Shown here: piece by piece, positions 1 through 64,000 of the stretch
How positions within the stretch are numbered: position 1 is the first letter of the stretch
How the letters are laid out: the number at the start of each line of letters is the position of its first letter
Virus record (IMG/VR): IMGVR_UViG_3300045988_036168
Reading direction: 5' to 3' (one strand)
Length of the DNA stretch: 64,000 bases
DNA from: a virus
The notes under the pieces: model-generated
What the model saw: the letters and a program-made list of their open reading frames with translations, nothing else
Database searches by the model: none
Told to the model about the DNA's origin: nothing
Made by a program: the position numbers and the translations under genes

Positions 1-673
1 GGGGCGTATTCGTGGATACGGTGCCGTCATCAGAGACCAAGAGTGTAGAGGGAAGAACCAAAGCGGGGCGGATGCCGAACGAGTAGGATGCGTAGTAGTG
101 GCTGCAGCCGCCATCGGTGAGGACGACCCACACGTAGTTGGTGTTGATGGTGAGCGGGGAGCGGAGCCACCAGCCGGCGGCCGATCCGTTCAGGTACGCA
201 ACTCGCTTCGAGTCTGCATTATTGGTGACGCACGAAGCAAAATAGCTCAGTACAGCACCTTCGCCAGAGTCGATATAGCTGTGCTCGTAGTGAACTTCAG
301 GGGCGCTCAGCAAGAAGATCTTGCAAGGCAAACCGTTTGCTCCCTGCTGCGTCGTACCACCAGAACCGCCGTTCTTGCGATACGGGAGCTTTACCTGCTT
401 GATTGCGCCCTGAATGTTGCTATCAAACAGTTTCAAGAACGTGTTGTTCAGGTAAGAGTGGATGTCGCTGCTTTCGTACTTGTTGATATTTCCGCTCTGC
501 CAAACGCGGTTCTCGTAGATGTCCTTCATCAGCAGCCAAGTGCCGTTGCAAGACTCGTCGTACACGCTGGACGGCTTGCCCTGATGCACGACGATGAACT
601 CTCTCGCCTTGCCGTTGACCGTCAGCTTGACGGTACTGCCAACGGCCTTGGTGCTCAAAAGCACATTTGCCAT
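1..673 (-). CDS. DGR target protein 1, partial (3' end beyond window); WWLRSP...GIRPAL variable-domain framework (C-type-lectin-like / DUF6273-like, from memory)
   Basis: ATG 673-671 with AGGAGG at 687-682; hand translation MANVLLSTKAVGSTVKLTVNGKAREFIVVHQGKPSS...LNGSAAGWWLRSPLTINTNYVWVVLTDGGCSHYYASYSFGIRPALVLPSTLLVSDDG stays open to nt 1; absent from ORF track because truncated. Confidence 0.8.
   Translation of the reverse strand, partial: MANVLLSTKAVGSTVKLTVNGKAREFIVVHQGKPSSVYDESCNGTWLLMKDIYENRVWQSGNINKYESSDIHSYLNNTFLKLFDSNIQGAIKQVKLPYRKNGGSGGTTQQGANGLPCKIFLLSAPEVHYEHSYIDSGEGAVLSYFASCVTNNADSKRVAYLNGSAAGWWLRSPLTINTNYVWVVLTDGGCSHYYASYSFGIRPALVLPSTLLVSDDGTVSTNTP
32..62 (-). promoter_or_regulatory. 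Conserved post-VR flank (candidate IMH-associated target-recognition element), copy 1
   Basis: 25/31 nt identical to 48210-48240 next to VR2, incl. identical 12-mer AGAGACCAAGAG (+ strand) 19 nt from both repeats; sequence next to TR (2120-2150) is unrelated. Confidence 0.5.
63..185 (-). repeat. DGR variable repeat VR1
   Basis: Gap-free 123-bp alignment to TR (offset 2088); 21 mismatches by hand count, all at + strand T of TR (= coding-strand A). Confidence 0.9.
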
Positions 674-696
674 TTCGTTTTCCTCCTTGATAAGAG

Positions 697-1902
697 TTAA
701 GAGTCAGCCCACGGAGGAACGTCCGTGGGGCGTTGGGCATAAGAAAAGGAGCCGGATTTCTCCGTCTCCCTGTTCTGATGCTGTTTCTTGTAGAGGTTGC
801 GGCATTGGCAAAGCCTTCGCTTATCGCGTACCGCACGGTTTCCGTTGAGTTTCCGGTGGATCTCCACCGGCTCACCGATGATAGCCTCCACCTTCTTTGC
901 GTATTTCGCCCGCAGCTCGTGCGTATCGCCGTATGCCGCGTGTGCGTCCCACGCTCCGAAACTCTGGAGGATAGCGTCCTTCGTAACCTCGCCGCGCTTG
1001 TAGGCTTCCTCCCAGAACTTCACCTTCGCACGGATTCGCTGGATGCTGTCCCGTCGAAGTTTCTGGATGATGCCACCGCTTTCGGTAATGTACGAATGGA
1101 AGCCGAGGAAGTCGATGCCGTTCCTCAGCGGAAAGATGCCAGTCTTCTGGTTCAGCTCCAAACCCCAGCCGTCCATCAGCGCCCGAATGTCCTTCAGGAT
1201 CTCCTTCAACCGCTGTTTGTCTGAGAGGATGACGTAGAAGTCATCCATGTATCGCCCGTAATACTTCAGGCGGTATTTCTCTTTCATCAGGTGGTCGAAC
1301 TCGTCCAGAAACATCAGAGCGAGTAGCTGGCTGGTCTGGTAGCCGAGGGGTAGCCCGTCGGTCGTATTGATGTAGACGCACAGCAGATCATAGATCTGCG
1401 GGTCTACGCCACGCTTATCGAGCAGCGCCTTTAGTTTGCGTTTCAGCTTGTCGTGGTCGATGCTGGCGAAGAAGTGATGCACGTCTCCTTTGAGAATCCA
1501 CCCATTGGTTCCTTGCCTCTCCCGCCGGTAGTAATCGACCATGTGCTGCTTCAGCCGCATCAAACCATCGTTGGTGCCCTTACCGGTCTGACTGGCGAAA
1601 TTGTCCCGAATGAAGCTCTTCGTGATGGCTTCATACAGGATGTTGTCCACGACCGCATGGAGGACGACTTTGTCCACGAACGCGGGTGCTTGGACGAGCC
1701 GCTTCTTCGGCTCATAGACATAAAACACCTCAAACCTGCTCGGAACGTAGGTCTTGGTGCTCAGGATCGTTGACAGCTTCTTGGTACAGGCCAGAACATT
1801 CGCCTCGTACTGGGCGGTTCCCGGCTTTGACCGTTTCCGCTTTCTGGCCTCCAAGTAAGCTGCGTACAGCGTTTCAAAGCTGCACATCTCTTGATAGGTC
1901 AT
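697..1902 (-). CDS. DGR reverse transcriptase
   Basis: Start MTYQEM at 1902 (ORF 697..2139 trimmed); motifs SQTGKGT, LPLGYQTSQ (DGR-type GxxxSQ), YMDDF; TR lies 248 nt upstream. Confidence 0.9.
   Translation of the reverse strand: MTYQEMCSFETLYAAYLEARKRKRSKPGTAQYEANVLACTKKLSTILSTKTYVPSRFEVFYVYEPKKRLVQAPAFVDKVVLHAVVDNILYEAITKSFIRDNFASQTGKGTNDGLMRLKQHMVDYYRRERQGTNGWILKGDVHHFFASIDHDKLKRKLKALLDKRGVDPQIYDLLCVYINTTDGLPLGYQTSQLLALMFLDEFDHLMKEKYRLKYYGRYMDDFYVILSDKQRLKEILKDIRALMDGWGLELNQKTGIFPLRNGIDFLGFHSYITESGGIIQKLRRDSIQRIRAKVKFWEEAYKRGEVTKDAILQSFGAWDAHAAYGDTHELRAKYAKKVEAIIGEPVEIHRKLNGNRAVRDKRRLCQCRNLYKKQHQNRETEKSGSFSYAQRPTDVPPWADS
708..729. repeat. Palindromic hairpin motif CCCACGGA-N6-TCCGTGGG (copy 1 of 3)
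   Basis: 8-bp perfect stem; 13-mer GGAACGTCCGTGG (716-728) identical to 57421-57433; related copy 12376-12393; sits in the last codons of the RT gene, 35 nt before the target ATG. Confidence 0.6.
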
Positions 1903-2150
1903 AAACTCGCTTCTTTGCTGTTGTTGCTTCCTCTGGTCTGGGTATAGGGCAAGCTCCAGACCAGCCATCACTCCTAACACCGGTCGTCTTGCCCCCGGCA
2001 GCCGCAGCATCCAAGTCGGGATGGCGAGCCTCGGTGTGATGTGTTTATCGTCCATCCATGCACAGACGGGCGACAGGATATGACTCCCTTTGATGATGGT
2101 GTACTGTGTTCGTCCCATCGGAGGGATTACTAATCTCACTTTCCATCAGA
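1903..2150 (-). ncRNA. TR-RT spacer, presumed part of the DGR RNA
   Basis: 248-nt gap (in-frame upstream extension of RT ORF has no RBS); 9-bp hairpin 1933-1941/1956-1964; role inferred from the BPP-1 DGR, where the spacer after TR primes cDNA synthesis. Confidence 0.4.
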
Positions 2151-2273
2151 GCGGGGCGGATGCCGTTCGAGTTGGATGCGTTGTTGTTGTTGTAGTTGCC
2201 ATTGGTGTTGACGTTCCACACGTTGTTGGTGTTGTTGGTGTTCGGGGAGCGGAGCCACCAGTTGGCGGCCGAT
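2151..2273 (-). repeat. DGR template repeat (TR)
   Basis: Coding-sense reading AANWWLRSPNTNNTNNVWNVNTNGNYNNNNASNSNGIRPA (16 Asn codons); master copy matching VR1 (123 bp) and VR2 (109 bp). Confidence 0.9.
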
Positions 2274-2321
2274 GCGAGTCATACCCTAACTCAAGGCGGA
2301 TGCCTCCGCCATGAACCCTGA

Positions 2322-2912
2322 TTACTTCCGTGCGGACTGGGCTGCGGAGCAAGCGGACATCACCAGATTGTAGAGGCTCCTGTCCTCCTTTTCCTTCGCT
2401 TCCGAACGGAGCTTGTTGGCTCTGCCGCGGTCTCCCTTCAGCCACGCCATCGCCATATACTTGACGTCTGTGACTTTCTTGGTCCAGACGCCCGCCTTCT
2501 TCACGCTGATGATGCCTTCGTCCATACAGATCGTGATATACTCCAGCAGCAGGGAGCAGCCGTCCACCACTTCCTCGATCTTGTGGATTCTATCCTCATA
2601 CGCCACCACGAAGTTCGTGTTGTTGGCGCGATGGATGTCCGTCAGGATCTTTTTCGCGGTTTCGCGCATATCCTCTCCATACATTCGGAAGGTACTCTTT
2701 GTGAAGCCCTCCTTGTCCTTGGTGTCAAGGACGTGTACGACCTCTTGGCAGACCATCTTGACATCGCAGATGTCGTCGAGCTCGGCAACCCGTGTGATAA
2801 TTGCTCGAACGTCGGCCTTGCTGATGTCGCCGGAGACAACTCTCGTCGCCTGCTTGGTGTACTTCAGAAGCTCCCTTGCTCTGTTGCCAAGCAGAAACTC
2901 CTTATCGGCCAT
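2322..2912 (-). CDS. Putative DGR accessory protein (Avd-like helical bundle with N-terminal extension)
   Basis: 196 aa directly upstream of TR; ANNTNFVVAYEDRIHKIEEVVDGCSLLLEYITIC...VTDVKYMAMAWLKGDRGRANKLR resembles the Avd pattern with a basic C-terminus; longer than typical ~120-130 aa Avd. Confidence 0.4.
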   Translation of the reverse strand: MADKEFLLGNRARELLKYTKQATRVVSGDISKADVRAIITRVAELDDICDVKMVCQEVVHVLDTKDKEGFTKSTFRMYGEDMRETAKKILTDIHRANNTNFVVAYEDRIHKIEEVVDGCSLLLEYITICMDEGIISVKKAGVWTKKVTDVKYMAMAWLKGDRGRANKLRSEAKEKEDRSLYNLVMSACSAAQSARK

Positions 2913-3156
2913 GTCTGCACTTCCTTTCCAGGCATTGCCCGTTTAATACGGCGGCCAGATCTTCAGGCTCGCCGATAAAAATGCAGCAGTCGCTCTTGAC
3001 GGTCAGCGTCCCATAATTTTGAGCGTGGGTCATACCGCAGATGACAAGATCGGTGCTGCGTCTGAGGTCGCACGGAGGCGTGATCGCTGAGAACAGGTTC
3101 CCGATGATGCAGGAAATTTCATCAGCGGGGCGTGAGAAAATGATTTCCTCTGCCAT
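2902..3156 (-). CDS. hypothetical protein (84 aa)
   Basis: Start MAEEII at 3156 in ATGA overlap with upstream gene stop; co-oriented; no motif recognised. Confidence 0.4.
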   Translation of the reverse strand: MAEEIIFSRPADEISCIIGNLFSAITPPCDLRRSTDLVICGMTHAQNYGTLTVKSDCCIFIGEPEDLAAVLNGQCLERKCRHGR

Positions 3157-3542
3157 CAGAACTCGATCCTGCCCAGCGATGCGTTCCATACGCCGGTCAC
3201 GTTGACCGCACTCAGGTCGGTGAAGCCGACGCTGAACGGGTTCTTCGTGATCTCCGTGCCGTACTTCAGCTCGATAGCCTTGACGGCTGCGTCAACAGCC
3301 GCGATGGAAGCGCGGATGTCGCCATGCGCGGTTTCGTCCGTGTTGTGCGCCGCCACATCCTGATCGACGAGATCGTCGGTCTGTTTCCTCGTGTAAGCAT
3401 CAACGTCGGGGCGCTGAGATGCGGTCAGTTTGCCGTTCGCGTCCAGCGTTGCGAGCCCACTCGGCGTACCGACCTGTTCGGTGGTCAGATACTTGCTGTC
3501 ATCGGTCTGAGCCTGACCGACATTTACGGTTCCATAAGCCAT
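3156..3542 (-). CDS. tail-fibre-type protein
   Basis: TPSGLATLDANGKLTASQRP motif typical of phage fibre proteins; position in fibre module. Confidence 0.6.
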   Translation of the reverse strand: MAYGTVNVGQAQTDDSKYLTTEQVGTPSGLATLDANGKLTASQRPDVDAYTRKQTDDLVDQDVAAHNTDETAHGDIRASIAAVDAAVKAIELKYGTEITKNPFSVGFTDLSAVNVTGVWNASLGRIEF

Positions 3543-3551
3543 ATCGTCTGG

Positions 3552-3962
3552 TTACTCCTTTCCCTGATTCAGCCAGTATTCCGCGGAAATAGCGGCGGCC
3601 GGAGCGGTCTTCGCCCATACGCGGATCTTCCCCGCCAACGTCTGGTTGGTCGGAGACATCCCGCAGGCGATAGCCGCTGCCTGACTGTTCGGCGCAATGG
3701 CAATGTCAACACGGTCTTTCGCCGTGATTCCCGCCACAACGATGTCGCAATAACTCGGATAATCTTCCGAGTTCTCGTCGATTCCCCAGCCGGTAGTCGG
3801 AATCGTGATTGCCTTCGTGTTCTGCTTGTCGGCCTTCACATCCTCCATTTCCTGCATCGCCTCCGTCACGGTCTGCGCCAGATTGGCTACCAGACCGTTC
3901 GTAAAGCTCTTCGCCGCTTCCGCACAGGCTTTCAGATGGTTCAGGTATGTCAATTTACCCAT
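3552..3962 (-). CDS. fibre-module protein, paralogous domain to C-terminal part of 6791..7825
   Basis: RBS GGAGG; ITIPTTGW...SPTNQTLAGKIRVWAK parallels ITIPHTGW...CPTVQTLAGALRFWAK in 6791..7825. Confidence 0.5.
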   Translation of the reverse strand: MGKLTYLNHLKACAEAAKSFTNGLVANLAQTVTEAMQEMEDVKADKQNTKAITIPTTGWGIDENSEDYPSYCDIVVAGITAKDRVDIAIAPNSQAAAIACGMSPTNQTLAGKIRVWAKTAPAAAISAEYWLNQGKE

Positions 3963-4041
3963 GCGTTACTACCTCCAAGATGGATAATCACGGGGCGAGG
4001 GTTTTGCCCTCGCCCCTTTTCAGTCTACGCTGTGATTACGC

Positions 4042-4929
4042 TCAGACGGTGGCGGCAAAGACCTCGTTCAGCATCTCAGTCACCTCATTGTCGGTGGCGA
4101 TAGCGCCGTGCACGACGTCGGTAGGCTCGGTGTAGACCGTGACCTCGTCGCCATTGACCTTGACGTTGCCGTTGGTCTCGGAAGCCTCGACCTTGGTAGC
4201 GCCCTCAGCCACACCGCCGAGCTTGGTGCCCTCAGCGTCGGTCATCAGACGCTTGCCAGCCTCGGCAGCGACGAAGTCGTCAGCCTTCTTACCGGAGTCG
4301 GTCAGGTTGCCGTTATCATCGAGGCTGGCGAAGTTGCCGGAAGTGGCGCTCTTGACCTTGTCGGCCTTACCGCTGATGTCGGTCTTTTCGGGAGTGGGGA
4401 CGTACAGGCCGTCGCCTTTCAGGACGAGGACGTTGCCGTCTTCCTTGGAAATGTTGACCTTGACCTCGACCTCATAACCAGCAATCTCGATGGTGGTGGA
4501 AGCATCCTTGCCGGTTTCCTTGGCCTTGTAGGTATCGACCAGAGCGGCCATGTTCAGGAAGCTGTAGGCAACGCTGTCGGGGTTCTCACCCTTGACGGCG
4601 AGGACCATGACAGGCTTGCCGTCAAGGCTGGGGTTGGTGGAGCCGGGATAGGTGGCTTCAGCCCACTTGAACTTGGCGACGAATTCGGTCTTCGCCTGAT
4701 CGAGGAACATTTCGGTCGGGAAGTCGAACGTGAACGCGGCAGTACCGCTCTTGTCCTCGCTCGTGTAGAGGGAGACGGTATTGCCGTCAACCTTACCGGA
4801 CTTGAACGCGGCAGCAGCGGAGTCAGACGCCTTCTTCAGGTCAGCCTTGGTAGCGTAGTCGCTCTTGACCTTCTCAGCCAGGGCCTTCAGTGCTGCGAGT
4901 TTTGCGAGTTTGGAAACATCGTAAGCCAT
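4042..4929 (-). CDS. tail-fibre-type protein
   Basis: N-terminus MAYDVSKLAKLAALKAL shared with 5308..6756; C-terminal ATDNEVTEMLNEVF cassette shared with 4980..5291 and 6791..7825; TKLGGVAEGATKV fibre motif. Confidence 0.55.
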   Translation of the reverse strand: MAYDVSKLAKLAALKALAEKVKSDYATKADLKKASDSAAAAFKSGKVDGNTVSLYTSEDKSGTAAFTFDFPTEMFLDQAKTEFVAKFKWAEATYPGSTNPSLDGKPVMVLAVKGENPDSVAYSFLNMAALVDTYKAKETGKDASTTIEIAGYEVEVKVNISKEDGNVLVLKGDGLYVPTPEKTDISGKADKVKSATSGNFASLDDNGNLTDSGKKADDFVAAEAGKRLMTDAEGTKLGGVAEGATKVEASETNGNVKVNGDEVTVYTEPTDVVHGAIATDNEVTEMLNEVFAATV

Positions 4930-4979
4930 TTTTGTTTTCCTCCAAAAATATACTATATTTGTTTATCGGGACGCTCAGA

Positions 4980-5291
4980 TCAGGCTTCAGATCCGAACAC
5001 CTCGTTAAACATCTCTGTTACCTCAGTATCGGATGCAACCGACACCGCTTCTGCGCCCATAGGCGCAAGATCGCCAGCCTCATTCTGGATGAGGTAGCGT
5101 TTCGCCACGCCGTCGACAATGACGGAAATTTCCTGACCAACATATGCAGTCGGATTACTCTTGGCATATTTCTCTGCCTCAGCCATCGACTTCCACGTCT
5201 CCGTGCCGTCGAGAGAAAAGGCATCCTGACGCTTGATCGTCAGCGGGAACTCCATCTTGGCGTAGCTATTCTGGGTGTTAATGACTGCCAT
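4980..5291 (-). CDS. small fibre-module protein
   Basis: 103 aa; C-terminal SDTEVTEMFNEVF cassette as in flanking fibre genes. Confidence 0.5.
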   Translation of the reverse strand: MAVINTQNSYAKMEFPLTIKRQDAFSLDGTETWKSMAEAEKYAKSNPTAYVGQEISVIVDGVAKRYLIQNEAGDLAPMGAEAVSVASDTEVTEMFNEVFGSEA

Positions 5292-5307
5292 ATTTCATTC
5301 CCTCCTC

Positions 5308-6756
5308 TCAACCGAGCGTGACTTTCAGGACGGCAGCGTTCTCGTACGGAACGGCCGGCTCGAAAACCCACGCATTGTAGTCCTTCGCGGTGTAGCCGTT
5401 TGCGCCTTCGACGGCGACAGTCTTCTTGGTGAAGGTATCGGTCACATCGGCATTCAGCGCAGTCTCGTTGATGACCTTTTTGACACCGGTCTTGCCGGCG
5501 ATGCAGGCGATCACAACGCGATTCGCACCCGCGGGAACATTGACGGTAATGACGCCGGGAGTGTACGCCTTGCCAGACTTGGTCAGGCCACGGATGTACG
5601 CACTGTCCAGAGCCGGCTTCTCAGCGGTTGCGCCGAAGAAGTAGTTGCGGAACGGCGTGTACGCAGCGGAGTCCTTCGTCTTAGACCCAGCCGCAATCGC
5701 AACAGCGGGGTTGGACGCGCCGCCGAGGTTGTCCTCGGCCTGCACACCAGCACCGTGCGTCGCTGTCACGCGGTATTTCAGGCTTGCCACAGCGTTAGCG
5801 CCGCCAGCGTCGCCGATGATGAAGCCGTTTCCGCCGTTGTTGTCGCTGCCCGCAGGCAGGGACGCGGCATCCACAGAGGCCACCTGCTCGGTGCCGCCGT
5901 CGGTGATACGCTCAACCTTCCAGTTGGACGCCACGACGCCAGTACCGGCCTTGGGGCCGTACTTGTAGGAACCGGGGTTCAGGTTGGCAGCCAGATAGGA
6001 CGCGGTTGCAACCGCAGTACCGGCTTCCACTGCACCCGCACCGCTCAGGCCGAAGCCGTTGATGGACGGGTTCGCCGTGATGGTCGGCTGAAGGGTCTTC
6101 GAGGTCAGGTCTTTCAGGATCGCCGCGACGGACTTGCCGGACACTTCCTTTGTGGCCGTGCCGTTCTTGTCCTTCGTCCAGTTGCCGATGCGGTCGTAAT
6201 CGCCCGCCAGCATCAGGTTCTCGCGCATGATGACCTTGTCGGCGTCCACGTTGCCGGTCATCGCTTCCCACGCCTCGCCGGTGTACTGGTACGCAGACTT
6301 CTCGTACTCCTTGCCGCCGACGGTGGTGGTCACGACGAACACATCGCCCGCCTTCGGGGTAATGTCGGTGTGCGCCGCGAAGTACGCCTCGATGACGCTG
6401 CTGTCGGATGCGGACAGGTCGGACTTCGTGCCCTCATAGAGTGCGCCGCCGCCCAGACCAGCCAGAGCCGCTGCCAGTTCTTCGTCGGTCACGCAACCGT
6501 CGAGATTGACCGTGGTGTCATCCAGCAGTTCTACCGCGCCGTCTACCAGAGCGTAGATGTCGTAGTGGCTTGTCTCGGTGTTCTTAACAAGGTACAGGAT
6601 ATTCTCCTGTGCCTCCTCCGCGGTCGGGATAGCTTCGGCCTTCTGGAACGAAGCGTGACCCGCCTTGGAGATAGCCGCCAGATACTCTTTCTTGATACGG
6701 GTAGCCGTGTCTTTCAGAGCCTGAAGGCTTGCGAGTTTAGAGGTGTCGTATGCCAT
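5308..6756 (-). CDS. tail fibre / receptor-binding-type protein
   Basis: 482 aa; N-terminal MAYDTSKLASLQALK cassette; Gly/Ala/Thr-rich C-terminal half; position. Confidence 0.5.
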   Translation of the reverse strand: MAYDTSKLASLQALKDTATRIKKEYLAAISKAGHASFQKAEAIPTAEEAQENILYLVKNTETSHYDIYALVDGAVELLDDTTVNLDGCVTDEELAAALAGLGGGALYEGTKSDLSASDSSVIEAYFAAHTDITPKAGDVFVVTTTVGGKEYEKSAYQYTGEAWEAMTGNVDADKVIMRENLMLAGDYDRIGNWTKDKNGTATKEVSGKSVAAILKDLTSKTLQPTITANPSINGFGLSGAGAVEAGTAVATASYLAANLNPGSYKYGPKAGTGVVASNWKVERITDGGTEQVASVDAASLPAGSDNNGGNGFIIGDAGGANAVASLKYRVTATHGAGVQAEDNLGGASNPAVAIAAGSKTKDSAAYTPFRNYFFGATAEKPALDSAYIRGLTKSGKAYTPGVITVNVPAGANRVVIACIAGKTGVKKVINETALNADVTDTFTKKTVAVEGANGYTAKDYNAWVFEPAVPYENAAVLKVTLG

Positions 6757-6790
6757 TTAATCGCTCCTCTCAATGGTCTTTGCCGGTAAC

Positions 6791-7825
6791 TTATGGGTTC
6801 TCGTCCTCAGAGGGGAAGACTTCGTCCAGCATGGATTCCGTGTCTTCGGTGGAGGCCATGTCGTCGGGGCTGACGCCGCTGGTCGATGCGGTGATCGTGC
6901 CGTCCGCTGCCACAGAGATACCTTTGCCGATCTTTACGCCGCCGAGCCGCGTTGCCGTAGCCACGGGCAGCACATAGGTCGAGCCTCCGCCTCCCCCACT
7001 GCTGCTGGCACCGGGAGATACGAGGGCGATGGTCGCCTCCATATCCTCGTCAGGACTTCTCTTTGCCCAGAAGCGCAGCGCACCGGCAAGGGTCTGCACC
7101 GTCGGGCAAAGGCCAGCGTTTTTCGCGGTCTCAAGGGCCGCTTTATGCAGAGCGACGTTCGGGAACTGCGTTTCCGCAGCCTCCGTCACGGGAACATCGA
7201 CGTAGTAGCGATACTCGTCCATGTCCCACGCGCCCTGTTCATCAGGATTCTCCTCCTGCCATGTCCAGCCGGTGTGGGGAATCGTGATGTCTTTGATGAT
7301 TGCGGTGCCGACACCGCTGATCGCCTCCTGAACCATCGTCCGTACCAGCTCCTCAGCCTCAGCGGACGTGATGAACGCGCCGGGGTTGTAGGTAATCTGG
7401 ACATCGGCATCCAACTCAAGGGCAATCGAAATGGGATAGCGCCGAATGTCAATGCGGTTATCCTTGTAGGCATTGACCGGCTGCGGGCTGTCGCCCAGCG
7501 TTGCGTAGTAGAGCAGGATCTCCTCGGTGTCCTCGGTCTTGGCGAATACGCCAAACTCGCGGAGCCAGAAGCCCTCCTGCAAACCGCCGTTCAGGTCGTT
7601 GCGGTATTCGACCACCATGCTCAGTACGCCGTTCTCCACAGTCGCGACGGACGAAACGCCCTCCGCAACCGGAGTGACCAGCGCGACCATGTCGATAGGC
7701 TCAACACCTTCGGGCATGGCGCCAGAGCCGACCATGATGCGGGTGAACTCAATCGTCTTCCCAGCCATGAGGCTCGTAATGAGATTTCGGCCGGCGACTG
7801 TTACGGTTCCGCCATAGTAGCTCAT
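6791..7825 (-). CDS. tail fibre protein with tail-collar-type N-terminal domain
   Basis: MSYYGGTVTVAGRNLITSLMAGKTIEFTRIMVGSG resembles tail-collar fibre N-terminus; ATATRLGGVKIGKGISV fibre motif; follows baseplate genes. Confidence 0.65.
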   Translation of the reverse strand: MSYYGGTVTVAGRNLITSLMAGKTIEFTRIMVGSGAMPEGVEPIDMVALVTPVAEGVSSVATVENGVLSMVVEYRNDLNGGLQEGFWLREFGVFAKTEDTEEILLYYATLGDSPQPVNAYKDNRIDIRRYPISIALELDADVQITYNPGAFITSAEAEELVRTMVQEAISGVGTAIIKDITIPHTGWTWQEENPDEQGAWDMDEYRYYVDVPVTEAAETQFPNVALHKAALETAKNAGLCPTVQTLAGALRFWAKRSPDEDMEATIALVSPGASSSGGGGGSTYVLPVATATRLGGVKIGKGISVAADGTITASTSGVSPDDMASTEDTESMLDEVFPSEDENP

Positions 7826-8823
7826 TTCTGTGTTCCTCCTTCAATCGTTTTGTTGGACTCTGCTTTCGGGGCGCTCCTGCCCTCTGCCGTACTTTCTCGC
7901 TTCAAGCGATCCGCGACGGCTCGGAGGTTTTGGAGTTTCGTGCGCTTCGCAGCAGACCGTTGCGGTGAGGCCATCTTCCCCGACTTCATCACCATGTCGG
8001 TGATTCTCGTTTCCATGACGCTCTGAACCGCGCTTCCAGCGCAAACAGAGGTGTCATAGGACACTTCGCGCTCCTGATTGGGCAGCGTACTCTCCAAGAC
8101 CGCCTGCAGACCGGCGCCCAGATGGAGTTTGAAGCCAAACTTATAGTCTCGCTCGACGCCGGGGAGCGTGTCCTCGGCGATGGTCGAATACCCGCCCCTG
8201 ACGTACACATGGGCACGGTAATCAATATCGCGTTCGAGGATGGGCAGCAGCGTTTCCGTGACGGCAAAGCCGAGGCCGCTCAGAATGTAGAGCTTTGCCG
8301 TCTCCATCTCGGTCTTCGTCCGAGCGTAGAGCTTCAAGGTAACGCCAGCGGCGCGGAGCAGCGGCGTGGTGAACAGCGGCGTCGTATCGACGGTGCCATC
8401 CATTTCGCCGGTATCAAAAATCATCGTCGCGGGTTCTGCAGGATCTTCCTTGTAGTACAGAGGCCGATCCCAGAACATCCGAAACGCCTTGATGATGTCC
8501 GGGTAGGTGCAATCGCAGGTGTTTTTCAGGATTTTGTAAATCAGATACCGACGGTAGGTTTCGTCGTCGATGACCTCGAACGGGATCGGGTCGCCAGCGA
8601 GCTTGCCGGCCTCCATTCTGGTCATCACGACGATGTCGCCGACACCGTCCAGTTGCTTGCCAACGGCTGTATGTACTCCCCTGTCCTGCCGAAGCTGGTC
8701 GTAGAAGTCATACACCTGCTGAAGCTCGGCGCCTATGACTTCCATGAGCGCCTCGATATTGGCCTTGCCTCGGAACTGCTCGACAAGGTCGTTTTTCAGG
8801 GTCGCTACATAATCAGCCATCAA
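7822..8823 (-). CDS. baseplate / fibre-hinge protein (DUF2612-like)
   Basis: AVGKQLDGVGDIVVMTR pattern and position right after baseplate J. Confidence 0.55.
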   Translation of the reverse strand: MMADYVATLKNDLVEQFRGKANIEALMEVIGAELQQVYDFYDQLRQDRGVHTAVGKQLDGVGDIVVMTRMEAGKLAGDPIPFEVIDDETYRRYLIYKILKNTCDCTYPDIIKAFRMFWDRPLYYKEDPAEPATMIFDTGEMDGTVDTTPLFTTPLLRAAGVTLKLYARTKTEMETAKLYILSGLGFAVTETLLPILERDIDYRAHVYVRGGYSTIAEDTLPGVERDYKFGFKLHLGAGLQAVLESTLPNQEREVSYDTSVCAGSAVQSVMETRITDMVMKSGKMASPQRSAAKRTKLQNLRAVADRLKRESTAEGRSAPKAESNKTIEGGTQK

Positions 8824-10318
8824 TCTCCACCTCGATCATCTCCTCCTTGGTGTAGGCCCGCTGACGCGCCGTAATGTTCTTACTGCGGTCGGGGTACTGG
8901 GAGGGTTTTTCATCGGAGGCGTCCGCCGAAGCGTAAAGCTGAATGTCGATATAGCTGATGCCAGAGCAGGCTTTGTAAAGCTGGCTCATGAACTGCTGCG
9001 GAACGACATCCTTGCCAGCATCCAGAGCGTCCATGTTCTCCAGGACGACCTCTCTCAGCAGGTCAACGTAGTTCGGCGGCAAAGCCTCGGAGCGGTTGAG
9101 CGTGATGCCCAGGCGGAACCATGTGTAAATCGTCGTAGGCCGGTTAAAACGAATCGTGATTTCTTCGTCGTACTCACCGGGCAGGACAACCACAGTTTCG
9201 CCAACGGTGTTGATGCCGCCCGCTTTGTTGGCGAGGATCTGCTGCGCAATCTCCTTCGAGTCACCACCGTCCACCACGATCTCGACGCTGTGAGGCGGGC
9301 GGACGATGTCGCCTTCGGGCGTTCCGGTCACGTCCTTCGCGTCCAGATAGGTTCCGTCCACATACCATTGGTGCGTGGCATTCTCATACGGAGCGACGCT
9401 GCGGACGCCCTGCACGTTCAGCAGGATCGCGGAGCGGATGCTCTCAAGCATATTGCTCGAACGGTTGAAGATTTTGTCCGCGTAGGACTGGCGGAACTCA
9501 ACGTCCGTCTCTTCGTCACGGCCCGCGATGTAGCCGCAGAGGTTCTCGACGGCCAGCAGGCCAGCGTCGGCGTTGACGATGTTCGTAATGACCCCGCCAG
9601 GAATCAGGATGTCGCCGTTCTCTTCGGTGCCGAAGGTGATGATCGACGTCACCGTCTCCGTGGTCAGGTTCTCGGAGAGAATCAGCACATTGTTCGAGGC
9701 GATGTCTGCCGCCTCGATGTTCAGGAACTCATTCGTCTCGTCCACGGAGGCCGTGAACTTCTCGTCGGTGATGGCCGCCGCGATGCCTTTCAGCACCGTG
9801 AGCGTGTCCACCGCCGTCGGACTATAAGAAAACACCGCGCCATTGATGGCTACGGTGTAGACGCTCTCTGTTCCGAGGGACGCGATTTTGATGCAGGCAC
9901 GATTGAACGACGTACGGCTGATTTCTCTCGTGTCCGTGATACTCAGATAGGTTGTCGGGTTCGTCGCGGAGGAAATCCGCGTACCGGCGGCCAGCTTCGT
10001 TCCGTCCTTGCCGGTGCAATGAATCGGGTAGTACGACTTCGCGGCCGCCTCACGGGTGGAGCCGCCATACTGGGCGGCATTGTCGAGGCTCCGACCCTCT
10101 GCAGTGGCCGGGTACTGCGAGAAGTACACCGCTTCGCCGAACTCCCAAAGGTCGGCGATGGCGTCAGCCACGTTCGTCAGCAGGTGGTTCAGCAGGGACT
10201 CGGGGTTCTGGCGCGTATTCACGCCCCATTTCTCAGACAGGCCCGAGTGCATTTCTTCCAGAATGACATCCAGCCGCTTGATATTCGGCCCCTGTGGGGT
10301 CAGGCCATAATCAGCCAT
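8813..10318 (-). CDS. baseplate J-like protein (XkdT/gp47 type)
   Basis: 501 aa, pattern and position of the Baseplate_J family. Confidence 0.75.
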   Translation of the reverse strand: MADYGLTPQGPNIKRLDVILEEMHSGLSEKWGVNTRQNPESLLNHLLTNVADAIADLWEFGEAVYFSQYPATAEGRSLDNAAQYGGSTREAAAKSYYPIHCTGKDGTKLAAGTRISSATNPTTYLSITDTREISRTSFNRACIKIASLGTESVYTVAINGAVFSYSPTAVDTLTVLKGIAAAITDEKFTASVDETNEFLNIEAADIASNNVLILSENLTTETVTSIITFGTEENGDILIPGGVITNIVNADAGLLAVENLCGYIAGRDEETDVEFRQSYADKIFNRSSNMLESIRSAILLNVQGVRSVAPYENATHQWYVDGTYLDAKDVTGTPEGDIVRPPHSVEIVVDGGDSKEIAQQILANKAGGINTVGETVVVLPGEYDEEITIRFNRPTTIYTWFRLGITLNRSEALPPNYVDLLREVVLENMDALDAGKDVVPQQFMSQLYKACSGISYIDIQLYASADASDEKPSQYPDRSKNITARQRAYTKEEMIEVEIDG

Positions 10319-10664
10319 ACAGCGTTACCTCCTCTCTAAACGTGTCCTCTCCTACGGTGACGGTGTAGCGGAACGTCGCCGTTCGCTTTGCCGGGTTGTA
10401 ATCGACCGATGTGACCGTCGCCGCTTTGACCTCCTTCACTTTCAGGATCTCGTCTCTCACGAGCGTTTTAATCTTGATGGTGTTCGGGTTCTTGATGAAC
10501 ACTTCCTCGAACCATGGGAAGCCCAGCTCAGGGCCGAGCCGCCACTCGTCATAAATCCAGCGCAGCCGAATCATTACGGCCTGTCTGACGCTCTCCGTCG
10601 TGGAGATGTCGCCATTCTTGGAGATGGCAATATCGCCGTCCTCATTCAGTCTGATGTCTAACAC
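10311..10664 (-). CDS. baseplate protein (XkdS/DUF2634-like)
   Basis: GTG start with GGGAGGGGG RBS; 117 aa; overlaps baseplate J start. Confidence 0.6.
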   Translation of the reverse strand: MLDIRLNEDGDIAISKNGDISTTESVRQAVMIRLRWIYDEWRLGPELGFPWFEEVFIKNPNTIKIKTLVRDEILKVKEVKAATVTSVDYNPAKRTATFRYTVTVGEDTFREEVTLYG

Positions 10665-10785
10665 GGTGAATACCCCCTCCCAGAAGTAGTCTGGAATCGC
10701 CAGAAATCACCCAGACGGTGTCGTAGCGCCTCATGGGTGTAGATTGTTGCTTTCGCCTGAAAACTCGTAGCGGACTTCTACGGGC

Positions 10786-11313
10786 CTAATACGACAGGCT
10801 GCCGGTCACAGTCAGGTTGCCCTCGACGGTGACTTCGGGCGCAGAAATCGTCACGGAGCCTCCCTTGACGGTCAGGCGGGTTCCCTTCACATCGACGATG
10901 ACCGCATTTTGGGCGCAGGCATCCGCGACCACGGAGTTCCCTTGGGCGAACAGGCCGGGAATACAAATCGCGTTCGTCATGTCGAAGGCCAGATCCGTGC
11001 TGGTTTCCTGCCCGTACTGCCAGTAGTCGAGGCTCTGCTCGGCCACCACCAGAAGGCAGCTATCTCCGGGCTTGACCGGAAAAGCGACTGTTGCGCCCTG
11101 TGCGTTCCCCTGTGGGAATACGACCGGAACGCCGGTGACTTGCGGGAAATCCATCGTCTTCCCGTCCGGTTTCTTGAACTTCATCGCGGGCTTGACCGTT
11201 GCGATGCCCTTTGCGGCGTCAAAGCTGACGATCTGACCCGGCATGGCCGTATGGATGCCGCGAAGCCCACGCTGGACGGTGTTTTGGATCTCCTGCACAA
11301 ACTCCTGCATCAT
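10786..11313 (-). CDS. baseplate spike / assembly protein V-like (Gp138-N type)
   Basis: Start MMQEF (RBS GGAGGTG); PGQIVSFD...ATVKP...VPVVFP pattern; C-terminal VTISAPEVTVEGNLTVTG. Confidence 0.6.
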   Translation of the reverse strand: MMQEFVQEIQNTVQRGLRGIHTAMPGQIVSFDAAKGIATVKPAMKFKKPDGKTMDFPQVTGVPVVFPQGNAQGATVAFPVKPGDSCLLVVAEQSLDYWQYGQETSTDLAFDMTNAICIPGLFAQGNSVVADACAQNAVIVDVKGTRLTVKGGSVTISAPEVTVEGNLTVTGSLSY

Positions 11314-12176
11314 TACCCCTGCACCTCCATAAGTCGCGCCGTGCACGTCCAGTCACCGGAGATGTTATCCCCGGCCTGCGTCAGCTTGGCGACGCGGAAA
11401 TAACCCGTGACGGTCTTGCTCTCCAGCTTCACATAGTCGTCAATGTGGATGGCCCCGTTCAGGAAGAACTCGACCTCCCACCCGATGCTGGTCTTATCGC
11501 TCGTTTCGGAGTTGGCCTCGGTGACGCGGGCAGGGATGCCCAGCAGCCCAGAGTCCTCAGAAAGAACGAAGACCTCACGGCTCATGACGTCCCCCGGCTT
11601 CTTGACCTGCATGACGCCGTTCTGCAGACTCCACACGAGGCCGCAGCAGGCGCAGCCCTTCGTCATGATGTCGCGGGCAAGGCCGACAAAGCTGAAGCCG
11701 TTGGCGATGTCGGCAAACTCAGCGTTGTACGAATACGTCACCGCCACACCCATCTGATTTGCCACATCGTCGAAGATGGTCTTCCAGTTCACCGTGCCAA
11801 CATACGAAATCGTGACGTAGGTATCGCGGATCTCGACGAGGTTGTCTACCACCTCGATTTCCGTCTTGCGGTCTGCGCCGTCGTGGGTCGTGACGCAGTT
11901 TGTGACGATGCCGGCGAAAATCAGCGGCATACGGCTTCCGTAGCCCGCCTTCAGGGACAGGACGCAGTCCTTTTCGTCCAGAGTGGCAAGGTGCTCCTTG
12001 TTCAAGTTCCAGACGGTCACGCGCCCCGTGTTCTGCGTTTCAAGGTCGGTGCGCTCAATGGAGAAATTGATGTGCAGCGGGACGGGCTGGCTCTTCGACT
12101 TCTCGCCGATCTCGAAGCCCATGCTGCCGGCTTTACCTGCAGCCAAGCGATACTCTCTGTCAAAGTTCGCAGACAT
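11313..12176 (-). CDS. baseplate hub (XkdQ / late-control-D-like)
   Basis: Start MSANFD at 12176 (RBS GAGGGGGG); size and position. Confidence 0.55.
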   Translation of the reverse strand: MSANFDREYRLAAGKAGSMGFEIGEKSKSQPVPLHINFSIERTDLETQNTGRVTVWNLNKEHLATLDEKDCVLSLKAGYGSRMPLIFAGIVTNCVTTHDGADRKTEIEVVDNLVEIRDTYVTISYVGTVNWKTIFDDVANQMGVAVTYSYNAEFADIANGFSFVGLARDIMTKGCACCGLVWSLQNGVMQVKKPGDVMSREVFVLSEDSGLLGIPARVTEANSETSDKTSIGWEVEFFLNGAIHIDDYVKLESKTVTGYFRVAKLTQAGDNISGDWTCTARLMEVQG

Positions 12177-12254
12177 CAAAATCCCCCCTCTCGTTTTACA
12201 AACGACTTTGCTCAAAAAGCAAAATCACGAAAAATAAGCAAAGAAAACACGCTC

Positions 12255-12273
12255 GTGCGTTTGCAAAACGCAC
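12255..12273 (-). terminator. hairpin, weak terminator candidate inside the tail operon
   Basis: GTGCGTTT-GCA-AAACGCAC 8-bp stem; on minus strand a T-rich run follows after 6 nt. Confidence 0.3.
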
Positions 12274-12289
12274 ACCAAATATATTTACT

Positions 12290-12341
12290 GGTTAGGTTAG
12301 ATTACGGTATAGGTTACGGTTACGGTTACGGTTACGGTTAT
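12290..12341. repeat. Hexanucleotide tandem array (GGTTAG/GGTTAC)n, copy A
   Basis: Four perfect GGTTAC units 12312-12335 plus degenerate units; 24 nt (12302-12325) identical to 57378-57401. Confidence 0.85.
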
Positions 12342-12344
12342 GCG

Positions 12345-12401
12345 CGGACTGTCCTCGGATTTCATGTGTGACCATCCCACGGAGCGTCCGCGGACAGTCC
12401 G
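12345..12401. repeat. Inverted repeat following hexamer array A
   Basis: CGGACTGTCC (12345-12354) / GGACAGTCCG (12392-12401), 37-nt spacer containing palindrome copy 12376-12393. Confidence 0.7.
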
Positions 12402-12422
12402 TAGGACGGATAGAAAAGTGGG

Positions 12423-12743
12423 TCAGTCGCTATCTTCCGCAGGGCAGAATACGAAACTGGCCTTCCCGTCGAGAAAATCATTCCTCCCGATGTGCTCCAG
12501 CTTGGTCATCACACCGAAAACACCGCTTGGCAACGCGGTCACGCCGTAGAACAGGTTCATAGGGAACCTCGGTACAATCTTGATGCCGATGACGATAGGC
12601 TGACTCTGCGTGTCATAGAGGCCGAACTTCCAGAAGCCGCCGCGGTCGTTCCATGTGAACCGAATCAAATACGCCTTGCCGTTCAGAACGACGCGGCTCA
12701 TGCTGTCATTGAGGTCTGGGACTTCGATGATCGTATATTCCAT
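12423..12743 (-). CDS. baseplate plug-like protein
   Basis: 106 aa; LIRFTWNDRGGFWKFGLYD pattern as in baseplate plug proteins (from memory); position. Confidence 0.45.
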   Translation of the reverse strand: MEYTIIEVPDLNDSMSRVVLNGKAYLIRFTWNDRGGFWKFGLYDTQSQPIVIGIKIVPRFPMNLFYGVTALPSGVFGVMTKLEHIGRNDFLDGKASFVFCPAEDSD

Positions 12744-12756
12744 CTCGTTTCCCTCC

Positions 12757-13356
12757 TCATGAAATCAGGCCGATTGACTTTGCGGCACCATAGAGGATGC
12801 TCGACTTGCTGTTGCCAGAGCTGCTACCAGAGCCAGAACCCGAACCGGAGCCACCGGAGCCTGAACGTCCGCTGCTCCCGCTGGACGTGTTGGCCGTGCC
12901 TGCAGAAGCGGCGGTCGCACCGCTCTTGCCGTAGCTGGCGGGGATGGTCGTCGTCCGTGCCGTCGTAATGCGAATCTTGCGGAACGAAATCGGGATCTCT
13001 CGGGCGTAGCCTACCTCGGCGCTCTTGCTGATGGTCAGGTTCTCAATCGCCATGCTGGTGTAGGTGGCGTCGCTGGTGACGATTGTGACCGGCTCGGCGG
13101 CGTAGTACAGCTCCTCCAGCCGCTTCGTGACCTGCTCAACACGGCCGCGCCCGCTGTGGCTTCTCCATGTGACCGGAGTATCGGTGACATAGAGAACCAT
13201 GTTCAGCGTTTCGGCGCCGTGGATGATCGCGTCGCTGACGGAAAAGCCGCTCTCAACGGCATACTCAGGAACGGTAGCTTCGTAGCCATGCTCCTCGCTG
13301 ATAAGCGCGTCGAACTCGATGCCTGCAATGGTGACAGGTCTTTTTGCTCTTGCCAT
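12757..13356 (-). CDS. tail/baseplate protein with Gly/Ser-rich C-terminus
   Basis: 199 aa directly after tape measure; GSGGSGSGSGSGSSSG low-complexity tail. Confidence 0.45.
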   Translation of the reverse strand: MARAKRPVTIAGIEFDALISEEHGYEATVPEYAVESGFSVSDAIIHGAETLNMVLYVTDTPVTWRSHSGRGRVEQVTKRLEELYYAAEPVTIVTSDATYTSMAIENLTISKSAEVGYAREIPISFRKIRITTARTTTIPASYGKSGATAASAGTANTSSGSSGRSGSGGSGSGSGSGSSSGNSKSSILYGAAKSIGLIS

Positions 13357-13365
13357 CTACGTCAC

Positions 13366-15708
13366 CTACCTTGCATACGCGAGGGCGCGGGCCATCTCGC
13401 CCGTAGAGTCGCCTGCGGCCTTATCCATCGCCGCTGCGGACTTCTGCTGGCCGGCACGGTCGCCCTCGAACTTGTTGTTGATGTTCACGTTCTGCACGAC
13501 GCTCTTGCTGACGCTGTTGCTGCCCATAGCCGTCCGCGCCGTGGTGGGGCTGGCTACGTTGGCCTGCGCCATGATGGACATATCGCCCGTCAGAGCGCCG
13601 AGCGCATCGCGTACCTTGGCCTTGCCCGCGCTGATGCCCTTGGTCATCAGGTCGATCATGTCGGGCATATAGGTGTGGAAGTCACTCAACGGGCCTTCAT
13701 CCGGTTCGGAGAAGCCGAGGAAGCCCTTGATCTTGCTGGCGACGCCGGAGACTGCCTCTCCGACCTTACCGACCGCGCCCTTGATGCCCTCGACAATGTT
13801 GTTGATGATGTCAGCACCCCACTGCAGGGCCTGAGCAGGCAGACTCTTGATCCAGTCGATAGCGGCGGTGAAGCCGGTCACGATGCTGTCCTTGATGTTT
13901 CCAATCGTGCCGGTGATGCCCGACAGGATATTCGTAAACGCCGTCGTGATGGCCGTCCAGATGTTGGTGGCGACACCGGAGATGAACTCCCAGATCGTCG
14001 AGAACACCGTGGAGATGGTCTCCCAGACGGCGGAAACCGCACCGGACACCGTCTCTTTGATGCTGTTCCACACGCTGGAGAAGAACGTGCTGATGCCTTC
14101 CCAGATGCTCGTGAAGAAGTTCCCAATCGACGTGAAGATGTTGACGAAGAAATCCTTGATGGCCGTCCAAATGCGAATGGCAAAGGCTTTGATTTTATCC
14201 CAGTTCTTGTAGAGCAGGATGCCTACGGCAATCAGGGCCATAATCGCCAGAATCACAAGGCCGACAGGGCTGGACACGAACGAGATCACCGCCGAGACGC
14301 CTTTCACGACCGAAGTGACCGTTCGCACTACGGCGATGACGGTCTTGACGGCAGCTACGACGCCTATGATGACGGCGATGATTTTTGCGATGGCCTCGCC
14401 GACCTTCACCCACTTATCTGTGTCGATGTTGCCGTTCGCAATCTGGTCGGCAAGGTTTGCGAACTGCGGGGCGATTTTATCTATAATCTTGCCGATGGCC
14501 TCGAACACCGTCTTGATGACGCTCCAGATGCCTTGAAAAATCGGGATCGCCACATTTTTGATGCCCTTCCATACGGCGGTCAGAATGGTCTTGATGTTCT
14601 CCCAAATCTTGATGATGTTGGCGCGGAACTTATCCACGTCAACACCCGCCCTTTCAAGCAGGCTTCCGAGTAGGGAGTTGTTGCCCTGCATGAAGTTGAT
14701 GAAATCCTCCACCAGCAGAGCAATAATAATGATTTTTGCCGCCATCAAAAGAGCTTCTTTGTTGACTCCCTTTAGCCCCTTGATGATGGCTGCCACGCCA
14801 CTTGTAATCTTGTCGAACTTGAACGCGAATAGTAGTGCGCCTGCCGCAATGGCCAGTAGTTTCAGCAGATTCCCAGATCCGCCGAGCTTGTCGTTGAGCC
14901 ATACGACGGCATTTCGGACGCGGTTCATGACGCGCATCGCCGTGTCGGAGAACTTCACCATCGCATTTGCGATAGTGTTCGTCACTCCGAGCGTACTGTC
15001 CATCTGCGTCAGCCAGAGTCCCCATTCGCTTCGGATGACAGTCAAGGCGTCTGTAATTCTGTATTGAACGCCCCCAAACTTTTGCTCAATGGTGTTGGCA
15101 TTGTCTACGAACGCAGCCTTCAGATCTGCGACCGTCATAGTTCTGGACGATGCCATCTCTTCCAGTTTATCGGAGGTCGTGCCGAGCTTCTTGTTGAGCA
15201 GTTCTACCGCTTCGGGTGAACGCTCCAAAAGCTGGCTGATTGTTTCGCTGTCAACATAGCCCTTGGCGAAGGACTTGTTAATTGCCTCCATAAGGCCGGC
15301 AATATCTTCATTCGTCTTACCGGCGGACTTAAACAGCATTGTTGCCGCATTATTGAACTTGACCGCTTCGTCGATGTTGCCAAACAGCTCCGGGCTTTCG
15401 TGCACGAGGTCGGAAATCACTCCTGCAGTTTCCGCATAGCTGCTTCGCGTTTGCCGAGCAGACTCCATGATTTTCTTCTGAATCTCAGCTTGGTCTCCGA
15501 GCGCGGCGGTTGAGTTCTTGACCTGTTCATTGACGCGCCCGAACTCTTCCACGAGGGCGTTGATCTTGGTCAGGCTGAACCCGATGCCGATTGCGCCGAG
15601 AAGTTTCGTCGCGGTGCTCTTGATGTCAGAGATTGTTCCGTTGACTTTTTTTACGTCGCCTTCGCGTACTTTGAAGCCAACCTCGTTGATAAACTTCACA
15701 ATCGTCAT
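13366..15708 (-). CDS. tail tape measure protein
   Basis: ~780-aa helical/hydrophobic-repeat protein downstream of chaperone pair; start 15708 preferred (AAGGAGGG RBS) over 15729. Confidence 0.85.
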   Translation of the reverse strand: MTIVKFINEVGFKVREGDVKKVNGTISDIKSTATKLLGAIGIGFSLTKINALVEEFGRVNEQVKNSTAALGDQAEIQKKIMESARQTRSSYAETAGVISDLVHESPELFGNIDEAVKFNNAATMLFKSAGKTNEDIAGLMEAINKSFAKGYVDSETISQLLERSPEAVELLNKKLGTTSDKLEEMASSRTMTVADLKAAFVDNANTIEQKFGGVQYRITDALTVIRSEWGLWLTQMDSTLGVTNTIANAMVKFSDTAMRVMNRVRNAVVWLNDKLGGSGNLLKLLAIAAGALLFAFKFDKITSGVAAIIKGLKGVNKEALLMAAKIIIIALLVEDFINFMQGNNSLLGSLLERAGVDVDKFRANIIKIWENIKTILTAVWKGIKNVAIPIFQGIWSVIKTVFEAIGKIIDKIAPQFANLADQIANGNIDTDKWVKVGEAIAKIIAVIIGVVAAVKTVIAVVRTVTSVVKGVSAVISFVSSPVGLVILAIMALIAVGILLYKNWDKIKAFAIRIWTAIKDFFVNIFTSIGNFFTSIWEGISTFFSSVWNSIKETVSGAVSAVWETISTVFSTIWEFISGVATNIWTAITTAFTNILSGITGTIGNIKDSIVTGFTAAIDWIKSLPAQALQWGADIINNIVEGIKGAVGKVGEAVSGVASKIKGFLGFSEPDEGPLSDFHTYMPDMIDLMTKGISAGKAKVRDALGALTGDMSIMAQANVASPTTARTAMGSNSVSKSVVQNVNINNKFEGDRAGQQKSAAAMDKAAGDSTGEMARALAYAR

Positions 15709-15750
15709 GAGCAATCGCCCTCCTTTCATGGCAGATTTTACCGCTCCGTG

Positions 15751-15779
15751 TTGACCGTACCGCTCAAAGCTGATAGAAT
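15751..15779 (+). promoter_or_regulatory. sigma-70-type promoter of the plus-strand moron
   Basis: TTGACC - 17 nt - TAGAAT, 47 nt upstream of ATG 15827. Confidence 0.55.
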
Positions 15780-15826
15780 ATCACTCATAAGCCGCAAGGC
15801 TATAATTCAGAGAGGAGCACACGATC

Positions 15827-16183
15827 ATGGCAAACACGGTTCTCGCCGGTGATTACAGCGGCCTGATTTCGTTCAAGGGCGACAAAAAAGGGCTTCTCAT
15901 TACCGAGAACAAATTCTTCGGTGCGAAGAAGACCTTCATCAACAAGACTACCGTAGACCACTACGAGCTGGTCATGCAGGAGGGCAATTCCAGCATGGGC
16001 AGCGGCGTGGCTCGCGGCGCTGTTGGCGCAGCACTCTTTGGCGGAATTGGCGCCATCGCTGGAGCTAACTCCGCCAAAAAGAACAGCGATTACACTGTCT
16101 CGATCATCTTCAAAGACGGGACTAAGGCTTTGTGTTCTCTTGACGCCGACAACTACAAAGCCCTCGTCCGCATCATGTACTGA
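15827..16183 (+). CDS. moron: small glycine-zipper membrane-type protein, opposite strand inside tail operon
   Basis: RBS AGAGGAG; GAVGAALFGGIGAIAGA glycine zipper; own promoter and terminator. Confidence 0.6.
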   Translation: MANTVLAGDYSGLISFKGDKKGLLITENKFFGAKKTFINKTTVDHYELVMQEGNSSMGSGVARGAVGAALFGGIGAIAGANSAKKNSDYTVSIIFKDGTKALCSLDADNYKALVRIMY

Positions 16184-16198
16184 GGTGCAAATGGAAAA

Positions 16199-16226
16199 GC
16201 TCGCTCCCACGCGGAGCGGGCTTTTT
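16199..16226. terminator. bidirectional rho-independent terminator
   Basis: 9-bp stem GCTCGCTCC/GGAGCGGGC followed by TTTTT (+); A-run on the other side gives U-tract for minus strand. Confidence 0.65.
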
Positions 16227-16500
16227 ATCTGCCCATTTCGGCCTGCATCTCCTCGGCTTGGAACCGCTCGATGTCCCTGTCCATGCTATACAGCGCATAC
16301 AGTTTCAGAGCTTCGTCGAGTGTGTAGGCTTCGTCCAACTCAGACTTCGTGGCGATACCCGCTTTGATAAGCGAGTACATTCTCAGCTCAAGCTCGCTGA
16401 AGCGTCCGAAGTCGAAGTCTCCCCATTTTCGGATGTCGGAGTCCCCTTCCGCAGCTTGTCGATAAGGCTGCCAGATTGGATTCCGACTCTCTTGAAAAAA
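16225..16500 (-). CDS. -1 frameshift extension of tail assembly chaperone (GT-like product)
   Basis: ORF 16225..16533 is in the -1 frame of 16383..16937 and overlaps it at the slippery run. Confidence 0.6.
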   Translation of the reverse strand, partial: FFQESRNPIWQPYRQAAEGDSDIRKWGDFDFGRFSELELRMYSLIKAGIATKSELDEAYTLDEALKLYALYSMDRDIERFQAEEMQAEMGR

Positions 16501-16937
16501 CCCTTGAAGTTCAGCTTGATAACTTCGTAGCACAGGATGAACATATCCTGCAGTTCGCCGCAGAACACCTCGTCGGCAAGGTCTTTATCCAGAATGACGG
16601 TGTTGCCGTCGGTGTCCTCGCCCTGAACGCTGATATTCTGCTGGTCGATCAGCAGGCGGCGCATCATGCGCTCGACCTTGTCACCGGAAATCGTAGAGAG
16701 TGCGCTGCTGATGGCAGGCATAGCCTCCTCAATGTCCATATCCAGCGGGTTCGCTTCGGTGCCAGAGTCGTTGTCTCCTGTGTCGAGGCCGCCAAACAGC
16801 GGGGCGATGCCCGCCAGAATCGGGGACAGCAAGGCGGCCAGTTCACCGCTGATGTTCGCCGCCGCAAAGGCGCCGAACGGGCGGATGTAGAACGTGTTCT
16901 CCCCGATGACCTTCTCAATCGTCTGCATTCTTCTCAT
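16383..16937 (-). CDS. tail assembly chaperone (G-like short product)
   Basis: 184 aa between tube and tape measure genes; overlapping -1 ORF. Confidence 0.65.
   Translation of the reverse strand: MRRMQTIEKVIGENTFYIRPFGAFAAANISGELAALLSPILAGIAPLFGGLDTGDNDSGTEANPLDMDIEEAMPAISSALSTISGDKVERMMRRLLIDQQNISVQGEDTDGNTVILDKDLADEVFCGELQDMFILCYEVIKLNFKGFFKRVGIQSGSLIDKLRKGTPTSENGETSTSDASASLS
16494..16503 (-). promoter_or_regulatory. programmed -1 ribosomal frameshift site G GGU UUU UUC
   Basis: 0-frame AAG GGT TTT TTC AAG; -1 frame GGG TTT TTT CAA continues as FFQESRNPIWQ... Confidence 0.6.
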
Positions 16938-17001
16938 ACTTCATAACCCCCTCGTTATGTACGGTAGAGGCCGCCCTTGACGGACGGCCTCTTTGCGTTG
17001 C

Positions 17002-17418
17002 TTACTCGGTCAACTCGCCAGAGCCGGTGTGCAGCTCCCACTCGCGGTTGTTGGACTCTTTGCCGAAGCCGCGGGATGCGGGCTTGGCGGGCCATGCCGC
17101 GTCGGAACTGAACACCATGCCGCCCTTCAGGTCTTTAATCAGGATCGGGAACATACCGTCGCCGGTCTGACGATCCTGCTTGAAGCGGTTCTGCAGGAAG
17201 CTGTTCGTCTCGGAGGTCTGCAGCACGGTCAGCTTCACGATGTAGGTATCATCGGGGCTGATGCTGCGGACGATTTCGCCGTCGCAACCGACCTTCTTGG
17301 TGACACCGTCTCCATTCGGGTCGATGGTGATAAAGCTGTCGTCGGCGTAGCCGGCGACAATGTGGTTGCCGAGCGCAATCGTGACTTCCTTCGGGTTGTA
17401 GGTCTTGATCTTACCCAT
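17002..17418 (-). CDS. tail tube protein (DUF3277-like)
   Basis: 138 aa; MGKIKTYNPKEVTIALGNHIVAGYADDSFITI pattern; follows sheath gene. Confidence 0.7.
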   Translation of the reverse strand: MGKIKTYNPKEVTIALGNHIVAGYADDSFITIDPNGDGVTKKVGCDGEIVRSISPDDTYIVKLTVLQTSETNSFLQNRFKQDRQTGDGMFPILIKDLKGGMVFSSDAAWPAKPASRGFGKESNNREWELHTGSGELTE

Positions 17419-17436
17419 CTCTCAGTTCCTCCTTCC

Positions 17437-19734
<2,298 letters not shown>

Positions 19735-19738
<4 letters not shown>

Positions 19739-20295
19739 GGCGTATCACCTCCGTCGGTCGGCTTTGCGAGCGACAAGAAGCCCTCCTCGTCAATCACCAG
19801 CCCGGAATCGTCCTTGATGCGCACCACGCCGACGGTGTCTGCGGACGCAATGGGGAAATTCGTAATGGGCGGGATCTCCTGCTGGGTCTTCCCCGCTGTT
19901 GCTGGGTCATCCTGCGGCGGGTCTTCGATGTCCGAAGCCCGTGCGCCGTCTGTCGGCACGAGGCAAAACTGATAGTTCAAGTGCGACAGCACCGTATGAT
20001 CCCACGGCTGGGCGGCGGTACACTCGTACCAGTCGCCCATGTAGTACAACAGGTCGCCCTTGATGCCGGTAGCTTCGCTGGCCGGTATCAGCACATCGGT
20101 TCCGTGGCCTTCCAGATGCTTCATCTTGCGTTCGCCCTCAGGCAGCGCCAGCATCGCATCCGAACCCATCGGATGGATATGCAGGCTGGCAACAAAGTCC
20201 TCGTGGTCTGCGGTGATGTAACCGCGAATGTTCTGCGGCTCTTTGAACCGGCGTACCCAGTATTTCTTGTTGAACAGCGTAATGTTCACGGTCAA
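19735..20295 (-). CDS. hypothetical neck protein
   Basis: 186 aa, overlapping stops/starts with neighbours. Confidence 0.4.
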
Positions 20296-20746
20296 TCACC
20301 TCGTTCCTTGATGACGAAGTCAACCGACTGCCTCATGTGGCCGGTGTCTATCAACGGCTGCTCGGACTTTTTCTTCTTGATGGTGGATGGCTTATTCGCC
20401 ACGAAACCGCCATCGACGATCTCCTGCTGCACAAGGCCCTTGCAGAAGACGCCCAAATCCTTGAGGGCCTTTTCGGTCGTGCCGCCCTCGGCCAGCGTCT
20501 TGTTGACCTGCTCACAGGCCGCTTTCAGTTCGGGCTCGTGGTTCTCGAAGCTCTGTCGCATGAACGGTCTGGCTGGGCTGTCAGAGGTGCCGAGTTCGTT
20601 GTACGCGGCCACGTCCGCAAGGGATGTGCCGTCTTCGTAGGTCTGGCCCTCTTGGAACCCGACCTGCACTTCAAGCCGGGAGAGCTTCTGCAGTTGCTCG
20701 AAATACCTTCTGCCCTCAGGCGTCAGGTCTGAAATGCTCAACGCCA

Positions 20747-20747
<1 letters not shown>
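20292..20747 (-). CDS. HK97 gp10-family head-tail joining protein
   Basis: ARPFM motif, 151 aa, position. Confidence 0.6.
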
Positions 20748-21289
<542 letters not shown>

Positions 21290-21658
21290 TTACTTGTTCT
21301 CGTCGGCAGCCTTTGCGGCAGCGGCCTTCTTGGCGGCGTCAGCCTTGGCCTTATCCTCTGCAGCCTTCTTGGCAGCAGCTTCCGCCTCAGCCTTGGCCTT
21401 CGCGTCAGCTTCGGCCTTCGCCTTGGCTTCTGCCTCGGCCTTCACCTTGGCCTCCTCTTCCAGTTTTCTCGCAGCAGCCTCTTCGACGGCCTTCTGGAAG
21501 GCGGCGTCGCTCTCGTCGGTCTCCAGCAGCCCCTTGGCGATGAACGCCTGAATGGCGGGCAGCTTGAGAGTGGCCTCGTTGATGTCCATAGACGCATCGG
21601 GCATGAGGATCGTCGTGCCGATGTTGATAATCTTGGAGCCCTTATTTCTGATCTTCAT
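21290..21658 (-). CDS. head-associated protein with Ala/Lys/Glu-rich repeat tail
   Basis: Start MKIRNK (RBS AGGAGG); KAEAEAKAKAEADAKAKAEAEAAAKK low complexity. Confidence 0.5.
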   Translation of the reverse strand: MKIRNKGSKIINIGTTILMPDASMDINEATLKLPAIQAFIAKGLLETDESDAAFQKAVEEAAARKLEEEAKVKAEAEAKAKAEADAKAKAEAEAAAKKAAEDKAKADAAKKAAAAKAADENK

Positions 21659-21785
21659 GATGAACCTCCTGTTATTCGTGGGCTGCCGCAGGGTGGCTCC
21701 TCGACAGCCTGACGTTATTCTCGATTGACGCAAATGTTATGGGGAGATTGCCGCGTGGCAACCTCCCCACAAAAATTTTCCCCTC

Positions 21786-22823
21786 TTAGGACACGCCGAC
21801 CGCGATCAGAGCGGACAGCGGGTAGTAGACGATGACGCCAGCGGTGCGGGCCTCGCAGAGAATGATGGTCTCCAGCTTCTCGACCTGCAGGGGGTACTGG
21901 TAGAACGGCATCGGGTTCTCCAGAGTCAGCTTGCGGGGGTCGTTCTTGAAAAGGAACGCCACGCCCTGGGGGTTGCCGCTGGTCGCGTAGGGGTTGGTCT
22001 CGGGAGAGTCGGCATCCAGCTCAGCGGTAGACACGACGTTCTTGATGTACGGAGCGTGCTCCTGAATGAACGCCAGAACCGTAGTGCTGGTGTCGGGAAT
22101 GCGGCGGGTGGAGATGTCCATGAACACGTCAGCGGGGACACACAGGGTATCGGGGCGCTCGACGTTCTTGGTGATCTTCGCAACCTGCTTCGCCATGCCG
22201 TTCACGTCGGCGAGGATCTCGTCGGCGGACTTGTCGGCCCACTTGGTCTTGCCGCTGGCATTGGCGCCGATGGTGTAGAGAGGAATATTCTGGCCGTCGG
22301 ACAGAACGCCCATCAGGCCGCTTTCCTCGTCGCCGCACCATGCGATCTTGTTGGTCAGGGCGTCGATCTGGTAACGAGCGGACTCACCCTTGCGGGCGTC
22401 CAGAGACTTGCCGGCCAGACGAGAAGCCCGCATCTCCTGAGCGGAGTAGCCGTAGCTGTCGCCAATGGACTTGATCTTGGCGAAGCTGGGCTTGCCGGTC
22501 ACGTCCGCACGGGGCAGGTCGGTGGAGTAGTTGTCGATAATCTTCGCCAGACCGGTCTTGTCGTAGGTGTAGTAGGTGATGGTCTCCGCGCCAGGGTCGG
22601 CCTCGGAGCTCTGCGGGAACAGGTGCAGGGCCGTCAGTTCGGGGTACTCGACGTCGTAGGACTGAGCCTTGACGTGGTCGAGTTCACGGGCGAAAAAGAC
22701 GGAAGCATCCTCGGCACTATCGAAGCGAGTGCCCTCGGAAGCCATGATAGCCTTGGGGATCTTGGAGCCCCGCAGGGTCATGGCCTCGTCGCTATCATAG
22801 TTCATGTGCTTTTTGGTAGCCAT
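21786..22823 (-). CDS. major capsid protein (DUF2184-like)
   Basis: 345 aa after scaffold and decoration genes; pattern from memory. Confidence 0.8.
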   Translation of the reverse strand: MATKKHMNYDSDEAMTLRGSKIPKAIMASEGTRFDSAEDASVFFARELDHVKAQSYDVEYPELTALHLFPQSSEADPGAETITYYTYDKTGLAKIIDNYSTDLPRADVTGKPSFAKIKSIGDSYGYSAQEMRASRLAGKSLDARKGESARYQIDALTNKIAWCGDEESGLMGVLSDGQNIPLYTIGANASGKTKWADKSADEILADVNGMAKQVAKITKNVERPDTLCVPADVFMDISTRRIPDTSTTVLAFIQEHAPYIKNVVSTAELDADSPETNPYATSGNPQGVAFLFKNDPRKLTLENPMPFYQYPLQVEKLETIILCEARTAGVIVYYPLSALIAVGVS

Positions 22824-22843
22824 AATTCACGTTCCTCCTTTTC

Positions 22844-23374
22844 TTACGCCTGAGCCTGATTGAACAGCTCAATCGGGGCAATCTGGGCGTTGGTATCGAC
22901 GCCGCCGACAAAGCGGGCCTTGACGGCGATGGTGGCGGGGTCGCCCTGATGGCCTTCGCCAGAAGCAGGGGTGCCAGCCTCGTTGGTGAAGCAGCCAGCC
23001 TCTTCGCCCTCGGTAATCAGGTAAACGCTGTCACCGTAGGCAGGCTCGACACCCTCGGCCACGCGGCCGTAAATCTTGCCGTAGCGCATGACGCCAACGG
23101 CAGCACCCTTACGAACGGCGAGCTTGCCCTCCAGATCGTACTCGGTGGTGCGGTTGTTGGTGGTGATGCCCTCGAACTTGGCGGCGGTAGCGGCCTTCTT
23201 GGGCAGGGCGATATTGACACCGGGCTTGCTGCCCTGAACGACGCCCGCGCCGAACTTCAGGACGCCGCTCTCCTCTTCATTGAGGAAAGTGTCGATCTGG
23301 TGCGGCGCGACATCAACGATACCGCCAGCCGCGCCAATAGGGGTGGAATAGCCGTACTTGGTCTGAGCACTCAT
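22844..23374 (-). CDS. head decoration / cement protein (DUF2190-like)
   Basis: 176 aa Gly/Ala-rich, immediately upstream of capsid gene. Confidence 0.55.
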   Translation of the reverse strand: MSAQTKYGYSTPIGAAGGIVDVAPHQIDTFLNEEESGVLKFGAGVVQGSKPGVNIALPKKAATAAKFEGITTNNRTTEYDLEGKLAVRKGAAVGVMRYGKIYGRVAEGVEPAYGDSVYLITEGEEAGCFTNEAGTPASGEGHQGDPATIAVKARFVGGVDTNAQIAPIELFNQAQA

Positions 23375-23375
23375 G

Positions 23376-24857
23376 TTACTTTTCCTCCTTTGCTCTATTC
23401 TGGCGACGCTCGATCATCTTCTGGCGGGCGGAATCAGCGGAACCGACGCCGTTGCTGACAGGGGTGCGAGAGTCGCGGTTGAACATCTGCTTCTTCTGGT
23501 AGCCGACGTCCTTCTTGGAGCGGGACTCGACATCGGCGACGGCGTACTCGAACGCAGCGTTCACGAACGCATCGCTCTTGCCGTCCAGACGCATCTCGGG
23601 ACGCACAGCCTTGATGATGGCCTTCTTGGCGGCGGAGATACTCATATCCTCAACACCGTCGAGGTTCAGGGCCTTACCGATCATGCCGATCTTCACGCGC
23701 TGGCGGATGATGGCGTCGATGCCGTCGGCGTTCAGGACTTCGCCCTGGGTGTGGTCGGCAGGCGTCGCGGTGGGAATCGCGTCGTCGTCGCTGTCCTGAT
23801 TGTCGGTGTCGTCACCCTCGTCGTTGTTCTCGTCGGTGGTGTCATCACCCTCGTCGGTCTGAGGATCGGTGCAGCCAGCCTCGTCGAACTCCTTCTGCGC
23901 GAGCAGAGTGTCGATGATGTCGAACAGGATGTCCATGTCCTCGTCCTGATTGGCAATGACGCCCTTCGCGGACTCCAGATCCTCAGGGTCGCCGTCAGCA
24001 TCGCGGCGGTCACGGTTGTCCTTGACAGCCGCCACCTTATCCTCGACAGTCTGAGGCTCCTGACCGGCGGGAGCGACAACGGTATCGTCGTCATCCTGCG
24101 CAGCAGCGGGGGCGTTGGTGGGCTTGGCGCTGACTACGGGATCAGTACCCTCGGTGGGGTCCTCGTCGGTCTTGGCGGCGAGGCGCTGAGCACGGCGGGC
24201 CTTGTACTCCTCGATGGCCTTGGCGAGCTCTTCCGGGGACAGAACGCCATCAGCGCGACGAGCATTCTTGGGAGCATTTTTCTTCTTCATGACTTTTCCT
24301 CCTTTGAGAGTTCTTGCAGGATCACGGCCATCAATATTTAACCGCGCCTGTTCACCGGCTCTGGCTTCCCGGACCAAGGCCAAGTGGTTGATGCGGATGT
24401 CCCGCTGGATGGCGTCGTAGTGCTGGCCGTTCCACTCACCCGGCGTTTCATCGAGCGTCAGATTGTAGCCGAGGGACAGCTCCTTCAGGCCGCAATACCG
24501 CATCTCGTCGGTGTTGTGAATAACGATCTCCGCACGGACGTCATCCCCGCTTCGATACCCTTCTGTCAGGATGGTGCCGATCTGATGCTTCTGGACGTTG
24601 TCCTTATCCACCAGACCCGCATCATGCGTGATGATGATGGGCTTGCCCTGATACGAGGCAAGACTCTCAGCAGCGAAGACTTCCTCAGGGAGCCGAAGCT
24701 CCCTCCTGACGCTCCCGTCAGGGTTGGTGTACTCGAAGATACCCGTGCTGGTCAGGATCGGCCTGTCCATCAGGTAGCCTTCGGGAGTGAAATACGTCTG
24801 GTTCAGCGGGAGGCTGTCCAGACGGATCACCTGAGATAATTTCGGGGCCTCACTCAT
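23376..24857 (-). CDS. scaffold / prohead-maturation protein (DUF2213-like)
   Basis: Start MSEAPK (RBS GGAGGTG); PEGYLMDRPILTSTGIFEY...GKPIIITHD N-domain; long acidic linker. Confidence 0.6.
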   Translation of the reverse strand: MSEAPKLSQVIRLDSLPLNQTYFTPEGYLMDRPILTSTGIFEYTNPDGSVRRELRLPEEVFAAESLASYQGKPIIITHDAGLVDKDNVQKHQIGTILTEGYRSGDDVRAEIVIHNTDEMRYCGLKELSLGYNLTLDETPGEWNGQHYDAIQRDIRINHLALVREARAGEQARLNIDGRDPARTLKGGKVMKKKNAPKNARRADGVLSPEELAKAIEEYKARRAQRLAAKTDEDPTEGTDPVVSAKPTNAPAAAQDDDDTVVAPAGQEPQTVEDKVAAVKDNRDRRDADGDPEDLESAKGVIANQDEDMDILFDIIDTLLAQKEFDEAGCTDPQTDEGDDTTDENNDEGDDTDNQDSDDDAIPTATPADHTQGEVLNADGIDAIIRQRVKIGMIGKALNLDGVEDMSISAAKKAIIKAVRPEMRLDGKSDAFVNAAFEYAVADVESRSKKDVGYQKKQMFNRDSRTPVSNGVGSADSARQKMIERRQNRAKEEK

Positions 24858-24896
24858 TGGGCCCACCTCCTTTCGGAGTGTTCTGCAGCGTGAGCA

Positions 24897-25211
24897 TCAC
24901 TTCTTCTCCTCACTCTGCCCGTTGTCTCCGTCACCGTCCCCGGCCTTTTCAGCGGTCAGGTCGCCGGCAGCGAAGACGCTTCCGCCCTCGTCGGCGTTGG
25001 TTTCCTCTGCCGCAGCCACAACGGCTTTGGTGAGTTCCAGCGTCAAAATCTGGACGTGCTCGATCTCGTCGAGAAGCAAACCCTGATACACGTCGGTCAG
25101 GTCAGGGGCGTTCTGCTCCACATCCTGCACTCCCATAGCGAGAGAGTCGAGCTTTTCACTCACCTTGCCAAGCTGACGTGCAAGACTGCTGATTGCACAA
25201 GCGTTCTTCAC
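24897..25211 (-). CDS. hypothetical protein
   Basis: GTG start; 104 aa acidic; co-oriented. Confidence 0.4.
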   Translation of the reverse strand: MKNACAISSLARQLGKVSEKLDSLAMGVQDVEQNAPDLTDVYQGLLLDEIEHVQILTLELTKAVVAAAEETNADEGGSVFAAGDLTAEKAGDGDGDNGQSEEKK

Positions 25212-25309
25212 GGCTCTTCCTTCCTTTCTTCTGAATTTGGCGCCGGGTGCACCCCTATGGGAGCGTCACGGCTTCGGGTGGGTCTATATCTGGTCATCGC
25301 ACTCACCAC

Positions 25310-25489
25310 CTATTCGCTCTTTCCGAAGCGGTCACGATGGAAGGTGCGTTCCCATTCAGCGAACTTATCCCTCTCGACTACCTCAGGCGAACAGTTCTTG
25401 CCGCAGCGTTTGCGACTGCGCTTGCAGATGCAAACGGTCTTACCGTTCTGGAAGTCGATGAAGACCTTGATCTTCTCTTTCGTTTCCAT
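25310..25489 (-). CDS. small Cys/Lys-rich hypothetical protein
   Basis: Start METKEK with RBS GGAGGAG; 59 aa. Confidence 0.35.
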   Translation of the reverse strand: METKEKIKVFIDFQNGKTVCICKRSRKRCGKNCSPEVVERDKFAEWERTFHRDRFGKSE

Positions 25490-25509
25490 GTCCTCTCCTC
25501 CTCGCCTGA

Positions 25510-26448
25510 TTATTTCATGGGGATATTCACCCCGTCGTAGTCGAACACGGGGATTGCCACACAGCGGCAACAGTAATCCTCGCCGGGGTGGCATTTGCGG
25601 CCGGTGTAGACTCGGCCAGCCTTGGTGTCGTACCACATCTCAGGCGGGTCGTTCCAATCGAAGGTCTTCCCATTCAGCGCCGCATGGCACGGGCGGACGC
25701 GGGAATCGTGGGACGTAGACCACCGATATTTCTTGCATCCGGCGTCGGTCTGCTGCATCTTCGTGATCTGCGCGTTCAGCGTCGCAAGCTGGTCACGGGC
25801 CAAAAGCTGGGCGTGGCGCTTGGACGTGCCGTACTCGCTCTGGATGTCCTTCTGGATGTCACGGATCGGTCGCCCGTTCAAGTAGCCATCCAGAATGATT
25901 TGCCGCATATTGCCGAGCGTCTCGGTCGGCAGGCTCTTGATGTAGGCCACGTTCTCGGCGATCCACCTTTGGATGGCCTGCTCGTACAGCTCGCCCGAGT
26001 AGTAGTCGTCCAGAATGTCGATGCCCAGCGTGTCCTTGACGGCGCGTTTCCACTCTCGTACCGAGGTGTTCTGCGTCATCTTGGCGATCTGCTGGATTTT
26101 GCTGTCGAGGCCGAACTGCGCGATGCGCTTTTCCAGAGCTGCAGACACTTCCTGAAGCATCTGACGGATGCAGGCGTCGAGGTCGCGGCTGTCATCCAGT
26201 CGGGAGTCTCCACGCCGTTCCCGCTTGTACTCGTTCATCATGGCGGGCAGTTTCTTCTTCAGTTCCTCGTTCAGCAGCCGCATATAGGCGCCGGCGATGC
26301 GCCGGTACTCACGCTCTGCAGATTGCGGGTATTGCGGGGTGGTCTTCGCAGGAAGGGGTCTATTCCCCCGAAACTTGGGGCGTACAGCCTTTTTAACCAC
26401 CTCTTGGTATTGGTTGTTGGTCAAAGACAAAGCCCCCTTTACGGTCAT
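25510..26448 (-). CDS. head morphogenesis protein (SPP1 gp7 / Mu F family)
   Basis: WSTSHDSRVRPCHAALNGKTF motif; follows portal. Confidence 0.8.
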   Translation of the reverse strand: MTVKGALSLTNNQYQEVVKKAVRPKFRGNRPLPAKTTPQYPQSAEREYRRIAGAYMRLLNEELKKKLPAMMNEYKRERRGDSRLDDSRDLDACIRQMLQEVSAALEKRIAQFGLDSKIQQIAKMTQNTSVREWKRAVKDTLGIDILDDYYSGELYEQAIQRWIAENVAYIKSLPTETLGNMRQIILDGYLNGRPIRDIQKDIQSEYGTSKRHAQLLARDQLATLNAQITKMQQTDAGCKKYRWSTSHDSRVRPCHAALNGKTFDWNDPPEMWYDTKAGRVYTGRKCHPGEDYCCRCVAIPVFDYDGVNIPMK

Positions 26449-26511
26449 TTACGCAGGTTTGGCGATGGGTTGCGGGCATAAGAAAAGCAGGGCGGTCACT
26501 GTCCGCTCTGC

Positions 26512-29500
26512 CTATTTCCCATCTACCTCTTGCTGCTTGTAGACCAGCCCGTACTCATGCGCGTGTAGCTGGAGATACAAGTCCGTCTCCGCAATTAGGT
26601 CGTTGCGCGTCATGTCGCCGTCCTGATACTTCTTCTCAAGCGACTCAAGGTGCGTAGCCACCGACCTTGCAGAGTAGCCATCATAGTCGCTCGTCTTCTG
26701 TAACGAATACAGCTTGGTCTTGCTGGTCATATACATGACCTGTTCGTCGGCATTGGCAAAGCTACGGACATCGGTGTCCGAGAAGCAGCTATCCGTATCG
26801 CCGGGGTGATTATGCAGGGTGGAGTATGCCACGTTGTTCTGGCCGCTTTTTACGCCGTGTGCGCTTCCGGTATCTCTTGCGATTTCGTTTCCGTCTTCGT
26901 CATACGACACGAGGGTTTCATCCGCATTGTTGCGGATTTCAAGGCTGGCCTTCTCTGCCGATTTTCTGACCTTCGAGTCGTCAGGGGCTTTATCAGCTAC
27001 GCGCTTCCGCTCTTTTGCGACCTCTCGCAGCTTTTCATCTACCAACTCGTCGAGCTTGCCAGCCTGAATGGCCTTATCGACCTCTCGGAAGCGCATTCCC
27101 TTTTCCACCAGAAACTCTGCCTTGAAGTCTTCACTTTTCCCGTGAAGCAGTTTCGAGGCAGCAGGCGTCAGGGATGGCGCAGAGCCGCCAACTTGGCCCG
27201 GAACTCCTTCATGGCCGTGGTTGCCCGAGCCGGGGCCACCGTCGAGATCGGAGGAATCCCCTCTATTTCCGACTTCCTCAAGCGTAAGTTTCACGGCTTT
27301 GTATTTCCCAACGGAATAATCAGGGTTGGTATCAAGAACCTTGAATCTTGCCTTTTTTGAATACAGGACTTCATCCATGTCAACGTCGGCCACATCCTTG
27401 ATGGAAACACCACTCTTCGACTTGCATTCAAGCACAACGTTGTACGAATCAGGGTCATCACCGTCTCTGGATCTGAACACTCTCTTTAGAGCATCATCCC
27501 CAGTAGACCAGCTTGACAGATGACCGAGTCCGAACGTGCTGTTCCCTGACGACTCTGCGATGAACTTATCAAAGGCATCCTTGTCCATTGTCATTGCGCG
27601 CTTTGTCGTTCCTTCGTACTTATCTGAGAGCGAAATCGCTTTTTCAATGGCCGCTGCGCTCTTTTCGGCGGTAGCCTTTTCTTCACTATCCATCAGTGAA
27701 CCGCGCGTCGCATACACACCGGAGTACCCAGCAGAAGCCGCCACGACATCCTTGTAGTTCCGTGTGTAGTCAGATGTAGCATCGACCATTTCTTGCACTT
27801 CACGGTCGCTCAGTTCGCGTCCGGCGTTTTTGCTCCACTCGGATTTTTTTGCAGAGTAAACTCCTCTTTCAAGTCCGTGGCTGGTTTCACCGTCGTATGG
27901 AGAGGTGCTTCCCTCGCGCTCCTCCGAACCACCGATTTCACCTTCGCGCCCTTTGTGCCCAAAATTCCCGCTTCCCGGCCCGCCGTCTTCATCAAAAGGG
28001 GCGAAGCCTTCTGGCTCAGCCTCCCCGTTTGCGATAGCTTTCACCAGTGCAACGTCATCCGCGAACGGCTGAAACAGAGACGGCTTGAGCTGTTCGATTT
28101 CATCCAGCGTTCTGAACTGCGGGTCGGCCATTTCGCCATCCACGCAATTCGGCTCGCCTTCGTACTCAGTACACAGGAAGATGTACGGCTGAATGCCGGT
28201 GTCAGGCTCCATAGGACCTCTTCCGAGCGGGATCAGCTCTTTCGGGCTGATGCCGAACTCTTCTTCAACTTCGCGGAACGCCGCCTGCTTCGGAGACTCG
28301 CCTTCCTTGATGTGACCGCCGGGGCCACAAATCAGGCCGTGGCCGAACTCCGTCTTTCTGGTTCCACTCAGAACCTTGCCCTGAGAGACCACCAGAACGC
28401 CTACGCAGGCTTTTGTATCTTCGGGGGTAGATGTATTCCCATCACCCTTGACATCCTGTACCGAGGCTTTAGCGCGATTTTGCGGGGCATTGGCGGCTGA
28501 CTGTTGACGTTCCTCGTCGCTCATGTCCTGCGGCAGCTTGGTCGCAGCAGGTGCGGCGGCGGGAGCTTCACCGTCTCCGCCGGGGTCTTTCTTGTGCTCT
28601 TCGGTGCTGGTGCCCTCGGCATAGTCAGCGAACTGGCCCTGCTCGAAAATGCTCTGCCCAACGTCACCGGAAACCTGACCGCCCTCTGCAGGCTCGTCGG
28701 GGAACAGATTCTCGTCGTCGTATTCGTCGAGCATATTCTCGACGTCGAACTCCTCACTGTCGGCCAGCTTGGCGCGAACCTCACTCGGGTCGATAACCTG
28801 CTTGTCGATGTAAAGCTGGGCAGTCTGCGCTCTGGCGAGCTGTGTCTGCGCCCGCTTCTGGTCAAGGTCTGCCTGCTCCGTGTCGCTGAGCGACCACAGG
28901 GGGTTGAACTCCACCTTGATCTTCGGCACTTCATCCACTTCGCCGGTACGGACGCCTGCTTGGAAAATGACCGACAGCAGATAGCGCAGGTTCTTCTTCA
29001 CCATGCGCTTCTGGATGCGCTCCAGATAGTTGTACCAGTTTTCCAAATCAGCGTCGCCGGTGGCGTTCATGCCTGCCGGCGAACGGCCAAAAAGAATGGT
29101 CTGAGGAATCGAGGTCAGCGCCGACAGGAAGTTGCAGGTCGAGTCGATGACGTCGGAGACGCCGCTGAACTGGAACTGCCTGAAGTCGTAGTCCTCGCCT
29201 TCGCTGTCAATGGTAATGCTGTTCAGCAGGCCGCGGGCCATGTCAATCGTCTGCAGACGGCGCAGGACTCTGTCCTCACCCTCTTCGGTGGCAAGCTCTG
29301 CGGCCAGATCCTTCATCTTGTAGACCGCCTGAACGGAGCGGTCGAGCAGCTTCGTTGCGCTGCCGTGGGCCACTTCCGCGTCACGGATGGCCCTGTTGAT
29401 TCGCACATACTCGGGGATGCCCCAGAGCTGGTAAATCGAATTGGTCGTGTTCTCGGGCAAGATGCCGTTCTGGAACACCAGGCACCGGCTGTCGTGAACG

Positions 29501-30117
29501 GTGAACGAACCGGTGCGGCTCGTCACGTGGTAGAACTCGGGCATACCGAGGCGGGAGCCTCTGGTGCGGAACGGGTCACGCGGGTCGTAGGAGAACATAC
29601 TCTGATAGTCGGGCTGGATCACCGAGCGGTCATAGACGCGAATATCGTCAATCGACCGGATGTTGCGCCAGTCCAGAGGCTCGTCGATGCCGCGGCCGTC
29701 GTTAATCATCATCACGGCGATGGAACCTCCGAAGAGCCGCGCCCAGCGGATGGCGGTCATGGCCGTTTCTTCCCAGTCCAGCTCGTCGAGGGCCTCCGTA
29801 TAGAAGTCCTCGATTTTCTGGTCTTTGGTGCTCTCCAGCGTGAAGCCGTGCTTGATGGCCTCCTCTGCGGGCGTGTCGATGATTTTCGCAAACAGGCCGT
29901 TGCCCTCGTAGTACATGGTGAGCAGTTCATCGGGAACCACAGGCTCGGCACGGAACCGATACCCTTCCGTGGTGTCCTTGCTCGTGCCGTACTTGTTCAT
30001 CATGTTCACGTAGCCGTCGGCTCGGTAGGGGCGAACGGCCTTGCCGGTCTGCATCTCGATCAGGTGGGCGTACCTTTTCACGATGCGCTCGGCTTGGTCT
30101 TTGCGTCTGTCGTCCAT
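26512..30117 (-). CDS. portal protein fused to Nudix, ADP-ribosyltransferase-like and JAB/MPN-like domains (polyvalent protein)
   Basis: aa 1-470 portal-like (DUF1073 type); Nudix box GHIKEGESPKQAAFREVEEEFGI (28249-28320); R/SxS/E ART-like pattern (KRAM, SSWST, DEVLYSKKARFKV); HNHPGDTDSCFSDTD (26770-26814); two DGGPGSGNxGHxG...GGS linkers. Confidence 0.85.
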   Translation of the reverse strand: MDDRRKDQAERIVKRYAHLIEMQTGKAVRPYRADGYVNMMNKYGTSKDTTEGYRFRAEPVVPDELLTMYYEGNGLFAKIIDTPAEEAIKHGFTLESTKDQKIEDFYTEALDELDWEETAMTAIRWARLFGGSIAVMMINDGRGIDEPLDWRNIRSIDDIRVYDRSVIQPDYQSMFSYDPRDPFRTRGSRLGMPEFYHVTSRTGSFTVHDSRCLVFQNGILPENTTNSIYQLWGIPEYVRINRAIRDAEVAHGSATKLLDRSVQAVYKMKDLAAELATEEGEDRVLRRLQTIDMARGLLNSITIDSEGEDYDFRQFQFSGVSDVIDSTCNFLSALTSIPQTILFGRSPAGMNATGDADLENWYNYLERIQKRMVKKNLRYLLSVIFQAGVRTGEVDEVPKIKVEFNPLWSLSDTEQADLDQKRAQTQLARAQTAQLYIDKQVIDPSEVRAKLADSEEFDVENMLDEYDDENLFPDEPAEGGQVSGDVGQSIFEQGQFADYAEGTSTEEHKKDPGGDGEAPAAAPAATKLPQDMSDEERQQSAANAPQNRAKASVQDVKGDGNTSTPEDTKACVGVLVVSQGKVLSGTRKTEFGHGLICGPGGHIKEGESPKQAAFREVEEEFGISPKELIPLGRGPMEPDTGIQPYIFLCTEYEGEPNCVDGEMADPQFRTLDEIEQLKPSLFQPFADDVALVKAIANGEAEPEGFAPFDEDGGPGSGNFGHKGREGEIGGSEEREGSTSPYDGETSHGLERGVYSAKKSEWSKNAGRELSDREVQEMVDATSDYTRNYKDVVAASAGYSGVYATRGSLMDSEEKATAEKSAAAIEKAISLSDKYEGTTKRAMTMDKDAFDKFIAESSGNSTFGLGHLSSWSTGDDALKRVFRSRDGDDPDSYNVVLECKSKSGVSIKDVADVDMDEVLYSKKARFKVLDTNPDYSVGKYKAVKLTLEEVGNRGDSSDLDGGPGSGNHGHEGVPGQVGGSAPSLTPAASKLLHGKSEDFKAEFLVEKGMRFREVDKAIQAGKLDELVDEKLREVAKERKRVADKAPDDSKVRKSAEKASLEIRNNADETLVSYDEDGNEIARDTGSAHGVKSGQNNVAYSTLHNHPGDTDSCFSDTDVRSFANADEQVMYMTSKTKLYSLQKTSDYDGYSARSVATHLESLEKKYQDGDMTRNDLIAETDLYLQLHAHEYGLVYKQQEVDGK

Positions 30118-30134
30118 ACCCTCTCACCTCTTTC

Positions 30135-31559
30135 TCAAATCAGGTTGCCGACGTTGAACGCCGTCTTCGTTTCGATCTCCGCAAATGCGTTGGCGCTTGC
30201 ATCGACCATATCCTTGAACTTTCCGTCTGGGAAGTTCTCAAGCTGCGTAAGATACACCTCGTTCCACTCGCCATACATGATGTCGAAGTTGCCTGCCTGC
30301 CATTGGGCGGCCATAGGCTCGGCTCTGGCCTCTTTACTGCCGCTTTCAGCGACGGCCGTAACGTCGAAGCCAGACAGGAACTTGATGTAGGACTCGGCCT
30401 GCTCTTTACCGGCTTGGCCGGGGTCTTTCGGCAGGCGGACTCGGACGCGCTTGTACGCCGCACGGTCTGCCTGAGCAGTCAGCTTTATCGTCTTTCGCAC
30501 ATCGGAGGCGTTCATCTGCTTGTTGATGACGTCCGCGATGACGTATCGGCCGTTCTTCCGCTTGCCCATCAGGACGCCAGCGGTATAGGCCGGGTCGCCG
30601 TTCTCGGTCTTCTCGGTTGCCGCCAAGTCCCAGCAGCGAACCCACTGGATGACGTCCTGCGGCATGATGGTCAGGATCTCGCCAAGCTGCGTTCTCTTGA
30701 AGAACAGGCCGGCGGCGGCCCTGATCTTCCAGTTGCCTTTGAGGAGTCGCTCGCGCTGGATGACCGACAGTGCCTTCAGGTTTGACAGGTAGCCGGGGTC
30801 GATGCGGAGCAGCTCTTGGTTGTCGTACACAGAAGACATGATGAACGTCACCGACTTCGGCTCGTTCTTCTCTTCCGGTGTGGTCAAATTGAAGCGTTCC
30901 CAGAGTTCCTCTCTGGTGTCCGCCCAGTAAACGACCTCGTCGCGCCGAATCATGTAGCGAATGAGGCCAGACCGCTCAGGGATGGGATAGCCGGTGTCTT
31001 GGTCGATCCACCATGCGATGAACTTCGCCACCCAGCTATCGGCGTCAGGGTTGCAGGTCGCTCGAACGAACGGCCTGACGCCGCAGGTCGAACGGTTACG
31101 GGACAGCATATAGAAGAAAATCTCCTCGCTGAAATGCGTCAGCTCGTCGAAGCCAATCTCGCAGATCTGAGCGCCCTGCCAGTTGTCCAGCTCCTCCGAA
31201 CGCTCGATGTGCGCGAAGGACACCTTGGAAACCTCGTTGCCGTCCTTATCCCGAAACGACCACGTGCCGTCCGAGATTTTCCGCTGTGCCCCGTTGATAC
31301 CGTGGTACATCTTCTGGGCTTCATCCCACAGGCCGCCTTGGGCGAAAATCTGCTTGTAGTTCTTCCTGAAGATCGTGCAGCCGAAGCCCTTGACATTCTT
31401 GTATCTCAATGCCGACAGCAGCAGGCCGTAGGTCTTGCCGCCACCGGCCGCTCCGCCGTAGATGCAGATGTCCGCAGGGGTCGCAAGAAACTTCTCTTGC
31501 GGGCCGAACTGCGGCTTCAGCACACGGACTTTTCTCTCAGGACTCTTGCTGGTCGCCAT
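30135..31559 (-). CDS. terL: terminase large subunit
   Basis: Walker A GGAAGGGKT; ATPase + nuclease layout; 474 aa. Confidence 0.9.
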   Translation of the reverse strand: MATSKSPERKVRVLKPQFGPQEKFLATPADICIYGGAAGGGKTYGLLLSALRYKNVKGFGCTIFRKNYKQIFAQGGLWDEAQKMYHGINGAQRKISDGTWSFRDKDGNEVSKVSFAHIERSEELDNWQGAQICEIGFDELTHFSEEIFFYMLSRNRSTCGVRPFVRATCNPDADSWVAKFIAWWIDQDTGYPIPERSGLIRYMIRRDEVVYWADTREELWERFNLTTPEEKNEPKSVTFIMSSVYDNQELLRIDPGYLSNLKALSVIQRERLLKGNWKIRAAAGLFFKRTQLGEILTIMPQDVIQWVRCWDLAATEKTENGDPAYTAGVLMGKRKNGRYVIADVINKQMNASDVRKTIKLTAQADRAAYKRVRVRLPKDPGQAGKEQAESYIKFLSGFDVTAVAESGSKEARAEPMAAQWQAGNFDIMYGEWNEVYLTQLENFPDGKFKDMVDASANAFAEIETKTAFNVGNLI

Positions 31560-32013
31560 CGTCCCTGCCGTTTGCGGGGAGATAGATCAGAACATCTTCG
31601 GAATCATCGCCGGCGGAGAGGGCGACTTCCTGCCGCTGCGCCCACTGGGTACGCTTGCGGTTGTTCAGCCAATACATAATTGCCATAGTGTCTGGCACTA
31701 TGTTCTTCGTCGTGTTCTTGATGCGGACGGGCTTCGGGTTGCCATCCTTATCCATGTCGATTGTTTTCTCGGTGTCGGTAATCTGGTAGCCCAAAGCCCT
31801 TTGATAAAGTGCCTTCTCGACCTTAGAGTCGGCGATGTTCTTTCCTCGCTCGACTGCGTCGTTCAGGCTCTCATGCTCCTGCTTCCAGCGAATAAAGGTG
31901 CGCGTCGAGATGCCGAAAGCCTCGGCAATCTCGTCGTTCGTGGCTCCCTTGATTGCCAGCGACCAAGCCCAATCGTCGTGGTATTCGGGATTGTACTTGC
32001 TGAGGGCCGGCAT
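31537..32013 (-). CDS. terS: terminase small subunit
   Basis: HTH-type GATNDEIAEAFGISTRTFIRWK; overlaps terL start. Confidence 0.7.
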   Translation of the reverse strand: MPALSKYNPEYHDDWAWSLAIKGATNDEIAEAFGISTRTFIRWKQEHESLNDAVERGKNIADSKVEKALYQRALGYQITDTEKTIDMDKDGNPKPVRIKNTTKNIVPDTMAIMYWLNNRKRTQWAQRQEVALSAGDDSEDVLIYLPANGRDDGDQQES

Positions 32014-32023
32014 ATCACATCAC

Positions 32024-32935
32024 TCACTTTCCTGCCAGATATTCGGTGGCAAGCATTTCGATCAACTGCCAGCGGTTCTTGCTCGTGATGGCACCGTCCT
32101 TCTCGGCCTTCTTGATGGCCTTCGTAATGGTAGCTGCAGACTCCGCAGGGATGGCGTTGCTGCCGAAAATCTTCGTCAGATACGTCCACTCCTCGTCGTC
32201 CTTGAAGCCGACCTCGTCCATCTTCTCCGTGACGCTCTCGATCATGGAGTGGATGGCGGCGCCGACGTTGCGGATGTCGGAGAACTTCTGGTAGCGGGCC
32301 AGCGCCTCGATGAACTGCTTGCACTGCTCGTAGGGCGCGACACCGATAATCTCAGGTGCCGAGGACTCAAGATTCTTCACCAGCGCATCCATGTCCTTCA
32401 CCTGATGCGGCAGGAACGAAAACGTGATGTTCTTGAAGTCGAAATGCACCGCCGGGGACAGCAGCTTATCGTACTGCTCCAGAGGCTCCTCCATGATGTC
32501 CTTGCCGATGAAGCTCTCCAGCATATCATCCACGTCGTCGAGCATCTTGCAGATCTCGCGCAGGATGGACGGGTCATCGAAACCGCTGATGGCGTTGTGT
32601 GCCAACTGCTTCGATGCGATCTTGGAGCGGGACAGGCCGCTCACGTCGATGATGGCGATAATCTCCTTCATGCCGGCGGCGCGGGCGCTCTTGATGCGGT
32701 GGTGGCCGGAGATAATCTCCAGAACGCCGTCTTTCTCCACCAGCAGGGGCAGGCTCTCAAGCTGGCCGCGGTTCTTGATGTTCGCGGTGAGCTGATCCTG
32801 CATTTCCTTCCTCATGATGCGGGCGTTGATGTCCTGCTCCCGCACCTTATCAAGCTGGACTTTGGCGATAATCAGGCCGGTGCCCATGTCGTAAATCTTC
32901 TCGTAGCTCATTGCTGTGCTCTCTTCTGCTGCCAT
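32024..32935 (-). CDS. ParB-like nuclease-domain protein
   Basis: Start MAAEEST (RBS GAGGAGGGAG); GHHRIKSARAAG ParB/Srx motif. Confidence 0.75.
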   Translation of the reverse strand: MAAEESTAMSYEKIYDMGTGLIIAKVQLDKVREQDINARIMRKEMQDQLTANIKNRGQLESLPLLVEKDGVLEIISGHHRIKSARAAGMKEIIAIIDVSGLSRSKIASKQLAHNAISGFDDPSILREICKMLDDVDDMLESFIGKDIMEEPLEQYDKLLSPAVHFDFKNITFSFLPHQVKDMDALVKNLESSAPEIIGVAPYEQCKQFIEALARYQKFSDIRNVGAAIHSMIESVTEKMDEVGFKDDEEWTYLTKIFGSNAIPAESAATITKAIKKAEKDGAITSKNRWQLIEMLATEYLAGK

Positions 32936-34302
32936 TGTTTCTCCCTCCTCAGCCATTCGGCCAACGTAGCCTTCTCGTCACGGCCAGCCACAAGGGCGGC
33001 CTCATAGGTCAGCTTGTACCCGTTCTTCGCGTCCTCCTGCCGGTTGACCAGCTTCATGATGCCGCGAACCTCTTTGTTCTCGGCGTACTTCGTGAGCATG
33101 GCTGTACGCATCTTCGTGACCTTCTCTTGGTCGATGTCGTCGAGCAGCGTGTCCACGAAGCTCTGGTTCTGGGCCAGCATATAGCAGAGACGGCCGAGGC
33201 GGTACAGCTTGTGCGGTGCCTTCATGACGTACCACACAAAGATGGAGTCCGCAGCCATCTTCGAGATGCCGAAGACCGCGGCCACATAGCCGTCGATCAG
33301 GACAGCACGGTTGTAGGTCGCCTGCGAGCCTACGAAGTTGTGCGTCCAGAGCATCCGGTAATACTGCGCGTTGGCGCCGGCGATCTGGATAATTCGGATG
33401 TCGCTGTCCTCTGTGATCTCATAGTCGAGCGGGAGCATACTGCATTTCAGAGGCTCCAGCTTGCCCTCCTGCGGGCGCTTGATTTTCTTCCCTTTGGCAA
33501 GGGCCACGGCTTCCTCTTCCCTGTTCGTCGTGATGTACGAGTTCAGGTCGGCGCGTGTCCCAGAGCGGGCAAAGATGGTGTGGCCGACGGCCTCACCTGC
33601 CCGTTTCTCCTGATAGCACAGGAGCAGAGCGGGAGCGTCCATCATCATGTCATAGAGCTGCTGATGGCCGGTCTCAGGGTCGAACATACCGTAGGGTGGC
33701 TCTTTCCAAGTCATCTTTCCCTGCGTGTCGTAGAACTTCTCATAGCCGGCGAAATACGTCGGCGGATTCGCCACGATGATCGTATGCGGGTCGTCCTTCA
33801 CCTCACGGAGATGATCCCACATATCCAGCGGGCGGTAGCTCATACCACCGAGCAGGCTCTTCGTGGCCTCAAGCTGTCGGCGTATGCTCTCGATGTGCTC
33901 TTCACGCCTGTCGTGCAGGTCGCGCAGGATGTTGTGGAAATACTCGTTCCCTGCGCTCTTCGATGTCCGCAGATAGATTTGCGCGTACAGAGCTACGGCC
34001 GGGTCTAACAGCTCTTCATCGGAGAAGCCCTGCGCGTGGATCTGCAGCGGTTCGAGAGACTGGCCCGTGATGGCGTAGCCCATCACCGAGGTCATCATGT
34101 TCACGTCGCTGGTTTCGATCTGCTCAGGCTTGAACCCCGACTGGACTGCCAGATTCGCCATAGCGAATGTACCGGCGCATGGCTCTACGAACCGCGTGTA
34201 CCCAGAACGCCGAGCGGTCTTAATGAGCTCAATCAAAAACTTCTGCTCAACACCGTTCAGGCACCCGAGGAACATCGCTCCGGGGTCCATAAAAAACGCC
34301 AT
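32908..34302 (-). CDS. DNA methyltransferase, Dam-like (N6-A or N4-C class)
   Basis: Motif I-like FVEPCAGTFA and motif IV-like IIVANPPTYF; paired with ParB-like gene. Confidence 0.5.
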   Translation of the reverse strand: MAFFMDPGAMFLGCLNGVEQKFLIELIKTARRSGYTRFVEPCAGTFAMANLAVQSGFKPEQIETSDVNMMTSVMGYAITGQSLEPLQIHAQGFSDEELLDPAVALYAQIYLRTSKSAGNEYFHNILRDLHDRREEHIESIRRQLEATKSLLGGMSYRPLDMWDHLREVKDDPHTIIVANPPTYFAGYEKFYDTQGKMTWKEPPYGMFDPETGHQQLYDMMMDAPALLLCYQEKRAGEAVGHTIFARSGTRADLNSYITTNREEEAVALAKGKKIKRPQEGKLEPLKCSMLPLDYEITEDSDIRIIQIAGANAQYYRMLWTHNFVGSQATYNRAVLIDGYVAAVFGISKMAADSIFVWYVMKAPHKLYRLGRLCYMLAQNQSFVDTLLDDIDQEKVTKMRTAMLTKYAENKEVRGIMKLVNRQEDAKNGYKLTYEAALVAGRDEKATLAEWLRREKQWQQKRAQQ

Positions 34303-34384
34303 TGTACTGACCTCCTATCGGTTTCGAGAACACGAAAAAGAGGCGGCGGCCTTGCGGTCGTCACCTCTCAGTCGCGGTCTTCAC

Positions 34385-35056
34385 TTACATCTCGTCGATC
34401 AGCTTATCGACGATGTCCAGACAGGTCATCGCTGTCCTGCCCTTCTCATTCCAGTATTCCGCAGCGCCACCCCTAACGCTGTCGGCTACCGTTTTCACCA
34501 TCAGGCACGGAACGTCGTTGCGGTCGCAGGTCAGCAGGATCGCCGCCGCTTCCATATCGCACACATCCGCGCCGAACTCTTTGTTGAGCCAGAGCTTTTC
34601 CTCGGCCTTGCCCATGAACTTATCGCCAGAGGCGCAGCACACATGACGCAGGTTCGGGAACACTCGGCTTGCCATCTCCATAAGCCGTTCATCGGTCTGG
34701 AGCCGCCAGTCTGGGTACTCCATGTATTGACCAACAGGCACACCGTCCACGTCGGATAGGTCGTACTGCCAATGCACCACGCAGTCAACGAGGCAAGGCT
34801 CGTCGGCCATCAGGTCTTCTCTGCAGCCTCCCACTACGCCGTAATTAAGAACCGCAGCGACTTCGTAGCGGTCGATAAGGTATTGTGTTGCGGCGGCCGC
34901 GAAAATCTCACCTGCGCCGCTATACAGGGCGTAGACTTGGCTTTTGGCGGTTTGATAAAGCACTGTGCCGTAGCCGTCGTTCAAATCGTAGCCTTCGCCG
35001 TATTTCTGGCGCATGGCCTCTTCCTCGACCGCTACGATCAGTCCGATCTTCCTCAT
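34385..35056 (-). CDS. mtnN: 5'-methylthioadenosine/S-adenosylhomocysteine nucleosidase
   Basis: Start MRKIGLIVAVEEEA (RBS GAGGAG); SGAGEIFAAAAT, SGDKF, DMEAAAI patterns of the PNP_UDP_1/Pfs family. Confidence 0.75.
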   Translation of the reverse strand: MRKIGLIVAVEEEAMRQKYGEGYDLNDGYGTVLYQTAKSQVYALYSGAGEIFAAAATQYLIDRYEVAAVLNYGVVGGCREDLMADEPCLVDCVVHWQYDLSDVDGVPVGQYMEYPDWRLQTDERLMEMASRVFPNLRHVCCASGDKFMGKAEEKLWLNKEFGADVCDMEAAAILLTCDRNDVPCLMVKTVADSVRGGAAEYWNEKGRTAMTCLDIVDKLIDEM

Positions 35057-35072
35057 GGAGTCACTCCTCGAT

Positions 35073-35108
35073 GCAAGAGAAAAGGCAGCCGGTTCGCCGA
35101 CTGCCTTT
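35073..35108 (-). terminator. rho-independent terminator closing the tRNA-like array
   Basis: AAAGGCAG-12 nt-CTGCCTTT stem, then UUCUCUU on minus strand; only ~17 nt upstream of the mtnN start codon. Confidence 0.55.
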
Positions 35109-35117
35109 CTCGTATTC

Positions 35118-35191
35118 TGGACCGGGCCCCAGCTTGCGAGGCTGGAACGCCTGCCGGGGAGGCAGGAATGATGCACTTTCACCAAGCCCGG
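35118..35191 (-). tRNA. non-canonical tRNA-Gly-like element A (anticodon-position CCC), CCA encoded
   Basis: Cloverleaf CCGGGCU-UG-GUGA-AAGUGCA-UCAU-U-CCUGC-CUCCCCG-GCAGG-CGUU-CCAGC-CUCGCAA-GCUGG-GGCCCGG-U-CCA; no G18G19, no T-Psi-C-type loop. Confidence 0.5.
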
Positions 35192-35194
35192 ATA

Positions 35195-35267
35195 TGGACC
35201 GGGAATCCGCTTACGGGGCGGAAACTCTCGACAGGATGCCGAGCGTGATACCTTTCGCTATTCCCGG
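35195..35267 (-). tRNA. non-canonical tRNA-Gly-like element C (anticodon-position UCC), CCA encoded
   Basis: CCGGGAA-UA-GCGA-AAGGUA-UCAC-G-CUCGG-CAUCCUG-UCGAG-AGUU-UCCGC-CCCGUAA-GCGGA-UUCCCGG-U-CCA; A at position 33. Confidence 0.45.
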
Positions 35268-35292
35268 ATGTTGCCCCGATGGTCGGGGCCTA

Positions 35293-35369
35293 TGGCACGG
35301 ACGGTTGGGAATCGAACCCACCACACGCGGTTTTGGAGACCGTGTCGCCACCTTGGGACATTCGCCCGT
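35293..35369 (-). tRNA. tRNA-Trp(CCA)-like, irregular
   Basis: ACGGGCG..CUCCAAA loop..GGUUCGAUUCC..CGUCCGU-G-CCA; A1:U72, G73, canonical T-loop and GG in D-loop; only 4 clean bp in anticodon stem and a G.A mismatch in T-stem. Confidence 0.55.
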
Positions 35370-35372
35370 ATA

Positions 35373-35446
35373 TGGACCGGAACCCTACTTGCGAGGTAGG
35401 AACTCCCTCAAGGATAGAGGGCGTGATGCTCTTTCACCAGTTCCGG
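35373..35446 (-). tRNA. non-canonical tRNA-Gly-like element B (anticodon-position UCC), CCA encoded
   Basis: CCGGAAC-UG-GUGA-AAGAGCA-UCAC-G-CCCUC-UAUCCUU-GAGGG-AGUU-CCUAC-CUCGCAA-GUAGG-GUUCCGG-U-CCA; all stems perfect. Confidence 0.5.
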
Positions 35447-35454
35447 GTATCTGA

Positions 35455-35611
35455 TGTGCGGGCGGGGATTTGTCACCCCGCATAGCACAGGCAGCGTACA
35501 ACGTGCTTTCTTCCCGTCCGAGGTAGCTACTTAACCCCAATAGGTCTGCGTTCTGTTGTGCCCTTCTGCGCCGCATACCCTTGCTGCGTCTACCTATTCC
35601 GCCACCGCACA
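35455..35611 (-). ncRNA. 157-nt tRNA-flavoured element (Leu-type D-arm, T-arm-like 3' end, unresolved ~105-nt core)
   Basis: 5' UGUGCGG-UG-GCGGAAUAGGUAGACGC (class II tRNA D-arm) and 3' GCGGGG-UGACAAAU-CCCCGC-CCGCACA close a 7-bp acceptor-like helix; no anticodon arm found by eye. Confidence 0.3.
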
Positions 35612-35626
35612 TCACCGGCCTGCCGG

Positions 35627-36082
35627 TTACAGCAGGCTCAGTTGCTCAACTTTCTCTTCAGGCGGTTTTGCCGCCTTAGGCTGCTTCAAAGCGTCAGTCT
35701 CAGGCATCTCCTCGATGACCTCGCCGGTGTGGGCCAGCCACCACTCCGCAAACAACGTGCGGTGGCACCAGTTCTCAGGCTTACGGATGTCCTCAAAGCA
35801 GAGCAGAACCAGCTTCTTGTCCTCCTCCTGAGCCTTGGCGTCAAGCCGCTGGACGATGCCGATAATCTTATCGACGCCGATCTTATCCAGCTTCTTGAAA
35901 TACTCGGCCTTGTACTCCTCATAGCCCAGCTTCAGCATATCGTACCGCGGAGCCAGCGCGTAGCACTGTTCACGGATCTCGTACCCAGTTGAAAATCTGG
36001 GCTTGCCGACGCTGATGCCGACGGGATAATACCCATCGTTTCGGAGTTCCTTGTTGCTATACCGACCTGTCATAATTGCCAT
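35627..36082 (-). CDS. DUF488-family protein
   Basis: LVLLCFEDIRKPENWCHRTLFAEWW matches DUF488 LLC.E....CHR signature; RBS AGGAGG. Confidence 0.65.
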   Translation of the reverse strand: MAIMTGRYSNKELRNDGYYPVGISVGKPRFSTGYEIREQCYALAPRYDMLKLGYEEYKAEYFKKLDKIGVDKIIGIVQRLDAKAQEEDKKLVLLCFEDIRKPENWCHRTLFAEWWLAHTGEVIEEMPETDALKQPKAAKPPEEKVEQLSLL

Positions 36083-36110
36083 GTGATTGCCTCCTGAATA
36101 TCTTTACTTT

Positions 36111-36138
36111 ATTGTACCATACGGCCTACCTAAAGCAA
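36111..36138 (-). promoter_or_regulatory. sigma-70-type promoter upstream of DUF488/tRNA-like array
   Basis: Minus strand TTGCTT - 16 nt - TGgTACAAT (extended -10). Confidence 0.5.
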
Positions 36139-36368
36139 GGTTTTACGGTGTCGCTACGCATTTTTGTGACCTTGTTCGGATGCCTCGCGCCTCGCTGTGG
36201 CAGGCTGTGAAATCCCTTTTTAGGGGTGACACATACCCAGCCGATGGCCCTCCGCCTCACCGTTCCGCCGTCGTGGCGTTTTCGATGCAGGTTTCAGGCC
36301 CTCAGGCGCCGTGTGGTTGTGATACTCAGGGGTTCTCACCAAGCAGCGCCTTGCTGGGTCTGTTGCGC

Positions 36369-37538
36369 TTACTTGATGGCTTCGAGCAGCTTCTCCGCGG
36401 TGTCCGTCTGCTCCCAAGTACGCTCCTCGCCGATGACGTTGCCGAAGTGTCCGTAGGCGGAAGTGTTCTTGTAGACGGGCTTGCGAAGGTCAAGCCAGTT
36501 GATAATGCCTCTGGGGGTCAGATCATAGACGGCCTCGACGGCGTCGCAGATCTTATCCTCGGCGTACTTGCCGGTGCCGTAGGTATCGACTCGGATGCTC
36601 ACGGGCTGCGGTACACCGATTGCATAGGCGAGCTGGACCTGACACTTATCAGCGATTCCGGCAGCCACGATGTTCTTTGCGATGTGGCGGGCTGCATACG
36701 CTGCAGAGCGGTCAACCTTGGTGGGGTCTTTACCAGAGAAGGCGCCACCACCGTGCGCGGCATAGCCGCCGTAGGTGTCAACGATGATCTTACGTCCGGT
36801 GAGGCCCGAGTCCGCGGCAGGGCCACCCTTGACAAATCGGCCCGTGGGATTGATGAACAGGCTGTAAGTGACCACGTCCATATCAGGCCGATAGGTCAGC
36901 AGTTCGTCGAGGACAGGCTTGATGACGTGTTTCTGCAGGGGTTCGATCAGATCCTCCGGGGCAACACATTCCTCATGCTGGGTAGAGATGACGACGGTGT
37001 CAACCCGTACCGGGTTGCCCCCCTCGTCATACTCCACCGTTACCTGTGTCTTGCCATCGGGGAGGATGTGAGGGATCGTGCCATCCTTTCTCTTCTTCAT
37101 CAGCAGGTATGCCATCTTATTCGCCAGCGTGATAGGCAGGGGCATCAGATCCGGTGTCTCGTTACAGGCGTAGCCGAACATCATTCCCTGATCCCCCGCT
37201 CCGCCGACTCCATCGTTGGTTCCCATTGCGATGTCGGGACTCTGCTCGTCGATAGCTACCATCACCGCGCAGGTGTTGCCGTCAAATCCCGCCTTGGGGC
37301 TGTCATAGCCGATGTCCTTCAGGACGCCGCGGGCGATACCGGCAAAGTCGATGTAGTGCTCCGTGCTGATCTCGCCCATGACCAGCACCATGCCGGTCGT
37401 GCAGCAGGTCTCGCAGGCCACACGGCCATTCGGGTCATGCTTCATGACCTCGTCGAGCACTGCGTCAGAGATGCGGTCGCACACTTTATCGGGATGGCCT
37501 TCCGTGACCGATTCCGAAGTGAAGAGTATCTTGCTCAT
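36369..37538 (-). CDS. metK: S-adenosylmethionine synthetase
   Basis: [22 protein letters not shown] and full-length MetK pattern (389 aa). Confidence 0.95.
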
Positions 37539-37722
37539 GCGTTGAACCTCCTTGTTGTCTTTCCGTTTCGTCTGGATTTCTTGTCACCCTCGGACTCTCC
37601 AGATTTTCTATGCTACACGATAATACAGGTTGATGGTGAACTTCAATCCCGTTCGCTCCCCATCAATTCTTGTTACTCTCTTTTTGTCTCTTTTCCTGTC
37701 TTTTACTCCCCGATACAGGTAT

Positions 37723-38010
37723 TCAAATGCGCTCACGGTGGACGGCTTCGCCGTGGAAGCAACACCCGCAGTAAACCCAGACGCCATCCTTGAAGGCGAA
37801 CGTCATAAACGTCGGGCGCCAGCGGCCATTCTCGTCTACCATGTGGTCGTATGCCTCGCCCACCTGCAGATACCCGCTCGACATGGATGCGGGCGGGACG
37901 CAGTCGCGGAAGTCATTGACAATCTGCTCGTCCACGGTGTCTCCGGGCTGTGCCGCTTTGTAGAAGTCCCCGGCCGCCGCCCAAACCTCCCGAGTGATGT
38001 GTTTGCTCAT
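37723..38010 (-). CDS. hypothetical protein
   Basis: 95 aa, co-oriented, overlaps upstream stop. Confidence 0.45.
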   Translation of the reverse strand: MSKHITREVWAAAGDFYKAAQPGDTVDEQIVNDFRDCVPPASMSSGYLQVGEAYDHMVDENGRWRPTFMTFAFKDGVWVYCGCCFHGEAVHRERI

Positions 38011-38534
38011 GCCTTATCCTCCTTGATGTAGTTTTCATTGAGCCAGTCGATCCATCCAGAGATACCTCCGCAGGCGTCCAGCACGTCATCCGCGTCATCC
38101 ACGATGCTCGATCCGTGCCAATGCCCCTTCGGGTCTTTCACGAATGCCTCGATCCAGCTATTGTTCTCAAATGCCACCTTGTTCTCAGCCGTTTCGTCTG
38201 CGTTGAGGGCGTCCCACAGCTCCGCGTCGCTCTTGAAGGTAGTCCTCAGAGTGTCAGATGCCGCCATGTTCATCGCGCCGGTGTTCTGCTTGTTCTTATA
38301 CAGGAAATCGTGGCCGTTCATGAAGCCGACGATCTCGACGTCTCCATGTACCTCGACGGACACCTCATAGCCCTTGTATCTCAGGCCACCGATATGGCCG
38401 CCGTACCACACGCAATCGAGGTGGTCATCGTCAATGAAAATGCTCTCCTCGGTCAGAAGCTCCGCGCCGAACGCCTTCGCGTCGGCCTGCATCTTGCGGT
38501 AGCGCCGCTCGATCTTATGCCGGCTCATAGCCAT
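38007..38534 (-). CDS. hypothetical protein
   Basis: 175 aa, co-oriented. Confidence 0.45.
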   Translation of the reverse strand: MAMSRHKIERRYRKMQADAKAFGAELLTEESIFIDDDHLDCVWYGGHIGGLRYKGYEVSVEVHGDVEIVGFMNGHDFLYKNKQNTGAMNMAASDTLRTTFKSDAELWDALNADETAENKVAFENNSWIEAFVKDPKGHWHGSSIVDDADDVLDACGGISGWIDWLNENYIKEDKA

Positions 38535-39055
38535 CTCTCCTTCACCATCATATAGGCGTACACCGCCTTAACAGTTTCCTCCAGATTGCGGTTGCTGAAC
38601 CACGCATCCGCCATGACGTGCAGGTCCTCAAACTCCTTGGCATCGAACTGCAAGCGCTCTTTCACCGCCTCCGGTGCATCTCCGCGTTCGAGCATTCTCT
38701 CAGTTCTCTCCTCCTGTGGGGCATAGATGGCAATGACTACCACCTCTTTGCTGCCGGAATATCTCTCCCACATATACCGGATTCCAGCGGGGTCGATCAC
38801 ATAGATGTCGTTCTCCTCAATGACAGACTCCGGTACGCCGTAGCGGTAGCCGTTGTAAAGCGTAAACGCGCACATCTTGCCAGCCGCATCGAACTGCTCG
38901 GGCGTAACGAAGATATGGCCGGGTTCGCCATCGAAACGGGGCGGGCGCTCCGTGTATGACCAAACTTCCTTCAGGCCGTACCTCTGCGTCAGCTCGCGGG
39001 CGACGCTGGATTTTCCAGAACCGGACGGGCCGGCAAGCAGGTAGATGTTTTTCAT
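38525..39055 (-). CDS. guanylate-kinase-like P-loop kinase
   Basis: Walker A GPSGSGKS near N-terminus; 176 aa. Confidence 0.6.
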   Translation of the reverse strand: MKNIYLLAGPSGSGKSSVARELTQRYGLKEVWSYTERPPRFDGEPGHIFVTPEQFDAAGKMCAFTLYNGYRYGVPESVIEENDIYVIDPAGIRYMWERYSGSKEVVVIAIYAPQEERTERMLERGDAPEAVKERLQFDAKEFEDLHVMADAWFSNRNLEETVKAVYAYMMVKERWL

Positions 39056-39056
39056 T

Positions 39057-39161
39057 CTATCTTTCCTCCGTCCTTGATTGCTCTGAGCGCGTCTTTAGCT
39101 CACGCAGAGAATGCTCGTGGTCGATCATCCACTGCAACTGGAACTTCTCGTAGTCGCTCAT
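39057..39161 (-). CDS. small ORF (34 aa), translationally coupled
   Basis: ATGA overlap with 39158..39490 stop; MSDYEKFQLQWMIDHEHSLRELKTRSEQSRTEER; below ORF-track size cutoff. Confidence 0.3.
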   Translation of the reverse strand: MSDYEKFQLQWMIDHEHSLRELKTRSEQSRTEER

Positions 39162-39490
39162 GTTTCAGCTTCTCCTTTCTTCGGCCAGCTCGGCCCGCAG
39201 TTGAAAACGAGGTACAGGTGCTCACCGTAGTCCTCGATCCTGTCGCCAGACTCTTCGAGTCCATGCAGGTACGCCGTGTTCACCACGTCAACTGCGAGCC
39301 GCAGCTTTCTTGTGACGATGTGGAAATCGTACCCGACCAGCACGATTACCTGATGAATGTCATCAAGGAACCCGTTCAGGTCAAACTCCACATCGGTCAC
39401 ACCGTCGATGCCAAGTAGGTCGCATTCAAGTGATGCGCACTTCTCGGTGATGCCGTACCGTTCGGCGATCCGTGTAGTCTCGTCGTTCAT
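39158..39490 (-). CDS. hypothetical protein
   Basis: 110 aa, co-oriented. Confidence 0.45.
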   Translation of the reverse strand: MNDETTRIAERYGITEKCASLECDLLGIDGVTDVEFDLNGFLDDIHQVIVLVGYDFHIVTRKLRLAVDVVNTAYLHGLEESGDRIEDYGEHLYLVFNCGPSWPKKGEAET

Positions 39491-39924
39491 CGAACCGCCC
39501 CTTTCACGTAGTACCGGCCAGCCTCCGCGACCGTGGTATCATCGAAGCAGTCGGTCATCGCACTACTGACCTTGCGGATCATCTCCGGGTCAAGGCCAGC
39601 ACGTTCCATTGCCATGATGGCGTAACCCTTGCAGGCGTCGTTGTTCCACGGTCCCTCAATCATCTGGGCCAGTACGCCAAGTCTTCCGGCTGCATAGCCC
39701 TCTGCTCGGATGCGCTCCACCGTCCTCTCGGGCAAGGCAATGCGCATGGATTTGCAGTCGAAGTCTTCGTCATCCGGGCTGCAGTCGAGCAGGCCAGCGA
39801 GCCTCTCTTCGATTGTGGCATCGTCCACCTCTTCCTCGATGTCCGTCGCCTCGAAGGCGTGATAGGTTTCGTAGGTGTCATGGCTTCTCTCTAAGCCGTA
39901 GTGCAGTTCAATTTCGTATGCCAT
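39487..39924 (-). CDS. hypothetical protein
   Basis: Start MAYEIE (RBS AGGAGGAG). Confidence 0.45.
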   Translation of the reverse strand: MAYEIELHYGLERSHDTYETYHAFEATDIEEEVDDATIEERLAGLLDCSPDDEDFDCKSMRIALPERTVERIRAEGYAAGRLGVLAQMIEGPWNNDACKGYAIMAMERAGLDPEMIRKVSSAMTDCFDDTTVAEAGRYYVKGAVR

Positions 39925-39926
39925 AT

Positions 39927-40793
39927 TCACTCCTCCTTGCCGTACTGCTTGAATGTGCTCAGGTCGTATGCCCCAGCCACGCCGTTGCATTCGATCTCGC
40001 GGTCGATGAAATCCTGATCCGTCAGGCTGATGGTTCCGTCGTTACTCAGGTCTGCCGCCTTTTCTTCGGCATCTTCACGTCCGTCAGCCCAAATAATCAC
40101 GCTTCTGGACAGCGTTTCTCGGACTGTCACGCTGTACGGGCGCAGACCGTCCACCGGCGCGTCCGTGGACTCCATCCAGCCATTCGCAGCGTCCACGAAC
40201 TTGGCCGTCAGTTCCTCCGCTGTCACATGGAGCGTCGGCCGGTCGGCGGTAGGCTCAACGCCTACCCACTCAAACCACGGATGGTCCGCCTCGGTGACGC
40301 TGCCAAAACGGTCATCAGGCAAACCGACCTGCGACGGGATGAAGTAAACGCCTTCATCGAGGCTGTCCTCGATGGCCTTTTCCTGTTCCTCGCTCACGCT
40401 GCCGGCAATCACGACTTCGTGGCGAACCTTGTAGTTGTCTGCGTCGCGGTAAAGGTAGCTGATCTTGGTGTTGACCCGTGCCAGCCAGCCAAGCGTGTCG
40501 TTCATCGCTTCATCAAGCGACGCATACGGGTTTCGGACGTTGGCATTTTCATTGAAGCCGTTGACCACGTGCAACATGGCCTCCTCAATGCTCCGATAGC
40601 GCCTGCAGATGGTTTCCGCCGTTCCCTTGTGGTGCCCAGCAACCCCGAATGTGAACGGCTGGTAGCTGTCGTCCTCCTTGTGAATGCCGAGGCTCCAGTG
40701 CTTGTACTCGAAGAGCTCGTTGTGCCCTGCCTCCCAGCCGCCAGCCTCCTTGAGCCACTGCAGTATCAGTTCTTTTGTCAGGCGTCTGCTCAT
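39927..40793 (-). CDS. hypothetical protein (288 aa)
   Basis: Co-oriented; YRDADNYK and DHPWFEW segments not assigned. Confidence 0.45.
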   Translation of the reverse strand: MSRRLTKELILQWLKEAGGWEAGHNELFEYKHWSLGIHKEDDSYQPFTFGVAGHHKGTAETICRRYRSIEEAMLHVVNGFNENANVRNPYASLDEAMNDTLGWLARVNTKISYLYRDADNYKVRHEVVIAGSVSEEQEKAIEDSLDEGVYFIPSQVGLPDDRFGSVTEADHPWFEWVGVEPTADRPTLHVTAEELTAKFVDAANGWMESTDAPVDGLRPYSVTVRETLSRSVIIWADGREDAEEKAADLSNDGTISLTDQDFIDREIECNGVAGAYDLSTFKQYGKEE

Positions 40794-40904
40794 GCTTCTT
40801 CCTCCTCGTCTAAATTGTAGTGATGGATAACGGTCGGCTCGTCATGCCCAATGTCATATACGGTTGCCCGCAAGCCCCTTCCAAATCGTTAGATTTGGTG
40901 GGGG

Positions 40905-41375
40905 TTATTGACCAACAATTTTCGTGACCCATTCCGCCTTGATGAGCGGGATATGCGTTACTGGCAGCTCAAACATCTTACCGTTCGGCTTCAGCAAATC
41001 CCGTTTGGCAAGCGGCAAAATCATCGAATCTCCGAAGCCAAAAATAAGGTCGCTGAAACGGTAGAAATCTACTGTAAGTGTTGGAATCTCCTCCGGCACA
41101 TTCACCACCAGCATTTCTCTGCCGGGGAAATATGCCCCGGACGGCATACCGGCCTTTCGGACAGCTTCGCGAAGCGCATTAAGGTTCTCAAAGGCGTAGC
41201 CAAAGATAAGCCCCAGAGCACTTGTCGCGTTGTGCTCGTTAAACGTATCCAATAGATACCGATACGCTTTTGCATTCGGGTCTGCCAGAGGATGCTTCGA
41301 CCAATCAGGAACGACGTCCTTTCCGCATTTGATTGCGGATACCCTGCTGGCAGGCTGCGCTGTATAAAACCTCAT
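40905..41375 (-). CDS. hypothetical protein
   Basis: 156 aa, co-oriented. Confidence 0.45.
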   Translation of the reverse strand: MRFYTAQPASRVSAIKCGKDVVPDWSKHPLADPNAKAYRYLLDTFNEHNATSALGLIFGYAFENLNALREAVRKAGMPSGAYFPGREMLVVNVPEEIPTLTVDFYRFSDLIFGFGDSMILPLAKRDLLKPNGKMFELPVTHIPLIKAEWVTKIVGQ

Positions 41376-41587
41376 GCCTGCTCTCCTGCGCCAAACAGAA
41401 ATGTCTCCTGCTGGCGGTAGTAGGCCAGCGCTTCTGAGAAGCGGCTTGCCGTAAACGTCTTCGTCTGCTGGGTGTGCGCCTTCTTGTTCCAGACATTGAC
41501 GGTCAGCTCGATATACTCCAGCTCGTAGTTGATGTTCAGGTTCATACTGATGTTGAAGTCCTGCTCGTCCCGGACTTTCAGAATCAT
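41372..41587 (-). CDS. hypothetical protein
   Basis: Start MILKVRD (RBS GAGGAGGGAG). Confidence 0.4.
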   Translation of the reverse strand: MILKVRDEQDFNISMNLNINYELEYIELTVNVWNKKAHTQQTKTFTASRFSEALAYYRQQETFLFGAGEQA

Positions 41588-41600
41588 GTCTTCTCCCTCC

Positions 41601-41900
41601 TCAATACTTACACTTGATGCCGAAGTCATTCTCGATACAACTCTGAATGAGCTGGCCCATTCGCCACACCTGATCCGATACGAGCGTGTAGCCGCCGATG
41701 CCCCAGTGCCACGAGAAGCTCTTGCCGTTCTTTCGGAACAACGTGCAGGTCACATCTCTTCCTTTCGTCAGGCGCATCATCACTTCATCGCCATTGAAGC
41801 AGCCGAGCGAGATCAGGTTCATTTCCTGCCCGTCTTTCACCTTCAGTACCACACAGGCATCGTTGTTTGACAACAGTTCCACCATGTCCTTCAGTTTCAT
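41601..41900 (-). CDS. hypothetical protein
   Basis: Start MKLKDMV (RBS AAGGAGG). Confidence 0.4.
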   Translation of the reverse strand: MKLKDMVELLSNNDACVVLKVKDGQEMNLISLGCFNGDEVMMRLTKGRDVTCTLFRKNGKSFSWHWGIGGYTLVSDQVWRMGQLIQSCIENDFGIKCKY

Positions 41901-41913
41901 TTCGCATTCCTCC

Positions 41914-42210
41914 TTATCTCTTATGTACGGCATAGACCGTCATCCCTGCGCTGTTCTTCACAACGCGATCCTCGAACTCCTGCTCCGACATCGGTTCAAG
42001 ATAGAAGCGAACCGTATCCAGATTCCCGTCGCTGTCGTATTCCTTCACGCCGTACAGGACGTGGTCTGCGCCGGTCTCTTTCAGAATCTTGAGGGCTTCA
42101 GCCTCGAACTTCTGAAGCTCCCGCCCAACATCTCGGATCGGCATTTGCCCGAACGCTACCAGTCCGTTCTCTGTCCAATGTCTCCACCGAACCCAGCCGC
42201 CATTTTTCAT
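41914..42210 (-). CDS. hypothetical protein
   Basis: RBS GGAAGGAG; ATGA overlap with upstream gene. Confidence 0.4.
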   Translation of the reverse strand: MKNGGWVRWRHWTENGLVAFGQMPIRDVGRELQKFEAEALKILKETGADHVLYGVKEYDSDGNLDTVRFYLEPMSEQEFEDRVVKNSAGMTVYAVHKR

Positions 42211-42575
42211 ACCGCATATCTCCTTCCGCTCAGGACATCGACCACCGTAGTTCCGGCACCGAAAGCCGATCTCATTTCGTGCATCTCTTCGCTGCTGGGC
42301 TGCCGACTGGCGTAACCTTTCAGAGCCTCCCGCACCTCTGCTTCGTAGGTGGCGCGAGTGGCGGACACGTTCACGCAGTCAGGAGCGACCAGCTCAACCT
42401 TTTCGAGCATATCGTCAGCCAGCGCACGGCCAATGCTGTTGCGGGCAACGCCGTCGGCGTCAATGGTAATCTTGCACGAGTCCAAGTCGGACTTCACGCG
42501 CTCAAGTTCCTTCTTGGCTTCGGTCTGCCAGAACTGGCCGAGCTTCCCGCTGAGTTCCATCTGAAATCTGGTCAT
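42207..42575 (-). CDS. hypothetical protein, first gene after consensus promoter
   Basis: RBS AGGAGGAAA; 122 aa. Confidence 0.45.
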   Translation of the reverse strand: MTRFQMELSGKLGQFWQTEAKKELERVKSDLDSCKITIDADGVARNSIGRALADDMLEKVELVAPDCVNVSATRATYEAEVREALKGYASRQPSSEEMHEMRSAFGAGTTVVDVLSGRRYAV

Positions 42576-42590
42576 CGTTATTTCCTCCTA

Positions 42591-42624
42591 CTGGTTATCT
42601 TAAATTATCCATCTGGTTATCTTA
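42591..42624. repeat. 12-bp direct repeat CTGGTTATCTTA x2 bracketing operator-like site ATTATCC-ATCT-GGTTATC
   Basis: Copies 42591-42602 and 42613-42624 (22-bp period); 42604-42621 resembles the operator motif at 55593 and 55933. Confidence 0.5.
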
Positions 42625-42631
42625 TGAGTAT

Positions 42632-42659
42632 ATTATACTGCGTTACCTACCTAAGTCAA
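42632..42659 (-). promoter_or_regulatory. near-consensus sigma-70 promoter
   Basis: Minus strand TTGACT - 16 nt - TATAAT in a visibly AT-rich intergenic island. Confidence 0.6.
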
Positions 42660-42729
42660 TAGATTTACGTTAATTTTTCTATATTATTTCCATAATCATA
42701 AATTATTCCGTTAATGTTATCAGCAGGCA

Positions 42730-42757
42730 GAAAAAGAGCAGGCCGCAAAGCCTGCTC
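42730..42757 (-). terminator. rho-independent terminator after the sigma/ArpU-like gene
   Basis: GAGCAGGC-6 nt-GCCTGCTC followed by UUUUU on minus strand. Confidence 0.7.
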
Positions 42758-42765
42758 TCGGTTTC

Positions 42766-43284
42766 CTATTCAGTTTCGTCGTAGTCGTCGGGGTTCCACA
42801 TCAGGCCGTTATCTTCGATGTACTGGGCCATGCTCAATAAAGCTCTGCCGTGGAGTTTGAACACCCGCTTGCGGTACATATCCTCCCGTTCCAACAGATC
42901 CTCCTCGTCCCCGTACAGCAGATCCACCACATCGCCCCAGCTTGCCCCGTCGAGGTATCGGCTTCGGATGACAGCCCGCTCGTCGGAGTGTTTCAGCCGA
43001 CGGATGATTTTCTCGAAGAACATCCTCTCCCGCCGTCTGTGTTCCAGCGTCGCCCGGATGTCTTCCTCAAGGTCGAACTTCTGCTGCATCAAGTCTGAGA
43101 TGCGGTCGTTGGATGGGCTCGGCGATTTTGGCATATCCGTGAGGGCTTGGGCTCCCACGCCTACCAGCTTCGTCTCCAACCGCTCCAGCCTCTCGGACTG
43201 ATTTTCGATTTCACGCCTCAGATCACGGAGGTCTATCAGCCGTTGCTTGACGGCCTCGACGTCGTAGTGTTTTTCCTCGTTCAT
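42766..43284 (-). CDS. phage transcriptional activator (sigma-70 region-4-like / ArpU-RinA type)
   Basis: C-terminal ERAVIRSRYLDGASWGDVVDLL HTH pattern; coiled N-terminus. Confidence 0.5.
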   Translation of the reverse strand: MNEEKHYDVEAVKQRLIDLRDLRREIENQSERLERLETKLVGVGAQALTDMPKSPSPSNDRISDLMQQKFDLEEDIRATLEHRRRERMFFEKIIRRLKHSDERAVIRSRYLDGASWGDVVDLLYGDEEDLLEREDMYRKRVFKLHGRALLSMAQYIEDNGLMWNPDDYDETE

Positions 43285-43333
43285 AGAGTTCGGAAGCCCC
43301 GTTCACCTCACTTTCGCTCTGGCCCCGCGAGGC

Positions 43334-43666
43334 TCACGCCTGCTTGACCCACTCATACCTCTTCTCGAAGGGCTCAAAGTCCTTCTCTCCGAGGATGCCC
43401 TTCAAGTTCATGTCCATCTTGATCTGCCAATAGTCCTGCTCGTCACCCTTCTCCAGAGCGCCGTGGTACTTGTCGAAGACCTTGCCCCACGCCTCCACCA
43501 CGCGGCGGATGCGCTTCTCGCCGAAGACATCCTTCCCCATGACGGCTGGGTCGTTCAAGGTGAGAATGAGCGTATCGGTCATAAACTGGATGTACGTCTC
43601 TTTCTCAGCCTGCCGGTAGACGTTGACCGTGTTCCTCTGCCGTTGCAGGTATCCGTTCTTTCCCAT
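43334..43666 (-). CDS. hypothetical protein
   Basis: 110 aa, co-oriented. Confidence 0.45.
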   Translation of the reverse strand: MGKNGYLQRQRNTVNVYRQAEKETYIQFMTDTLILTLNDPAVMGKDVFGEKRIRRVVEAWGKVFDKYHGALEKGDEQDYWQIKMDMNLKGILGEKDFEPFEKRYEWVKQA

Positions 43667-43678
43667 GACTATCCCTCC

Positions 43679-44851
43679 TTATGACGATGCTTTGAAGTTG
43701 TAGATGGGCCTGATAATCTCCAGCACGTCGCAGGTCGGGCCGATGCAGCCCATGATCTCCTTCGTGTCCTTGTAGGCGAACGGCGCCTCGTCTATGGTGT
43801 CGTAGCTGATACAGGAGCTATGCACGTTCCGCATCGTCTCTCGGTAGGCTCCGAGAGAAATAGACTCTCGGGCTTTGCTGCGGGACATCAGGCGGCCAGC
43901 TCCATGCGGTGCCGACTGGTTCCAATCGTCGTTGCCCTTGCCGACGCAGATCAGAGAACCGTCGCGCATATTCATCGGAATAATCAGGCGCTCGCCCTTC
44001 TTAGCAGACACAGCACCTTTCCGCAGGATCATGCTCTCGTGGTCAATGTAGTTGTGCACGGTCGTAAACTGCTCCTGCGGGACGATGTGCATAGCTTTCA
44101 GGATGGCCTTTGCGATGGCCTGACGGTTGGCCTCCGCATAACGCTGGATGATCTCCATGTCGTTCAGGTAATCGTCCATCAGTTCGCCGGTCAGGTACGC
44201 GAGGTCGGGTGCCCCGAAGTCGCTGTGCTGTTTTCTCAGTTCTTCCAGCGCACCGGCGATTTCCTTCTGCCGGCCAGCAGCCTTGTACTCGGTGACAACA
44301 CGGCTGATTTCCTCACTGGTGGGCTTTGTCATGGCCTCCATCGCTCTGCGCTGGTGCCAGTTCGCCACCTCAAGGCCGAGCTTTCGGCTGCCGGTGTGGA
44401 TCACCAGCCAGAGGCCGCCGCTCTTATCCTTGTCAACCTCGATGAAGTGATTGCCACCGCCGAGCGTCCCGATGCTGAGGAGCGCACGGCTGTTGTCGAT
44501 GCCGACGCATTTCAGGCCGCTCAGGTCGAACCACTCCTTCGGGTAGTTGTGAGTACAGAAACCGGCCGGCACATTCCAGCGGATGGCCTTGTCCAGCTCG
44601 TCAAGGTCGAGCCTCACCCGCCCCAGCTTGACGGCCAGCATACCGCAGCCGATGTCCACGCCCACGAGGTTCGGGCAGACGCGGTCGTGAATGGTCATCG
44701 TCGTTCCGATAGTACACCCAGCGCCGGCGTGAACGTCGGGCATGATCCGTACCTTGGAGCCGTCACTCACGGGATGGCGGGACAGCTTCTCAATCTGCTC
44801 CGTCGCTTCCTGCTCGATGGTCTTCGCAAAAATCTTCACATCATTGGTCAT
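43679..44851 (-). CDS. rtcB: RNA 3'-phosphate/5'-OH ligase RtcB
   Basis: PDVHAGAGCTIG, GCGM, GGGNHFIE, HTGSR, PHGAGR motifs. Confidence 0.9.
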   Translation of the reverse strand: MTNDVKIFAKTIEQEATEQIEKLSRHPVSDGSKVRIMPDVHAGAGCTIGTTMTIHDRVCPNLVGVDIGCGMLAVKLGRVRLDLDELDKAIRWNVPAGFCTHNYPKEWFDLSGLKCVGIDNSRALLSIGTLGGGNHFIEVDKDKSGGLWLVIHTGSRKLGLEVANWHQRRAMEAMTKPTSEEISRVVTEYKAAGRQKEIAGALEELRKQHSDFGAPDLAYLTGELMDDYLNDMEIIQRYAEANRQAIAKAILKAMHIVPQEQFTTVHNYIDHESMILRKGAVSAKKGERLIIPMNMRDGSLICVGKGNDDWNQSAPHGAGRLMSRSKARESISLGAYRETMRNVHSSCISYDTIDEAPFAYKDTKEIMGCIGPTCDVLEIIRPIYNFKASS

Positions 44852-44863
44852 CGTCTTTTCCTT

Positions 44864-45637
44864 TCACTCGCTCCACGGAAACTCTGTGATAATGTCGTCA
44901 CCCCAAATGGGCTTCATACTGTCTTTCATGAACACCGGCTTCCCGGTCGAGCGAGCGTATTCGACAACAGCCTCGATCCACTCGCGTTTCGGAGTGACTT
45001 TGCCTTTCCGGTTTCCTGTTTCAGCTCCGAGTATGAACCAGTCGATGTTCTTCATCTCGTCAGCTACAATCTTTCCGTCGAACGAGCCGAGAACCGGCTC
45101 CATGCTCGCAAAGGTGTGGTGCCGATCAGACCAGAACATCGGCATTTCGTCATCGGTCGCCGTAGATCCGTACCAGTAATCATCCCCCTCCGGCAGCAAG
45201 CCAGCTTTGTAGAGGTCGATGTACCGCTGCGGGTTCTTTGTGAGGAACAGGTATCTGTGTCCGGGAGCTTCCTTGCAGGCGTCGAACACCTTCTTGATCC
45301 ACTCGTCAGGCACCCAGTCCCCGAACAGGTCGGCCATCGAACAAACGAAAATGGTCTTTCCAAGCCCCTTCGTCAACGGGTCGTTGAGGCGGTACTCGTG
45401 GAACGTCGGCGTAAAGCCGAAGGGGTAGGCCGCGTTTCTGGTGACACCGTCCTTGCTGGTGACGGTCAGGCGTTCCTTCAGGTACACCACGTTCTCGTCA
45501 GTCTCTCCACCGGCCGCACAGTCGCAGCCTTTGAAGCGGTTCGCGGTCGATCTGGCATAGCAATACGGACAGGAATGATAGCAGCCGCTCACGGGATTCC
45601 ATGTGCTGTCGCACCACTCGATCTTACTCTTTTCCAT
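44864..45637 (-). CDS. phage Gp37/Gp68 (DUF5131) protein with radical-SAM-like Cx3Cx2C
   Basis: IEWCDSTWNPVSGCYHSCPYCYA N-terminus. Confidence 0.7.
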   Translation of the reverse strand: MEKSKIEWCDSTWNPVSGCYHSCPYCYARSTANRFKGCDCAAGGETDENVVYLKERLTVTSKDGVTRNAAYPFGFTPTFHEYRLNDPLTKGLGKTIFVCSMADLFGDWVPDEWIKKVFDACKEAPGHRYLFLTKNPQRYIDLYKAGLLPEGDDYWYGSTATDDEMPMFWSDRHHTFASMEPVLGSFDGKIVADEMKNIDWFILGAETGNRKGKVTPKREWIEAVVEYARSTGKPVFMKDSMKPIWGDDIITEFPWSE

Positions 45638-45651
45638 TCGATGCTCTCCTA

Positions 45652-46089
45652 TCAGAACGGGAGTTCGCCGGCGTCATCATCGGCAATCTCCGAAAAATCT
45701 CCGCTTGGCTGCTGGTAGCCGTTGTCGTAACCGCCGCCATAGCCGCCGCCAGACCGATTGCCGCCGTCCTTGTTGCTGTCCCCGAAATAGACATTGTCAG
45801 CCACAACCTCCGCGCTGCGGCGGTTATTGCCCTCCTTGTCCTTCCAGTCGCGGATCTGGAGCCGGCCTTCCACGACGGCCATGCGCCCCTTCGTGAAATA
45901 CTTGCTCACGAACTCGGCGGTGTTTCTCCACGCGACCACGTCGATGAAGTCCGTTTCTTTCTCGCCGCCCTGCCCCTTGAAGTCGCGGTCAACGGCCAGC
46001 GCAAACGAGGTCACGGCCGTCCCGCTTCCGGTGCGCCGCAGTTCGGGGTCACGGGTCAATCTGCCCATCAAGATTATCTTGTTCAGCAT
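45652..46089 (-). CDS. ssb: single-stranded DNA-binding protein
   Basis: MLNKIILMGRLTRDPELR OB-fold start, Gly-rich linker, acidic tail DDDAGELPF. Confidence 0.9.
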   Translation of the reverse strand: MLNKIILMGRLTRDPELRRTGSGTAVTSFALAVDRDFKGQGGEKETDFIDVVAWRNTAEFVSKYFTKGRMAVVEGRLQIRDWKDKEGNNRRSAEVVADNVYFGDSNKDGGNRSGGGYGGGYDNGYQQPSGDFSEIADDDAGELPF

Positions 46090-46777
46090 TCTCGGTATCT
46101 TCCTTTCGTTTCAGTCTGTATAGCTTGCACAGGTGCTTATCCAGCAGGACGCCTCTCGTGAGGTGGTGCTTCTTCTGGAACGTCAGCCACCCTATTACGT
46201 GGACTTCGGAATGGTGCTCCCTGCAAAGCGGGAGCACCTCCATTCCCTCGTGAATGATCTCCTCGCGGTCGCGGCCCGCGCCGACATGATCGACGTGGTG
46301 CAGGTCGCACGGTTTCCCGCAGATGCAGCACTTCTTGCTCACCAAGCAAGCGTACACATAGTCCTGAACATCATCCACGAAATCGAGCAGAGAGAAGCTG
46401 CACGGAATGTCCCAGTCGAGGATGAACCGCACCAAAAACCGCTGGAACGCACACACAAGGCTCATAGGGGCGTTGCTCAGGGAGAACATCTGGTCAGCCG
46501 TCTCCTGCAGGTCTTCTGCGATGAACTTCAGCTTCATGTACTCCTTGGTCGGGTCAAGCCCCATGCCGGTGTAGTTCGAGATCTCTCGAATGAGCTTGTA
46601 ACAGGTGCGCCTCTGCTTATCGGACAGCGGGCGGCTGTCGATCATCTGGATATTGCACTCCTTGTACTCGCGCTTCAGGAGCATCGGCCAGTCGTCGTAG
46701 CGGGCCTTGATGGTCACGATGCCGTGCTTGTCGATGTCAACGATCCTACCTCGCACTATGTCGATTGGGCTTTTCAT
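46049..46777 (-). CDS. HNH-type nuclease-motif protein (DUF968-like)
   Basis: CCICGKPCDLHHVDH...LPLCREHHSEVH. Confidence 0.55.
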   Translation of the reverse strand: MKSPIDIVRGRIVDIDKHGIVTIKARYDDWPMLLKREYKECNIQMIDSRPLSDKQRRTCYKLIREISNYTGMGLDPTKEYMKLKFIAEDLQETADQMFSLSNAPMSLVCAFQRFLVRFILDWDIPCSFSLLDFVDDVQDYVYACLVSKKCCICGKPCDLHHVDHVGAGRDREEIIHEGMEVLPLCREHHSEVHVIGWLTFQKKHHLTRGVLLDKHLCKLYRLKRKEDTENAEQDNLDGQIDP

Positions 46778-46810
46778 GCCAGCCCTCCTCTCTGCTCAAA
46801 TCGCGGTTCG

Positions 46811-47800
46811 TTACGCCTCGGGTTCGTCGTACTCGTAGCCGTTGGGCTCGTTCTCGTCAGCAGGCTCCTCGGTGACAGGCTCTTCCTCTGCGGCAGCGTC
46901 GGTCGCATCCGTCTCCTCGGTCGGCTCCTCTTCGCCCGAAGCCTCTTCCTCGGCGGCACCCTCCATGCCGACATGGGGAGAGTCGATGTCGAACAGAACC
47001 TCGCTGCAATCCTCACACTCAATGGAGATGTTCACGATCTCGTCATCGCCGTAGCCGACGCACACGACGGCGTGACCGACATGGGGGCTCAGCTTCTCAG
47101 CGGAGCAGTAGAACGGGTTCTCGGGGCTGGTCGCGGAGGACAGGACAACCTTGTTGCCCTGCGTACGGACGGTGTAATTGCCCATCGCCTCGGTGACGTT
47201 CATCGTCTCACCGATGAACTGGCGGAGCCAACCGAAGGGCTTGGACGGATCATGCGCGGGGTCGATGGCTTTCTCCTCAAACTCGCCAGCAGCGTCAGGA
47301 GTGGCATCCTCTGCGTCTGCGGGTGCAACTTCCTCTCCGTTGATGACGTGGCTCTCTGAGGCCGCAGGAAGCCCTCTGGGCCCTTCGTCAACGACGTCAT
47401 ATTGGGTGTTGGCGAAGTCAGCAGAATCGCCGTCACCATCAAAGAGTGTGGTCTGGCCGTTGTCGATGTCGCGGTAGAAATACTGGCCGCTGGCCTTATC
47501 GAAGACCAGCTCGAAGTTACCGGAGAAGCTGCCGCTCTTCTTCTCCTTGCGCTGGATGACGTAGGCGACGGTGTGGTCGAACTTCGGCTTCGTCACCTCT
47601 CTGGTCTGATGGCCGCCGGCCACGGTGTAGTCGGGGGCCGAGTCATCGGTGAGGGTGATTTTGACCTTAATGTTGATCTCGCCGGTGTTCTGCTCCGTCT
47701 CGATCATGCCAGCCAGCACGTCGCGGAGCGTGGTGTCGAAGTCAGCGCACAGGCTGTTGAAAGCCTCGCCTCTCAGGGACAGAGAATAGTCCTTGCTCAT
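46811..47800 (-). CDS. hypothetical protein with strongly acidic C-terminal tail
   Basis: Start MSKDYS (RBS AAGGAGG); tail EEEASGEEEPTEETDATDAAAEEEPVTEEPADENEPNGYEYDEPEA. Confidence 0.5.
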   Translation of the reverse strand: MSKDYSLSLRGEAFNSLCADFDTTLRDVLAGMIETEQNTGEINIKVKITLTDDSAPDYTVAGGHQTREVTKPKFDHTVAYVIQRKEKKSGSFSGNFELVFDKASGQYFYRDIDNGQTTLFDGDGDSADFANTQYDVVDEGPRGLPAASESHVINGEEVAPADAEDATPDAAGEFEEKAIDPAHDPSKPFGWLRQFIGETMNVTEAMGNYTVRTQGNKVVLSSATSPENPFYCSAEKLSPHVGHAVVCVGYGDDEIVNISIECEDCSEVLFDIDSPHVGMEGAAEEEASGEEEPTEETDATDAAAEEEPVTEEPADENEPNGYEYDEPEA

Positions 47801-47814
47801 GGTATTTTCCTCCT

Positions 47815-48045
47815 TCATTTTGTCGTGTCGCGGATGTACTTGTTTCGGCAGGCTTCACAGCAGAAGTCGTGCCACTCGCCATCCACCTTCGTCGTGATCC
47901 ATCCGAGCCGCTCCCGCAGCTCTTTCCGGTGGGCCTTCGAGTCGATGTCCTCGCTATCGAACGGGAACGAAACGTCCTTGCCACAGCAGTCGCACGAGTA
48001 CACGGCTTCGCCTTCCCAATAGCCGCTAAACTCCAGATCTCTCAT
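47815..48045 (-). CDS. small Cys-rich (zinc-ribbon-like) protein
   Basis: CDCCGK...FCCEACRNKY; 76 aa. Confidence 0.45.
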   Translation of the reverse strand: MRDLEFSGYWEGEAVYSCDCCGKDVSFPFDSEDIDSKAHRKELRERLGWITTKVDGEWHDFCCEACRNKYIRDTTK

Positions 48046-48755
48046 TCGTCCGTCCCATCCTCGCCCATGAAGACCGAGCCGGCCCGCATCGCTCTGCGCT
48101 GGATCTCCTCCAGCAGCGTCGCCGTGCTGATGCCGTCAAGGCTGGGCAGGCCATTGCCGCCGCAGCAGTCGCATTCGCCGCAGCAATCTTCCTCAACCTC
48201 GTCGTCCAAAGAGACCAAGAGGTCAGAGTTAAGAAGCAAAGCGGGGCGGATGCCGTTCGAGCTGGATGCGTAGTAGTTGACGTAGTAGCCATCGGTGCTG
48301 ACGTACCACACGAAGCTGGTGTCGTAGGTGATCGGGGAGCGGAGCCACCGACACGCCCAAGGCGTGACGAGCCAGTACCAGTCATCCTCGTTCAGCGGGA
48401 TCAACTCCTTGAACTGGCCGTACTGCCAGAGCGTCAGGGGCGCCGCCTTGACCGTGATGGTGCCGTAGCTCTTGCTACGGTCGGTGCAGCTCAGATCCAC
48501 CTCAAACGGGAGAATGGCCGCGGCCTCCTCCGATGTGCGAGGCAGGGCCTCCACCCACTTGTCGATGCGCTCCTTCAAGGTGGAGCGGGTGTAGTCGTTG
48601 CGGTTCTCCGCATCGTCCTTGTCGTTGAACGGGCAGGACTCCTTGCTCTGAGCCAGCAGGACGAACGTGGAGCCGTCGCGCTGTTCCATAACAACGAACT
48701 TTTCACCGGCGAAGTTGAAAATGCGGCCGGGGCTGAGTTTTGCGAGTTTCTTCAT
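48042..48755 (-). CDS. DGR target protein 2 (remote), same WLRSP...GIRPAL framework, Cys-rich C-terminal extension
   Basis: Contains VR2; ...WACRWLRSPITYDTSFVWYVSTDGYYVNYYASSSNGIRPALLLNSDLLVSLDDEVEEDCCGECDCCGGNG...; lies in the replication/recombination operon. Confidence 0.8.
   Translation of the reverse strand: MKKLAKLSPGRIFNFAGEKFVVMEQRDGSTFVLLAQSKESCPFNDKDDAENRNDYTRSTLKERIDKWVEALPRTSEEAAAILPFEVDLSCTDRSKSYGTITVKAAPLTLWQYGQFKELIPLNEDDWYWLVTPWACRWLRSPITYDTSFVWYVSTDGYYVNYYASSSNGIRPALLLNSDLLVSLDDEVEEDCCGECDCCGGNGLPSLDGISTATLLEEIQRRAMRAGSVFMGEDGTDE
48210..48240 (-). promoter_or_regulatory. Conserved post-VR flank, copy 2
   Basis: See 32-62; same 12-mer at the same 19-nt spacing from the repeat end. 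Confidence 0.5.
48241..48349 (-). repeat. DGR variable repeat VR2 (remote)
   Basis: Gap-free 109-bp alignment to TR 2151-2259; 15 mismatches by hand count, all at + strand T of TR; homology ends at 48350. Confidence 0.85.
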
Positions 48756-48764
48756 GATTGCCTC

Positions 48765-49187
48765 CTATTCTGTTTCCTGAATTGTCACGACAACCCTCGG
48801 GTCGTCGCTGAAGAACTTTCTTACCTGTGCGTCTACAATCTGGGCGTCATCGTGATAGGCGATGTCGTTCAGGGAGTCGCACACGATTTTGCCGATGTTG
48901 TCGAAGTCGGGCTTCTTCATCGGTCTGATTTTCCGCTCGCGCATGAGCTGCGCTCTCTTTTTGCTGACACTTTTGGGGATGCCGTAGTACGCCGTGATGC
49001 GCACATCAAGCGGTGTGTCCTTGGGGAACTTGAAGTCGTTGCATTGACGGCGGTATTCGAGCCTGACGAGGTTCTCATAGCTGACCGTCTTCTCCGGTGT
49101 GTAGGGCTGAACAAACGCGCCAGCGTTTCGGAATCGCGGCCTGCCTTTGCCCGCCGGTTCTCCAAGGACGGAAAACTTCAGCTTCAT
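48765..49187 (-). CDS. rusA: RusA-family Holliday junction resolvase
   Basis: Start MKLKFSV (RBS GGAGGGGG); GKGRPRF...DFDNIGKIVCDSLN pattern. Confidence 0.75.
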   Translation of the reverse strand: MKLKFSVLGEPAGKGRPRFRNAGAFVQPYTPEKTVSYENLVRLEYRRQCNDFKFPKDTPLDVRITAYYGIPKSVSKKRAQLMRERKIRPMKKPDFDNIGKIVCDSLNDIAYHDDAQIVDAQVRKFFSDDPRVVVTIQETE

Positions 49188-49378
49188 TTTGGTATCTCCG
49201 CCCCCTCCACCATCGTCTCGCCAATCCAATACTTGACGAGGTATTCGTTGCTTCTCCCGTCCTTCTTCTGCTTCACGGGCTGGACGGAATACCCGTTTCG
49301 GAACAGGATCGAGGCGACCGTCACGCGGTCGGCTTCACTCCCGATTTTGAGGTAGAAGACCTCTTTACTCCCCACCAT
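49184..49378 (-). CDS. hypothetical protein
   Basis: Start MVGSKEV; 64 aa; ATGA-type overlap with rusA. Confidence 0.35.
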   Translation of the reverse strand: MVGSKEVFYLKIGSEADRVTVASILFRNGYSVQPVKQKKDGRSNEYLVKYWIGETMVEGAEIPK

Positions 49379-49550
49379 GTTCAGACTCCTCGCTGAGTTT
49401 GAACTGCGGGCCCCACGTTGCAACGATGTGGCGACTCTCCTGATCGACGAACGCGAGCTTCCCGTCGTAAATCGTCATGTTCAGCTTGTACTTGATACAG
49501 GCTCTCTCGACGTCAGCGATAAGATGCTGTACCCGCTGCTTCATTTCCAT
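49365..49550 (-). CDS. hypothetical protein
   Basis: Start MEMKQRV (RBS AAGGAG); 61 aa. Confidence 0.35.
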   Translation of the reverse strand: MEMKQRVQHLIADVERACIKYKLNMTIYDGKLAFVDQESRHIVATWGPQFKLSEESEHGGE

Positions 49551-49563
49551 TTGGCTTCTCCTT

Positions 49564-50451
49564 TCAGTCAATATCGAACAGCTTCTCCATCTCCGTGAAC
49601 CGCCGGCTGGCTTCCTTCTTCCGCCAACTCGGGCCGGTGAACTGCATCGAGTAGCAGGTCTCGAAGATGCGGTCATAAATGCGGCTGTACCGTCTGTCCT
49701 TCTCGTCCTTCATCTCGTCGATGGTCAGGTTCGTGGTCAGGAGCATCGGGAGCTTCCGCCGATACCGGCTGTCGATGATGTTGTAAATCTTCTCAAGCGC
49801 ATAATCGGTGTTGCGCTCAGCACCCAGATCGTCGAAGATGACCAGCTTCGCGCTGTTCATCCGGGCGATGATGTCGCTCTCCTTCTCCTCGCCGCCCTGA
49901 ATGAGTTCCAGCAGCTTCACAAGGGAGGTCATCATCACGGGGACGCCGCGGTTCAGCAGGTGGTTGGCGATACAGGCGGCCGCAAAACTCTTGCCCGTGC
50001 CAACGCTTCCCCAGAAAATCAAACCCTGATTTTTGGACACCATCTCGTCGAACGCCTCAGCGTATCGGCGGCACAGCTTCAGATTTCGGGCGTTGTACTT
50101 CGTGACTTGGAAGCTGTCGAAGGATGCCTCGCGGAGCTTTTCATCCATGAGGCTCGCCTTTTTCAGACGGGCGACACGCTCCATGTCCTTTTTGTTCTGC
50201 TCGGCCTGCTTCTCGGCAGCCTCCTTGTCGCGGTCGCACTTGCAGGAGCGGGTGGCCTTGAACGTCATCTTGTTCTCGGGGTTGCCCTCCATCGGAGCGG
50301 ACACCGTCACCATCCCCTGCCTCGGCTCGCCGCACTTCCCGCACATGAGCATTCCGTCATCGTCGAACCAATCGCCGTGGCGGATCTCCTGCCGTTCAAG
50401 CCCTTGGGCGGCAATACGGGGCAAAATGGTCTGCGGGTCAAATCCTTGCAT
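49564..50451 (-). CDS. DnaC/IstB-like AAA+ helicase loader
   Basis: Walker A GSVGTGKS, Walker B VIFDDLG. Confidence 0.8.
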   Translation of the reverse strand: MQGFDPQTILPRIAAQGLERQEIRHGDWFDDDGMLMCGKCGEPRQGMVTVSAPMEGNPENKMTFKATRSCKCDRDKEAAEKQAEQNKKDMERVARLKKASLMDEKLREASFDSFQVTKYNARNLKLCRRYAEAFDEMVSKNQGLIFWGSVGTGKSFAAACIANHLLNRGVPVMMTSLVKLLELIQGGEEKESDIIARMNSAKLVIFDDLGAERNTDYALEKIYNIIDSRYRRKLPMLLTTNLTIDEMKDEKDRRYSRIYDRIFETCYSMQFTGPSWRKKEASRRFTEMEKLFDID

Positions 50452-50454
50452 TTG

Positions 50455-51321
50455 TCATTCCTCCCCGTATTCCGCAAACGGATTTTTGTTGTCGGGCACC
50501 GCGTCCTCGGGCGGCTGGGCTTTCTTCTTATCTGGCAGATAGTCAAGGAACGGCCGGCTGTCGCTCAGGAACGTCTTCGGGTGCTTGATGTACTGCTTCT
50601 CGGTGCCGAGCCTCTTGCACTGGGTCGCATAGTTCCGAGCGGCCATCAGCAGCTCCTCCGGGGAGAAGCCCTCATGGATGCGGGCCTGATACTTCTTGAA
50701 GGCGTTGCCTTTCTCAGCCTTTTTCGGGTATGCGTCCCAGAACTCGTCGAAGGTCGGCGTGTACTTTGGCGTTGCCGGTTCCGCAGGGGGCTTCGGCGGT
50801 TCAGGAGGCTCGGTCGGCGCTTTTTCGGCTGCGGGAGTCTCTCCCCCGTCGATTTTAAGCTGCTTTTCCTCGCCGTCCGCGGGACCGTCCGTGTGACCGT
50901 CCTTCGCCGCATCCGCTTTTTCCTCGTTTTGGGCCGCCGCTTTGCTGTTCCGCCGACTCTCGCGCTTGCGGGCAGCGTCGCGCTCTCGGGCATCCTTGGC
51001 CTTTTGCCATTGGGCTTGCCAAGTCTCCCAGTCGTGGATGCAGATTCCGCGAGGCGACCAGTCGAGCCAGCCGCTATCGAAGAGTGCATCCACGATTTTC
51101 TTCGGATCGAGCACACAACCTGCGCCGACGCCGTACAGGTATCGCTCGATGTCCTCTTTTTCTGCATACAGTATGAGCCCGTCCCTCTCAGCGTTCGTAA
51201 GCCCCCAGAACCACAAGAAGTTCAGGATGCCCGTCGCCTCGAACTTTGAGCAACCGAGCTGCTTATACAGATTCCGCAGCTTCGGCCCGTCGATACTTTC
51301 GTGTACGCTGATCCATGCCAT
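50455..51321 (-). CDS. replisome organiser / DnaD-like replication protein
   Basis: N-terminal MAWISVHESIDGPKLRNL...FLWFWGL pattern; upstream of loader; basic/acidic linker. Confidence 0.5.
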   Translation of the reverse strand: MAWISVHESIDGPKLRNLYKQLGCSKFEATGILNFLWFWGLTNAERDGLILYAEKEDIERYLYGVGAGCVLDPKKIVDALFDSGWLDWSPRGICIHDWETWQAQWQKAKDARERDAARKRESRRNSKAAAQNEEKADAAKDGHTDGPADGEEKQLKIDGGETPAAEKAPTEPPEPPKPPAEPATPKYTPTFDEFWDAYPKKAEKGNAFKKYQARIHEGFSPEELLMAARNYATQCKRLGTEKQYIKHPKTFLSDSRPFLDYLPDKKKAQPPEDAVPDNKNPFAEYGEE

Positions 51322-51366
51322 TTTCTCACCTGCCTGTCTGTATGACGGCTATGCCGTCGGATCGCA

Positions 51367-52296
51367 TCACTCTTTACCGGGGAAATCGGGCTGGTCGCTG
51401 GCAGGAACGGTATCGCTTGCTTCCTGCGGAGCTTCGGGTTCAGGCTTCTTCTCCTGAGCCATTTCCATGACCTTTTCGGTGATGCGGTGATACACAGACG
51501 TAGGCAGGCCCTCCGTGGACTCGTAGCCCTCGGCGGCCAGCAGGGATTTCAGGATGCCGTTCGCTTCCTGTCCGAAGGCGCTCGTCGCCATCTTGAAAAG
51601 CGTCTGACGCTGATCCTGCGTGATGGGTTCATCCTTTTCAGCCTCGGTCACTTCGCCGGTAGCAGGATCGACCACCAGAGCGAAGCCATCCGTCGGAAGC
51701 TCGCCCATGTCGAGGACTTCCTCCTGACTGTAAATGCCCATAATCATATCGGGGCAGTTCATGCGGCCAAAGAACGAAGCGGCGCGGTACTGGATCATCA
51801 CGTCGGGCATGGTCTTCCACTTGCTGCCGTTTTTGCTCGTCCAGCCTTCGTCGTTCGCCATATTCATCGTGATTTTCGGGCCGTAGACCTTGTGGCCGGA
51901 GTAATCCTCTGCCCAAGCGCGGCAGCTCAGGCCGCCGTCGGCTTTGTCGCGGCCGAACTCGAACTGCAGCTCGGTCTTATACCGGCGGCTGCTGTTAATC
52001 ATGGCGATGATCCACTGGCTCGACCACGCAGGGCGCCCGTTGACGATGTAGAGGTTCTGCATCACCATCATCGGACTGGTGTTGATGCGAGATGCCATCT
52101 CAATAGCGATCATGCAGTTGCCGACGTTTCCGTGGTACTCCTTGGGGACTACCGTAGACGACGCAAGGCACTGGGCCATGCGCAGAGCCGTATTGAAGCT
52201 CGCGCCGTCAGCGAAGACGCTCAAGGCTCCCCCGCCGGCCGTTTTCTGAGCCACAGCCCCAGCGGGCGCCGTGCTCAGTTTGTTTTCGTTGCTCAT
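51367..52296 (-). CDS. single-strand annealing recombinase (RecT/Red-beta-like)
   Basis: NLYIVNGRPAWSSQW and SKWKTMPDVMIQYRAASFFGR patterns; paired with exonuclease. Confidence 0.65.
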   Translation of the reverse strand: MSNENKLSTAPAGAVAQKTAGGGALSVFADGASFNTALRMAQCLASSTVVPKEYHGNVGNCMIAIEMASRINTSPMMVMQNLYIVNGRPAWSSQWIIAMINSSRRYKTELQFEFGRDKADGGLSCRAWAEDYSGHKVYGPKITMNMANDEGWTSKNGSKWKTMPDVMIQYRAASFFGRMNCPDMIMGIYSQEEVLDMGELPTDGFALVVDPATGEVTEAEKDEPITQDQRQTLFKMATSAFGQEANGILKSLLAAEGYESTEGLPTSVYHRITEKVMEMAQEKKPEPEAPQEASDTVPASDQPDFPGKE

Positions 52297-52321
52297 GTTG
52301 ACCTCCTGTTATTCTCCGGTT

Positions 52322-53068
52322 TTACCGGGTGCTGACGCTGGTGGTGTATGTTTCGCGGAACTTGATACCGGGTATCTCGACCTGGCCCTTGGACATCTTA
52401 ATCAGGCGGAGCACCGCAGCCTTATCGACCGGGCGCAGCTCAATGCCAACGAGGGACACGGGAACCTTAGACCAGTCGCACTCGGACTCGCAGATTTCCC
52501 ACGTCTTGCTCTGGGAGATGCCCTTGACCTTGGGCGTCTGATGCTGGACGCCACCGGCGATGGACACCCCTTCCATCATCTCGGCTTCGGCCATAGCGTA
52601 CTCTGCGCCAACAGCGTCACCGTTAGCCTCAGCTTCGGCAGCTTCATTCAGGTGGCGGTCGATCTCGGCCTGAGCCAGTCGGCGCATGGCCTCCTCCTGC
52701 TCACGGCGCTTGCGCTCCTGCTCCGCGCTGTACTCGTTCACCTTGGTCTTGACGATCTTCTCCGCCTTTTCCAGAGGCTCAATCATTTCCTTTCTGTGGT
52801 TCAGAACCTCGTCGTAGCTCTTCTTGGCGGACACGCGGAGAGGCTCCCAATAGTCATTGACCTGCTTCTGGGCCTGCTTGATCTGCTTCAGGAACAGGCC
52901 AGCGTCCTCGAAATCCGCTCCAGAGGCGACGACGACCGCTTCGGCCCGCTGCTCAATCAAGCTGACTTCTTTGCCGAGCTTGCTCTCTTCAGCGTTCATC
53001 ACGGTCACGTTCTCTTCTGCGGTGTCAAGGACAAGGGCATTGCTTCCGATGGTCTTTGCGTCGTTCAT
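52322..53068 (-). CDS. hypothetical coiled-coil protein
   Basis: Start MNDAKT (RBS AAGGAG); between exonuclease and SSAP. Confidence 0.45.
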   Translation of the reverse strand: MNDAKTIGSNALVLDTAEENVTVMNAEESKLGKEVSLIEQRAEAVVVASGADFEDAGLFLKQIKQAQKQVNDYWEPLRVSAKKSYDEVLNHRKEMIEPLEKAEKIVKTKVNEYSAEQERKRREQEEAMRRLAQAEIDRHLNEAAEAEANGDAVGAEYAMAEAEMMEGVSIAGGVQHQTPKVKGISQSKTWEICESECDWSKVPVSLVGIELRPVDKAAVLRLIKMSKGQVEIPGIKFRETYTTSVSTR

Positions 53069-53086
53069 ACTGACACTCCTTTTCAT

Positions 53087-53704
53087 TTATTTGTAAGACT
53101 GTTCATAGTCGTACAGACATTTCAGCGCCCCGACTACGCGGCATCTGGCGGGGTCTTTGGCCGGGAACTCGCGGAACGACCACTTCCCGTCCTTTTTCAG
53201 ATGCAGGATGTGCTTTCTCTGCGGTGTGATGCCGTGGGAAATAAGTGCCTGCGAGTAGGCTTCAAGCTGGACACCGCAGGCCATTTCCAGCAGCGTGTAC
53301 GTCGTCTTGAAGTCGATAAGCTCCAGCAGGCCGCCAATCTCGCAGAGCAGGTCAATCGTCCCGCCGTAGCGCATCAGCTTATGGTAGATGCGCACCTCAG
53401 AGCCGAAGACCCGCGGTTTATACTGCTTCCACCACTCCACGAAGCCGTTGAAGTAGCCGCGATGCTCCGACGGAATATCGTCGATGCCGAACTTGATCCA
53501 GTTCTCGATGCTGTTATGCACCGCAGAGCCTTTGATGGCGGCGTTCTCAAGCGTCCGCTTGCTGATACCGCCGTAGCACTGGTCTTTCAGCGGCTCCATC
53601 AGCTTCGACACGCTCGGGATGATGTCGCCGTTCAGCCGGTAGATATGGCTGGCCTCGTCGAAGGTCAGCTCGGGCAGTTCAGGAACCTCAACCGTCATAC
53701 CCAT
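53087..53704 (-). CDS. PD-(D/E)XK exonuclease (recombination partner)
   Basis: GTIDLL...ELIDFKT = D..ExK motif. Confidence 0.65.
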   Translation of the reverse strand: MGMTVEVPELPELTFDEASHIYRLNGDIIPSVSKLMEPLKDQCYGGISKRTLENAAIKGSAVHNSIENWIKFGIDDIPSEHRGYFNGFVEWWKQYKPRVFGSEVRIYHKLMRYGGTIDLLCEIGGLLELIDFKTTYTLLEMACGVQLEAYSQALISHGITPQRKHILHLKKDGKWSFREFPAKDPARCRVVGALKCLYDYEQSYK

Positions 53705-53936
53705 CGGGAATGTCCTCCTCGCTCGCAGTTCTCCATTCTCCGCCCAGCTTCGGTATCAGGACGCAGAGCGGCAGGTCTTCCAAGCAGTCCTCGCACCACG
53801 CCTCACCGTCGATAATGCCGTATTCGTCGCCGGGAATAATCGGCTCTCCGCAGGAGCAGCAGTGCGTTACCGGCGTCGGGTCCGGAGCGTTCGGGCAGCC
53901 GCTCAGGCAAGGGCTGTGCATACAGATGTCGCACAT
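53688..53936 (-). CDS. small Cys-rich protein
   Basis: 82 aa with CDIC, CLSGC, CCSCG, CEDC. Confidence 0.4.
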   Translation of the reverse strand: MCDICMHSPCLSGCPNAPDPTPVTHCCSCGEPIIPGDEYGIIDGEAWCEDCLEDLPLCVLIPKLGGEWRTASEEDIPDGYDG

Positions 53937-54169
53937 AAGTTTCTCCTCCCAATCGCATTGATTCTCTCGCGCATCACATAATCTTCCAGCTCGTTTCTGA
54001 ACAGGAGCGGCACATACGCCTCGTCCTTGCCGTTCAGGTCTGCCTTGCGGACGGTGTGCTGCATGATGGCGACCATGTCATCCACATCGAACCAGAAGCC
54101 GGTCTCGTTCTGGACGTCCACGATGATGTTTCCCAGCTCCTCGGTGTTCAGCTTCGCCGTGTCGATCAT
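53903..54169 (-). CDS. hypothetical protein
   Basis: Start MIDTAK in ATGA overlap with upstream stop. Confidence 0.4.
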   Translation of the reverse strand: MIDTAKLNTEELGNIIVDVQNETGFWFDVDDMVAIMQHTVRKADLNGKDEAYVPLLFRNELEDYVMRERINAIGRRNLCATSVCTALA

Positions 54170-54894
54170 GCCAGCACCTCCGCCCATGCGTCCGCGTATT
54201 CCATCACCGTGCGGCTGTACGACGTGGTCGTGTAGCCTTTGCTGAAGACGTGCTCCTGAGCGCCGCCCTCGCCGTAGTTGTAACAAATCAAGGCTTTGTG
54301 CCAGTCCCCGTACTTCCCATACAGGTCGCTCAGGATGAACACGCCAGCGCGGATATTCTGGTACGGGTCAGTCAGATCCGTGACTCTGATTTTCTCGGAC
54401 AGCCATTCGGAATTGATGCTGTTGATCTGCATATAGCCGTAGCAGCTTCCGTTTGCGGCTGTGGCCGTGAACGAGCTTTCGGCCTGAATGACGCCCAGAG
54501 CCACGTTCTGAGGGACGCCGTATTCTTCGCAGACCGCAATCAGATGGCACTGCAGGTCGAAGTCCAGCGGGATCTCCTCATGCAGATAGCCTTGCTCCAG
54601 CAGAGCGGCCTCGATTTTCTCGTTCTCGTCCTCTTCCTCTACGGGTTCCGGTTCCTGAGTAGGCTCTGCCGTCATCTGGACGTGCTGATATGTACTGTCG
54701 TGCTCTGCGACCAGCAGAACCGGCTCAGCCTGCAATGCGGGCGGCTGCGGTGTTGGTTCGGGCACCGTTTCGGCTGCCCCCCCCCCTGTCAGGGCTACGA
54801 TGCTGGCCGTGGTCATCGCCAGCACGGCCGCTGTGGTCGCCAGCTTGATTCGCAAGATGCGGCGGCGTCTTCTTCGCCGTTCCATTCGGGTCAT
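54166..54894 (-). CDS. membrane-anchored lytic transglycosylase (SLT domain)
   Basis: AESSF...GYMQI catalytic pattern; Arg-rich N-terminus plus hydrophobic segment. Confidence 0.75.
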   Translation of the reverse strand: MTRMERRRRRRRILRIKLATTAAVLAMTTASIVALTGGGAAETVPEPTPQPPALQAEPVLLVAEHDSTYQHVQMTAEPTQEPEPVEEEDENEKIEAALLEQGYLHEEIPLDFDLQCHLIAVCEEYGVPQNVALGVIQAESSFTATAANGSCYGYMQINSINSEWLSEKIRVTDLTDPYQNIRAGVFILSDLYGKYGDWHKALICYNYGEGGAQEHVFSKGYTTTSYSRTVMEYADAWAEVLA

Positions 54895-55029
54895 GATGCT
54901 TTGTCCTCCTTTGTTTTCTCAGGTGTCGCGCAGAACGGGGCCAGATCCAACGGTTTCATCCGCCGAATGGCCTCCGCAAGCTCCCGTGGGCTTTTGATGC
55001 CATACTCTTCCGCGAGTATAGCCATCAGA

Positions 55030-55545
55030 CTACTTTGATCCATGGGCATCACCATCTTCGTTCAGAGCCATCTCTCCGATGGTCTTCAGCTCGCTCACGG
55101 TCTTTGCCAGATCGTCGAGGTAGGCCAAAACCTCTTGAAGCGCCGGTTTCTCGTCTTCGGTGATTTTCCCGTCAGCCGCGATGTCAAGGAGCGTGTCCTT
55201 GACATCTCCGAGCTTTTCGGTCTTCAGGCTCTTCAGCAGCTTGACCGTCACGCGGTCAATGCCCACCACTTCATCGGAGAGCGAATGCCTGCATCCAATC
55301 GGGCACTCGTTCAAGCAGTAGTGGTTCAGCAGCCACGGGGCGTTGTACCTGTCAGCCATGAGCACCGCCTTATCGACCGGCATGAACTTTGTGTTCCCCA
55401 GCTCTGCATCTGCCAGCGAAGATACCGACATTCCGAGTTGCTCAGCCGCGCTCTCACGGCTACATAGCCTGTCATCATATTCAGCAGCCTTTTTTCTGGC
55501 TTGATACCACGGATTTCCCGCCGCTTTCGTAGCGTCACGTCCCAT
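55030..55545 (-). CDS. XRE-family HTH regulator
   Basis: SAAEQLGMSVSSLADAELG HTH; first gene of the early leftward operon. Confidence 0.6.
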   Translation of the reverse strand: MGRDATKAAGNPWYQARKKAAEYDDRLCSRESAAEQLGMSVSSLADAELGNTKFMPVDKAVLMADRYNAPWLLNHYCLNECPIGCRHSLSDEVVGIDRVTVKLLKSLKTEKLGDVKDTLLDIAADGKITEDEKPALQEVLAYLDDLAKTVSELKTIGEMALNEDGDAHGSK

Positions 55546-55592
55546 TTTCTCTGAGCCTCCAATCGCCTATAATTACCGTAGTGGCAAGATAA

Positions 55593-55610
55593 ATTATCCA
55601 ATCGGCTAAT
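55593..55610. promoter_or_regulatory. operator-like imperfect palindrome ATTATCC-AATC-GGCTAAT
   Basis: 48 nt upstream of 55545 start, overlapping a TTGCCC-17-ATAATT promoter-like element; same motif at 55933-55950. Confidence 0.5.
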
Positions 55611-55653
55611 CATCGGGCAAAAAAATATACACCGACGCCGATGATGGCCTCGA

Positions 55654-55872
55654 TTAACCAGTTGGCAACTTGCCGTCGAAGAAAAAGTCGTTCACCTGCG
55701 CATTGTTCAGCGTGAGCAGGCTGGCGACCTCCGGGACTTCATCCAAGGTAAACTCTACTTCGCCTCTCTCTTTTCTCCCATAGGAGACTTCCGTGAGGCC
55801 GAGCTTCTCTGCCATGTACTTCTGCGTAAATCCAAGCCTTGCGCGGGCTCCCTTGATTTCGAGTGGTTTCAT
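55654..55872 (-). CDS. Cro-like XRE HTH protein
   Basis: Start MKPLEIKG at 55872; LGFTQKYMAEKLGLTEVSYGRKERG HTH; divergent from cI-like gene. Confidence 0.65.
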   Translation of the reverse strand: MKPLEIKGARARLGFTQKYMAEKLGLTEVSYGRKERGEVEFTLDEVPEVASLLTLNNAQVNDFFFDGKLPTG

Positions 55873-55926
55873 AATGTTCACCCCTTTCAGCCTATCTTTT
55901 TTTGAAGATAATTGACCTATGTGATT

Positions 55927-55955
55927 ATTATAATTATCCACGTGGCTAATGTCAA
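55927..55955 (-). promoter_or_regulatory. consensus sigma-70 promoter (leftward) with operator in the spacer
   Basis: Minus strand TTGACA - 17 nt - TATAAT; the 17-nt spacer is almost entirely operator motif ATTATCC-ACGT-GGCTAAT (55933-55950). Confidence 0.7.
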
Positions 55956-55986
55956 TAGTTTTTTGCAGTTTTATCGCAAAAAATGT

Positions 55987-56015
55987 TTGCGATTTTACCC
56001 AAAGAGCTTTACAAT
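55987..56015 (+). promoter_or_regulatory. sigma-70 promoter (rightward) for the cI-like gene
   Basis: TTGCGA - 17 nt - TACAAT, 41 nt upstream of ATG 56057. Confidence 0.6.
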
Positions 56016-56056
56016 GGCTAATACAAACAATCACGCTGGCAAAGGAGAAGCACATC

Positions 56057-56395
56057 ATGGAACTCGAACTCGATTTTACCGCCTTCAAGAAGAACCTGCG
56101 CGACCTAATTGAAAGCAGGGGTCTCTACGCCAAGGACATCGCCGCAGAGATCAACGTCTCAACGCCTACCCTGTCGAGATACCTTCAGGGCGTCCGTGAA
56201 CCCGAACTCAAGTACGTCGTTCGGCTCGCCCGCTACTTCGGCGTTTCTGTTGACTGGCTGCTGGGCCTCAGCAACGACCGCTACGAGGCAGTCCCCACAG
56301 AAGTCCGCGAGTTTGCCACTCTGTACGCTCTGGCCTCGCCAGATGACCGTACCATCGTCGAAACTGTACTCAAAAAATATCGAGAGGAGAACTAA
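56057..56395 (+). CDS. CI-like XRE HTH repressor
   Basis: Start MELELD (RBS AAAGGAGAAG); DIAAEINVSTPTLSRYLQGVREP HTH. Confidence 0.7.
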   Translation: MELELDFTAFKKNLRDLIESRGLYAKDIAAEINVSTPTLSRYLQGVREPELKYVVRLARYFGVSVDWLLGLSNDRYEAVPTEVREFATLYALASPDDRTIVETVLKKYREEN

Positions 56396-56397
56396 CC

Positions 56398-57315
56398 ATG
56401 ATCTTCGGCAAAGACTTGGGACGTTCTGCCTTCTTTGCCGAAATCGGCTCGGAGGTTGAACGTCTGGACAGCATCCCCAGCAACTACACAAGCCTCGTCT
56501 GCATTGGGCAGGGCGTCAGCCTCACCGATACCGTAGGACGTGAGTATCGCATCGACCTGTTCATCTCGCCCACCGGCTGTATCGCCGTTCGGCTCCCCCC
56601 TCCCCTTGCCGGTGCGTCGCCGACCGACGCCGATCCCAAGCATCTACGCCGCGTTGCCTCCATTGTGCGGGCGTGGAGCGTGGAGCAGCTCAACGAGGTC
56701 TGTGCCGACCATTTCTACCACGCCGAAGGACAGGCCGCCGACATCATCGACGTCCTCGTTCGCGCCGGTCTTGCGGGTTTCTCCGACAAAGGCAATGTCA
56801 GCAAGGCTCTCGCCGCAACGCTGGCCGGTGGCGAATTACTCTTCGAGGTCATCGACTCAGCCTCCGCACACAAGGTCTTTACCAGCCGTGAACTCATTGA
56901 CCGATTCTCTGCCGCAAAAGGCGTTGACCCAGACGACGTGACCGAGTTCATCGGTGCCCTCGAAGTCATGGACGGCTTCAGCGCCGTCTCCATCGGCCGC
57001 GAGATCATCGTTCAATATGCTCCGCTCGGCGACGGCCGCCCGTACCAGCTCTTCAAGTTCACCATCGGGCAGCATCGCTCGGACGTGGTGGCCGAGCCCC
57101 GTGTCACCCGACACCAGCTCCAGAGCAACGGGCGAGGTCCTGCCGAGGCCGACAGTTTCTTTGAGGCCCTCATTCCCTATGCGGACACGGCCTCAATGCA
57201 GCCTGCACCAGACGGCTCCATCAGTGTCTTGCCTCTCAGCATTGACGCCCTGATGGATGGCACGATGGGGCTTGTGGCAGCGGCCAGAGGCTTCGCAAAA
57301 GCAGTCTCGCAATAA
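56398..57315 (+). CDS. hypothetical 305-aa protein co-transcribed with repressor
   Basis: ATG 3 nt after repressor stop; no motif recognised. Confidence 0.6.
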   Translation: MIFGKDLGRSAFFAEIGSEVERLDSIPSNYTSLVCIGQGVSLTDTVGREYRIDLFISPTGCIAVRLPPPLAGASPTDADPKHLRRVASIVRAWSVEQLNEVCADHFYHAEGQAADIIDVLVRAGLAGFSDKGNVSKALAATLAGGELLFEVIDSASAHKVFTSRELIDRFSAAKGVDPDDVTEFIGALEVMDGFSAVSIGREIIVQYAPLGDGRPYQLFKFTIGQHRSDVVAEPRVTRHQLQSNGRGPAEADSFFEALIPYADTASMQPAPDGSISVLPLSIDALMDGTMGLVAAARGFAKAVSQ

Positions 57316-57325
57316 AAACACATAC

Positions 57326-57349
57326 GGGGCATCGCAGCAGCGGTGCCCC
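57326..57349 (+). terminator. GC-rich hairpin after the lysogeny operon
   Basis: GGGGCATCGC-AGCA-GCGGTGCCCC; no U-tract on plus strand. Confidence 0.35.
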
Positions 57350-57364
57350 AAAACTATATCTAAC

Positions 57365-57416
57365 GGTTACGTTACGTTTACGGTATAGGTTACGGTTACG
57401 GTATGGTTACGGTTAT
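57365..57416. repeat. Hexanucleotide tandem array (GGTTAC)n, copy B
   Basis: GGTTAC and degenerate units; 57378-57401 identical to 12302-12325. Confidence 0.85.
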
Positions 57417-57420
57417 ACAC

Positions 57421-57452
57421 GGAACGTCCGTGGATTTTTGGTCGGACGTTCC
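57421..57452. repeat. Perfect 10-bp inverted repeat with 12-bp spacer, 32 bp upstream of int (attP-core or operator candidate)
   Basis: GGAACGTCCG-TGGATTTTTGGT-CGGACGTTCC. Confidence 0.6.
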
Positions 57453-57483
57453 TATGGAATATCCCGAAAAAGGAGGACTTCGT

Positions 57484-59202
57484 ATGGCTTCTCGCATCGC
57501 CGAGAAACTGGCCGCGAAGAAGGCGGCCATCTATATTCGCGTTTCTACTCATTGGCAGGTGGACAAAGACTCCCTCAAAGTTCAGCGCCGCGAACTTATC
57601 GCCTATGTCACGCTGGTGCTGGGCATCACCGACTACGTCGTGTTTGAAGACCCCGGCTACTCGGCCAAGAACACAGACCGCCCAGAATATCAGGCCATGA
57701 TGGATCGCATCCGCGCAGGCGAGTTTACCCACCTTGTCGTCTGGAAGATTGACCGTATCAGCCGCAACCTGATTGACTTCGCCGCCATGCACGACGAACT
57801 GCAGTCCCTCGGTGTCACCTTCGTCTCCAAGAACGAGCAGTTCGACACCTCCTCCGCCATCGGTGAGGCCATGATGCGCATTATCCTGATTTTCGCCGAG
57901 CTGGAGCGCAAGACCACCGCCGAGCGCGTCACGGCCGTCATGCTCTCCCGTGCCTCAGACGGTCAATGGAATGGTGGCCGTGTTCCCTTCGGCTATTCGT
58001 GGTCGAAGGAAACAAAGACATTCTCCATCGTCCCCGAGGAGGCAAAGGCCATCCGCCGCATGGCCGAACTGTACGAGCAGTACCAGTCCTTGCTCTATGT
58101 CGCCAAGTACCTCAACGACGCCGGTATCGTCACGAAGACGGGCGGCCAATGGACGCCAACCACGGTGCGCACCATCCTGACAAACCCGTGGTACATCGGC
58201 CAGTATGTCTATAACGTCCACTCAGACGGCAAGGGCATCGAGAAGCGCGACTCTGACGAATGGATCACCGTCGAGAACCACCACGAACCCATTCTGAACG
58301 AAGATGTATTCTGCCGCATGAAGTTCCTGCTGACTCGGAACAAGCGCGGCGGCGTTCCCTCTCACAAAACATACGTCAGGAAGAACATCCACGTCTTTGC
58401 TGGCCTGCTCCGCTGCGGTCAGTGCGGCTCCAACATGACAGCCAACCTCGACCGGCGGCGAGCGAACGGCTTCCGCCCCTCCCAATACGCCTGCGGCAGC
58501 CGGCGGCGCAAAGGAACCTCCTGCACCAACAAGTACATCTCCGACACCACGCTCGGCCCGTTCGTCCTGAACTACGTCGCCAACATCATCAGAGCCTCCA
58601 AGAACTTTTCTGAGACCACGACGCCCGATGTTCTGGAGCGTAAGCTGCTCCGCGGCGAAGCGTTCGAGGACGTGGCCTCCGTCAGCACCGACGCTCTGGG
58701 CCAGCTTCTCGATGCGTTCCGATCCGCCGGTGACGCCGTGGAGTACCGCCCGCAAATCGCCTTCTCCGGTGATGACAACTCCATCCGTGAAATTGACACC
58801 CTCCGCGCTCGGCGCCGCAAGCTCGACAACGCCCTCGCTCGTTTGAACGCCCTGTACCTCTACGACGACGAAGCCATGCCAGAGAAAGACTTCGTCATGC
58901 AGCGCGGCCAGATCACCAAACAGCTCGAAGAAGTCAATGCCCGCATTGAGGAACTGCAGAACCAAGAGTCCAGCGAGGAACTGGGCGACGACTTCATCGG
59001 CAAGGCCAGCTACTACATCATGGCGAACAAGCTGATCGAAGACCGCTACATCGACTACGAGAAGTACATCCGAGCCATTGACCCCTCTATCCCGCGCAGC
59101 TTCCTCCAGCAGATCATAGACCACATCGTCGTGAACGATGGCCGCGTCACCTCCATCACATTCAAGAACGGTGCGACCCACACATTCACCTACAAGACAT
59201 GA
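57484..59202 (+). CDS. int: large serine recombinase (integrase)
   Basis: Start MASRIAEK (AGGAGG 57471-57476); AAIYIRVSTHWQ catalytic Ser region, recombinase domain, CGQCGSNM zinc ribbon, C-terminal coiled coil. Confidence 0.9.
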   Translation: MASRIAEKLAAKKAAIYIRVSTHWQVDKDSLKVQRRELIAYVTLVLGITDYVVFEDPGYSAKNTDRPEYQAMMDRIRAGEFTHLVVWKIDRISRNLIDFAAMHDELQSLGVTFVSKNEQFDTSSAIGEAMMRIILIFAELERKTTAERVTAVMLSRASDGQWNGGRVPFGYSWSKETKTFSIVPEEAKAIRRMAELYEQYQSLLYVAKYLNDAGIVTKTGGQWTPTTVRTILTNPWYIGQYVYNVHSDGKGIEKRDSDEWITVENHHEPILNEDVFCRMKFLLTRNKRGGVPSHKTYVRKNIHVFAGLLRCGQCGSNMTANLDRRRANGFRPSQYACGSRRRKGTSCTNKYISDTTLGPFVLNYVANIIRASKNFSETTTPDVLERKLLRGEAFEDVASVSTDALGQLLDAFRSAGDAVEYRPQIAFSGDDNSIREIDTLRARRRKLDNALARLNALYLYDDEAMPEKDFVMQRGQITKQLEEVNARIEELQNQESSEELGDDFIGKASYYIMANKLIEDRYIDYEKYIRAIDPSIPRSFLQQIIDHIVVNDGRVTSITFKNGATHTFTYKT

Positions 59203-59207
59203 GAAAA

Positions 59208-59236
59208 GCCCCGGCCTCATATACTGAGGTCGGGGC
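59208..59236 (+). terminator. hairpin terminator after int
   Basis: 12-bp stem GCCCCGGCCTCA/TGAGGTCGGGGC (one G.U), 5-nt loop. Confidence 0.5.
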
Positions 59237-59593
59237 CATCTTATGCAGTCTATGCAGTATCGCCGCAACATTATGCGTCAAAAAAGTTGTTCAATTTTAT
59301 AAGCATCCCCTCAAAGCTAACGATGCGTGATGCTTTCCGGTTATCCACGCGGCTTTTTCTGCTTTTTGCGCCGGTTAAGCCGTTTTCCTCGAAAACCTTT
59401 ATTTTTCGGGCTTTTCGCCGTTTTCAGCCTTGGATGGCATCACGTCTCCAATGAACATCGCATCACCGATGCTCACGCGAAGTGTGATTTTCGGATTTTC
59501 TGCATAGTAATTCATCGTTCCCTCCATACTTTGCAGATGCAAGGCGCAGCAGTCAAGACCGCCGCGCCACATTCTGCAATCTTTCTCGTATTT

Positions 59594-59812
59594 TCAGACG
59601 GTGGGTGTCTGGGGCTGCTTCCCTATTTCGGAGCAGAACGCCAGATAGTCGTCCACTGCCTTATGAAACTCTTCCTCCAAGCCCTCTGCATTTGCGGACT
59701 CGAAGTTCACTAAGTCGTTGATGCCGAGGAGCCTTCCGAAGAAGGCCCCGTCCTCGGCGGAGTATTCGGGCCTTGCCGAATACCCCTTGTACGTCATCGC
59801 TGCCTGCTCCAT
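59594..59812 (-). CDS. HicB-like antitoxin-fold protein (no HicA seen)
   Basis: YKGYSARPEYSAEDGAFFGRLLGINDLVNFESANAEGLEEEFHKAVDDYLAFC pattern. Confidence 0.55.
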   Translation of the reverse strand: MEQAAMTYKGYSARPEYSAEDGAFFGRLLGINDLVNFESANAEGLEEEFHKAVDDYLAFCSEIGKQPQTPTV

Positions 59813-59815
59813 AGT

Positions 59816-60091
59816 TCAGAACAGGTCACTGTGGGTTCCAGTTCTGGACAGCAGCAGCAAAAGCTCCTGCTCCCTGTACTGGTACACCAGCAGCCAATCG
59901 GGCGTGATATGGCACTCACGGAAACCGCCGTAATCGCCGGTCAGGAGGTGGTCTTTGTACTTCTCGTCGAGCTTCATGCCGTTGGCAAGCAATTCGATCA
60001 CCTCGAAAATAAGCCTCTGGTCGTACCCACGTTTCTGCACCAGCTTCATATCCTTCTTGAAGCGGGTGGACATCCTCACATCGTACTTCAT
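59816..60091 (-). CDS. yafQ: RelE/YafQ-family mRNA interferase toxin
   Basis: DHLLTGDYGGFRECHITPDWLLVYQ...GTHSDLF. Confidence 0.75.
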   Translation of the reverse strand: MKYDVRMSTRFKKDMKLVQKRGYDQRLIFEVIELLANGMKLDEKYKDHLLTGDYGGFRECHITPDWLLVYQYREQELLLLLSRTGTHSDLF

Positions 60092-60363
60092 GCCTCCAAA
60101 GCCCTCTTCAGGTCTTCCATACTGTGGAAGGTCTCATACTGCTCAGGGTGGTTTACCATGTCATCAGCTTCCCGCATAGCGGCGATGGTGTCCGCATTGG
60201 GAACCTCGCGCTGAATGGAAAACGGGATGCAATTCTCGCGGATCGACTGCCGCAGAAAGATGTTGATTGCGGTGGACAGGTCAAGGCCGAAGTCTGCGAA
60301 CAGAGCTTGAGCCTGTGCTTTCACATCGGCGTCAATGGAAATGCTGGTTGATACTTTCGCCAT
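60088..60363 (-). CDS. dinJ: RelB/DinJ-family antitoxin
   Basis: ISIDADVKAQAQALFADFGLDLSTAINIFLRQ; overlaps toxin start by 4 nt. Confidence 0.75.
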   Translation of the reverse strand: MAKVSTSISIDADVKAQAQALFADFGLDLSTAINIFLRQSIRENCIPFSIQREVPNADTIAAMREADDMVNHPEQYETFHSMEDLKRALEA

Positions 60364-60486
60364 CTGAAATCACTCCTTTAATTTCTTTGAGTATATTATA
60401 TCATATTATACCTCGAAGTCAATATGTTATACATATTTTGTGGCAAGAAAGCAAAGAGGCCGGGAAAATCCCGGCCTCTCCCCTAC

Positions 60487-60759
60487 TCAGTCTTCGGTTT
60501 TCAAGGTGCCAACGCACCGCCGAACATCGTTGACGGCGTAGATGGCATCCACCACTCGGCAATCTCCAGCCAGACGGTCGAGGTCATCCGACACCTTCCT
60601 GATGGCGTCCCAAAGGGCATAGAAGGCATCCGTTGCCATGTCGGCTCGCGCTCTGTCAGCCGGCGCCACATCCAGCTCCAGATAGGTATTCTCGAAAGCA
60701 AACATGATGGCCTCCACCTTTGCGATGTCGAAAATTGCCTCGTTCAGATTTCTGTTCAT
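60487..60759 (-). CDS. hypothetical protein
   Basis: Start MNRNLN (RBS AAGGAG). Confidence 0.4.
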   Translation of the reverse strand: MNRNLNEAIFDIAKVEAIMFAFENTYLELDVAPADRARADMATDAFYALWDAIRKVSDDLDRLAGDCRVVDAIYAVNDVRRCVGTLKTED

Positions 60760-60920
60760 TTTCTTTACTCCTTCGTGATGTATTGGCACTCGTACACCGG
60801 GGTAAAGACTTCATTCATAGCGGCACTGTCGGCTGCTCTCATGGGTGGGGAGTTGTTACGGGCCCTGTGCGAGCGTCGAGAGCAACGTCCGTGCCTCTTT
60901 TTTGCTTTCCGCTTCTGTAT

Positions 60921-61352
60921 TTACTTTGCAACGTGAGCCGTCACGAATCGGCCCAGCATTTCTCTCGCGTCCTCCACCCTGCCGGCAGCACAGACGTCGA
61001 AGATGTACGCGCAGTCCTTGGCTGACATGATATGCTCTGGTAGCGTGTCGTCGCGGATCGTGTCGAGGAACAGCTCCTCGCGCTCATGGAGTGTCAGGTG
61101 CGTCTCCCGAACTATGCGGCAAATCTGCTTTGCGAGGCGATCCGCAATGACTGGCTCAGCGTACACGCCGCTCGTGACGAAGTAGAACGTCAGCATTCCC
61201 AGCTTCAGGGCATCGGTGTATCGCTTCTCACTCTCAAGGATCTCAGCCATCTCCATCAGCCATTCGACAGCCTGCGCGATCTGGCCGGCGCGGATGCAGT
61301 CGTTGTACTGTCGTGCGGCGGCCTCGTAGCCACCGTGCTCGCCTGTTGTCAT
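60921..61352 (-). CDS. hypothetical protein
   Basis: Start MTTGEH (RBS GGAGGG). Confidence 0.4.
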   Translation of the reverse strand: MTTGEHGGYEAAARQYNDCIRAGQIAQAVEWLMEMAEILESEKRYTDALKLGMLTFYFVTSGVYAEPVIADRLAKQICRIVRETHLTLHEREELFLDTIRDDTLPEHIMSAKDCAYIFDVCAAGRVEDAREMLGRFVTAHVAK

Positions 61353-61451
61353 AGTCATTCCCTCCGTTATCAAAGAGGCCAAAAGCGTTCGCAAAGCCTC
61401 TGTATTTGTGATTATACCACCAGTAAATGTGATTGTGAAGTCAGGACACCG

Positions 61452-61676
61452 TCAGGAATCGCCTGAAGCCGTCAGTAACGTGTCCGTTTCATTTCCGTGG
61501 GTGTGTGGGTGGGTATCTGTAAAATCGTCGCACGCGGCCTCTACGCCGCTTTTACGCAGGCCGTCTATGATGGCCTCTTCCGATGGGAAGAAACGGAGAG
61601 CTGCCGACTCGTTTCCGTTGATACGCACCGACAGCTCTCCAGTATCAGGCCACGAAAACCGCAGCTCACTTTTCAT
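61452..61676 (-). CDS. hypothetical protein
   Basis: 74 aa, overlaps upstream stop. Confidence 0.35.
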   Translation of the reverse strand: MKSELRFSWPDTGELSVRINGNESAALRFFPSEEAIIDGLRKSGVEAACDDFTDTHPHTHGNETDTLLTASGDS

Positions 61677-62415
61677 CAGGGTCGTCCATCACGCACTGCT
61701 CCCCGTTGGGGAACATCTGACTTCCAATGCGATTGTACTCCTCGAAAATCTTGTCGAACGCCTCCTGCCAGACCTCGTCGTGGTCGTGCTCAACGCCGAC
61801 CGCTACATGGGCAAGTTCGTGTGCAAGGATTTCGACCGCGTTGGCGACCTCAAGGCTCGGCTTGACGAAGACAGCATCAGATCCATCATCGGCAAAGTCA
61901 GTCAGGCCGTACACGGGCTTGCCATCCTCTTCGTCGCGGATCTGCGGCTCCCAGTAAATCTCGCAGTCCTTGTCTGGGTACAACTTCTTGAACGCTCCCC
62001 AGACCATAGCGAACATATCGTTCTGGAACGGCGCGATCAGCCGGTTTTTCAGATCCAGCGGAGAGAGCCGCGTCTCCTCGTACATCCGCAGGCGCTCTCT
62101 GGTCTCTGCGAAGGCCCACGCCATCGTGTAGAGCAGGGCAACCACGCCCTCAATCGTATCAATGCCGTCGAACAGCCACTCAGAGGTCGCACACGAAAGC
62201 TCCAAATCGTCTTTGAGGCGTACATTCTCCAAGGTTTCGGGGCTGTACTTCTGCAGAATGTCCCGCGTCACGTTGCTCAGGGTCGCGTCTGAGAAGTCAG
62301 GCGCCGGCCCATAGCCGCGGACGTAAACCTCTTCGTCCTTGATGAACACCAAGTTCAGCGCCGCCTCCACATTGTCCTGCGGGTCGTCGGTCACAATGGG
62401 CACATACTTTTTCAT
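61666..62415 (-). CDS. zincin-like metallopeptidase-motif protein
   Basis: ILAHELAHVAVGVEH (HExxH) near C-terminus. Confidence 0.5.
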   Translation of the reverse strand: MKKYVPIVTDDPQDNVEAALNLVFIKDEEVYVRGYGPAPDFSDATLSNVTRDILQKYSPETLENVRLKDDLELSCATSEWLFDGIDTIEGVVALLYTMAWAFAETRERLRMYEETRLSPLDLKNRLIAPFQNDMFAMVWGAFKKLYPDKDCEIYWEPQIRDEEDGKPVYGLTDFADDGSDAVFVKPSLEVANAVEILAHELAHVAVGVEHDHDEVWQEAFDKIFEEYNRIGSQMFPNGEQCVMDDPDEK

Positions 62416-62678
62416 TTCGCTTCCTCCTTCTCCTGCTCCCAGCGCAGGAACTCAACGCTTCCGATGACCCACTTCAGGGTCTTCCCGCCGTACATTTTCT
62501 GCAACTGCTCAAACACGTTTTCGGGGACGCTGAAGCTGTCGCAGACGCAGACCGCCGGCACCTCGCCACGGCTGTTGCGCACCAGTACCAGATCATCCTT
62601 CTTCAAGTCTCTCTCCTCGGGTACTCCGAAAAGGTAGTGCTGCGCATCGTTCAGGTGATGCACGATGACGATTTTCAT
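62412..62678 (-). CDS. hypothetical protein
   Basis: 88 aa, overlapping stop/start. Confidence 0.4.
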   Translation of the reverse strand: MKIVIVHHLNDAQHYLFGVPEERDLKKDDLVLVRNSRGEVPAVCVCDSFSVPENVFEQLQKMYGGKTLKWVIGSVEFLRWEQEKEEAK

Positions 62679-63016
62679 TTGAAATCACCTCCTTCGTCGC
62701 GGATCAAGCCTTGCATACGGGCCGCAGACAGCAGTTCTCCGAGCACCGCCTGCATCTTCCGAGGCCGATCCTCTTCGCTGGCACGGTTTGCCTCCGCAGC
62801 CCGCCACGCCAGTTGGCTGAGCACCCCTCTCAGGTGGATCATCCGGTCGTGGTCTTCCTTGGCAGAGGCAGCCATTCGCAACGCCTCCGCCATATCCTCG
62901 TTGTTCCGTCTGGCCGTGTCGTAACGGGTAATGCCAGTCTCCTGATAGTTCTGGAACGCCGTGTCAGCCTTGCGCTGATACCGTTCCGCCAGCTCCAACA
63001 ATTTCTTTTCGTCCAT
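62675..63016 (-). CDS. hypothetical protein
   Basis: 113 aa helical. Confidence 0.4.
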   Translation of the reverse strand: MDEKKLLELAERYQRKADTAFQNYQETGITRYDTARRNNEDMAEALRMAASAKEDHDRMIHLRGVLSQLAWRAAEANRASEEDRPRKMQAVLGELLSAARMQGLIRDEGGDFK

Positions 63017-63029
63017 GTCTTGCTCCTTT

Positions 63030-64000
63030 CTACACCGCCACCATGTCCAGCAGGGCGGCCATTGTCGTGATGGTGTCGCCTACTTTGGCGACGTATTCGG
63101 GGAAGTTTGCCCTTGCAACAGCCGCAGCCATCGGCGGGCAGACGGCGTTGCCACAGCGGGCGACCTGTTCGTTCTTCGGGTACGGGTTGCCCATGTAATC
63201 GCGGTCGATGATGTAATCGGGTGGGAACCCCATCGCATTGTAAAGCTCTCTCGGGGAGAGCATCCGCAGGCCGATGTCTGCGATGAAGTAGAGCGTCCCG
63301 CCGATGCTCAGAAGCAGCAGGTCGTCATCGGCCAGCTTATAACCGCAGTAGCGGTTCAGCAGTTCGCGGATCAGCGGCCAACGATACAGGTTCTCGTCCG
63401 GGCCAGCCTTGCAAAGCAGCGTGTCGCAGAGGGCGAAGGTTCCTCCGCCGCAAGCCTTTTTCTGGCCCGCGCCTGCCGTTACGGTCTGCATCGGTTCTGC
63501 AGGGCTGCTCCCCAAGTTGTCTCCCTTGAACTTCACCACATGGGCCGCGCACACCGCATTGTGGTCGATGGCCGTCACCGTCGGAAGCGGCTCTTCCATC
63601 TTCTCGCCGACCACACCGCTGTAATACTTCACCAGATTTGCGCAGGTCAGACCGTAGCGGTTCGAGGCATCCACGGTGGGGATTGGAGCGCCGAGGCCAG
63701 AGGCTCGGACGTTTTCTGTCTGCTCGGTATGGTACTGAATGAGCGAGGGCGCCACGATACCGCCCGTATGCTTGGCGGTAATGGTTTTGTATGGGCCACG
63801 CACATCGGCGACGTGGCCGCCTCCTGCGTGATTACATTCGGCCAGATATGGGGTTACAAGCATCTGGTTCCCTGCTGTCGTCACGGTATGTACCGGATCA
63901 CCGGCAGGCGCTCCGACGCTGTTGCTGGTGTTCGTCGCCGTGAACGGTGCCAGCACCGGCTTGCAGAGGTTGTGCTTGCCGCTCCCGACCACCGTAGGCA
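63030..64000 (-). CDS. DNA (cytosine-5) methyltransferase, C-terminal part (5' end beyond window), long repeat-containing target-recognition region
   Basis: RMLSPRELYNAMGFP and GNAVCPP (motifs IX-X); frame open to nt 64000; five P..T(V/I)(T/D)A units upstream. Confidence 0.8.
   Translation of the reverse strand, partial: PTVVGSGKHNLCKPVLAPFTATNTSNSVGAPAGDPVHTVTTAGNQMLVTPYLAECNHAGGGHVADVRGPYKTITAKHTGGIVAPSLIQYHTEQTENVRASGLGAPIPTVDASNRYGLTCANLVKYYSGVVGEKMEEPLPTVTAIDHNAVCAAHVVKFKGDNLGSSPAEPMQTVTAGAGQKKACGGGTFALCDTLLCKAGPDENLYRWPLIRELLNRYCGYKLADDDLLLLSIGGTLYFIADIGLRMLSPRELYNAMGFPPDYIIDRDYMGNPYPKNEQVARCGNAVCPPMAAAVARANFPEYVAKVGDTITTMAALLDMVAV

Follow-up and report, generated by a model that had tools for sequence, protein, structure and literature searches.

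The analysed DNA, a stretch of 64,000 nt from the virus record IMGVR_UViG_3300045988_036168 (the window), very probably carries a phage-borne DGR of the BPP-1 mechanistic type, its carrier being a myovirus-like prophage that resides in gut bacteria of the Oscillospiraceae. On the minus strand an Avd-like gene is followed by the TR, a structured spacer RNA, the gene for the reverse transcriptase (RT) and target 1 (Table 1). A first-pass annotation of this DNA had already recognized a DGR and described gapless TR and VR1 repeats, Asn codons in the TR, RT motifs and a 23-nt gap between RT and target, all of which were reproduced; the repeat alignment, the class of the RT and the heterogeneity in the population all uphold this reading. 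The cassette had been called complete and placed within positions 1-2912. This applies to the Avd-like gene, TR and RT, which are intact, but target 1 runs past the edge of the window with only 224 of its approximately 425 codons inside, and a second, remote target exists. The element is an ordinary, well-supported example, and its gene order and two-target layout have already been published (Brigit, Toutatis, Lelie, nd4, nd12).

Table 1 Features of the DGR in the window (position 1 is the first letter of the window)
Feature	Position	Strand	Remarks
Target 1	1..673	-	First 224 of ~425 codons, cut by the edge of the window
IMH-like 3' boundary of VR1	29..76	-	GC-rich box GGCATCCGCCCCGC (63-76) and 33-nt flank (29-61)
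VR1	62..185	-	Residues ~163-204 of target 1
DGR RT	697..1902	-	401 aa; LGYQTSQ and YMDD
Structured spacer RNA	1990..2149	-	Directly 3' of the TR, inside the 247-nt spacer 1903-2149
TR	2150..2273	-	Non-coding, 39 adenines; gapless to VR1 and VR2
Avd-type accessory gene	2322..2912	-	196 aa; predicted helical bundle with an insertion of ~45-50 residues
Target 2	48042..48755	-	237 aa; single DUF6273-type domain, acidic Cys-rich tail
VR2	48240..48349	-	Followed by an IMH-like flank as at VR1

Computational alignment of the TR (2151-2273) with VR1 (63-185) extends over 123 nt without gaps, and all 21 mismatches are located at adenines of the coding (minus) strand of the TR (A to T, 10; A to G, 8; A to C, 3). 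With 39 adenines among the 123 nt of the TR, the chance of finding 21 of 21 mismatches at A is about 3e-11. No non-adenine mismatch between TR and VR occurs in the window, which contains the repeat as three copies only. The 123-bp alignment given earlier is correct as far as it goes, but the homology is one base longer at the 3' end, reaching 2150 in the TR and 62 in VR1. The third copy, VR2, lies 46 kb from the TR and is missing from the first-pass annotation. All 15 of its mismatches to the TR are likewise at TR adenines (chance about 6e-8). Positions 2150-2259 of the TR are common to both VRs, and its first 14 nt (2260-2273) recur in VR1 only. Read in the target frame, the TR gives SAANWWLRSPNTNNTNNVWNVNTNGNYNNNNASNSNGIRP with 16 Asn codons (15 AAC and one AAT), and the translation of VR1 is ...LTINTNYVWVVLTDGGCSHYYASYSFG.... 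Because the TR adenines stand almost only at positions 1 and 2 of AAC, about 20 residues of a putative ligand-binding loop are randomised without stops; a stop codon is unreachable from the TR in this frame, and the possible protein variants number about 10^21.8.

For analysis of natural variation, 23 distinct TR/VR1 pairs from near-identical prophage copies in other metagenomes and genomes were compared, leaving out the chimeric copy L147. In these pairs 402 of 407 mismatches are at A, and the TR differs from that of the window at 0-3 positions. Over 12 distinct genomic contexts the TR is nearly invariant, with 2 of its 39 A-sites varying. VR1 varies at 36/39 A-sites and 4/84 non-A sites (16 distinct copies) and VR2 at 34/39 A-sites and 2/84 non-A sites (six distinct copies). 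The adenine-specific heterogeneity that a DGR should show in population data is thus present in other samples, as VR turnover with a stable TR between genomes. Furthermore, non-A states of the TR that differ from the TR of the window were present in the cognate VR1 in 23 of 23 occurrences, which are not 23 independent events but go back to two variants that recur (A67T, T72C) and two that were found once each. VR2 of the same contig also carries T72C (L063 with L018 and L148). All 16 VR1 copies and all six VR2 copies differ from each other in prophages that are otherwise about 98% identical, which implies frequent recent turnover. These natural populations therefore provide evidence that both targets are rewritten and that TR mutations spread to both VRs.

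The measured variation is between genomes only, and the VR differences could have been inherited from earlier activity of a DGR that was recently active and is now silent in the IMGVR_UViG_3300045988_036168 genome. Under laboratory conditions, reads of phage Lelie and prophage CP11 did not reveal VR variation (PMC11792537), and decay of the element can occur, as the short RT call in one population copy (see below) indicates. We consider a silent element unlikely, since RT, Avd, TR, spacer and both VR frames are intact in the window, the differences among 16/16 VR1 and 6/6 VR2 copies imply frequent recent turnover, and private TR changes have already arrived in the VRs. The DGR of this genome is presumably still active.

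The RT contains both motifs reported before, LPLGYQTSQ and YMDD. Its stop codon (697-699) and the target ATG (671-673) are separated by 23 nt. Translation most likely starts at ATG 1902, yielding 401 aa, and not at 2139, the start of a 480-aa open reading frame. In the population copy L007 the RT is called at only 370 aa. The protein matches Pfam RVT_1 (E = 1.5e-19) and phrog_1423 (E = 9e-116), and its best solved structure is 8ub7_A (E = 3e-29), with the same alignment as for BPP-1 Brt. Identity to BPP-1 Brt itself is 30% over 329 aa (E = 1e-35), whereas group II intron, retron and Drt RTs reach about 1e-7 to 1e-8. By comparison of E-values the RT is therefore far nearer to the BPP-1 DGR RT than to the retron and group II RTs, an affinity to which would have spoken against a DGR. 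Motifs ([I/L/V]GxxxSQ and YxDD), structure-match scores and the adjoining TR, whose end is 247 nt upstream of the RT start, place the enzyme in the DGR clade.

These data also bear on a quite different explanation, according to which the repeats are DUF6273 paralogues kept alike by gene conversion and the RT has nothing to do with them, being of retron, group II intron or defence type. Some nucleotide similarity of the targets is indeed expected, since WWLRSP and GIRPA motifs are common to DUF6273 genes, and a 17-nt motif is present in more than 120 viral contigs. However, the TR is non-coding and located between avd and RT, every mismatch falls on an adenine of one and the same copy (chance 3e-11 and 6e-8), and the variation is directional, with a fixed TR and variable VRs. 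The match to BPP-1 Brt is about 20 orders of magnitude better than those to retron and group II RTs, and neither a group II intron RNA nor any other Rfam family reached threshold in the 64,000 nt. Adenine-only mismatches, directional variation and the Brt match contradict this explanation, and we regard it as extremely improbable.

The accessory protein (E = 3e-29) and BPP-1 Avd (E = 8.8e-29) both match phrog_3206, annotated as 'Avd protein of DGR'. An AF2 model of the accessory protein (pLDDT 85) consists of six helices. Its best Foldseek matches in the PDB are 2rld and 2gsc, with target TM-scores of 0.75-0.83 and weak E-values of 0.04-0.8. No Pfam match was obtained for the accessory protein, the NCBIfam Avd model scored 13.9 bits (cutoff 80), and a pairwise comparison with BPP-1 Avd by hhalign was negative. 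The protein is thus a predicted Avd, identified by one remote-homology profile and by a fold match of weak E-value.

The spacer between TR and RT is conserved in sequence from this phage to nd4 and nd12, despite an RT identity of only 40-46%. Three helices in the spacer show compensatory changes in 10 of 16 pairs among nine sequences, from which the structure was in part derived. Pairing was found in 92.6% of cells compared to 25-54% in slid controls, and none of 500 shuffles reached the score. The Rfam family RT-14 (RF02921) aligns full-length at 2151-2011 but stays below threshold (24.7 vs 48.1 bits), as does RT-2 (RF03077) at the equivalent place in relatives (21.9-29.3 vs 40 bits). The spacer shares with RT-14 and RT-2 the single-stranded motifs AGAU, ACAGU, AAAGGGA, UCCU and UAAA, the layout of nested hairpins and the position between TR and RT. 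It is at best a divergent relative of these two motifs, which were described by Weinberg 2017 (PMC5737381), and we do not call it a member. Rfam RT-10 sits in the equivalent spacer of BPP-1 (PMC5737381), and by analogy the spacer RNA may correspond to the 'Sp' region, from which cDNA synthesis is primed in BPP-1.

The GC box GGCATCCGCCCCGC occurs exactly three times in the window, at the 3' ends of TR, VR1 and VR2. The 33-nt flanks that follow VR1 and VR2 (48207-48239) are identical at 25 of 33 positions, compared to only 8-10 of 33 with the sequence next to the TR. All nine amino acids shared between the two flanks are encoded by identical codons; the VR flanks are thus conserved at synonymous sites. 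GC box and flank, the latter not matched at the TR, have the make-up of an IMH and probably function as one. A hairpin or cruciform downstream of the VR is found in BPP-1 and many DGRs and is common but not a universal requirement. DNA folding of 80-90 nt did not reveal such a structure downstream of VR1 (MFE -4.2 kcal/mol, z +1.1), gave only a weak fold downstream of VR2 (-13.5 kcal/mol, z -1.8) and detected no stem-loop common to both VRs.

By analogy with BPP-1, a transcript covering the 3' end of avd, the TR and the structured spacer would be bound by an RT-Avd complex, and the spacer would prime cDNA synthesis, during which the TR would be copied faithfully except for misread adenines. 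The cDNA would then replace the homologous VR, guided at the 3' side by the GC box and the IMH-like flank, which the VRs have in common and the TR lacks. Two recipients would be served: with VR1, a tentaclin-type virion adhesin whose gene directly follows the RT, and with VR2, a small DUF6273 protein of a single domain encoded 46 kb away.

The part of target 1 inside the window contains a complete DUF6273 domain at residues 43-209 (E = 7e-36), which bears the VR (residues ~163-204), and matches phrog_10993 (E = 5e-61). Full-length copies in other contigs have 423-425 aa and are 63% identical to FP_Toutatis gp82 from end to end; they also align with the C-terminus of the Brigit target. An N-terminal DUF6273/C-lec domain bearing the VR is typical of tentaclins, among whose carriers FP_Toutatis and Brigit have been grouped (PMC10743442). 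Judged from sequence, target 1 is probably a tentaclin with a predicted lectin-like DUF6273 head and putative Ig-like domains, although no Pfam Ig domain was detected in it and only a weak titin-module match appeared (E = 0.78). The AF2 model of target 1 is poor (mean pLDDT 63, below 50 in the VR region). Its sole significant fold match is 9qa6, an IgA peptidase with an N-terminal DUF6273, and classical lectins gave only E values of about 2-4. Homologues of the target have been modelled as C-lec in the literature (PMC10743442).

Target 1 was described earlier as capping the tail-fibre module. This is roughly right, as baseplate and tail-fibre genes lie upstream, but in full-length copies a tail-fibre-like DUF4376 gene and lysis genes continue downstream. 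The position between tail-fibre genes and the DUF4376 gene, outside the head module, argues against a capsid decoration protein that is diversified for adherence to mucus or environmental glycans instead of a tail receptor-binding protein. Such a role is suggested by the label of phrog_10993 ('Hoc-like head decoration'), by the mucus adherence that Cornuault et al. proposed for the Brigit and Mushu targets (PMC5883640), and by the published tentaclin architecture of a lectin-like head on a flexible Ig-like chain, which resembles Hoc (PMC10743442). The 'Hoc-like' label probably stems from generic Ig-like domains, and virion localisation data are reported for no member of the family (PMC10743442). 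We therefore hold a capsid decoration protein to be possible but the less likely assignment.

The matches of target 2 are phrog_9958 (E = 4e-51) and DUF6273, the latter in its C-terminal part (E = 1.4e-5). In 109 aa around the VR target 2 shares 39% identity with target 1. It corresponds to the published "tgt2" type. Its neighbours are replication and recombination genes (RusA, an IstB/DnaC-like protein, HNH, SSB). Because of the RusA and HNH-SSB neighbourhood, the lack of Ig anchoring domains and the acidic CCGECDCC tail, a non-virion, early-expressed DUF6273 binder is conceivable, but we think it rather improbable. If it were true, a single DGR would diversify two kinds of protein, a structural adhesin and a factor that is intracellular or directed at the host, e.g. 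for superinfection exclusion or counter-defence. More ordinarily, target 2 may be a second receptor-binding protein.

DGRs have been published for FP_Toutatis, Lelie and FP_Brigit (Cornuault 2018, PMC5883640; Gulyaeva 2024, PMC11792537), and two-target DGRs with DUF6273 targets are known as well (PMC11792537, PMC10743442). These three phages likewise carry an Avd-type gene, TR, RT and a DUF6273/'Hoc-like' target after the tail-fibre genes and before lysis. Their RTs are 66-67% identical to the RT described here, their Avd proteins are of similar length (191-264 aa) and belong to the same PHROG, the TR-RT spacer is conserved, and each genome has a second place matching the query. For Lelie, one large and one small DUF6273 target have been published (PMC11792537). 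The phage of the window is another species, with only about 68-70% nucleotide identity over the cassette, and is absent from the GenBank phage collection searched. Its host is apparently Oscillibacter or 'Clostridiales bacterium CCNA10' instead of Faecalibacterium.

With nd4 and nd12 (PMC10743442) the element shares the spacer RNA helices, a target 1 directly after the RT that has its VR in an N-terminal DUF6273 (C-type-lectin-like) domain with further domains behind it, and a target 2 that is a small single-domain DUF6273 protein. Besides the RT identity of 40-46%, nd4 and nd12 differ in being small myoviruses of 33-46 kb, and target 2 of the present phage is 46 kb from the TR, inside the replication module. 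The likeness to BPP-1 comprises adenine-specific differences between TR and VR, an RT of the same clade, an Avd of the same PHROG family, a structured TR-RT spacer and a GC-rich 3' end of the VR. The gene order avd-TR-RT-target does differ from that of BPP-1 (mtd-avd-TR-brt), as had been remarked: the target is upstream of avd there and downstream of the RT here, which is the standard order in FP_Brigit, FP_Toutatis and Lelie. In addition, Avd has 128 aa in BPP-1 and 196 aa here, Mtd with a C-terminal VR is replaced by a DUF6273/tentaclin with a mid-protein VR, two targets are present, one of them remote, and the downstream hairpin was not detected.

The current understanding of DGRs is left unchanged by this element, which adds an extremely prevalent and well-documented case to the tentaclin/tgt2 class of gut-phage DGRs. 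It could be a convenient system for studying the location and ligands of tentaclin and tgt2 proteins, the enlarged Avd insertion and the priming of cDNA by the spacer RNA. The prophage is very common in public metagenomes, its exact Avd protein being indexed in 10,325 blocks, and has also been found in an isolate with a complete sequence, Clostridiales bacterium CCNA10.

All genes of the diversity-generating retroelement (DGR) lie on the minus strand. The template repeat (TR, 2151-2273) and the variable repeat VR1 in the first target gene (63-185) align without gaps, and each of the 21 differences falls on a coding-strand TR adenine, as the first-pass annotation had counted. With 39 adenines in the 123-nt TR, such a distribution would arise by chance with a probability of ~3e-11. 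The changes comprise A>T (10), A>G (8) and A>C (3). The adenines occupy almost exclusively codon positions 1 and 2 (20, 17 and 1 at positions 1, 2 and 3), no TR codon can be turned into a stop by changes of A, and about 10^21.8 peptide variants are attainable. The earlier translations of TR and VR1 are correct, including the 16 Asn codons (15 AAC, 1 AAT), as is the spacing between the reverse transcriptase (RT) gene and target 1. The table gives an overview of the cassette and of a second target gene.

Features of the DGR cassette and of the remote target (window positions)
Feature	Position or length	Strand	Remark
Whole DGR region		minus	all genes
Avd-like ORF	2912-2322	minus	196 aa
Gap between Avd-like ORF and TR	48 nt	minus	
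TR	2273-2150	minus	
TR-RT spacer	247 nt	minus	
RT ORF	plausible start ATG 1902, stop 697-699	minus	
RT-target 1 intergenic gap	23 nt	minus	
Target 1 ORF	start ATG 673	minus	continues past window start
Target 2 ORF	48755-48042	minus	237 aa, contains VR2

A repeat search over the whole window revealed a third repeat copy at ~48.2 kb, VR2, within target 2. VR2 (48240-48349) differs from TR at 15 positions, 15/15 of them adenines (chance ~6e-8), and the homology between VR2 and TR sets in 14 nt further along than for VR1. No copies beyond these three turned up in pattern searches of the window. Target 2 has matches to phrog_9958 (E 4e-51) and to the C-terminal portion of DUF6273, and shares 39% identity with target 1 over 109 aa around the VR. 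Its neighbours are RusA, IstB/DnaC-like, HNH and SSB genes, a replication and recombination module.

The turnover of the repeats was followed in related prophages ~98% identical outside TR and VR, sampled from eight loci together with IMG/VR and genome loci located either through RT similarity or by scanning for a 17-nt DNA pattern; the VR2 copies were recovered by the 17-nt scan of IMG/VR. TR is nearly invariant, with three variable columns in 12 distinct contexts. All 16 VR1 copies differ from each other, 36/39 A-sites varying vs. 4/84 non-A sites, and the same holds for all six VR2 copies (34/39 vs. 2/84). TR adenines account for 402 of the 407 TR/VR1 mismatches in 23 distinct pairs (L147, one of the related contigs, excluded). 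Where a TR carries a non-A state differing from the window TR, the cognate VR1 has the same state in 23/23 occurrences, which come from two variants that recur (A67T, T72C) and two seen once (A106T, A10T) and not from 23 independent events. T72C is also found in VR2 of the same viral contig (locus L063 with L018 and L148). The flow from TR to VR is directional and adenine-specific, the pattern that defines a DGR. The heterogeneity for which the first-pass annotation had suggested looking in VR1 is thus present, as variation between population copies rather than within the reads of a sample.

In two IMG/VR contigs from different metagenomes, L125 (minus strand, ~9461) and L147, the body of VR2 with its 5′ flank continues directly into the 3′ flank of TR, followed by the spacer and RT; window position 48237 is connected to 2259, and ~46 kb are skipped. 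The repeats share their 3′ end, through which the assembler probably mis-joined the sequences; less probably, the join could be a genuine recombinational deletion between VR2 and TR.

The RT (401 aa) matches Pfam RVT_1 (E 1.5e-19) and phrog_1423 (E 9e-116) and contains the previously noted LGYQTSQ and YMDD motifs. [quoted passage not shown] The best match among solved structures is 8ub7_A (E 3e-29), which we identify as BPP-1 Brt because its alignment with the RT is identical to that of the BPP-1 brt product; a literature search for the PDB code 8UB7 returned nothing. RTs of group II introns, retrons, Cas-fused and Drt systems reach only ~1e-7 to 1e-8, and the RT scores far under every cutoff of the NCBIfam models of these classes. 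Upstream of ATG 1902 the RT frame has no stop for another 79 codons, running through the structured spacer (1903-2139, minus strand), and therefore some gene callers report an RT of 452 aa (population copies L003 and L004, 10858-12216). In another copy, L007, the called RT (11011-12123) has only 370 aa and may be truncated.

The Avd-like protein matches phrog_3206, "Avd protein of DGR", with an E-value of 3e-29, and BPP-1 Avd and the homologues of the Faecalibacterium phages Brigit and Toutatis match the same profile (E 9e-29 to 6e-36). An AlphaFold (AF2) model built from 25 homologues has six helices and a pLDDT of 85; its best PDB folds are 2rld and 2gsc (target TM-score 0.75-0.83, with weak E-values of 0.04-0.8), both members of the four-helix-bundle family, as is Avd. 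At NCBI, one homologue bears the name "four helix bundle protein". The 196-aa protein has no Pfam match and scores under the NCBIfam Avd cutoff. PDB searches with the sequence and with a 25-sequence profile gave nothing relevant, and a direct hhalign comparison with BPP-1 Avd was negative, so that the assignment is based on the predicted fold together with the PHROG profile. The protein is best described as a divergent, enlarged Avd with a predicted insertion of roughly 45-50 residues; 174 residues align over 127 profile positions.

The GC-rich box GGCATCCGCCCCGC closes TR, VR1 and VR2. In the 33 nt that follow, VR1 and VR2 are identical at 25/33 positions, whereas TR agrees at only 8-10/33, and the nine amino acids shared by the two VR flanks are encoded by identical codons throughout. 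This pattern is as expected for a 3′ homing element (IMH) in the VRs and its non-functional counterpart (IMH*) in TR, functions that we infer from the sequence. No convincing DNA hairpin was found downstream of VR1 or VR2.

Strong conservation of the TR-RT spacer is seen in Brigit, Toutatis, Lelie, MT835569 and MT835552 and reaches as far as nd4 and nd12, with RTs that share only 40-46% identity with that of the window. It contains three helices with compensatory changes in 10/16 pairs. Altogether 92.6% of the cells are paired, vs. 25-54% with slid partners, and none of 500 shuffles reached the observed score, in a test of nine sequences from which the structure was itself partly derived. Rfam yielded no family in the whole window at gathering thresholds; below threshold, RT-14 matches the full length of the spacer (24.7 vs. 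48.1 bits) and RT-2 likewise matches the spacer of relatives. RT-10 has been placed in the equivalent spacer of BPP-1, with a suggested role in priming (Weinberg et al., PMC5737381). By analogy, the spacer would be the counterpart of the BPP-1 Sp region.

Upstream of TR, a GC hairpin (GGCGGA-GGCA-TCCGCC) lies at ~2295-2310 between the avd stop and TR (2274-2321, minus strand), and after it comes a GGGTATGAC-like motif; Brigit, Toutatis, MT835552, nd4, nd12 and the related locus L151 have equivalents upstream of their TRs. The hairpin may belong to the DGR RNA 5′ of TR. Neither a sigma-70-like promoter in 1-3600 nor a terminator-like site on the cassette strand was found.

A complete DUF6273 domain occupies residues 43-209 of target 1 (E 7e-36), and VR1 lies at the C-terminal end of this domain. 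Full-length copies from eight loci, extending beyond the window edge, have 423-425 aa; they are 63% identical to Toutatis gp82 from end to end, and their N-terminal and C-terminal parts both recur in the longer Brigit protein. In the VR region, the AF2 model of the target domain (pLDDT 63) is not certain enough to establish a lectin fold. Only one fold match of the model is significant, that to the IgA peptidase 9qa6, in which the N-terminal domain carries the annotation DUF6273. A phmmer search of the PDB with the full-length protein gave only a weak titin match. Just upstream of VR1 (~186-310; residues ~123-160; ~12600-12730 in loci L003-L010) two allelic forms occur in the otherwise ~98% identical prophages, the window allele resembling FP_Brigit and the L009 allele FP_Toutatis. 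On average, the minor-allele fraction amounts to 0.156 upstream of VR1 vs. 0.013 downstream, and the two forms suggest recombinational mosaicism beside the DGR-variable loop.

The closest GenBank phages are FP_Brigit, FP_Toutatis and Lelie from Faecalibacterium (68-70% nucleotide identity over the cassette, 66-67% for RT), which carry Avd, TR, RT and target in the same order after tail-fibre genes. The gene order had been singled out as different from that of BPP-1; it does differ, but it is the norm in this lineage and not unusual. Cornuault et al. (PMC5883640) described DGRs in these phages, with a "Hoc-like" target in Brigit and Avd not detected, and Gulyaeva et al. (PMC11792537) reported two VRs in Lelie and CP11, one in a large and one in a small DUF6273 protein. 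The study of nd4 and nd12 (PMC10743442) gave the name "tentaclins" to the large type, in which an N-terminal C-lec/DUF6273 domain bearing the VR hairpin is combined with Ig-like domains and a C-terminal anchor, called the small type tgt2, and listed the Toutatis and Brigit groups as carriers of tentaclins. The adenine-only differences, the BPP-1-like RT and the turnover of VR beside a near-invariant TR bear out the original interpretation: the element is a real DGR and a typical member of this already described gut-phage class. The present analysis adds the remote second target, population evidence of turnover and TR-to-VR transfer, profile and fold support for Avd, the covarying spacer RNA, the IMH-like flank and a host assignment.

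As to the host, the prophage occurs in the genome records of Oscillibacter sp. UBA8280 and of Clostridiales bacterium CCNA10, an isolate whose genome is complete (AP018533.1). The exact Avd-like protein is indexed in 10,325 blocks of a public collection, with contigs up to >1 Mb. Identity with CP11 of Gulyaeva et al. (~36 kb, from Faecalibacterium sp900539885) was rejected because the prophage fills most of the 64-kb window and sits in Oscillibacter-like genomes. The genes before the cassette include a baseplate-J-like gene, wedge-like and tail-fibre genes, along with several for proteins of unknown function; in eight loci that carry the exact Avd-like protein, target 1 precedes a tail-fibre-like DUF4376 gene and a lysis cassette whose products have lysozyme, CHAP and LysM domains.

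Some further features of the prophage were observed. Target 2 has an acidic C-terminal tail rich in cysteine (EEDCCGECDCCGG...; 48042-48230, minus strand); downstream follow a 76-aa protein (47811-48041, minus strand) with a faint TRASH-like Pfam match and a 335-aa acidic protein without family match. A tRNA-Trp (CCA) gene (35293-35369, minus strand) is flanked by a 64-nt direct repeat of 70% identity (35186-35249 and 35364-35427). After ~55 kb of minus-strand genes the coding strand switches at ~55.6-59.3 kb, with plus-strand ORFs at 56398-57315 and 57403-59202 (599 aa). This could be the end of the prophage devoted to lysogeny or integration.

Follow-up and report, generated by a model that had tools for sequence, protein, structure and literature searches.

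Two extragenic copies of a probable origin-type iteron module in a Brigit-like temperate phage of gut Oscillospiraceae

Introduction

The origin of phage lambda lies inside gene O, and the origins of lactococcal P335-type phages lie inside replisome-organizer genes, with iterons located in the linker-coding part and read as protein. Helically phased repeats of about 11 bp that are bound cooperatively are found in the parC site of plasmid R1, where 11-bp iterons are recognized by ParR, and in the Apl and Cox arrays of phages 186 and P2; arrays of these types sometimes occupy two places in one genome. At the bacterial oriC, the basal unwinding system, as Richardson and colleagues are said to have described it in 2016, comprises DnaA boxes, DnaA-trios and an AT-rich region. 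Bacillus phage SPP1 has two origins. One, oriL, is part of gene 38, which codes for the replisome organizer (G38P); the other, oriR, occupies a non-coding island of the late region that also contains morons and has transcription signals on both sides (PMC6316719, PMC5737612). In each, repeats are combined with an AT-rich unwinding element, and gp38 binds to both (PMC6316719, PMC5737612); oriR may also stall replication forks (PMC6316719).

Here, we analysed a stretch of viral DNA of 64,000 nucleotides, hereafter the window, which is a prophage of the Faecalibacterium phage FP_Brigit-like type. It is collinear with FP_Brigit, with 27-68% protein identity across 47 genes. As opposed to SPP1, it represents a temperate myovirus of Oscillospiraceae. 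Late, replication and early genes are encoded on the minus strand, and a cI-like HTH gene, orf305 and a large serine integrase gene (int) on the plus strand. Many human-gut metagenome and virome assemblies contain members of this phage family, whose hosts are Faecalibacterium and other Oscillospiraceae, bacteria in which replicons and genetic tools are scarce. An initial annotation of the window had pointed out a (GGTTAC)n array followed by an inverted repeat at two places, inside the baseplate operon (site A) and upstream of the integrase gene (site B). On the comparative evidence presented below, sites A and B are probably, although by no means certainly, two extragenic copies of an iteron module of the replication-origin type that belongs to Brigit-like temperate phages.

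Results

Sites A and B share a four-part module

Site A occupies the gap between the genes that the initial annotation had called plug and hub. The gap is indeed 246 nt long, from the stop of the gp49-like gene (12423) to the start of the hub gene (12176), and the four perfect GGTTAC units counted there are present (Table 1). The hub label is borne out by phrog_196, and the match of the gene called plug is phrog_349, a 'virion structural protein'. Site B follows the stop of orf305 and precedes the ribosome-binding site of int, its last unit ending 8 nt upstream of the int Shine-Dalgarno sequence. The 24-nt block described as identical between the two sites (12302-12325 and 57378-57401) was confirmed, and alignment of A with B showed that the homology reaches further left, covering the hairpin, the AAAACAC box and the AT box. 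Both sites share four parts in a fixed order: a hairpin after AAAACAC, a short AT box, a (GGTTAC)n array with a degenerate 5' end and a perfect 3' end, and a series of phased GGAN3TCC units.

The stem of the site A hairpin is kept in relatives: L132 shows a compensatory change, and the loop varies in L088, L128, L176 and L181. The module is flanked by AT-rich tracts. The AT boxes of the window are only 12-13 nt long; in many relatives, a (TA)n-rich tract of 20-30 nt takes the place of the box. The 120-nt stretch 12192-12311, which contains the site A AT box, is the fourth most AT-rich of the window. Only two hexamer arrays of this kind are present in the window, with 9.5 and 9.2 copies according to Tandem Repeats Finder. 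The dodecamer GGTTACGGTTAC, with up to two mismatches, has nine matches in the window, where 2.0 are expected, and none of 100 shuffles reached nine; in the literature, this dodecamer appears only as a fission-yeast telomere repeat.

Likewise, the window contains only two clusters of GGAN3TCC units, which are those of sites A and B. Across 24 distinct relatives, neighbouring cores are spaced by 11 bp (38 cases) or 12 bp (37 cases). From 105 units, a weight matrix of RY-GGA-N-T-K-TCC-R-C was obtained, whose centre is biased towards T; most units are therefore direct repeats and not true palindromes. Both sites hold arrays of helically phased direct repeats, six units in A and four in B, where an iteron-type phage origin calls for at least three or four.

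Table 1. Coordinates of sites A and B and of the genes discussed in the text (positions in the window)
Feature	Coordinates	Strand	Remarks
Baseplate hub gene	11313..12176	-	phrog_196, E=2.7e-61; flanks site A
Site A, AAAACAC box and hairpin GTGCGTTTGCAAAACGCAC	12244..12273	+	box 12244-12250, hairpin 12255-12273; intrinsic-terminator look on the minus strand
Site A, AT box AAATATATTTACT	12277..12289	.	
Site A, hexamer array	12290..12341	+	degenerate 5' end; 4 perfect GGTTAC at 12312-12335, then GGTTAT
Site A, six phased 11-12-bp units	12346..12411	+	GGACTGTCC, GGATTTCAT (degenerate), TGACCATCC (variant), GGAGCGTCC, GGACAGTCC, AGGACGGAT (degenerate); core starts 12346, 12357, 12369, 12381, 12392, 12403
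gp49-like virion protein gene	12423..12743	-	phrog_349; 51% identical to FP_Brigit gp49; flanks site A
TerS gene	31537-32013		
ParB_N-domain protein (weak match)	32024-32956		beside TerS
DnaC/IstB-like helicase loader gene	49564..50451	-	Pfam IstB_IS21, E=2.3e-16; homologue of FP_Brigit gp11; directly downstream of the organizer gene
Replisome organizer / replication initiation protein gene	50455..51321	-	phrog_9474, E=2.7e-29; phrog_13246, E=1.1e-27; homologue of FP_Brigit gp10
Three related 12-bp-spaced units	50871..50902	+	CGCCGTCC, GGACCGTCC, TGACCGTCC; in the linker-coding part of the organizer gene
gp05 homologue, CII/YmfL-like regulator	55030-55545		cII-equivalent position; weak match to CII-like activators (phrog_101, E=2.6e-5) and to YmfL
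Site B, AAAACAC box and hairpin GGGGCATCGCAGCAGCGGTGCCCC	57315..57349	+	box 57315-57321, hairpin 57326-57349; directly after the orf305 stop
Site B, AT box and interrupted hexamer array	57352..57416	+	AT box 57352-57363, array 57364-57416
Site B, four phased units	57421..57464	+	GGAACGTCC, GGATTTTTG (degenerate), GGACGTTCC, GGAATATCC; core starts 57421, 57432, 57444, 57456
Large serine integrase gene (int)	57484..59202	+	phrog_95, E=2.4e-128; directly downstream of site B

The inverted repeats belong to the unit series

The arms of the two inverted repeats were found where they had been placed, CGGACTGTCC at 12345-12354 and GGACAGTCCG at 12392-12401 in site A, and GGAACGTCCG at 57421-57430 and, 12 nt further, CGGACGTTCC at 57443-57452 in site B. 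They are, however, members of the phased unit series, the first and fifth units in A and the first and third in B, that happen to be inversely oriented. Differences between the arms of A and B had been read as compensatory changes that conserve a dyad. This reading is not supported: in nine site-B orthologues, pairing between the arms amounts to 78.9%, compared with 78.7% after shuffling, with 286 of 500 shuffles at least as high, and the variable centre positions of the dyad are mostly unpaired. In addition, several first unit clusters have no inverse pair at all (L007, L128 and L132), and the last unit of site A is flipped in L246, a near-identical phage.

The module is embedded in replisome-organizer genes of related phages

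The phage encodes its cognate initiator, a replisome organizer, and a helicase loader (Table 1). The organizer is named only by PHROGs, with no Pfam, NCBIfam or solved-structure match by sequence. Neither site is adjacent to the organizer gene, the distances being 6.5 kb and 38.6 kb, but in other phages the module is embedded in the part of this gene that codes for the interdomain linker, either wholly or as its GGAN3TCC part only. In two independent phages, L538 and L524, the organizer ORF contains the complete module immediately behind the part that codes for the N-terminal domain: a hairpin, degenerate-to-perfect hexamers and 11-12-mers, in the orientation relative to the gene that is seen in the window. 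Both organizers belong to phrog_9474, as does that of the window. In L538, where the gene order is SSB, organizer, loader and RusA, the hexamers encode TVTVTVT and the frames of the units are mixed; in L524, a high-GC phage, the hexamers encode NRNHNRTVT. The arrays are thus kept across reading frames (VT versus NR repeats), showing that the selected object is the DNA, in agreement with the DNA-level role proposed in the initial annotation. A single cis element can be accommodated within an initiator gene, where several reading frames are used, or lie beyond it at the boundaries of operons. The presence of the module inside a replication-initiator gene of related gut phages makes sites A and B most likely initiator-binding, origin-type sites.

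Partial unit clusters were found in the organizer gene of the window and in at least eight other organizer lineages. The three units of the window are degenerate or variant, and no other iteron array was found in its replication module. The organizer genes of viral contigs display clearer clusters of 12-bp-spaced GGAN3TCC units at the same gene position, nt 386-449, with four or five units in L304-308, three in L368, four in L372/373, and two to four in L369, L371 and L397. Linkers with units encode x-[DE]-x-P repeats, which could be partly a protein-level feature. Among 88 [DE]xP sites from 38 sequence clusters, the two synonymous positions, the G before GA and the T before CC, both fit the motif at 26 sites, where about 10% are expected (binomial p=3e-7).

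Embedded and extragenic units are also related to each other. The 12-mer GTGTGACCGTCC is common to the organizer gene of the window and to site A of most sibling phages. In contig 022065, site A repeats three of the four units embedded in the organizer gene. The rare variant GTGACAGTCAC is found in a single site-A module, that of L197, and in a single organizer gene, that of L346. Strict co-variation between organizer and units was considered and rejected: it is only partial, with three of four units shared in one lineage and none of three in another, and a mosaic contig combines a window-type site A with an organizer that is only 52% identical. Furthermore, L421, L380 and L390 have very elaborate site-A modules and organizers without embedded units. 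In L197, the GTGACAGTCAC variant changes both half-sites of the unit together, which favours the earlier suggestion of protein-binding iterons, here putative. With the hexamer replaced by GGTGAC in L176/L177, such lineage variants of both hexamer and unit point to specific, co-evolving binders, as judged from the sequences.

Position and orientation of the module are conserved

The module was retrieved by pattern scans and protein-anchored searches of viral, metagenome and genome contigs. Carriers are many contigs of gut Clostridia, with Oscillospiraceae as hosts (Faecalibacterium-type, Oscillibacter, Lawsonibacter, Flemingiibacterium), and one Acetatifactor prophage. The whole-genome pattern scan returned about 20 true matches, all in gut Clostridia; most other matches were acyl-CoA dehydrogenase genes, whose GGYGY..EYP motif fits the pattern, and were discarded.

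Far from being missing in close relatives, the module was seen at the gp49/hub junction of every one of the 39 usable relatives whose hub shares at least 68% identity, the gaps there measuring 222-617 nt. Only two distant phages have this junction without the module, with a gap of 37-38 nt. The junction is also a moron hot spot, occupied by gp50/gp51 in FP_Brigit, by an HTH gene in L131 and by inserts of 1.5-2.7 kb in L238/L282. Upstream of int, the module is found in serine-integrase lineages down to 57% identity and is missing in one at 59.5%; in L071, the integrase that follows it is of the tyrosine type. In FP_Brigit, a degenerate copy sits between gp33 and gp34, and the gp49-gp50 gap holds only a cluster of 11-mers. 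In another prophage family, which includes the Acetatifactor prophage L065, the module follows the lysis cassette. Longer versions of the module bear second and third iteron clusters. An assembly artefact is excluded, as both copies were recovered again from independent assemblies of viruses and metagenomes, numbering in the dozens; site B was also seen in a complete genome.

The two copies had been described as opposite in sense relative to local transcription. This is correct, with the caveat that both are co-oriented relative to the late-gene strand and int. Wherever the strands of flanking genes can be assigned, the hexamer-to-11-mer direction is that of int and antisense to the late genes. 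Positional orthologues in the window and contig 080159 (A with A, B with B) are 78-79% identical, whereas the A-B paralogues are 63-66% identical, which indicates that the two copies are old, separate and constrained, and rules out their concerted evolution. The proteins flanking the orthologous sites are 73-78% identical; at this level, the identity of the orthologous sites supports long-standing selection on both copies, as far as can be told from sequence comparison. We conclude that the feature is real, functional and acts at the DNA level.

Discussion

The arrangement described here resembles that of SPP1 in having two origin-type sites per genome, each combining direct repeats with an AT-rich tract, a short one in the window copies, the binding of the organizer being established in SPP1 and presumed here. 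Site A also recalls the oriR island, in that the gp49/hub junction interrupts the late genes and attracts morons. By contrast, both full copies are extragenic in the window, where the organizer gene keeps only a degenerate cluster; the SPP1 AB boxes are replaced by GGAN3TCC 11-12-mers and a microsatellite-like GGTTAC array; and one copy abuts int. If the origin reading is true, the two-origin layout of SPP1 extends to temperate gut myoviruses. The iterons in the initiator linker of L538 and L524, and the partial clusters of other organizers, reproduce the arrangement of lambda O and of the P335-type origins. Lambda, however, has four 18-19-bp iterons and no hexamer array, and the complete modules of the window lie outside the gene.

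We propose that the N-terminal domain of the organizer would bind the GGAN3TCC units as a phased oligomer, and that the hexamer array, the AT box and the hairpin would constitute the region that is distorted or unwound for the DnaC-like loader to bring the host helicase, with the two extragenic copies acting as origins. Alternatively, A and B may behave like SPP1 oriR, as tightly bound initiator sites that stall forks and aid the switch to concatemer synthesis. The 5' leader of int could also be occluded by initiator sitting on site B, and the location of this site, which always abuts the int ribosome-binding site and is co-directed with int, also fits a regulatory role.

Such a role might instead be exerted by a transcription factor. 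The module would then be an operator or activator array for a phage regulator, for example the CII/YmfL-like gp05 homologue, and would form an activator-dependent promoter or roadblock driving or gating int at site B, and antisense or insulating transcription at site A. We consider this explanation unlikely. Lambda PI and PaQ offer a parallel: a repeat-containing site is present in dispersed copies, of which one precedes int and another runs antisense within late-control functions, and a CII-like gene exists, a place that gp05 could take given its cII-equivalent position and its weak matches (Table 1). The constant orientation, with int and antisense to the late genes, at A, B, the FP_Brigit gp33/gp34 site and L065 agrees with it, as does the fact that integrases of two unrelated types directly follow the module, in the absence of any sigma-70-like promoter in the vicinity. 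However, sigma-70 scans of A and B detected no promoter consensus on either strand, only the terminator-like hairpin on the minus strand of site A, and the -10/-35 geometry of PI and PaQ is absent. Neither the PRE-equivalent place nor the cI/cro/gp05 region holds a copy that could serve repressor establishment, so that a CII-type promoter set, in which repeats straddle a -35 region with a usable -10, was discarded; at the cI/cro switch itself, the operators are repeats of the unrelated ATAATTATCC type, which dismisses CI and Cro as well. None of the contigs with GGTGAC hexamers was among those returned for gp05. Moreover, a transcription factor leaves unexplained why initiator genes contain whole modules and why further iteron clusters occur downstream. 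An RNA element on the late (minus) strand, formed by the 11-mers, (GUAACC)n and the terminator hairpin, would be a nut/put-like or TRAP-like signal controlling termination at two places, the gp49-hub interval and the end of antisense-int transcripts. The two copies are alike in sense on that strand, where each is followed by a hairpin with a U-rich tail (GTGTTTT), and the hairpin stem of L132 carries a compensatory change. This explanation is nevertheless improbable: a search of the Rfam 15 covariance models gave no match at gathering thresholds and nothing beyond noise when E was relaxed to 10, the folding of either strand is unremarkable (z-scores -0.5 to -1.4), and pairing between units shows no covariation. 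Near-palindromic units phased by 11-12 bp are typical of double-stranded DNA sites, and the hairpin and arrays are kept in the coding region of the L538/L524 organizers, where a terminator would be harmful.

Sites for packaging, partition or site-specific recombination, whether TerS/pac, centromere-like iterons for ParB or ParR, or accessory sites for the integrase or a directionality factor, come into question since short phased repeat arrays resemble R1 parC, P1 pac/parS and Xis/Apl/Cox sites; besides, one copy lies beside int, and a ParB_N-domain protein is encoded in the window. It is nonetheless highly unlikely that the module belongs to any of these classes. A pac or cos site is a single site in or next to the TerS gene, whereas the module has two copies, at 12.3 kb and 57.4 kb, both far from TerS, which leaves the packaging site suggested by the initial annotation unsupported. 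The recombinase site it had also envisaged is likewise not supported, given the presence of the module upstream of serine and tyrosine integrases alike, and the FP_Brigit prophage end (attP), which lies downstream of int and not upstream. For the same reasons, and because there are two copies, the module does not fit the attP of a large serine integrase, a single, imperfect, integrase-specific inverted repeat of about 50 bp beside int. As for partition, no ParA or ParR partner is encoded and no partition genes are adjacent to the modules, the only candidate being the weak ParB_N-domain match beside TerS; unlike Apl and Cox arrays, the sites are not at attP or at the lysis-lysogeny switch. None of these functions accounts for modules embedded in initiator genes. 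A selfish or neutral repeat, that is, a microsatellite-bearing miniature mobile element that settles at operon boundaries without function for the phage, would be in line with the several intergenic hot spots (the gp49/hub junction, upstream of int, FP_Brigit gp33/gp34, after the lysis genes, beside a Fic gene) and with the polymorphic copy number of the hexamer. This too is very improbable in view of the sequence identity of positional orthologues relative to that of the flanking proteins, of the fixed architecture and orientation, and of the module lying in frame inside an essential gene; moreover, no terminal inverted repeats or target-site duplications were noticed in a non-systematic look. 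Resemblances to DnaA boxes, LexA, CodY, Noc/parS and ECF-promoter sites were judged by eye and dropped as unsupported.

Returning to the origin-type reading, the module shares with oriC the succession of double-strand binding boxes, a short-period repeat track that is most perfect beside the boxes, and an AT-rich tract, a short one in the window, but the period is 6 nt versus 3 nt, and the initiator is DnaD/organizer-like, not DnaA. A single-strand-binding role of the hexamers is pure inference. A bolder version, in which the hexamers are the phage counterpart of the DnaA-trio track and the extragenic copies are initiator-bound barriers or switches that couple replication to other decisions, appears doubtful to us. 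In such a scheme, an oligomer of organizer or loader would extend from the GGAN3TCC boxes along the hexamers, opening the AT box and the hairpin. The initiator at site B would shut off int at the start of lytic replication, and site A would stall forks or transcription within the tail operon. In a lysogen, the copies might titrate the initiator of related superinfecting phages, as a Per-like decoy immunity.

The module provides a concrete candidate origin and a candidate initiator-binding motif, GGAN3TCC spaced by 11-12 bp beside GGTTAC hexamers. With regard to annotation, the non-coding island within the tail operon becomes explicable, and no longer appears anomalous. The polymorphic hexamer run also constitutes a ready strain marker, with two to five units among near-identical phages. 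Counted over loci and not over unique contigs, the perfect run of site A has two units in 1 locus, three in 5, four in 60 and five in 2, while the hexamer array of site B is invariant in 36 near-identical loci.

Module units within and outside the two sites

The 12-bp tandem repeat carried by the replisome-organizer gene is of the same unit type as that found at site A, in the gap between the gp49-like and hub genes, and at site B, upstream of the integrase gene. Among relatives, the module varies by lineage. In the hub-gap modules of L176 and L177, the GGTTAC hexamer is replaced by GGTGAC, and in the module of a third relative, L197, the 11-mer is GTGACAGTCAC in place of CGGACWGTCCG. Variant units of this GTGACAGTCAC type were also detected in a single organizer gene, that of L346, close to its 3' end.

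The gp49/hub junction is itself a variable hot spot among relatives. FP_Brigit harbors two additional genes, gp50 and gp51, at this position (L001 4190-5446), L131 an apparent HTH gene, as judged by eye, and L238 and L282 inserts of 1.5-2.7 kb; in two distant relatives, the junction measures merely 37-38 nt. The pattern used to search for the module also matched acyl-CoA dehydrogenase genes from many phyla (genome_contigs loci L041-L160), because the conserved peptide GGYGY..(E/D)YP..E of these enzymes back-translates to the pattern. These matches constitute a trap for every motif search that uses the module.

Surroundings of site B and the integrase right flank

No family match was found in Pfam, PHROG or NCBIfam for orf305, the product of which is kept at 28-40% identity across the site-B contexts examined. 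In the same region, the nonamer TTATCCACG, a match to 8 of the 9 positions of the DnaA-box consensus, is present in the cI/cro intergenic switch (55934-55942), with a second copy immediately to the right of the terminator of the integrase (59341-59349). To the right of the integrase, positions 59300-64000 comprise small ORFs without family matches and a weak C-5 methylase fragment; this segment could correspond to host DNA or to another element.

Other features of the phage

Within the window, AT content is highest at 42590-42720 (76-85% AT). This stretch, in which the direct repeat CTGGTTATCTTA occurs twice, is probably the late promoter region. The tRNA-Trp and RtcB RNA ligase genes may provide a tRNA-repair counter-defence, and the 1201-aa ORF comprises extra domains beyond its portal-matching part. 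The phage also carries a diversity-generating retroelement (5-2939, minus strand) with a homologous counterpart in FP_Brigit; the components of the cassette are listed in the table with the remaining features.

Additional features of the prophage and their window coordinates
Feature	Coordinates	Strand	Remarks
Hoc-like target gene fragment	5-673	minus	Part of retroelement cassette
Reverse transcriptase	709-1902	minus	Part of retroelement cassette
Avd	2385-2939	minus	Part of retroelement cassette
Coding-region tandem repeat	21378-21451		24 nt x3; head-module gene
Coding-region tandem repeat	23785-23871		33 nt x2; head-module gene
1201-aa ORF	26512-30117	minus	FP_Brigit portal match confined to portal residues 5-452
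ParB_N-domain protein (weak match)	32024-32956	minus	Directly upstream of TerS (small terminase)
Fused DAM-like phage methylase and phage GNAT-like domains	32908-34302	minus	Directly upstream of TerS
tRNA-Trp gene	35293-35369	minus	
ArpU/DUF1492-like regulator gene	42766-43284		AT-rich stretch lies downstream of the gene
RtcB RNA ligase gene	43679-44851	minus	Pfam E=2.4e-61
12-bp tandem repeat	50871-50902		Within replisome-organizer gene; encodes (K/T/A)-D-G-x
orf305	56398-57315	plus	Between cI-like HTH gene and site B

Follow-up and report, generated by a model that had tools for sequence, protein, structure and literature searches.

Polyvalent, portal- and MuF-fusion proteins of phages combine a head domain and several conflict-type enzymes in one polypeptide, with ADP-ribosyltransferases (ARTs) as the commonest modifying enzymes of the class; Nudix domains fused to portal or MuF proteins and RadC-type JAB domains are both listed among them (PMC5512222, PMC9503650). 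The phages that encode such fusions use terminase-portal packaging, and packaging of the portal- or MuF-fused Nudix, ART and RadC domains in the head and their subsequent injection are a published inference (PMC5512222, PMC9503650). Among phage proteins, the enzymes fused to portal and MuF are believed to encounter the host first. To our knowledge almost none of them has been put to the test. A similar layout is found in polymorphic toxins (CdiA with its VENN motif, Rhs with PxxxxDPxGL, and the MuF toxins), which consist of a trafficking part, a demarcating motif and interchangeable C-terminal cassettes (PMC5576092).

The portal gene in the window, i.e. the whole 64-kb stretch of viral DNA analysed here, encodes a protein that resembles both systems. 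The ORF (26512..30117, on the minus strand like all features below) specifies 1201 aa from an ATG start in a single uninterrupted frame of the ORF listing. An earlier note on this DNA had remarked that the ORF runs on for ~730 aa beyond its portal part, and had named a frameshift or stop between separate genes as one possible objection; no such lesion lies inside the ORF, at least four independent public contigs (20-200 kb) yield the identical protein, and every motif quoted in the note was recovered at its position in the translation. The gene is embedded in a head module. The large terminase (30135..31559; Pfam Terminase_6N and Terminase_6C) lies directly upstream, a MuF-like head morphogenesis protein (25510..26448; Pfam Phage_Mu_F, 8.5e-19) directly downstream, and a DUF2213/Pa193_gp24-family head-interior protein (23376..24866; Pfam DUF2213, 1.3e-31) and the capsid genes beyond. 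The Pa193 member of this last family, Pa193_gp24, is a putative scaffold (PMC11456595), and the counterpart in Faecalibacterium phage FP_Brigit is annotated 'head maturation protease'.

With Nudix, ART-fold and JAMM-motif domains fused to a portal inside the head module, the protein belongs to the known polyvalent/portal-effector class (Iyer et al. 2017, 2022). What sets it apart from the published members is the domain order (portal, Nudix, ART-fold, JAMM-motif domain) and the fact that both C-terminal domains are missed by Pfam, its ART-PolyVal and RadC models included. The encoding virus is probably a temperate, myovirus-type gut phage and a distant relative of FP_Brigit, whose head genes follow the identical order and whose portal gp30 (828 aa; PHROG 15528) shares the portal and Nudix backbone at 51% identity over aa 6-690; in contrast, gp30 ends in a different, short C-terminal tail that has neither the linker motif nor an ART or JAB-like domain.

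The portal domain (aa 1-470, 28708..30117) is recognised as such by Pfam PF06381 Phage_portal_3 (HI1409 family), which covers aa 69-425 with an E-value of 4.3e-77 and 259.7 bits against a curated cut-off of 33.8, and the 'portal protein' families PHROG 146 and 15528 match as well (portal-family E-values 1e-197 and 5e-105). It is followed by an acidic Pro/Ala/Gly-rich low-complexity spacer, read from the translation (aa 471-564, 28426..28707), in which neither a Pfam family match nor a copy of the linker motif was found. The next domain (aa 565-700, 28018..28425) is predicted to be a MutT/MTH1-like Nudix hydrolase. Pfam NUDIX matches aa 571-677 (E 7e-14, 52.4 bits against a cut-off of 21.1), and the Nudix box called perfect in the earlier note, GHIKEGESPKQAAFREVEEEFGI (aa 601-623, 28249-28317), indeed comprises the complete GX5EX7REUXEEXGU signature (G601...E607...R615-E616-V-E-E619-E620-F-G622-I). 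The nearest solved sequences are NUDT1/MTH1 (4e-11) and MutT (1e-7), while the NCBIfam equivalogs that would indicate a substrate class all score far under their cut-offs.

The domain at aa 732-958 (27244..27924) had been compared with head-associated ART toxins on the basis of three short motifs, TTKRAM (aa 837-842), SSWST (aa 868-872) and DEVLYSKKARFKV (aa 915-927). Its AF2 model (pLDDT 87.4, pTM 0.85) retrieves only R-S-E ARTs among the top 50 Foldseek matches in the PDB, including Vis, Tre1, C3, XopAI, ExoS and SpvB, the best being Vis with an E-value of 3.4e-10 and a TM of ~0.6. R840, S869, W870 and E916 (R109, S138, W139 and E185 in domain numbering) do not vary among 14 homologues (27-67% identity). 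Model and conservation thus support an R-S-E ADP-ribosyltransferase fold with R840, S869 and E916 as candidate catalytic residues. The profile-level support that had been sought for this call did not materialise in Pfam, where nothing matches up to an E-value of 10, ADPrib_exo_Tox, ART and ART-PolyVal included; PHROG 16619, a 'minor head protein' family that matches the domain at 5e-13, is the sole informative family for either C-terminal domain in the Pfam, PHROG, NCBIfam, PADLOC and PDB-sequence searches, the last three of which returned none. The domain shares the fold and the R / S-x-[ST] / E catalytic residues with T4 Alt, C3, Vis and Tre1, and as in T4 the gene lies among head genes. Sequence identity to these enzymes, however, is 12-18%, and T4 Alt is incorporated on its own whereas the ART-fold domain here is fused to the portal. 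A further difference concerns the [QE]-x-E motif, the first position of which is occupied by M914 (DMDEV): 12 of the 14 aligned sequences carry Gln or Glu at this site, and Met is found in this protein and its closest homologue. Owing to this substitution the domain may have a changed transferase activity or may have kept NAD hydrolysis alone.

The C-terminal domain (aa 980-1201, 26515..27180) contains the JAMM-type motif HNHPGDTDSCFSDTD (aa 1102-1116, 26770-26814) that had prompted a JAB/RadC assignment. E1067, H1102, H1104, S1113 and D1116 are invariant in seven sequences, down to 25% identity, and form the pattern E1067...H1102-N-H1104-P...S1113-x-x-D1116, with a spacer of eight residues here and seven in distant members. 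RadC/JAB (MPN+) proteins have the same E...H-N-H-P-x7/8-S-x-x-D signature, likewise placed where a strand ends and the following helix begins. The AF2 model (pLDDT 90) finds RadC 2qlc as its top five PDB matches, weakly so (E 0.13-0.75, target-normalised TM ~0.4) and with cytidine deaminases also listed; in BFVD it matches 'minor capsid protein' fusions of phages and, less strongly, RadC/MPN proteins (E 0.02-0.3). Unlike RadC/JAB proteins the domain has a helical N-terminal extension of ~85 residues, and its profile-level similarity to them ends at 10 columns around HNHP, aligned by hhalign to E. coli YicR and a RadC alignment with a probability of 1.8-8.7%. Run in global mode, hhalign gave a meaningless alignment of the domain with RadC. 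Neither Pfam (RadC, Prok-JAB) nor the PDB sequences yielded a match, and a profile search with the alignment of the domain found no further distant members. The invariant motif and the weak RadC fold matches partly support a candidate JAB/RadC-type domain; no profile supports it beyond these few columns. The domain also occurs fused to MuF (P0009), and its most populated clusters (202 and 72 member sequences) consist of stand-alone proteins, which indicates that fusion to the portal is dispensable.

Comparison with close relatives reveals that the middle of the gene is a variable cassette. It extends over 27244..28054 and takes in the end of the Nudix region, the first linker and the ART-fold domain; its breakpoints, 28055 and 27243, were mapped by blastn against ~98%-identical phages (L002, L003 and L004), and with L003 and L004 the ~98% homology picks up again exactly at 27243. 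In such phages the middle position is occupied by a different ART, as with the true ADPrib_exo_Tox domain of L002, by a zincin-like domain or by nothing. Five arrangements occur among the sister phages, with flanking DNA ~98% identical where compared. In some of them a separate gene, which has kept a short leader and the motif, encodes the JAB-like module, so covalent tethering is not obligatory; on three contigs this fission has come about by CAA->TAA and GTT->GTG changes inside the linker. Reassignment of the stop codon is an unlikely reading of the in-frame TAA of L003 and L004, since the neighbouring genes are of normal length. Fused portals are also present in diverged lineages (948, ~1137, 1102, 1052, 1158 and 1174 aa), and the 948- and ~1137-aa forms, from IMG/VR contigs, have the order portal-Nudix-linker-JAB-like. 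The cassette variability is shared with polymorphic toxins, but here no cognate immunity gene is adjacent, MuF beginning 63 nt downstream with no small ORF in the gap.

The module boundaries are marked by a 20-residue peptide motif, GGPGSGNxGHxGxxGxxGGS. Its two copies, DGGPGSGNFGHKGREGEIGGS (aa 711-731, 27925..27987) before the ART-fold domain and DGGPGSGNHGHEGVPGQVGGS (aa 959-979, 27181..27243) before the JAB-like domain, agree in 15 of 21 residues but in 34 of 63 nucleotides; the former matches the motif consensus, and the first base of the latter is the right-hand cassette breakpoint. Such linkers stand at these two boundaries; between portal and Nudix there is none. No further copy of the core GN.GH.G exists in the six frames of the window. 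Elsewhere the motif is widespread in phage polyvalent proteins and portal-, MuF- and DUF2213-fused proteins, whose domains include ART-PolyVal, ADPrib_exo_Tox, Zeta_toxin and Fic, and 287 copies from 150 proteins, at a median spacing of 241 aa, yield the consensus GGPGSGN[F]GHxG[R]PGxVGGS. In 129 complete viral ORFs it follows portal (16), MuF (12) and DUF2213 (3) domains, and the first copy has a median position of aa 49; a short leader, the motif and a single domain is the commonest architecture in viral contigs, and in stand-alone effector proteins the motif is kept 6-70 residues from the N-terminus. The flanking GG and GGS are 99-100% conserved although they lie outside the search pattern, yet across 171 copies identity at third codon positions is only 32% and both invariant Ser positions are encoded by both codon families. 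The motif is hence constrained as a peptide and not as DNA, which distinguishes it, as does its repetition between several cassettes, from the demarcating motifs of polymorphic toxins; a role solely as a DNA-level recombination site is ruled out by the same figures. Of two further candidates, an AT-hook is rejected since the R and P of the GRP core are replaced in both copies of the window, and a prohead-protease site common to head proteins is not indicated because no other head protein of the window carries the motif. The linkers that had been suggested as flexible joints are real, but they are more than joints, being copies of a strongly constrained motif that also stands near the N-termini of many stand-alone effectors. 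No description of the motif string was found in the literature searched, papers on polyvalent proteins and MuF toxins included, and neither this boundary motif nor allelic cassette swapping was found in the main text of PMC5512222 and PMC9503650. In cultured phages tblastn found no match for the motif, for a polyvalent protein with nine motifs or for a leader-motif-ART protein, probably because the low-complexity filter intervened and cultured relatives are lacking.

By analogy with established portal structures, the portal would be a dodecamer at one capsid vertex, with its C-termini inside the capsid. The explanation we favour on balance, with some reservation, is that the portal serves as a carrier for accessory enzymes and the motif as a signal by which cargo inside the head is processed or handled. 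The succession of portal fold, acidic spacer, Nudix, motif plus ART-fold and motif plus JAMM-motif domain would build the enzymes into every head without a packaging signal of their own, and given the dodecameric portal and the orientation of its C-termini each head would hold twelve copies of each. A processing or handling role is suggested by the constraint on the peptide and its recurrence after portal, MuF and DUF2213 domains and short leaders; most likely the motif would be the site where modules are cut free. Freed modules might then accompany the DNA out through the portal and tail channel, to act on host targets at an early stage, in analogy to what has been proposed for the class, whereas the Nudix domain, with no motif before it, may stay tethered to the portal. 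In a more far-reaching and tentative version, a large group of tailed phages would control the cargo inside their heads by this motif, a self-contained signal not described before. As one option it would be cleaved, either autocatalytically or by a specific protease; its invariant Ser, Asn and His, with N-x-x-H spacing, recall Asn-lyase sites such as NPTH of FlhB/YscU. The other option is a capsid-incorporation tag. A cargo signal would explain how modules move among portal, MuF, DUF2213 and short-leader contexts, and an enzyme module of whatever kind would be head-loaded and released for injection once it stands behind the signal.

It is also conceivable, if rather unlikely, that the enzymes are never released and act late in the producing cell, portal-tethered or as free unassembled monomers, for instance in nucleotide clearance or by modifying host or phage proteins during assembly. 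The motif would then be a structural spacer, and its 15-residue stretch with a G in every third place could form five G-X-Y triplets of a polyproline-II or collagen-like segment. Consistent with this, the portal gene belongs to the late genes, a protease for the motif was not identified, portal and Nudix have no motif between them, and the existence of stand-alone JAB-like modules means that their function needs no portal. A passive spacer, however, leaves unexplained why Ser, Asn, His and Ser are invariant over hundreds of diverged copies and why the motif sits so close to the N-termini of stand-alone proteins; the fusion partners, moreover, are consistently head-interior proteins.

The sister phages bear on two other readings. 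Their five arrangements, the linker fission among them, and the prevalence of leader-motif-single-domain proteins would suit a fusion that is an evolutionarily short-lived, nearly neutral form of a hypervariable accessory locus beside the portal, its modules being ordinary soluble accessory or toxin-like proteins and the motif an N-terminal element, e.g. a partner-docking tag, that travels with the cassette and has no connection to the portal. This is improbable in view of the recurrence of fused portals in the diverged lineages, the exact 1201-aa form on several contigs and the fusion of the same modules to MuF. The sister contigs with a stop inside linker 2 or after the ART domain could likewise be taken to mean that separate genes were joined into the long ORF by an assembly or sequencing error. 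We consider this exceedingly improbable and reject it: the identical product recurs on independent contigs, a 360-aa fragment from another assembly (P0152) covers the junction of ART-fold domain, linker 2 and JAB-like domain, and homologues exist for every segment of the ORF.

It is the motif that merits further work. Were it a cleavage or loading signal, head-packaged effectors could be recognised in viromes by a simple sequence rule, and chosen proteins could be loaded into phage capsids by means of it. The locus itself is a natural allelic series on one backbone: the middle cassette is an ART-fold domain, a classical ART or a zincin-like domain, or is missing, and the last module is fused or split. 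This series could be used to probe whether covalent attachment to the portal matters. In a Brigit-like metagenomic portal of 1158 aa (L042), the motif and an ADPrib_exo_Tox domain are inserted before the Nudix domain.

The portal gene is a single, unbroken ORF with an ATG start (26512..30117, minus strand) according to ORF calling in the window, and the motifs quoted from it in the earlier note were all found in the translation where they had been placed. Gene calls on at least four public contigs (20-200 kb, from independent assemblies) give exactly the same 1201-aa protein, which rules out an assembly artefact as the source of the long ORF. The gene is flanked on one side by the large terminase (30135-31559) and on the other by a MuF-like head protein (25510-26448), after which comes a head-interior protein of the DUF2213/Pa193_gp24 family (23376-24866), whose Pa193 protein is seen within the capsid and proposed to be a scaffold (PMC11456595). 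The initial portal and Nudix assignments are borne out by matches far above the curated cut-offs (Pfam Phage_portal_3 over aa 69-425, E 4e-77; NUDIX over aa 571-677, E 7e-14), and the Nudix box GX5EX7REUXEEXGU is complete in the translation. Together the two domains represent an existing family, since aa 22-697 are already covered by PHROG 15528 ('portal protein'). A sequence search of solved structures identifies MTH1/NUDT1 (4e-11) and MutT (1e-7) as the nearest relatives of the Nudix domain, which makes a substrate of the nucleoside-triphosphate type at least as likely as ADP-ribose. The nearest cultured phage is Faecalibacterium phage FP_Brigit, whose portal (828 aa) shares 51% identity with aa 6-690 of the window protein but, unlike the latter, continues into an unrelated tail without the linker motif.

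The protein fits the definition of polyvalent proteins, and fusions of Nudix, ART and RadC domains to portal or MuF proteins have been published (PMC5512222, PMC9503650); it thus belongs to a known class. What is not found in the accessible sources is the boundary motif that separates its modules, two divergent domain families that current profile libraries miss, and an allelic series at the portal locus that includes a stop-plus-start fission.

The middle domain (aa 732-958) is one of these divergent families. No Pfam, NCBIfam or PADLOC model matches it, and its sole family match is PHROG 16619, 'minor head protein' (5e-13); at the profile level the ADP-ribosyltransferase (ART) call is backed by none of the former three libraries. 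An exhaustive HMMER search recovered about 20 homologous domains, and in a 14-sequence alignment (27-67% identity) R840, S869, W870 and E916 are invariant. The confident AlphaFold model built from this alignment (pLDDT 87.4, pTM 0.85) predicts an ADP-ribosyltransferase fold: its best 50 PDB matches are all R-S-E ADP-ribosyltransferases, among them Vis (3e-10), Tre1, C3, XopAI, HopU1, ExoS, SpvB and CDTa. The R/S/E reading made from sequence alone is upheld by these matches and by the invariant R840, S869 and E916. In C3-like and arginine-specific ARTs the residue two positions before the catalytic glutamate governs transfer to the acceptor. This residue is Gln or Glu in most of the domain's relatives but Met in the window protein, so the domain may modify an unusual acceptor or work chiefly as an NADase.

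The C-terminal region (aa 980-1201) is a probable JAB/RadC-like metalloenzyme. It belongs to a small family of seven informative sequences with identities down to 25%, across which E1067, H1102-N-H1104-P, S1113 and D1116 are invariant and make up a JAMM signature, with a His-to-Ser spacer of 8 residues in the window protein and the canonical 7 in distant members. In the structural model, which is confident (pLDDT 90), the HNH closes a strand and the SxxD opens the next helix. RadC (2qlc) accounts for all five best PDB fold matches, albeit weakly (E 0.13-0.75, target-normalised TM ~0.4), with cytidine deaminases further down, and sequence-profile comparison of the domain yields nothing past ten columns around HNHP. 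The earlier JAB/RadC call is favoured by the invariant signature and the weak RadC fold matches but has no profile support. Uncharacterised proteins of gut phages and 'minor capsid protein' fusions make up the strong matches in the viral structure library BFVD (8e-10 to 1e-4); weaker ones (E 0.02-0.3) are RadC, MPN and metalloprotease entries. Protein P0009 has this C-terminal domain fused to MuF. Among the further BFVD matches (E 3e-5 to 2e-3) are conserved, functionally uncharacterised proteins of large eukaryotic DNA viruses, namely Frog virus 3 3R, ASFV F317L, and iridovirus and pithovirus proteins.

The two linkers that bound the middle domain (aa 711-731 and 959-979), taken in the earlier note for flexible joints or cleavage sites, are two real copies of a motif (15/21 residues and 34/63 nt the same), and beyond that reading they are instances of a widespread and strongly constrained element. 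An exhaustive search with aa 711-1201 retrieved 668 proteins, the majority of which match through the linkers alone, with up to nine copies per protein. The 287 copies in the best 150 of these proteins give the consensus GGPGSGN[F]GHxG[R]PGxVGGS, in which all Gly positions, the two Ser, the Asn and the His reach at least 98% conservation, and the median motif-to-motif spacing is 241 aa, approximately one domain. Across 171 different viral copies, the adjoining GG and GGS, no part of the search pattern, show 99-100% conservation; identity at third codon positions is only 32%, and both invariant serines use the TCN as well as the AGY codon family. Conservation of the motif acts on the peptide level. 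No description of it turned up in the literature that could be searched or in the body text of the papers on polyvalent proteins and MuF toxins.

A degenerate DNA pattern of the motif core occurs in at least 120 stretches in IMG/VR and in just 29, mostly from Clostridia MAGs, in a collection that represents 185,579 species by one genome each. The domains found in motif-rich proteins include ART-PolyVal, ADPrib_exo_Tox, Zeta_toxin and Fic, a set characteristic of polyvalent proteins. Of the 129 complete motif-bearing viral ORFs, 103 hold a single copy; across the 129 the median length is 491 aa and the first copy sits at a median position of residue 49. The motif is associated with short leaders and with head-interior proteins: 60 of the best 150 exhaustive matches start with a leader of 6-70 residues followed by the motif, and the complete viral ORFs include at least 16 portal, 12 MuF and three DUF2213 fusions, with Pfam placing the motif close behind the head domain in those that were checked. 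On three IMG/VR contigs (L017, L031, L071) it lies directly behind a DUF2213 domain of the head-interior, protease/scaffold type and ahead of a scaffold-like tail, and is thus not limited to effector fusions.

Cassettes are exchanged at the portal locus among sister phages. On both flanks the DNA of contigs L002, L003 and L004 matches the window at 97-98% identity; homology stops at window position 28055, the end of the Nudix region, and restarts at 27243-27249, the first base of linker 2. While the window encodes portal, Nudix, motif, ART fold, motif and JAB-like domain in 1201 aa, L008 and L009 encode portal, Nudix, motif and JAB-like domain in 948 aa, and on L003, L004 and one more contig this last arrangement is split into adjacent genes of 721 and 226 aa. 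In L002, L006 and L007 a 1026-aa portal-Nudix-ADPrib_exo_Tox protein is followed by a separate 267/277-aa gene in which a leader of 24-34 residues and then the motif precede the JAB-like domain; the clusters of this gene have 72 and 202 member sequences. P0001 joins portal and Nudix to a HEFAH zincin-like domain set between two motif copies, with the JAB-like domain last, and more distant portals show other combinations, such as ART ahead of Nudix (P0015, L042). At the split site, found on three contigs, a Gln codon in linker 2 has changed from CAA to TAA and the adjoining codon from GTT to GTG (L003 7998-8003, L004 3106-3111; window ~27193-27198), so that the stop directly adjoins the start (TAAGTG) and GAAGGAG lies 11 nt upstream. 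Judging from the sequence, this change represents a fission of the portal gene into 721-aa and 226-aa products.

Based on established portal structure, the C-terminal extension would be located inside the capsid in twelve copies, and published work on Alt, MuF and polyvalent proteins suggests that its enzymes would be injected and act early (PMC5512222, PMC9503650). We infer that the motif could be a processing or handling signal for proteins of this kind, most likely a cleavage site. Several observations count against a cleavage signal or qualify it: no protease was found for the motif, no copy separates portal from Nudix, a search of the window found no copies beyond linkers 1 and 2, and the JAB-like module is a separate gene in sister phages. 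The finding would gain considerably in interest should the motif turn out to be a general loading or cleavage signal.

Upstream of the terminase genes, a block conserved in sister contigs (32024-35185, minus strand) encodes a ParB_N-like protein, a 464-aa protein that joins a DAM-like methyltransferase to a phage GNAT-like domain, and a PNP_UDP_1 nucleoside phosphorylase. The phage also encodes an RtcB RNA ligase (43679-44851, minus strand), which may repair tRNA or RNA cut by host defence, and a full-length S-adenosylmethionine synthetase (36369-37538, minus strand). A large serine recombinase with Resolvase, Recombinase and Zn_ribbon_recom domains (57403-59202, plus strand) indicates a temperate phage or prophage. 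A reverse transcriptase (RVT_1, 2e-19; 697-2139, minus strand) adjoins a 130-nt repeat (2147-2276), a second copy of which (59-188) differs only where the first has T, i.e. A on the coding minus strand. This adenine-specific template-repeat/variable-repeat signature identifies a diversity-generating retroelement, the variable repeat of which sits near tail and baseplate genes at the edge of the window.
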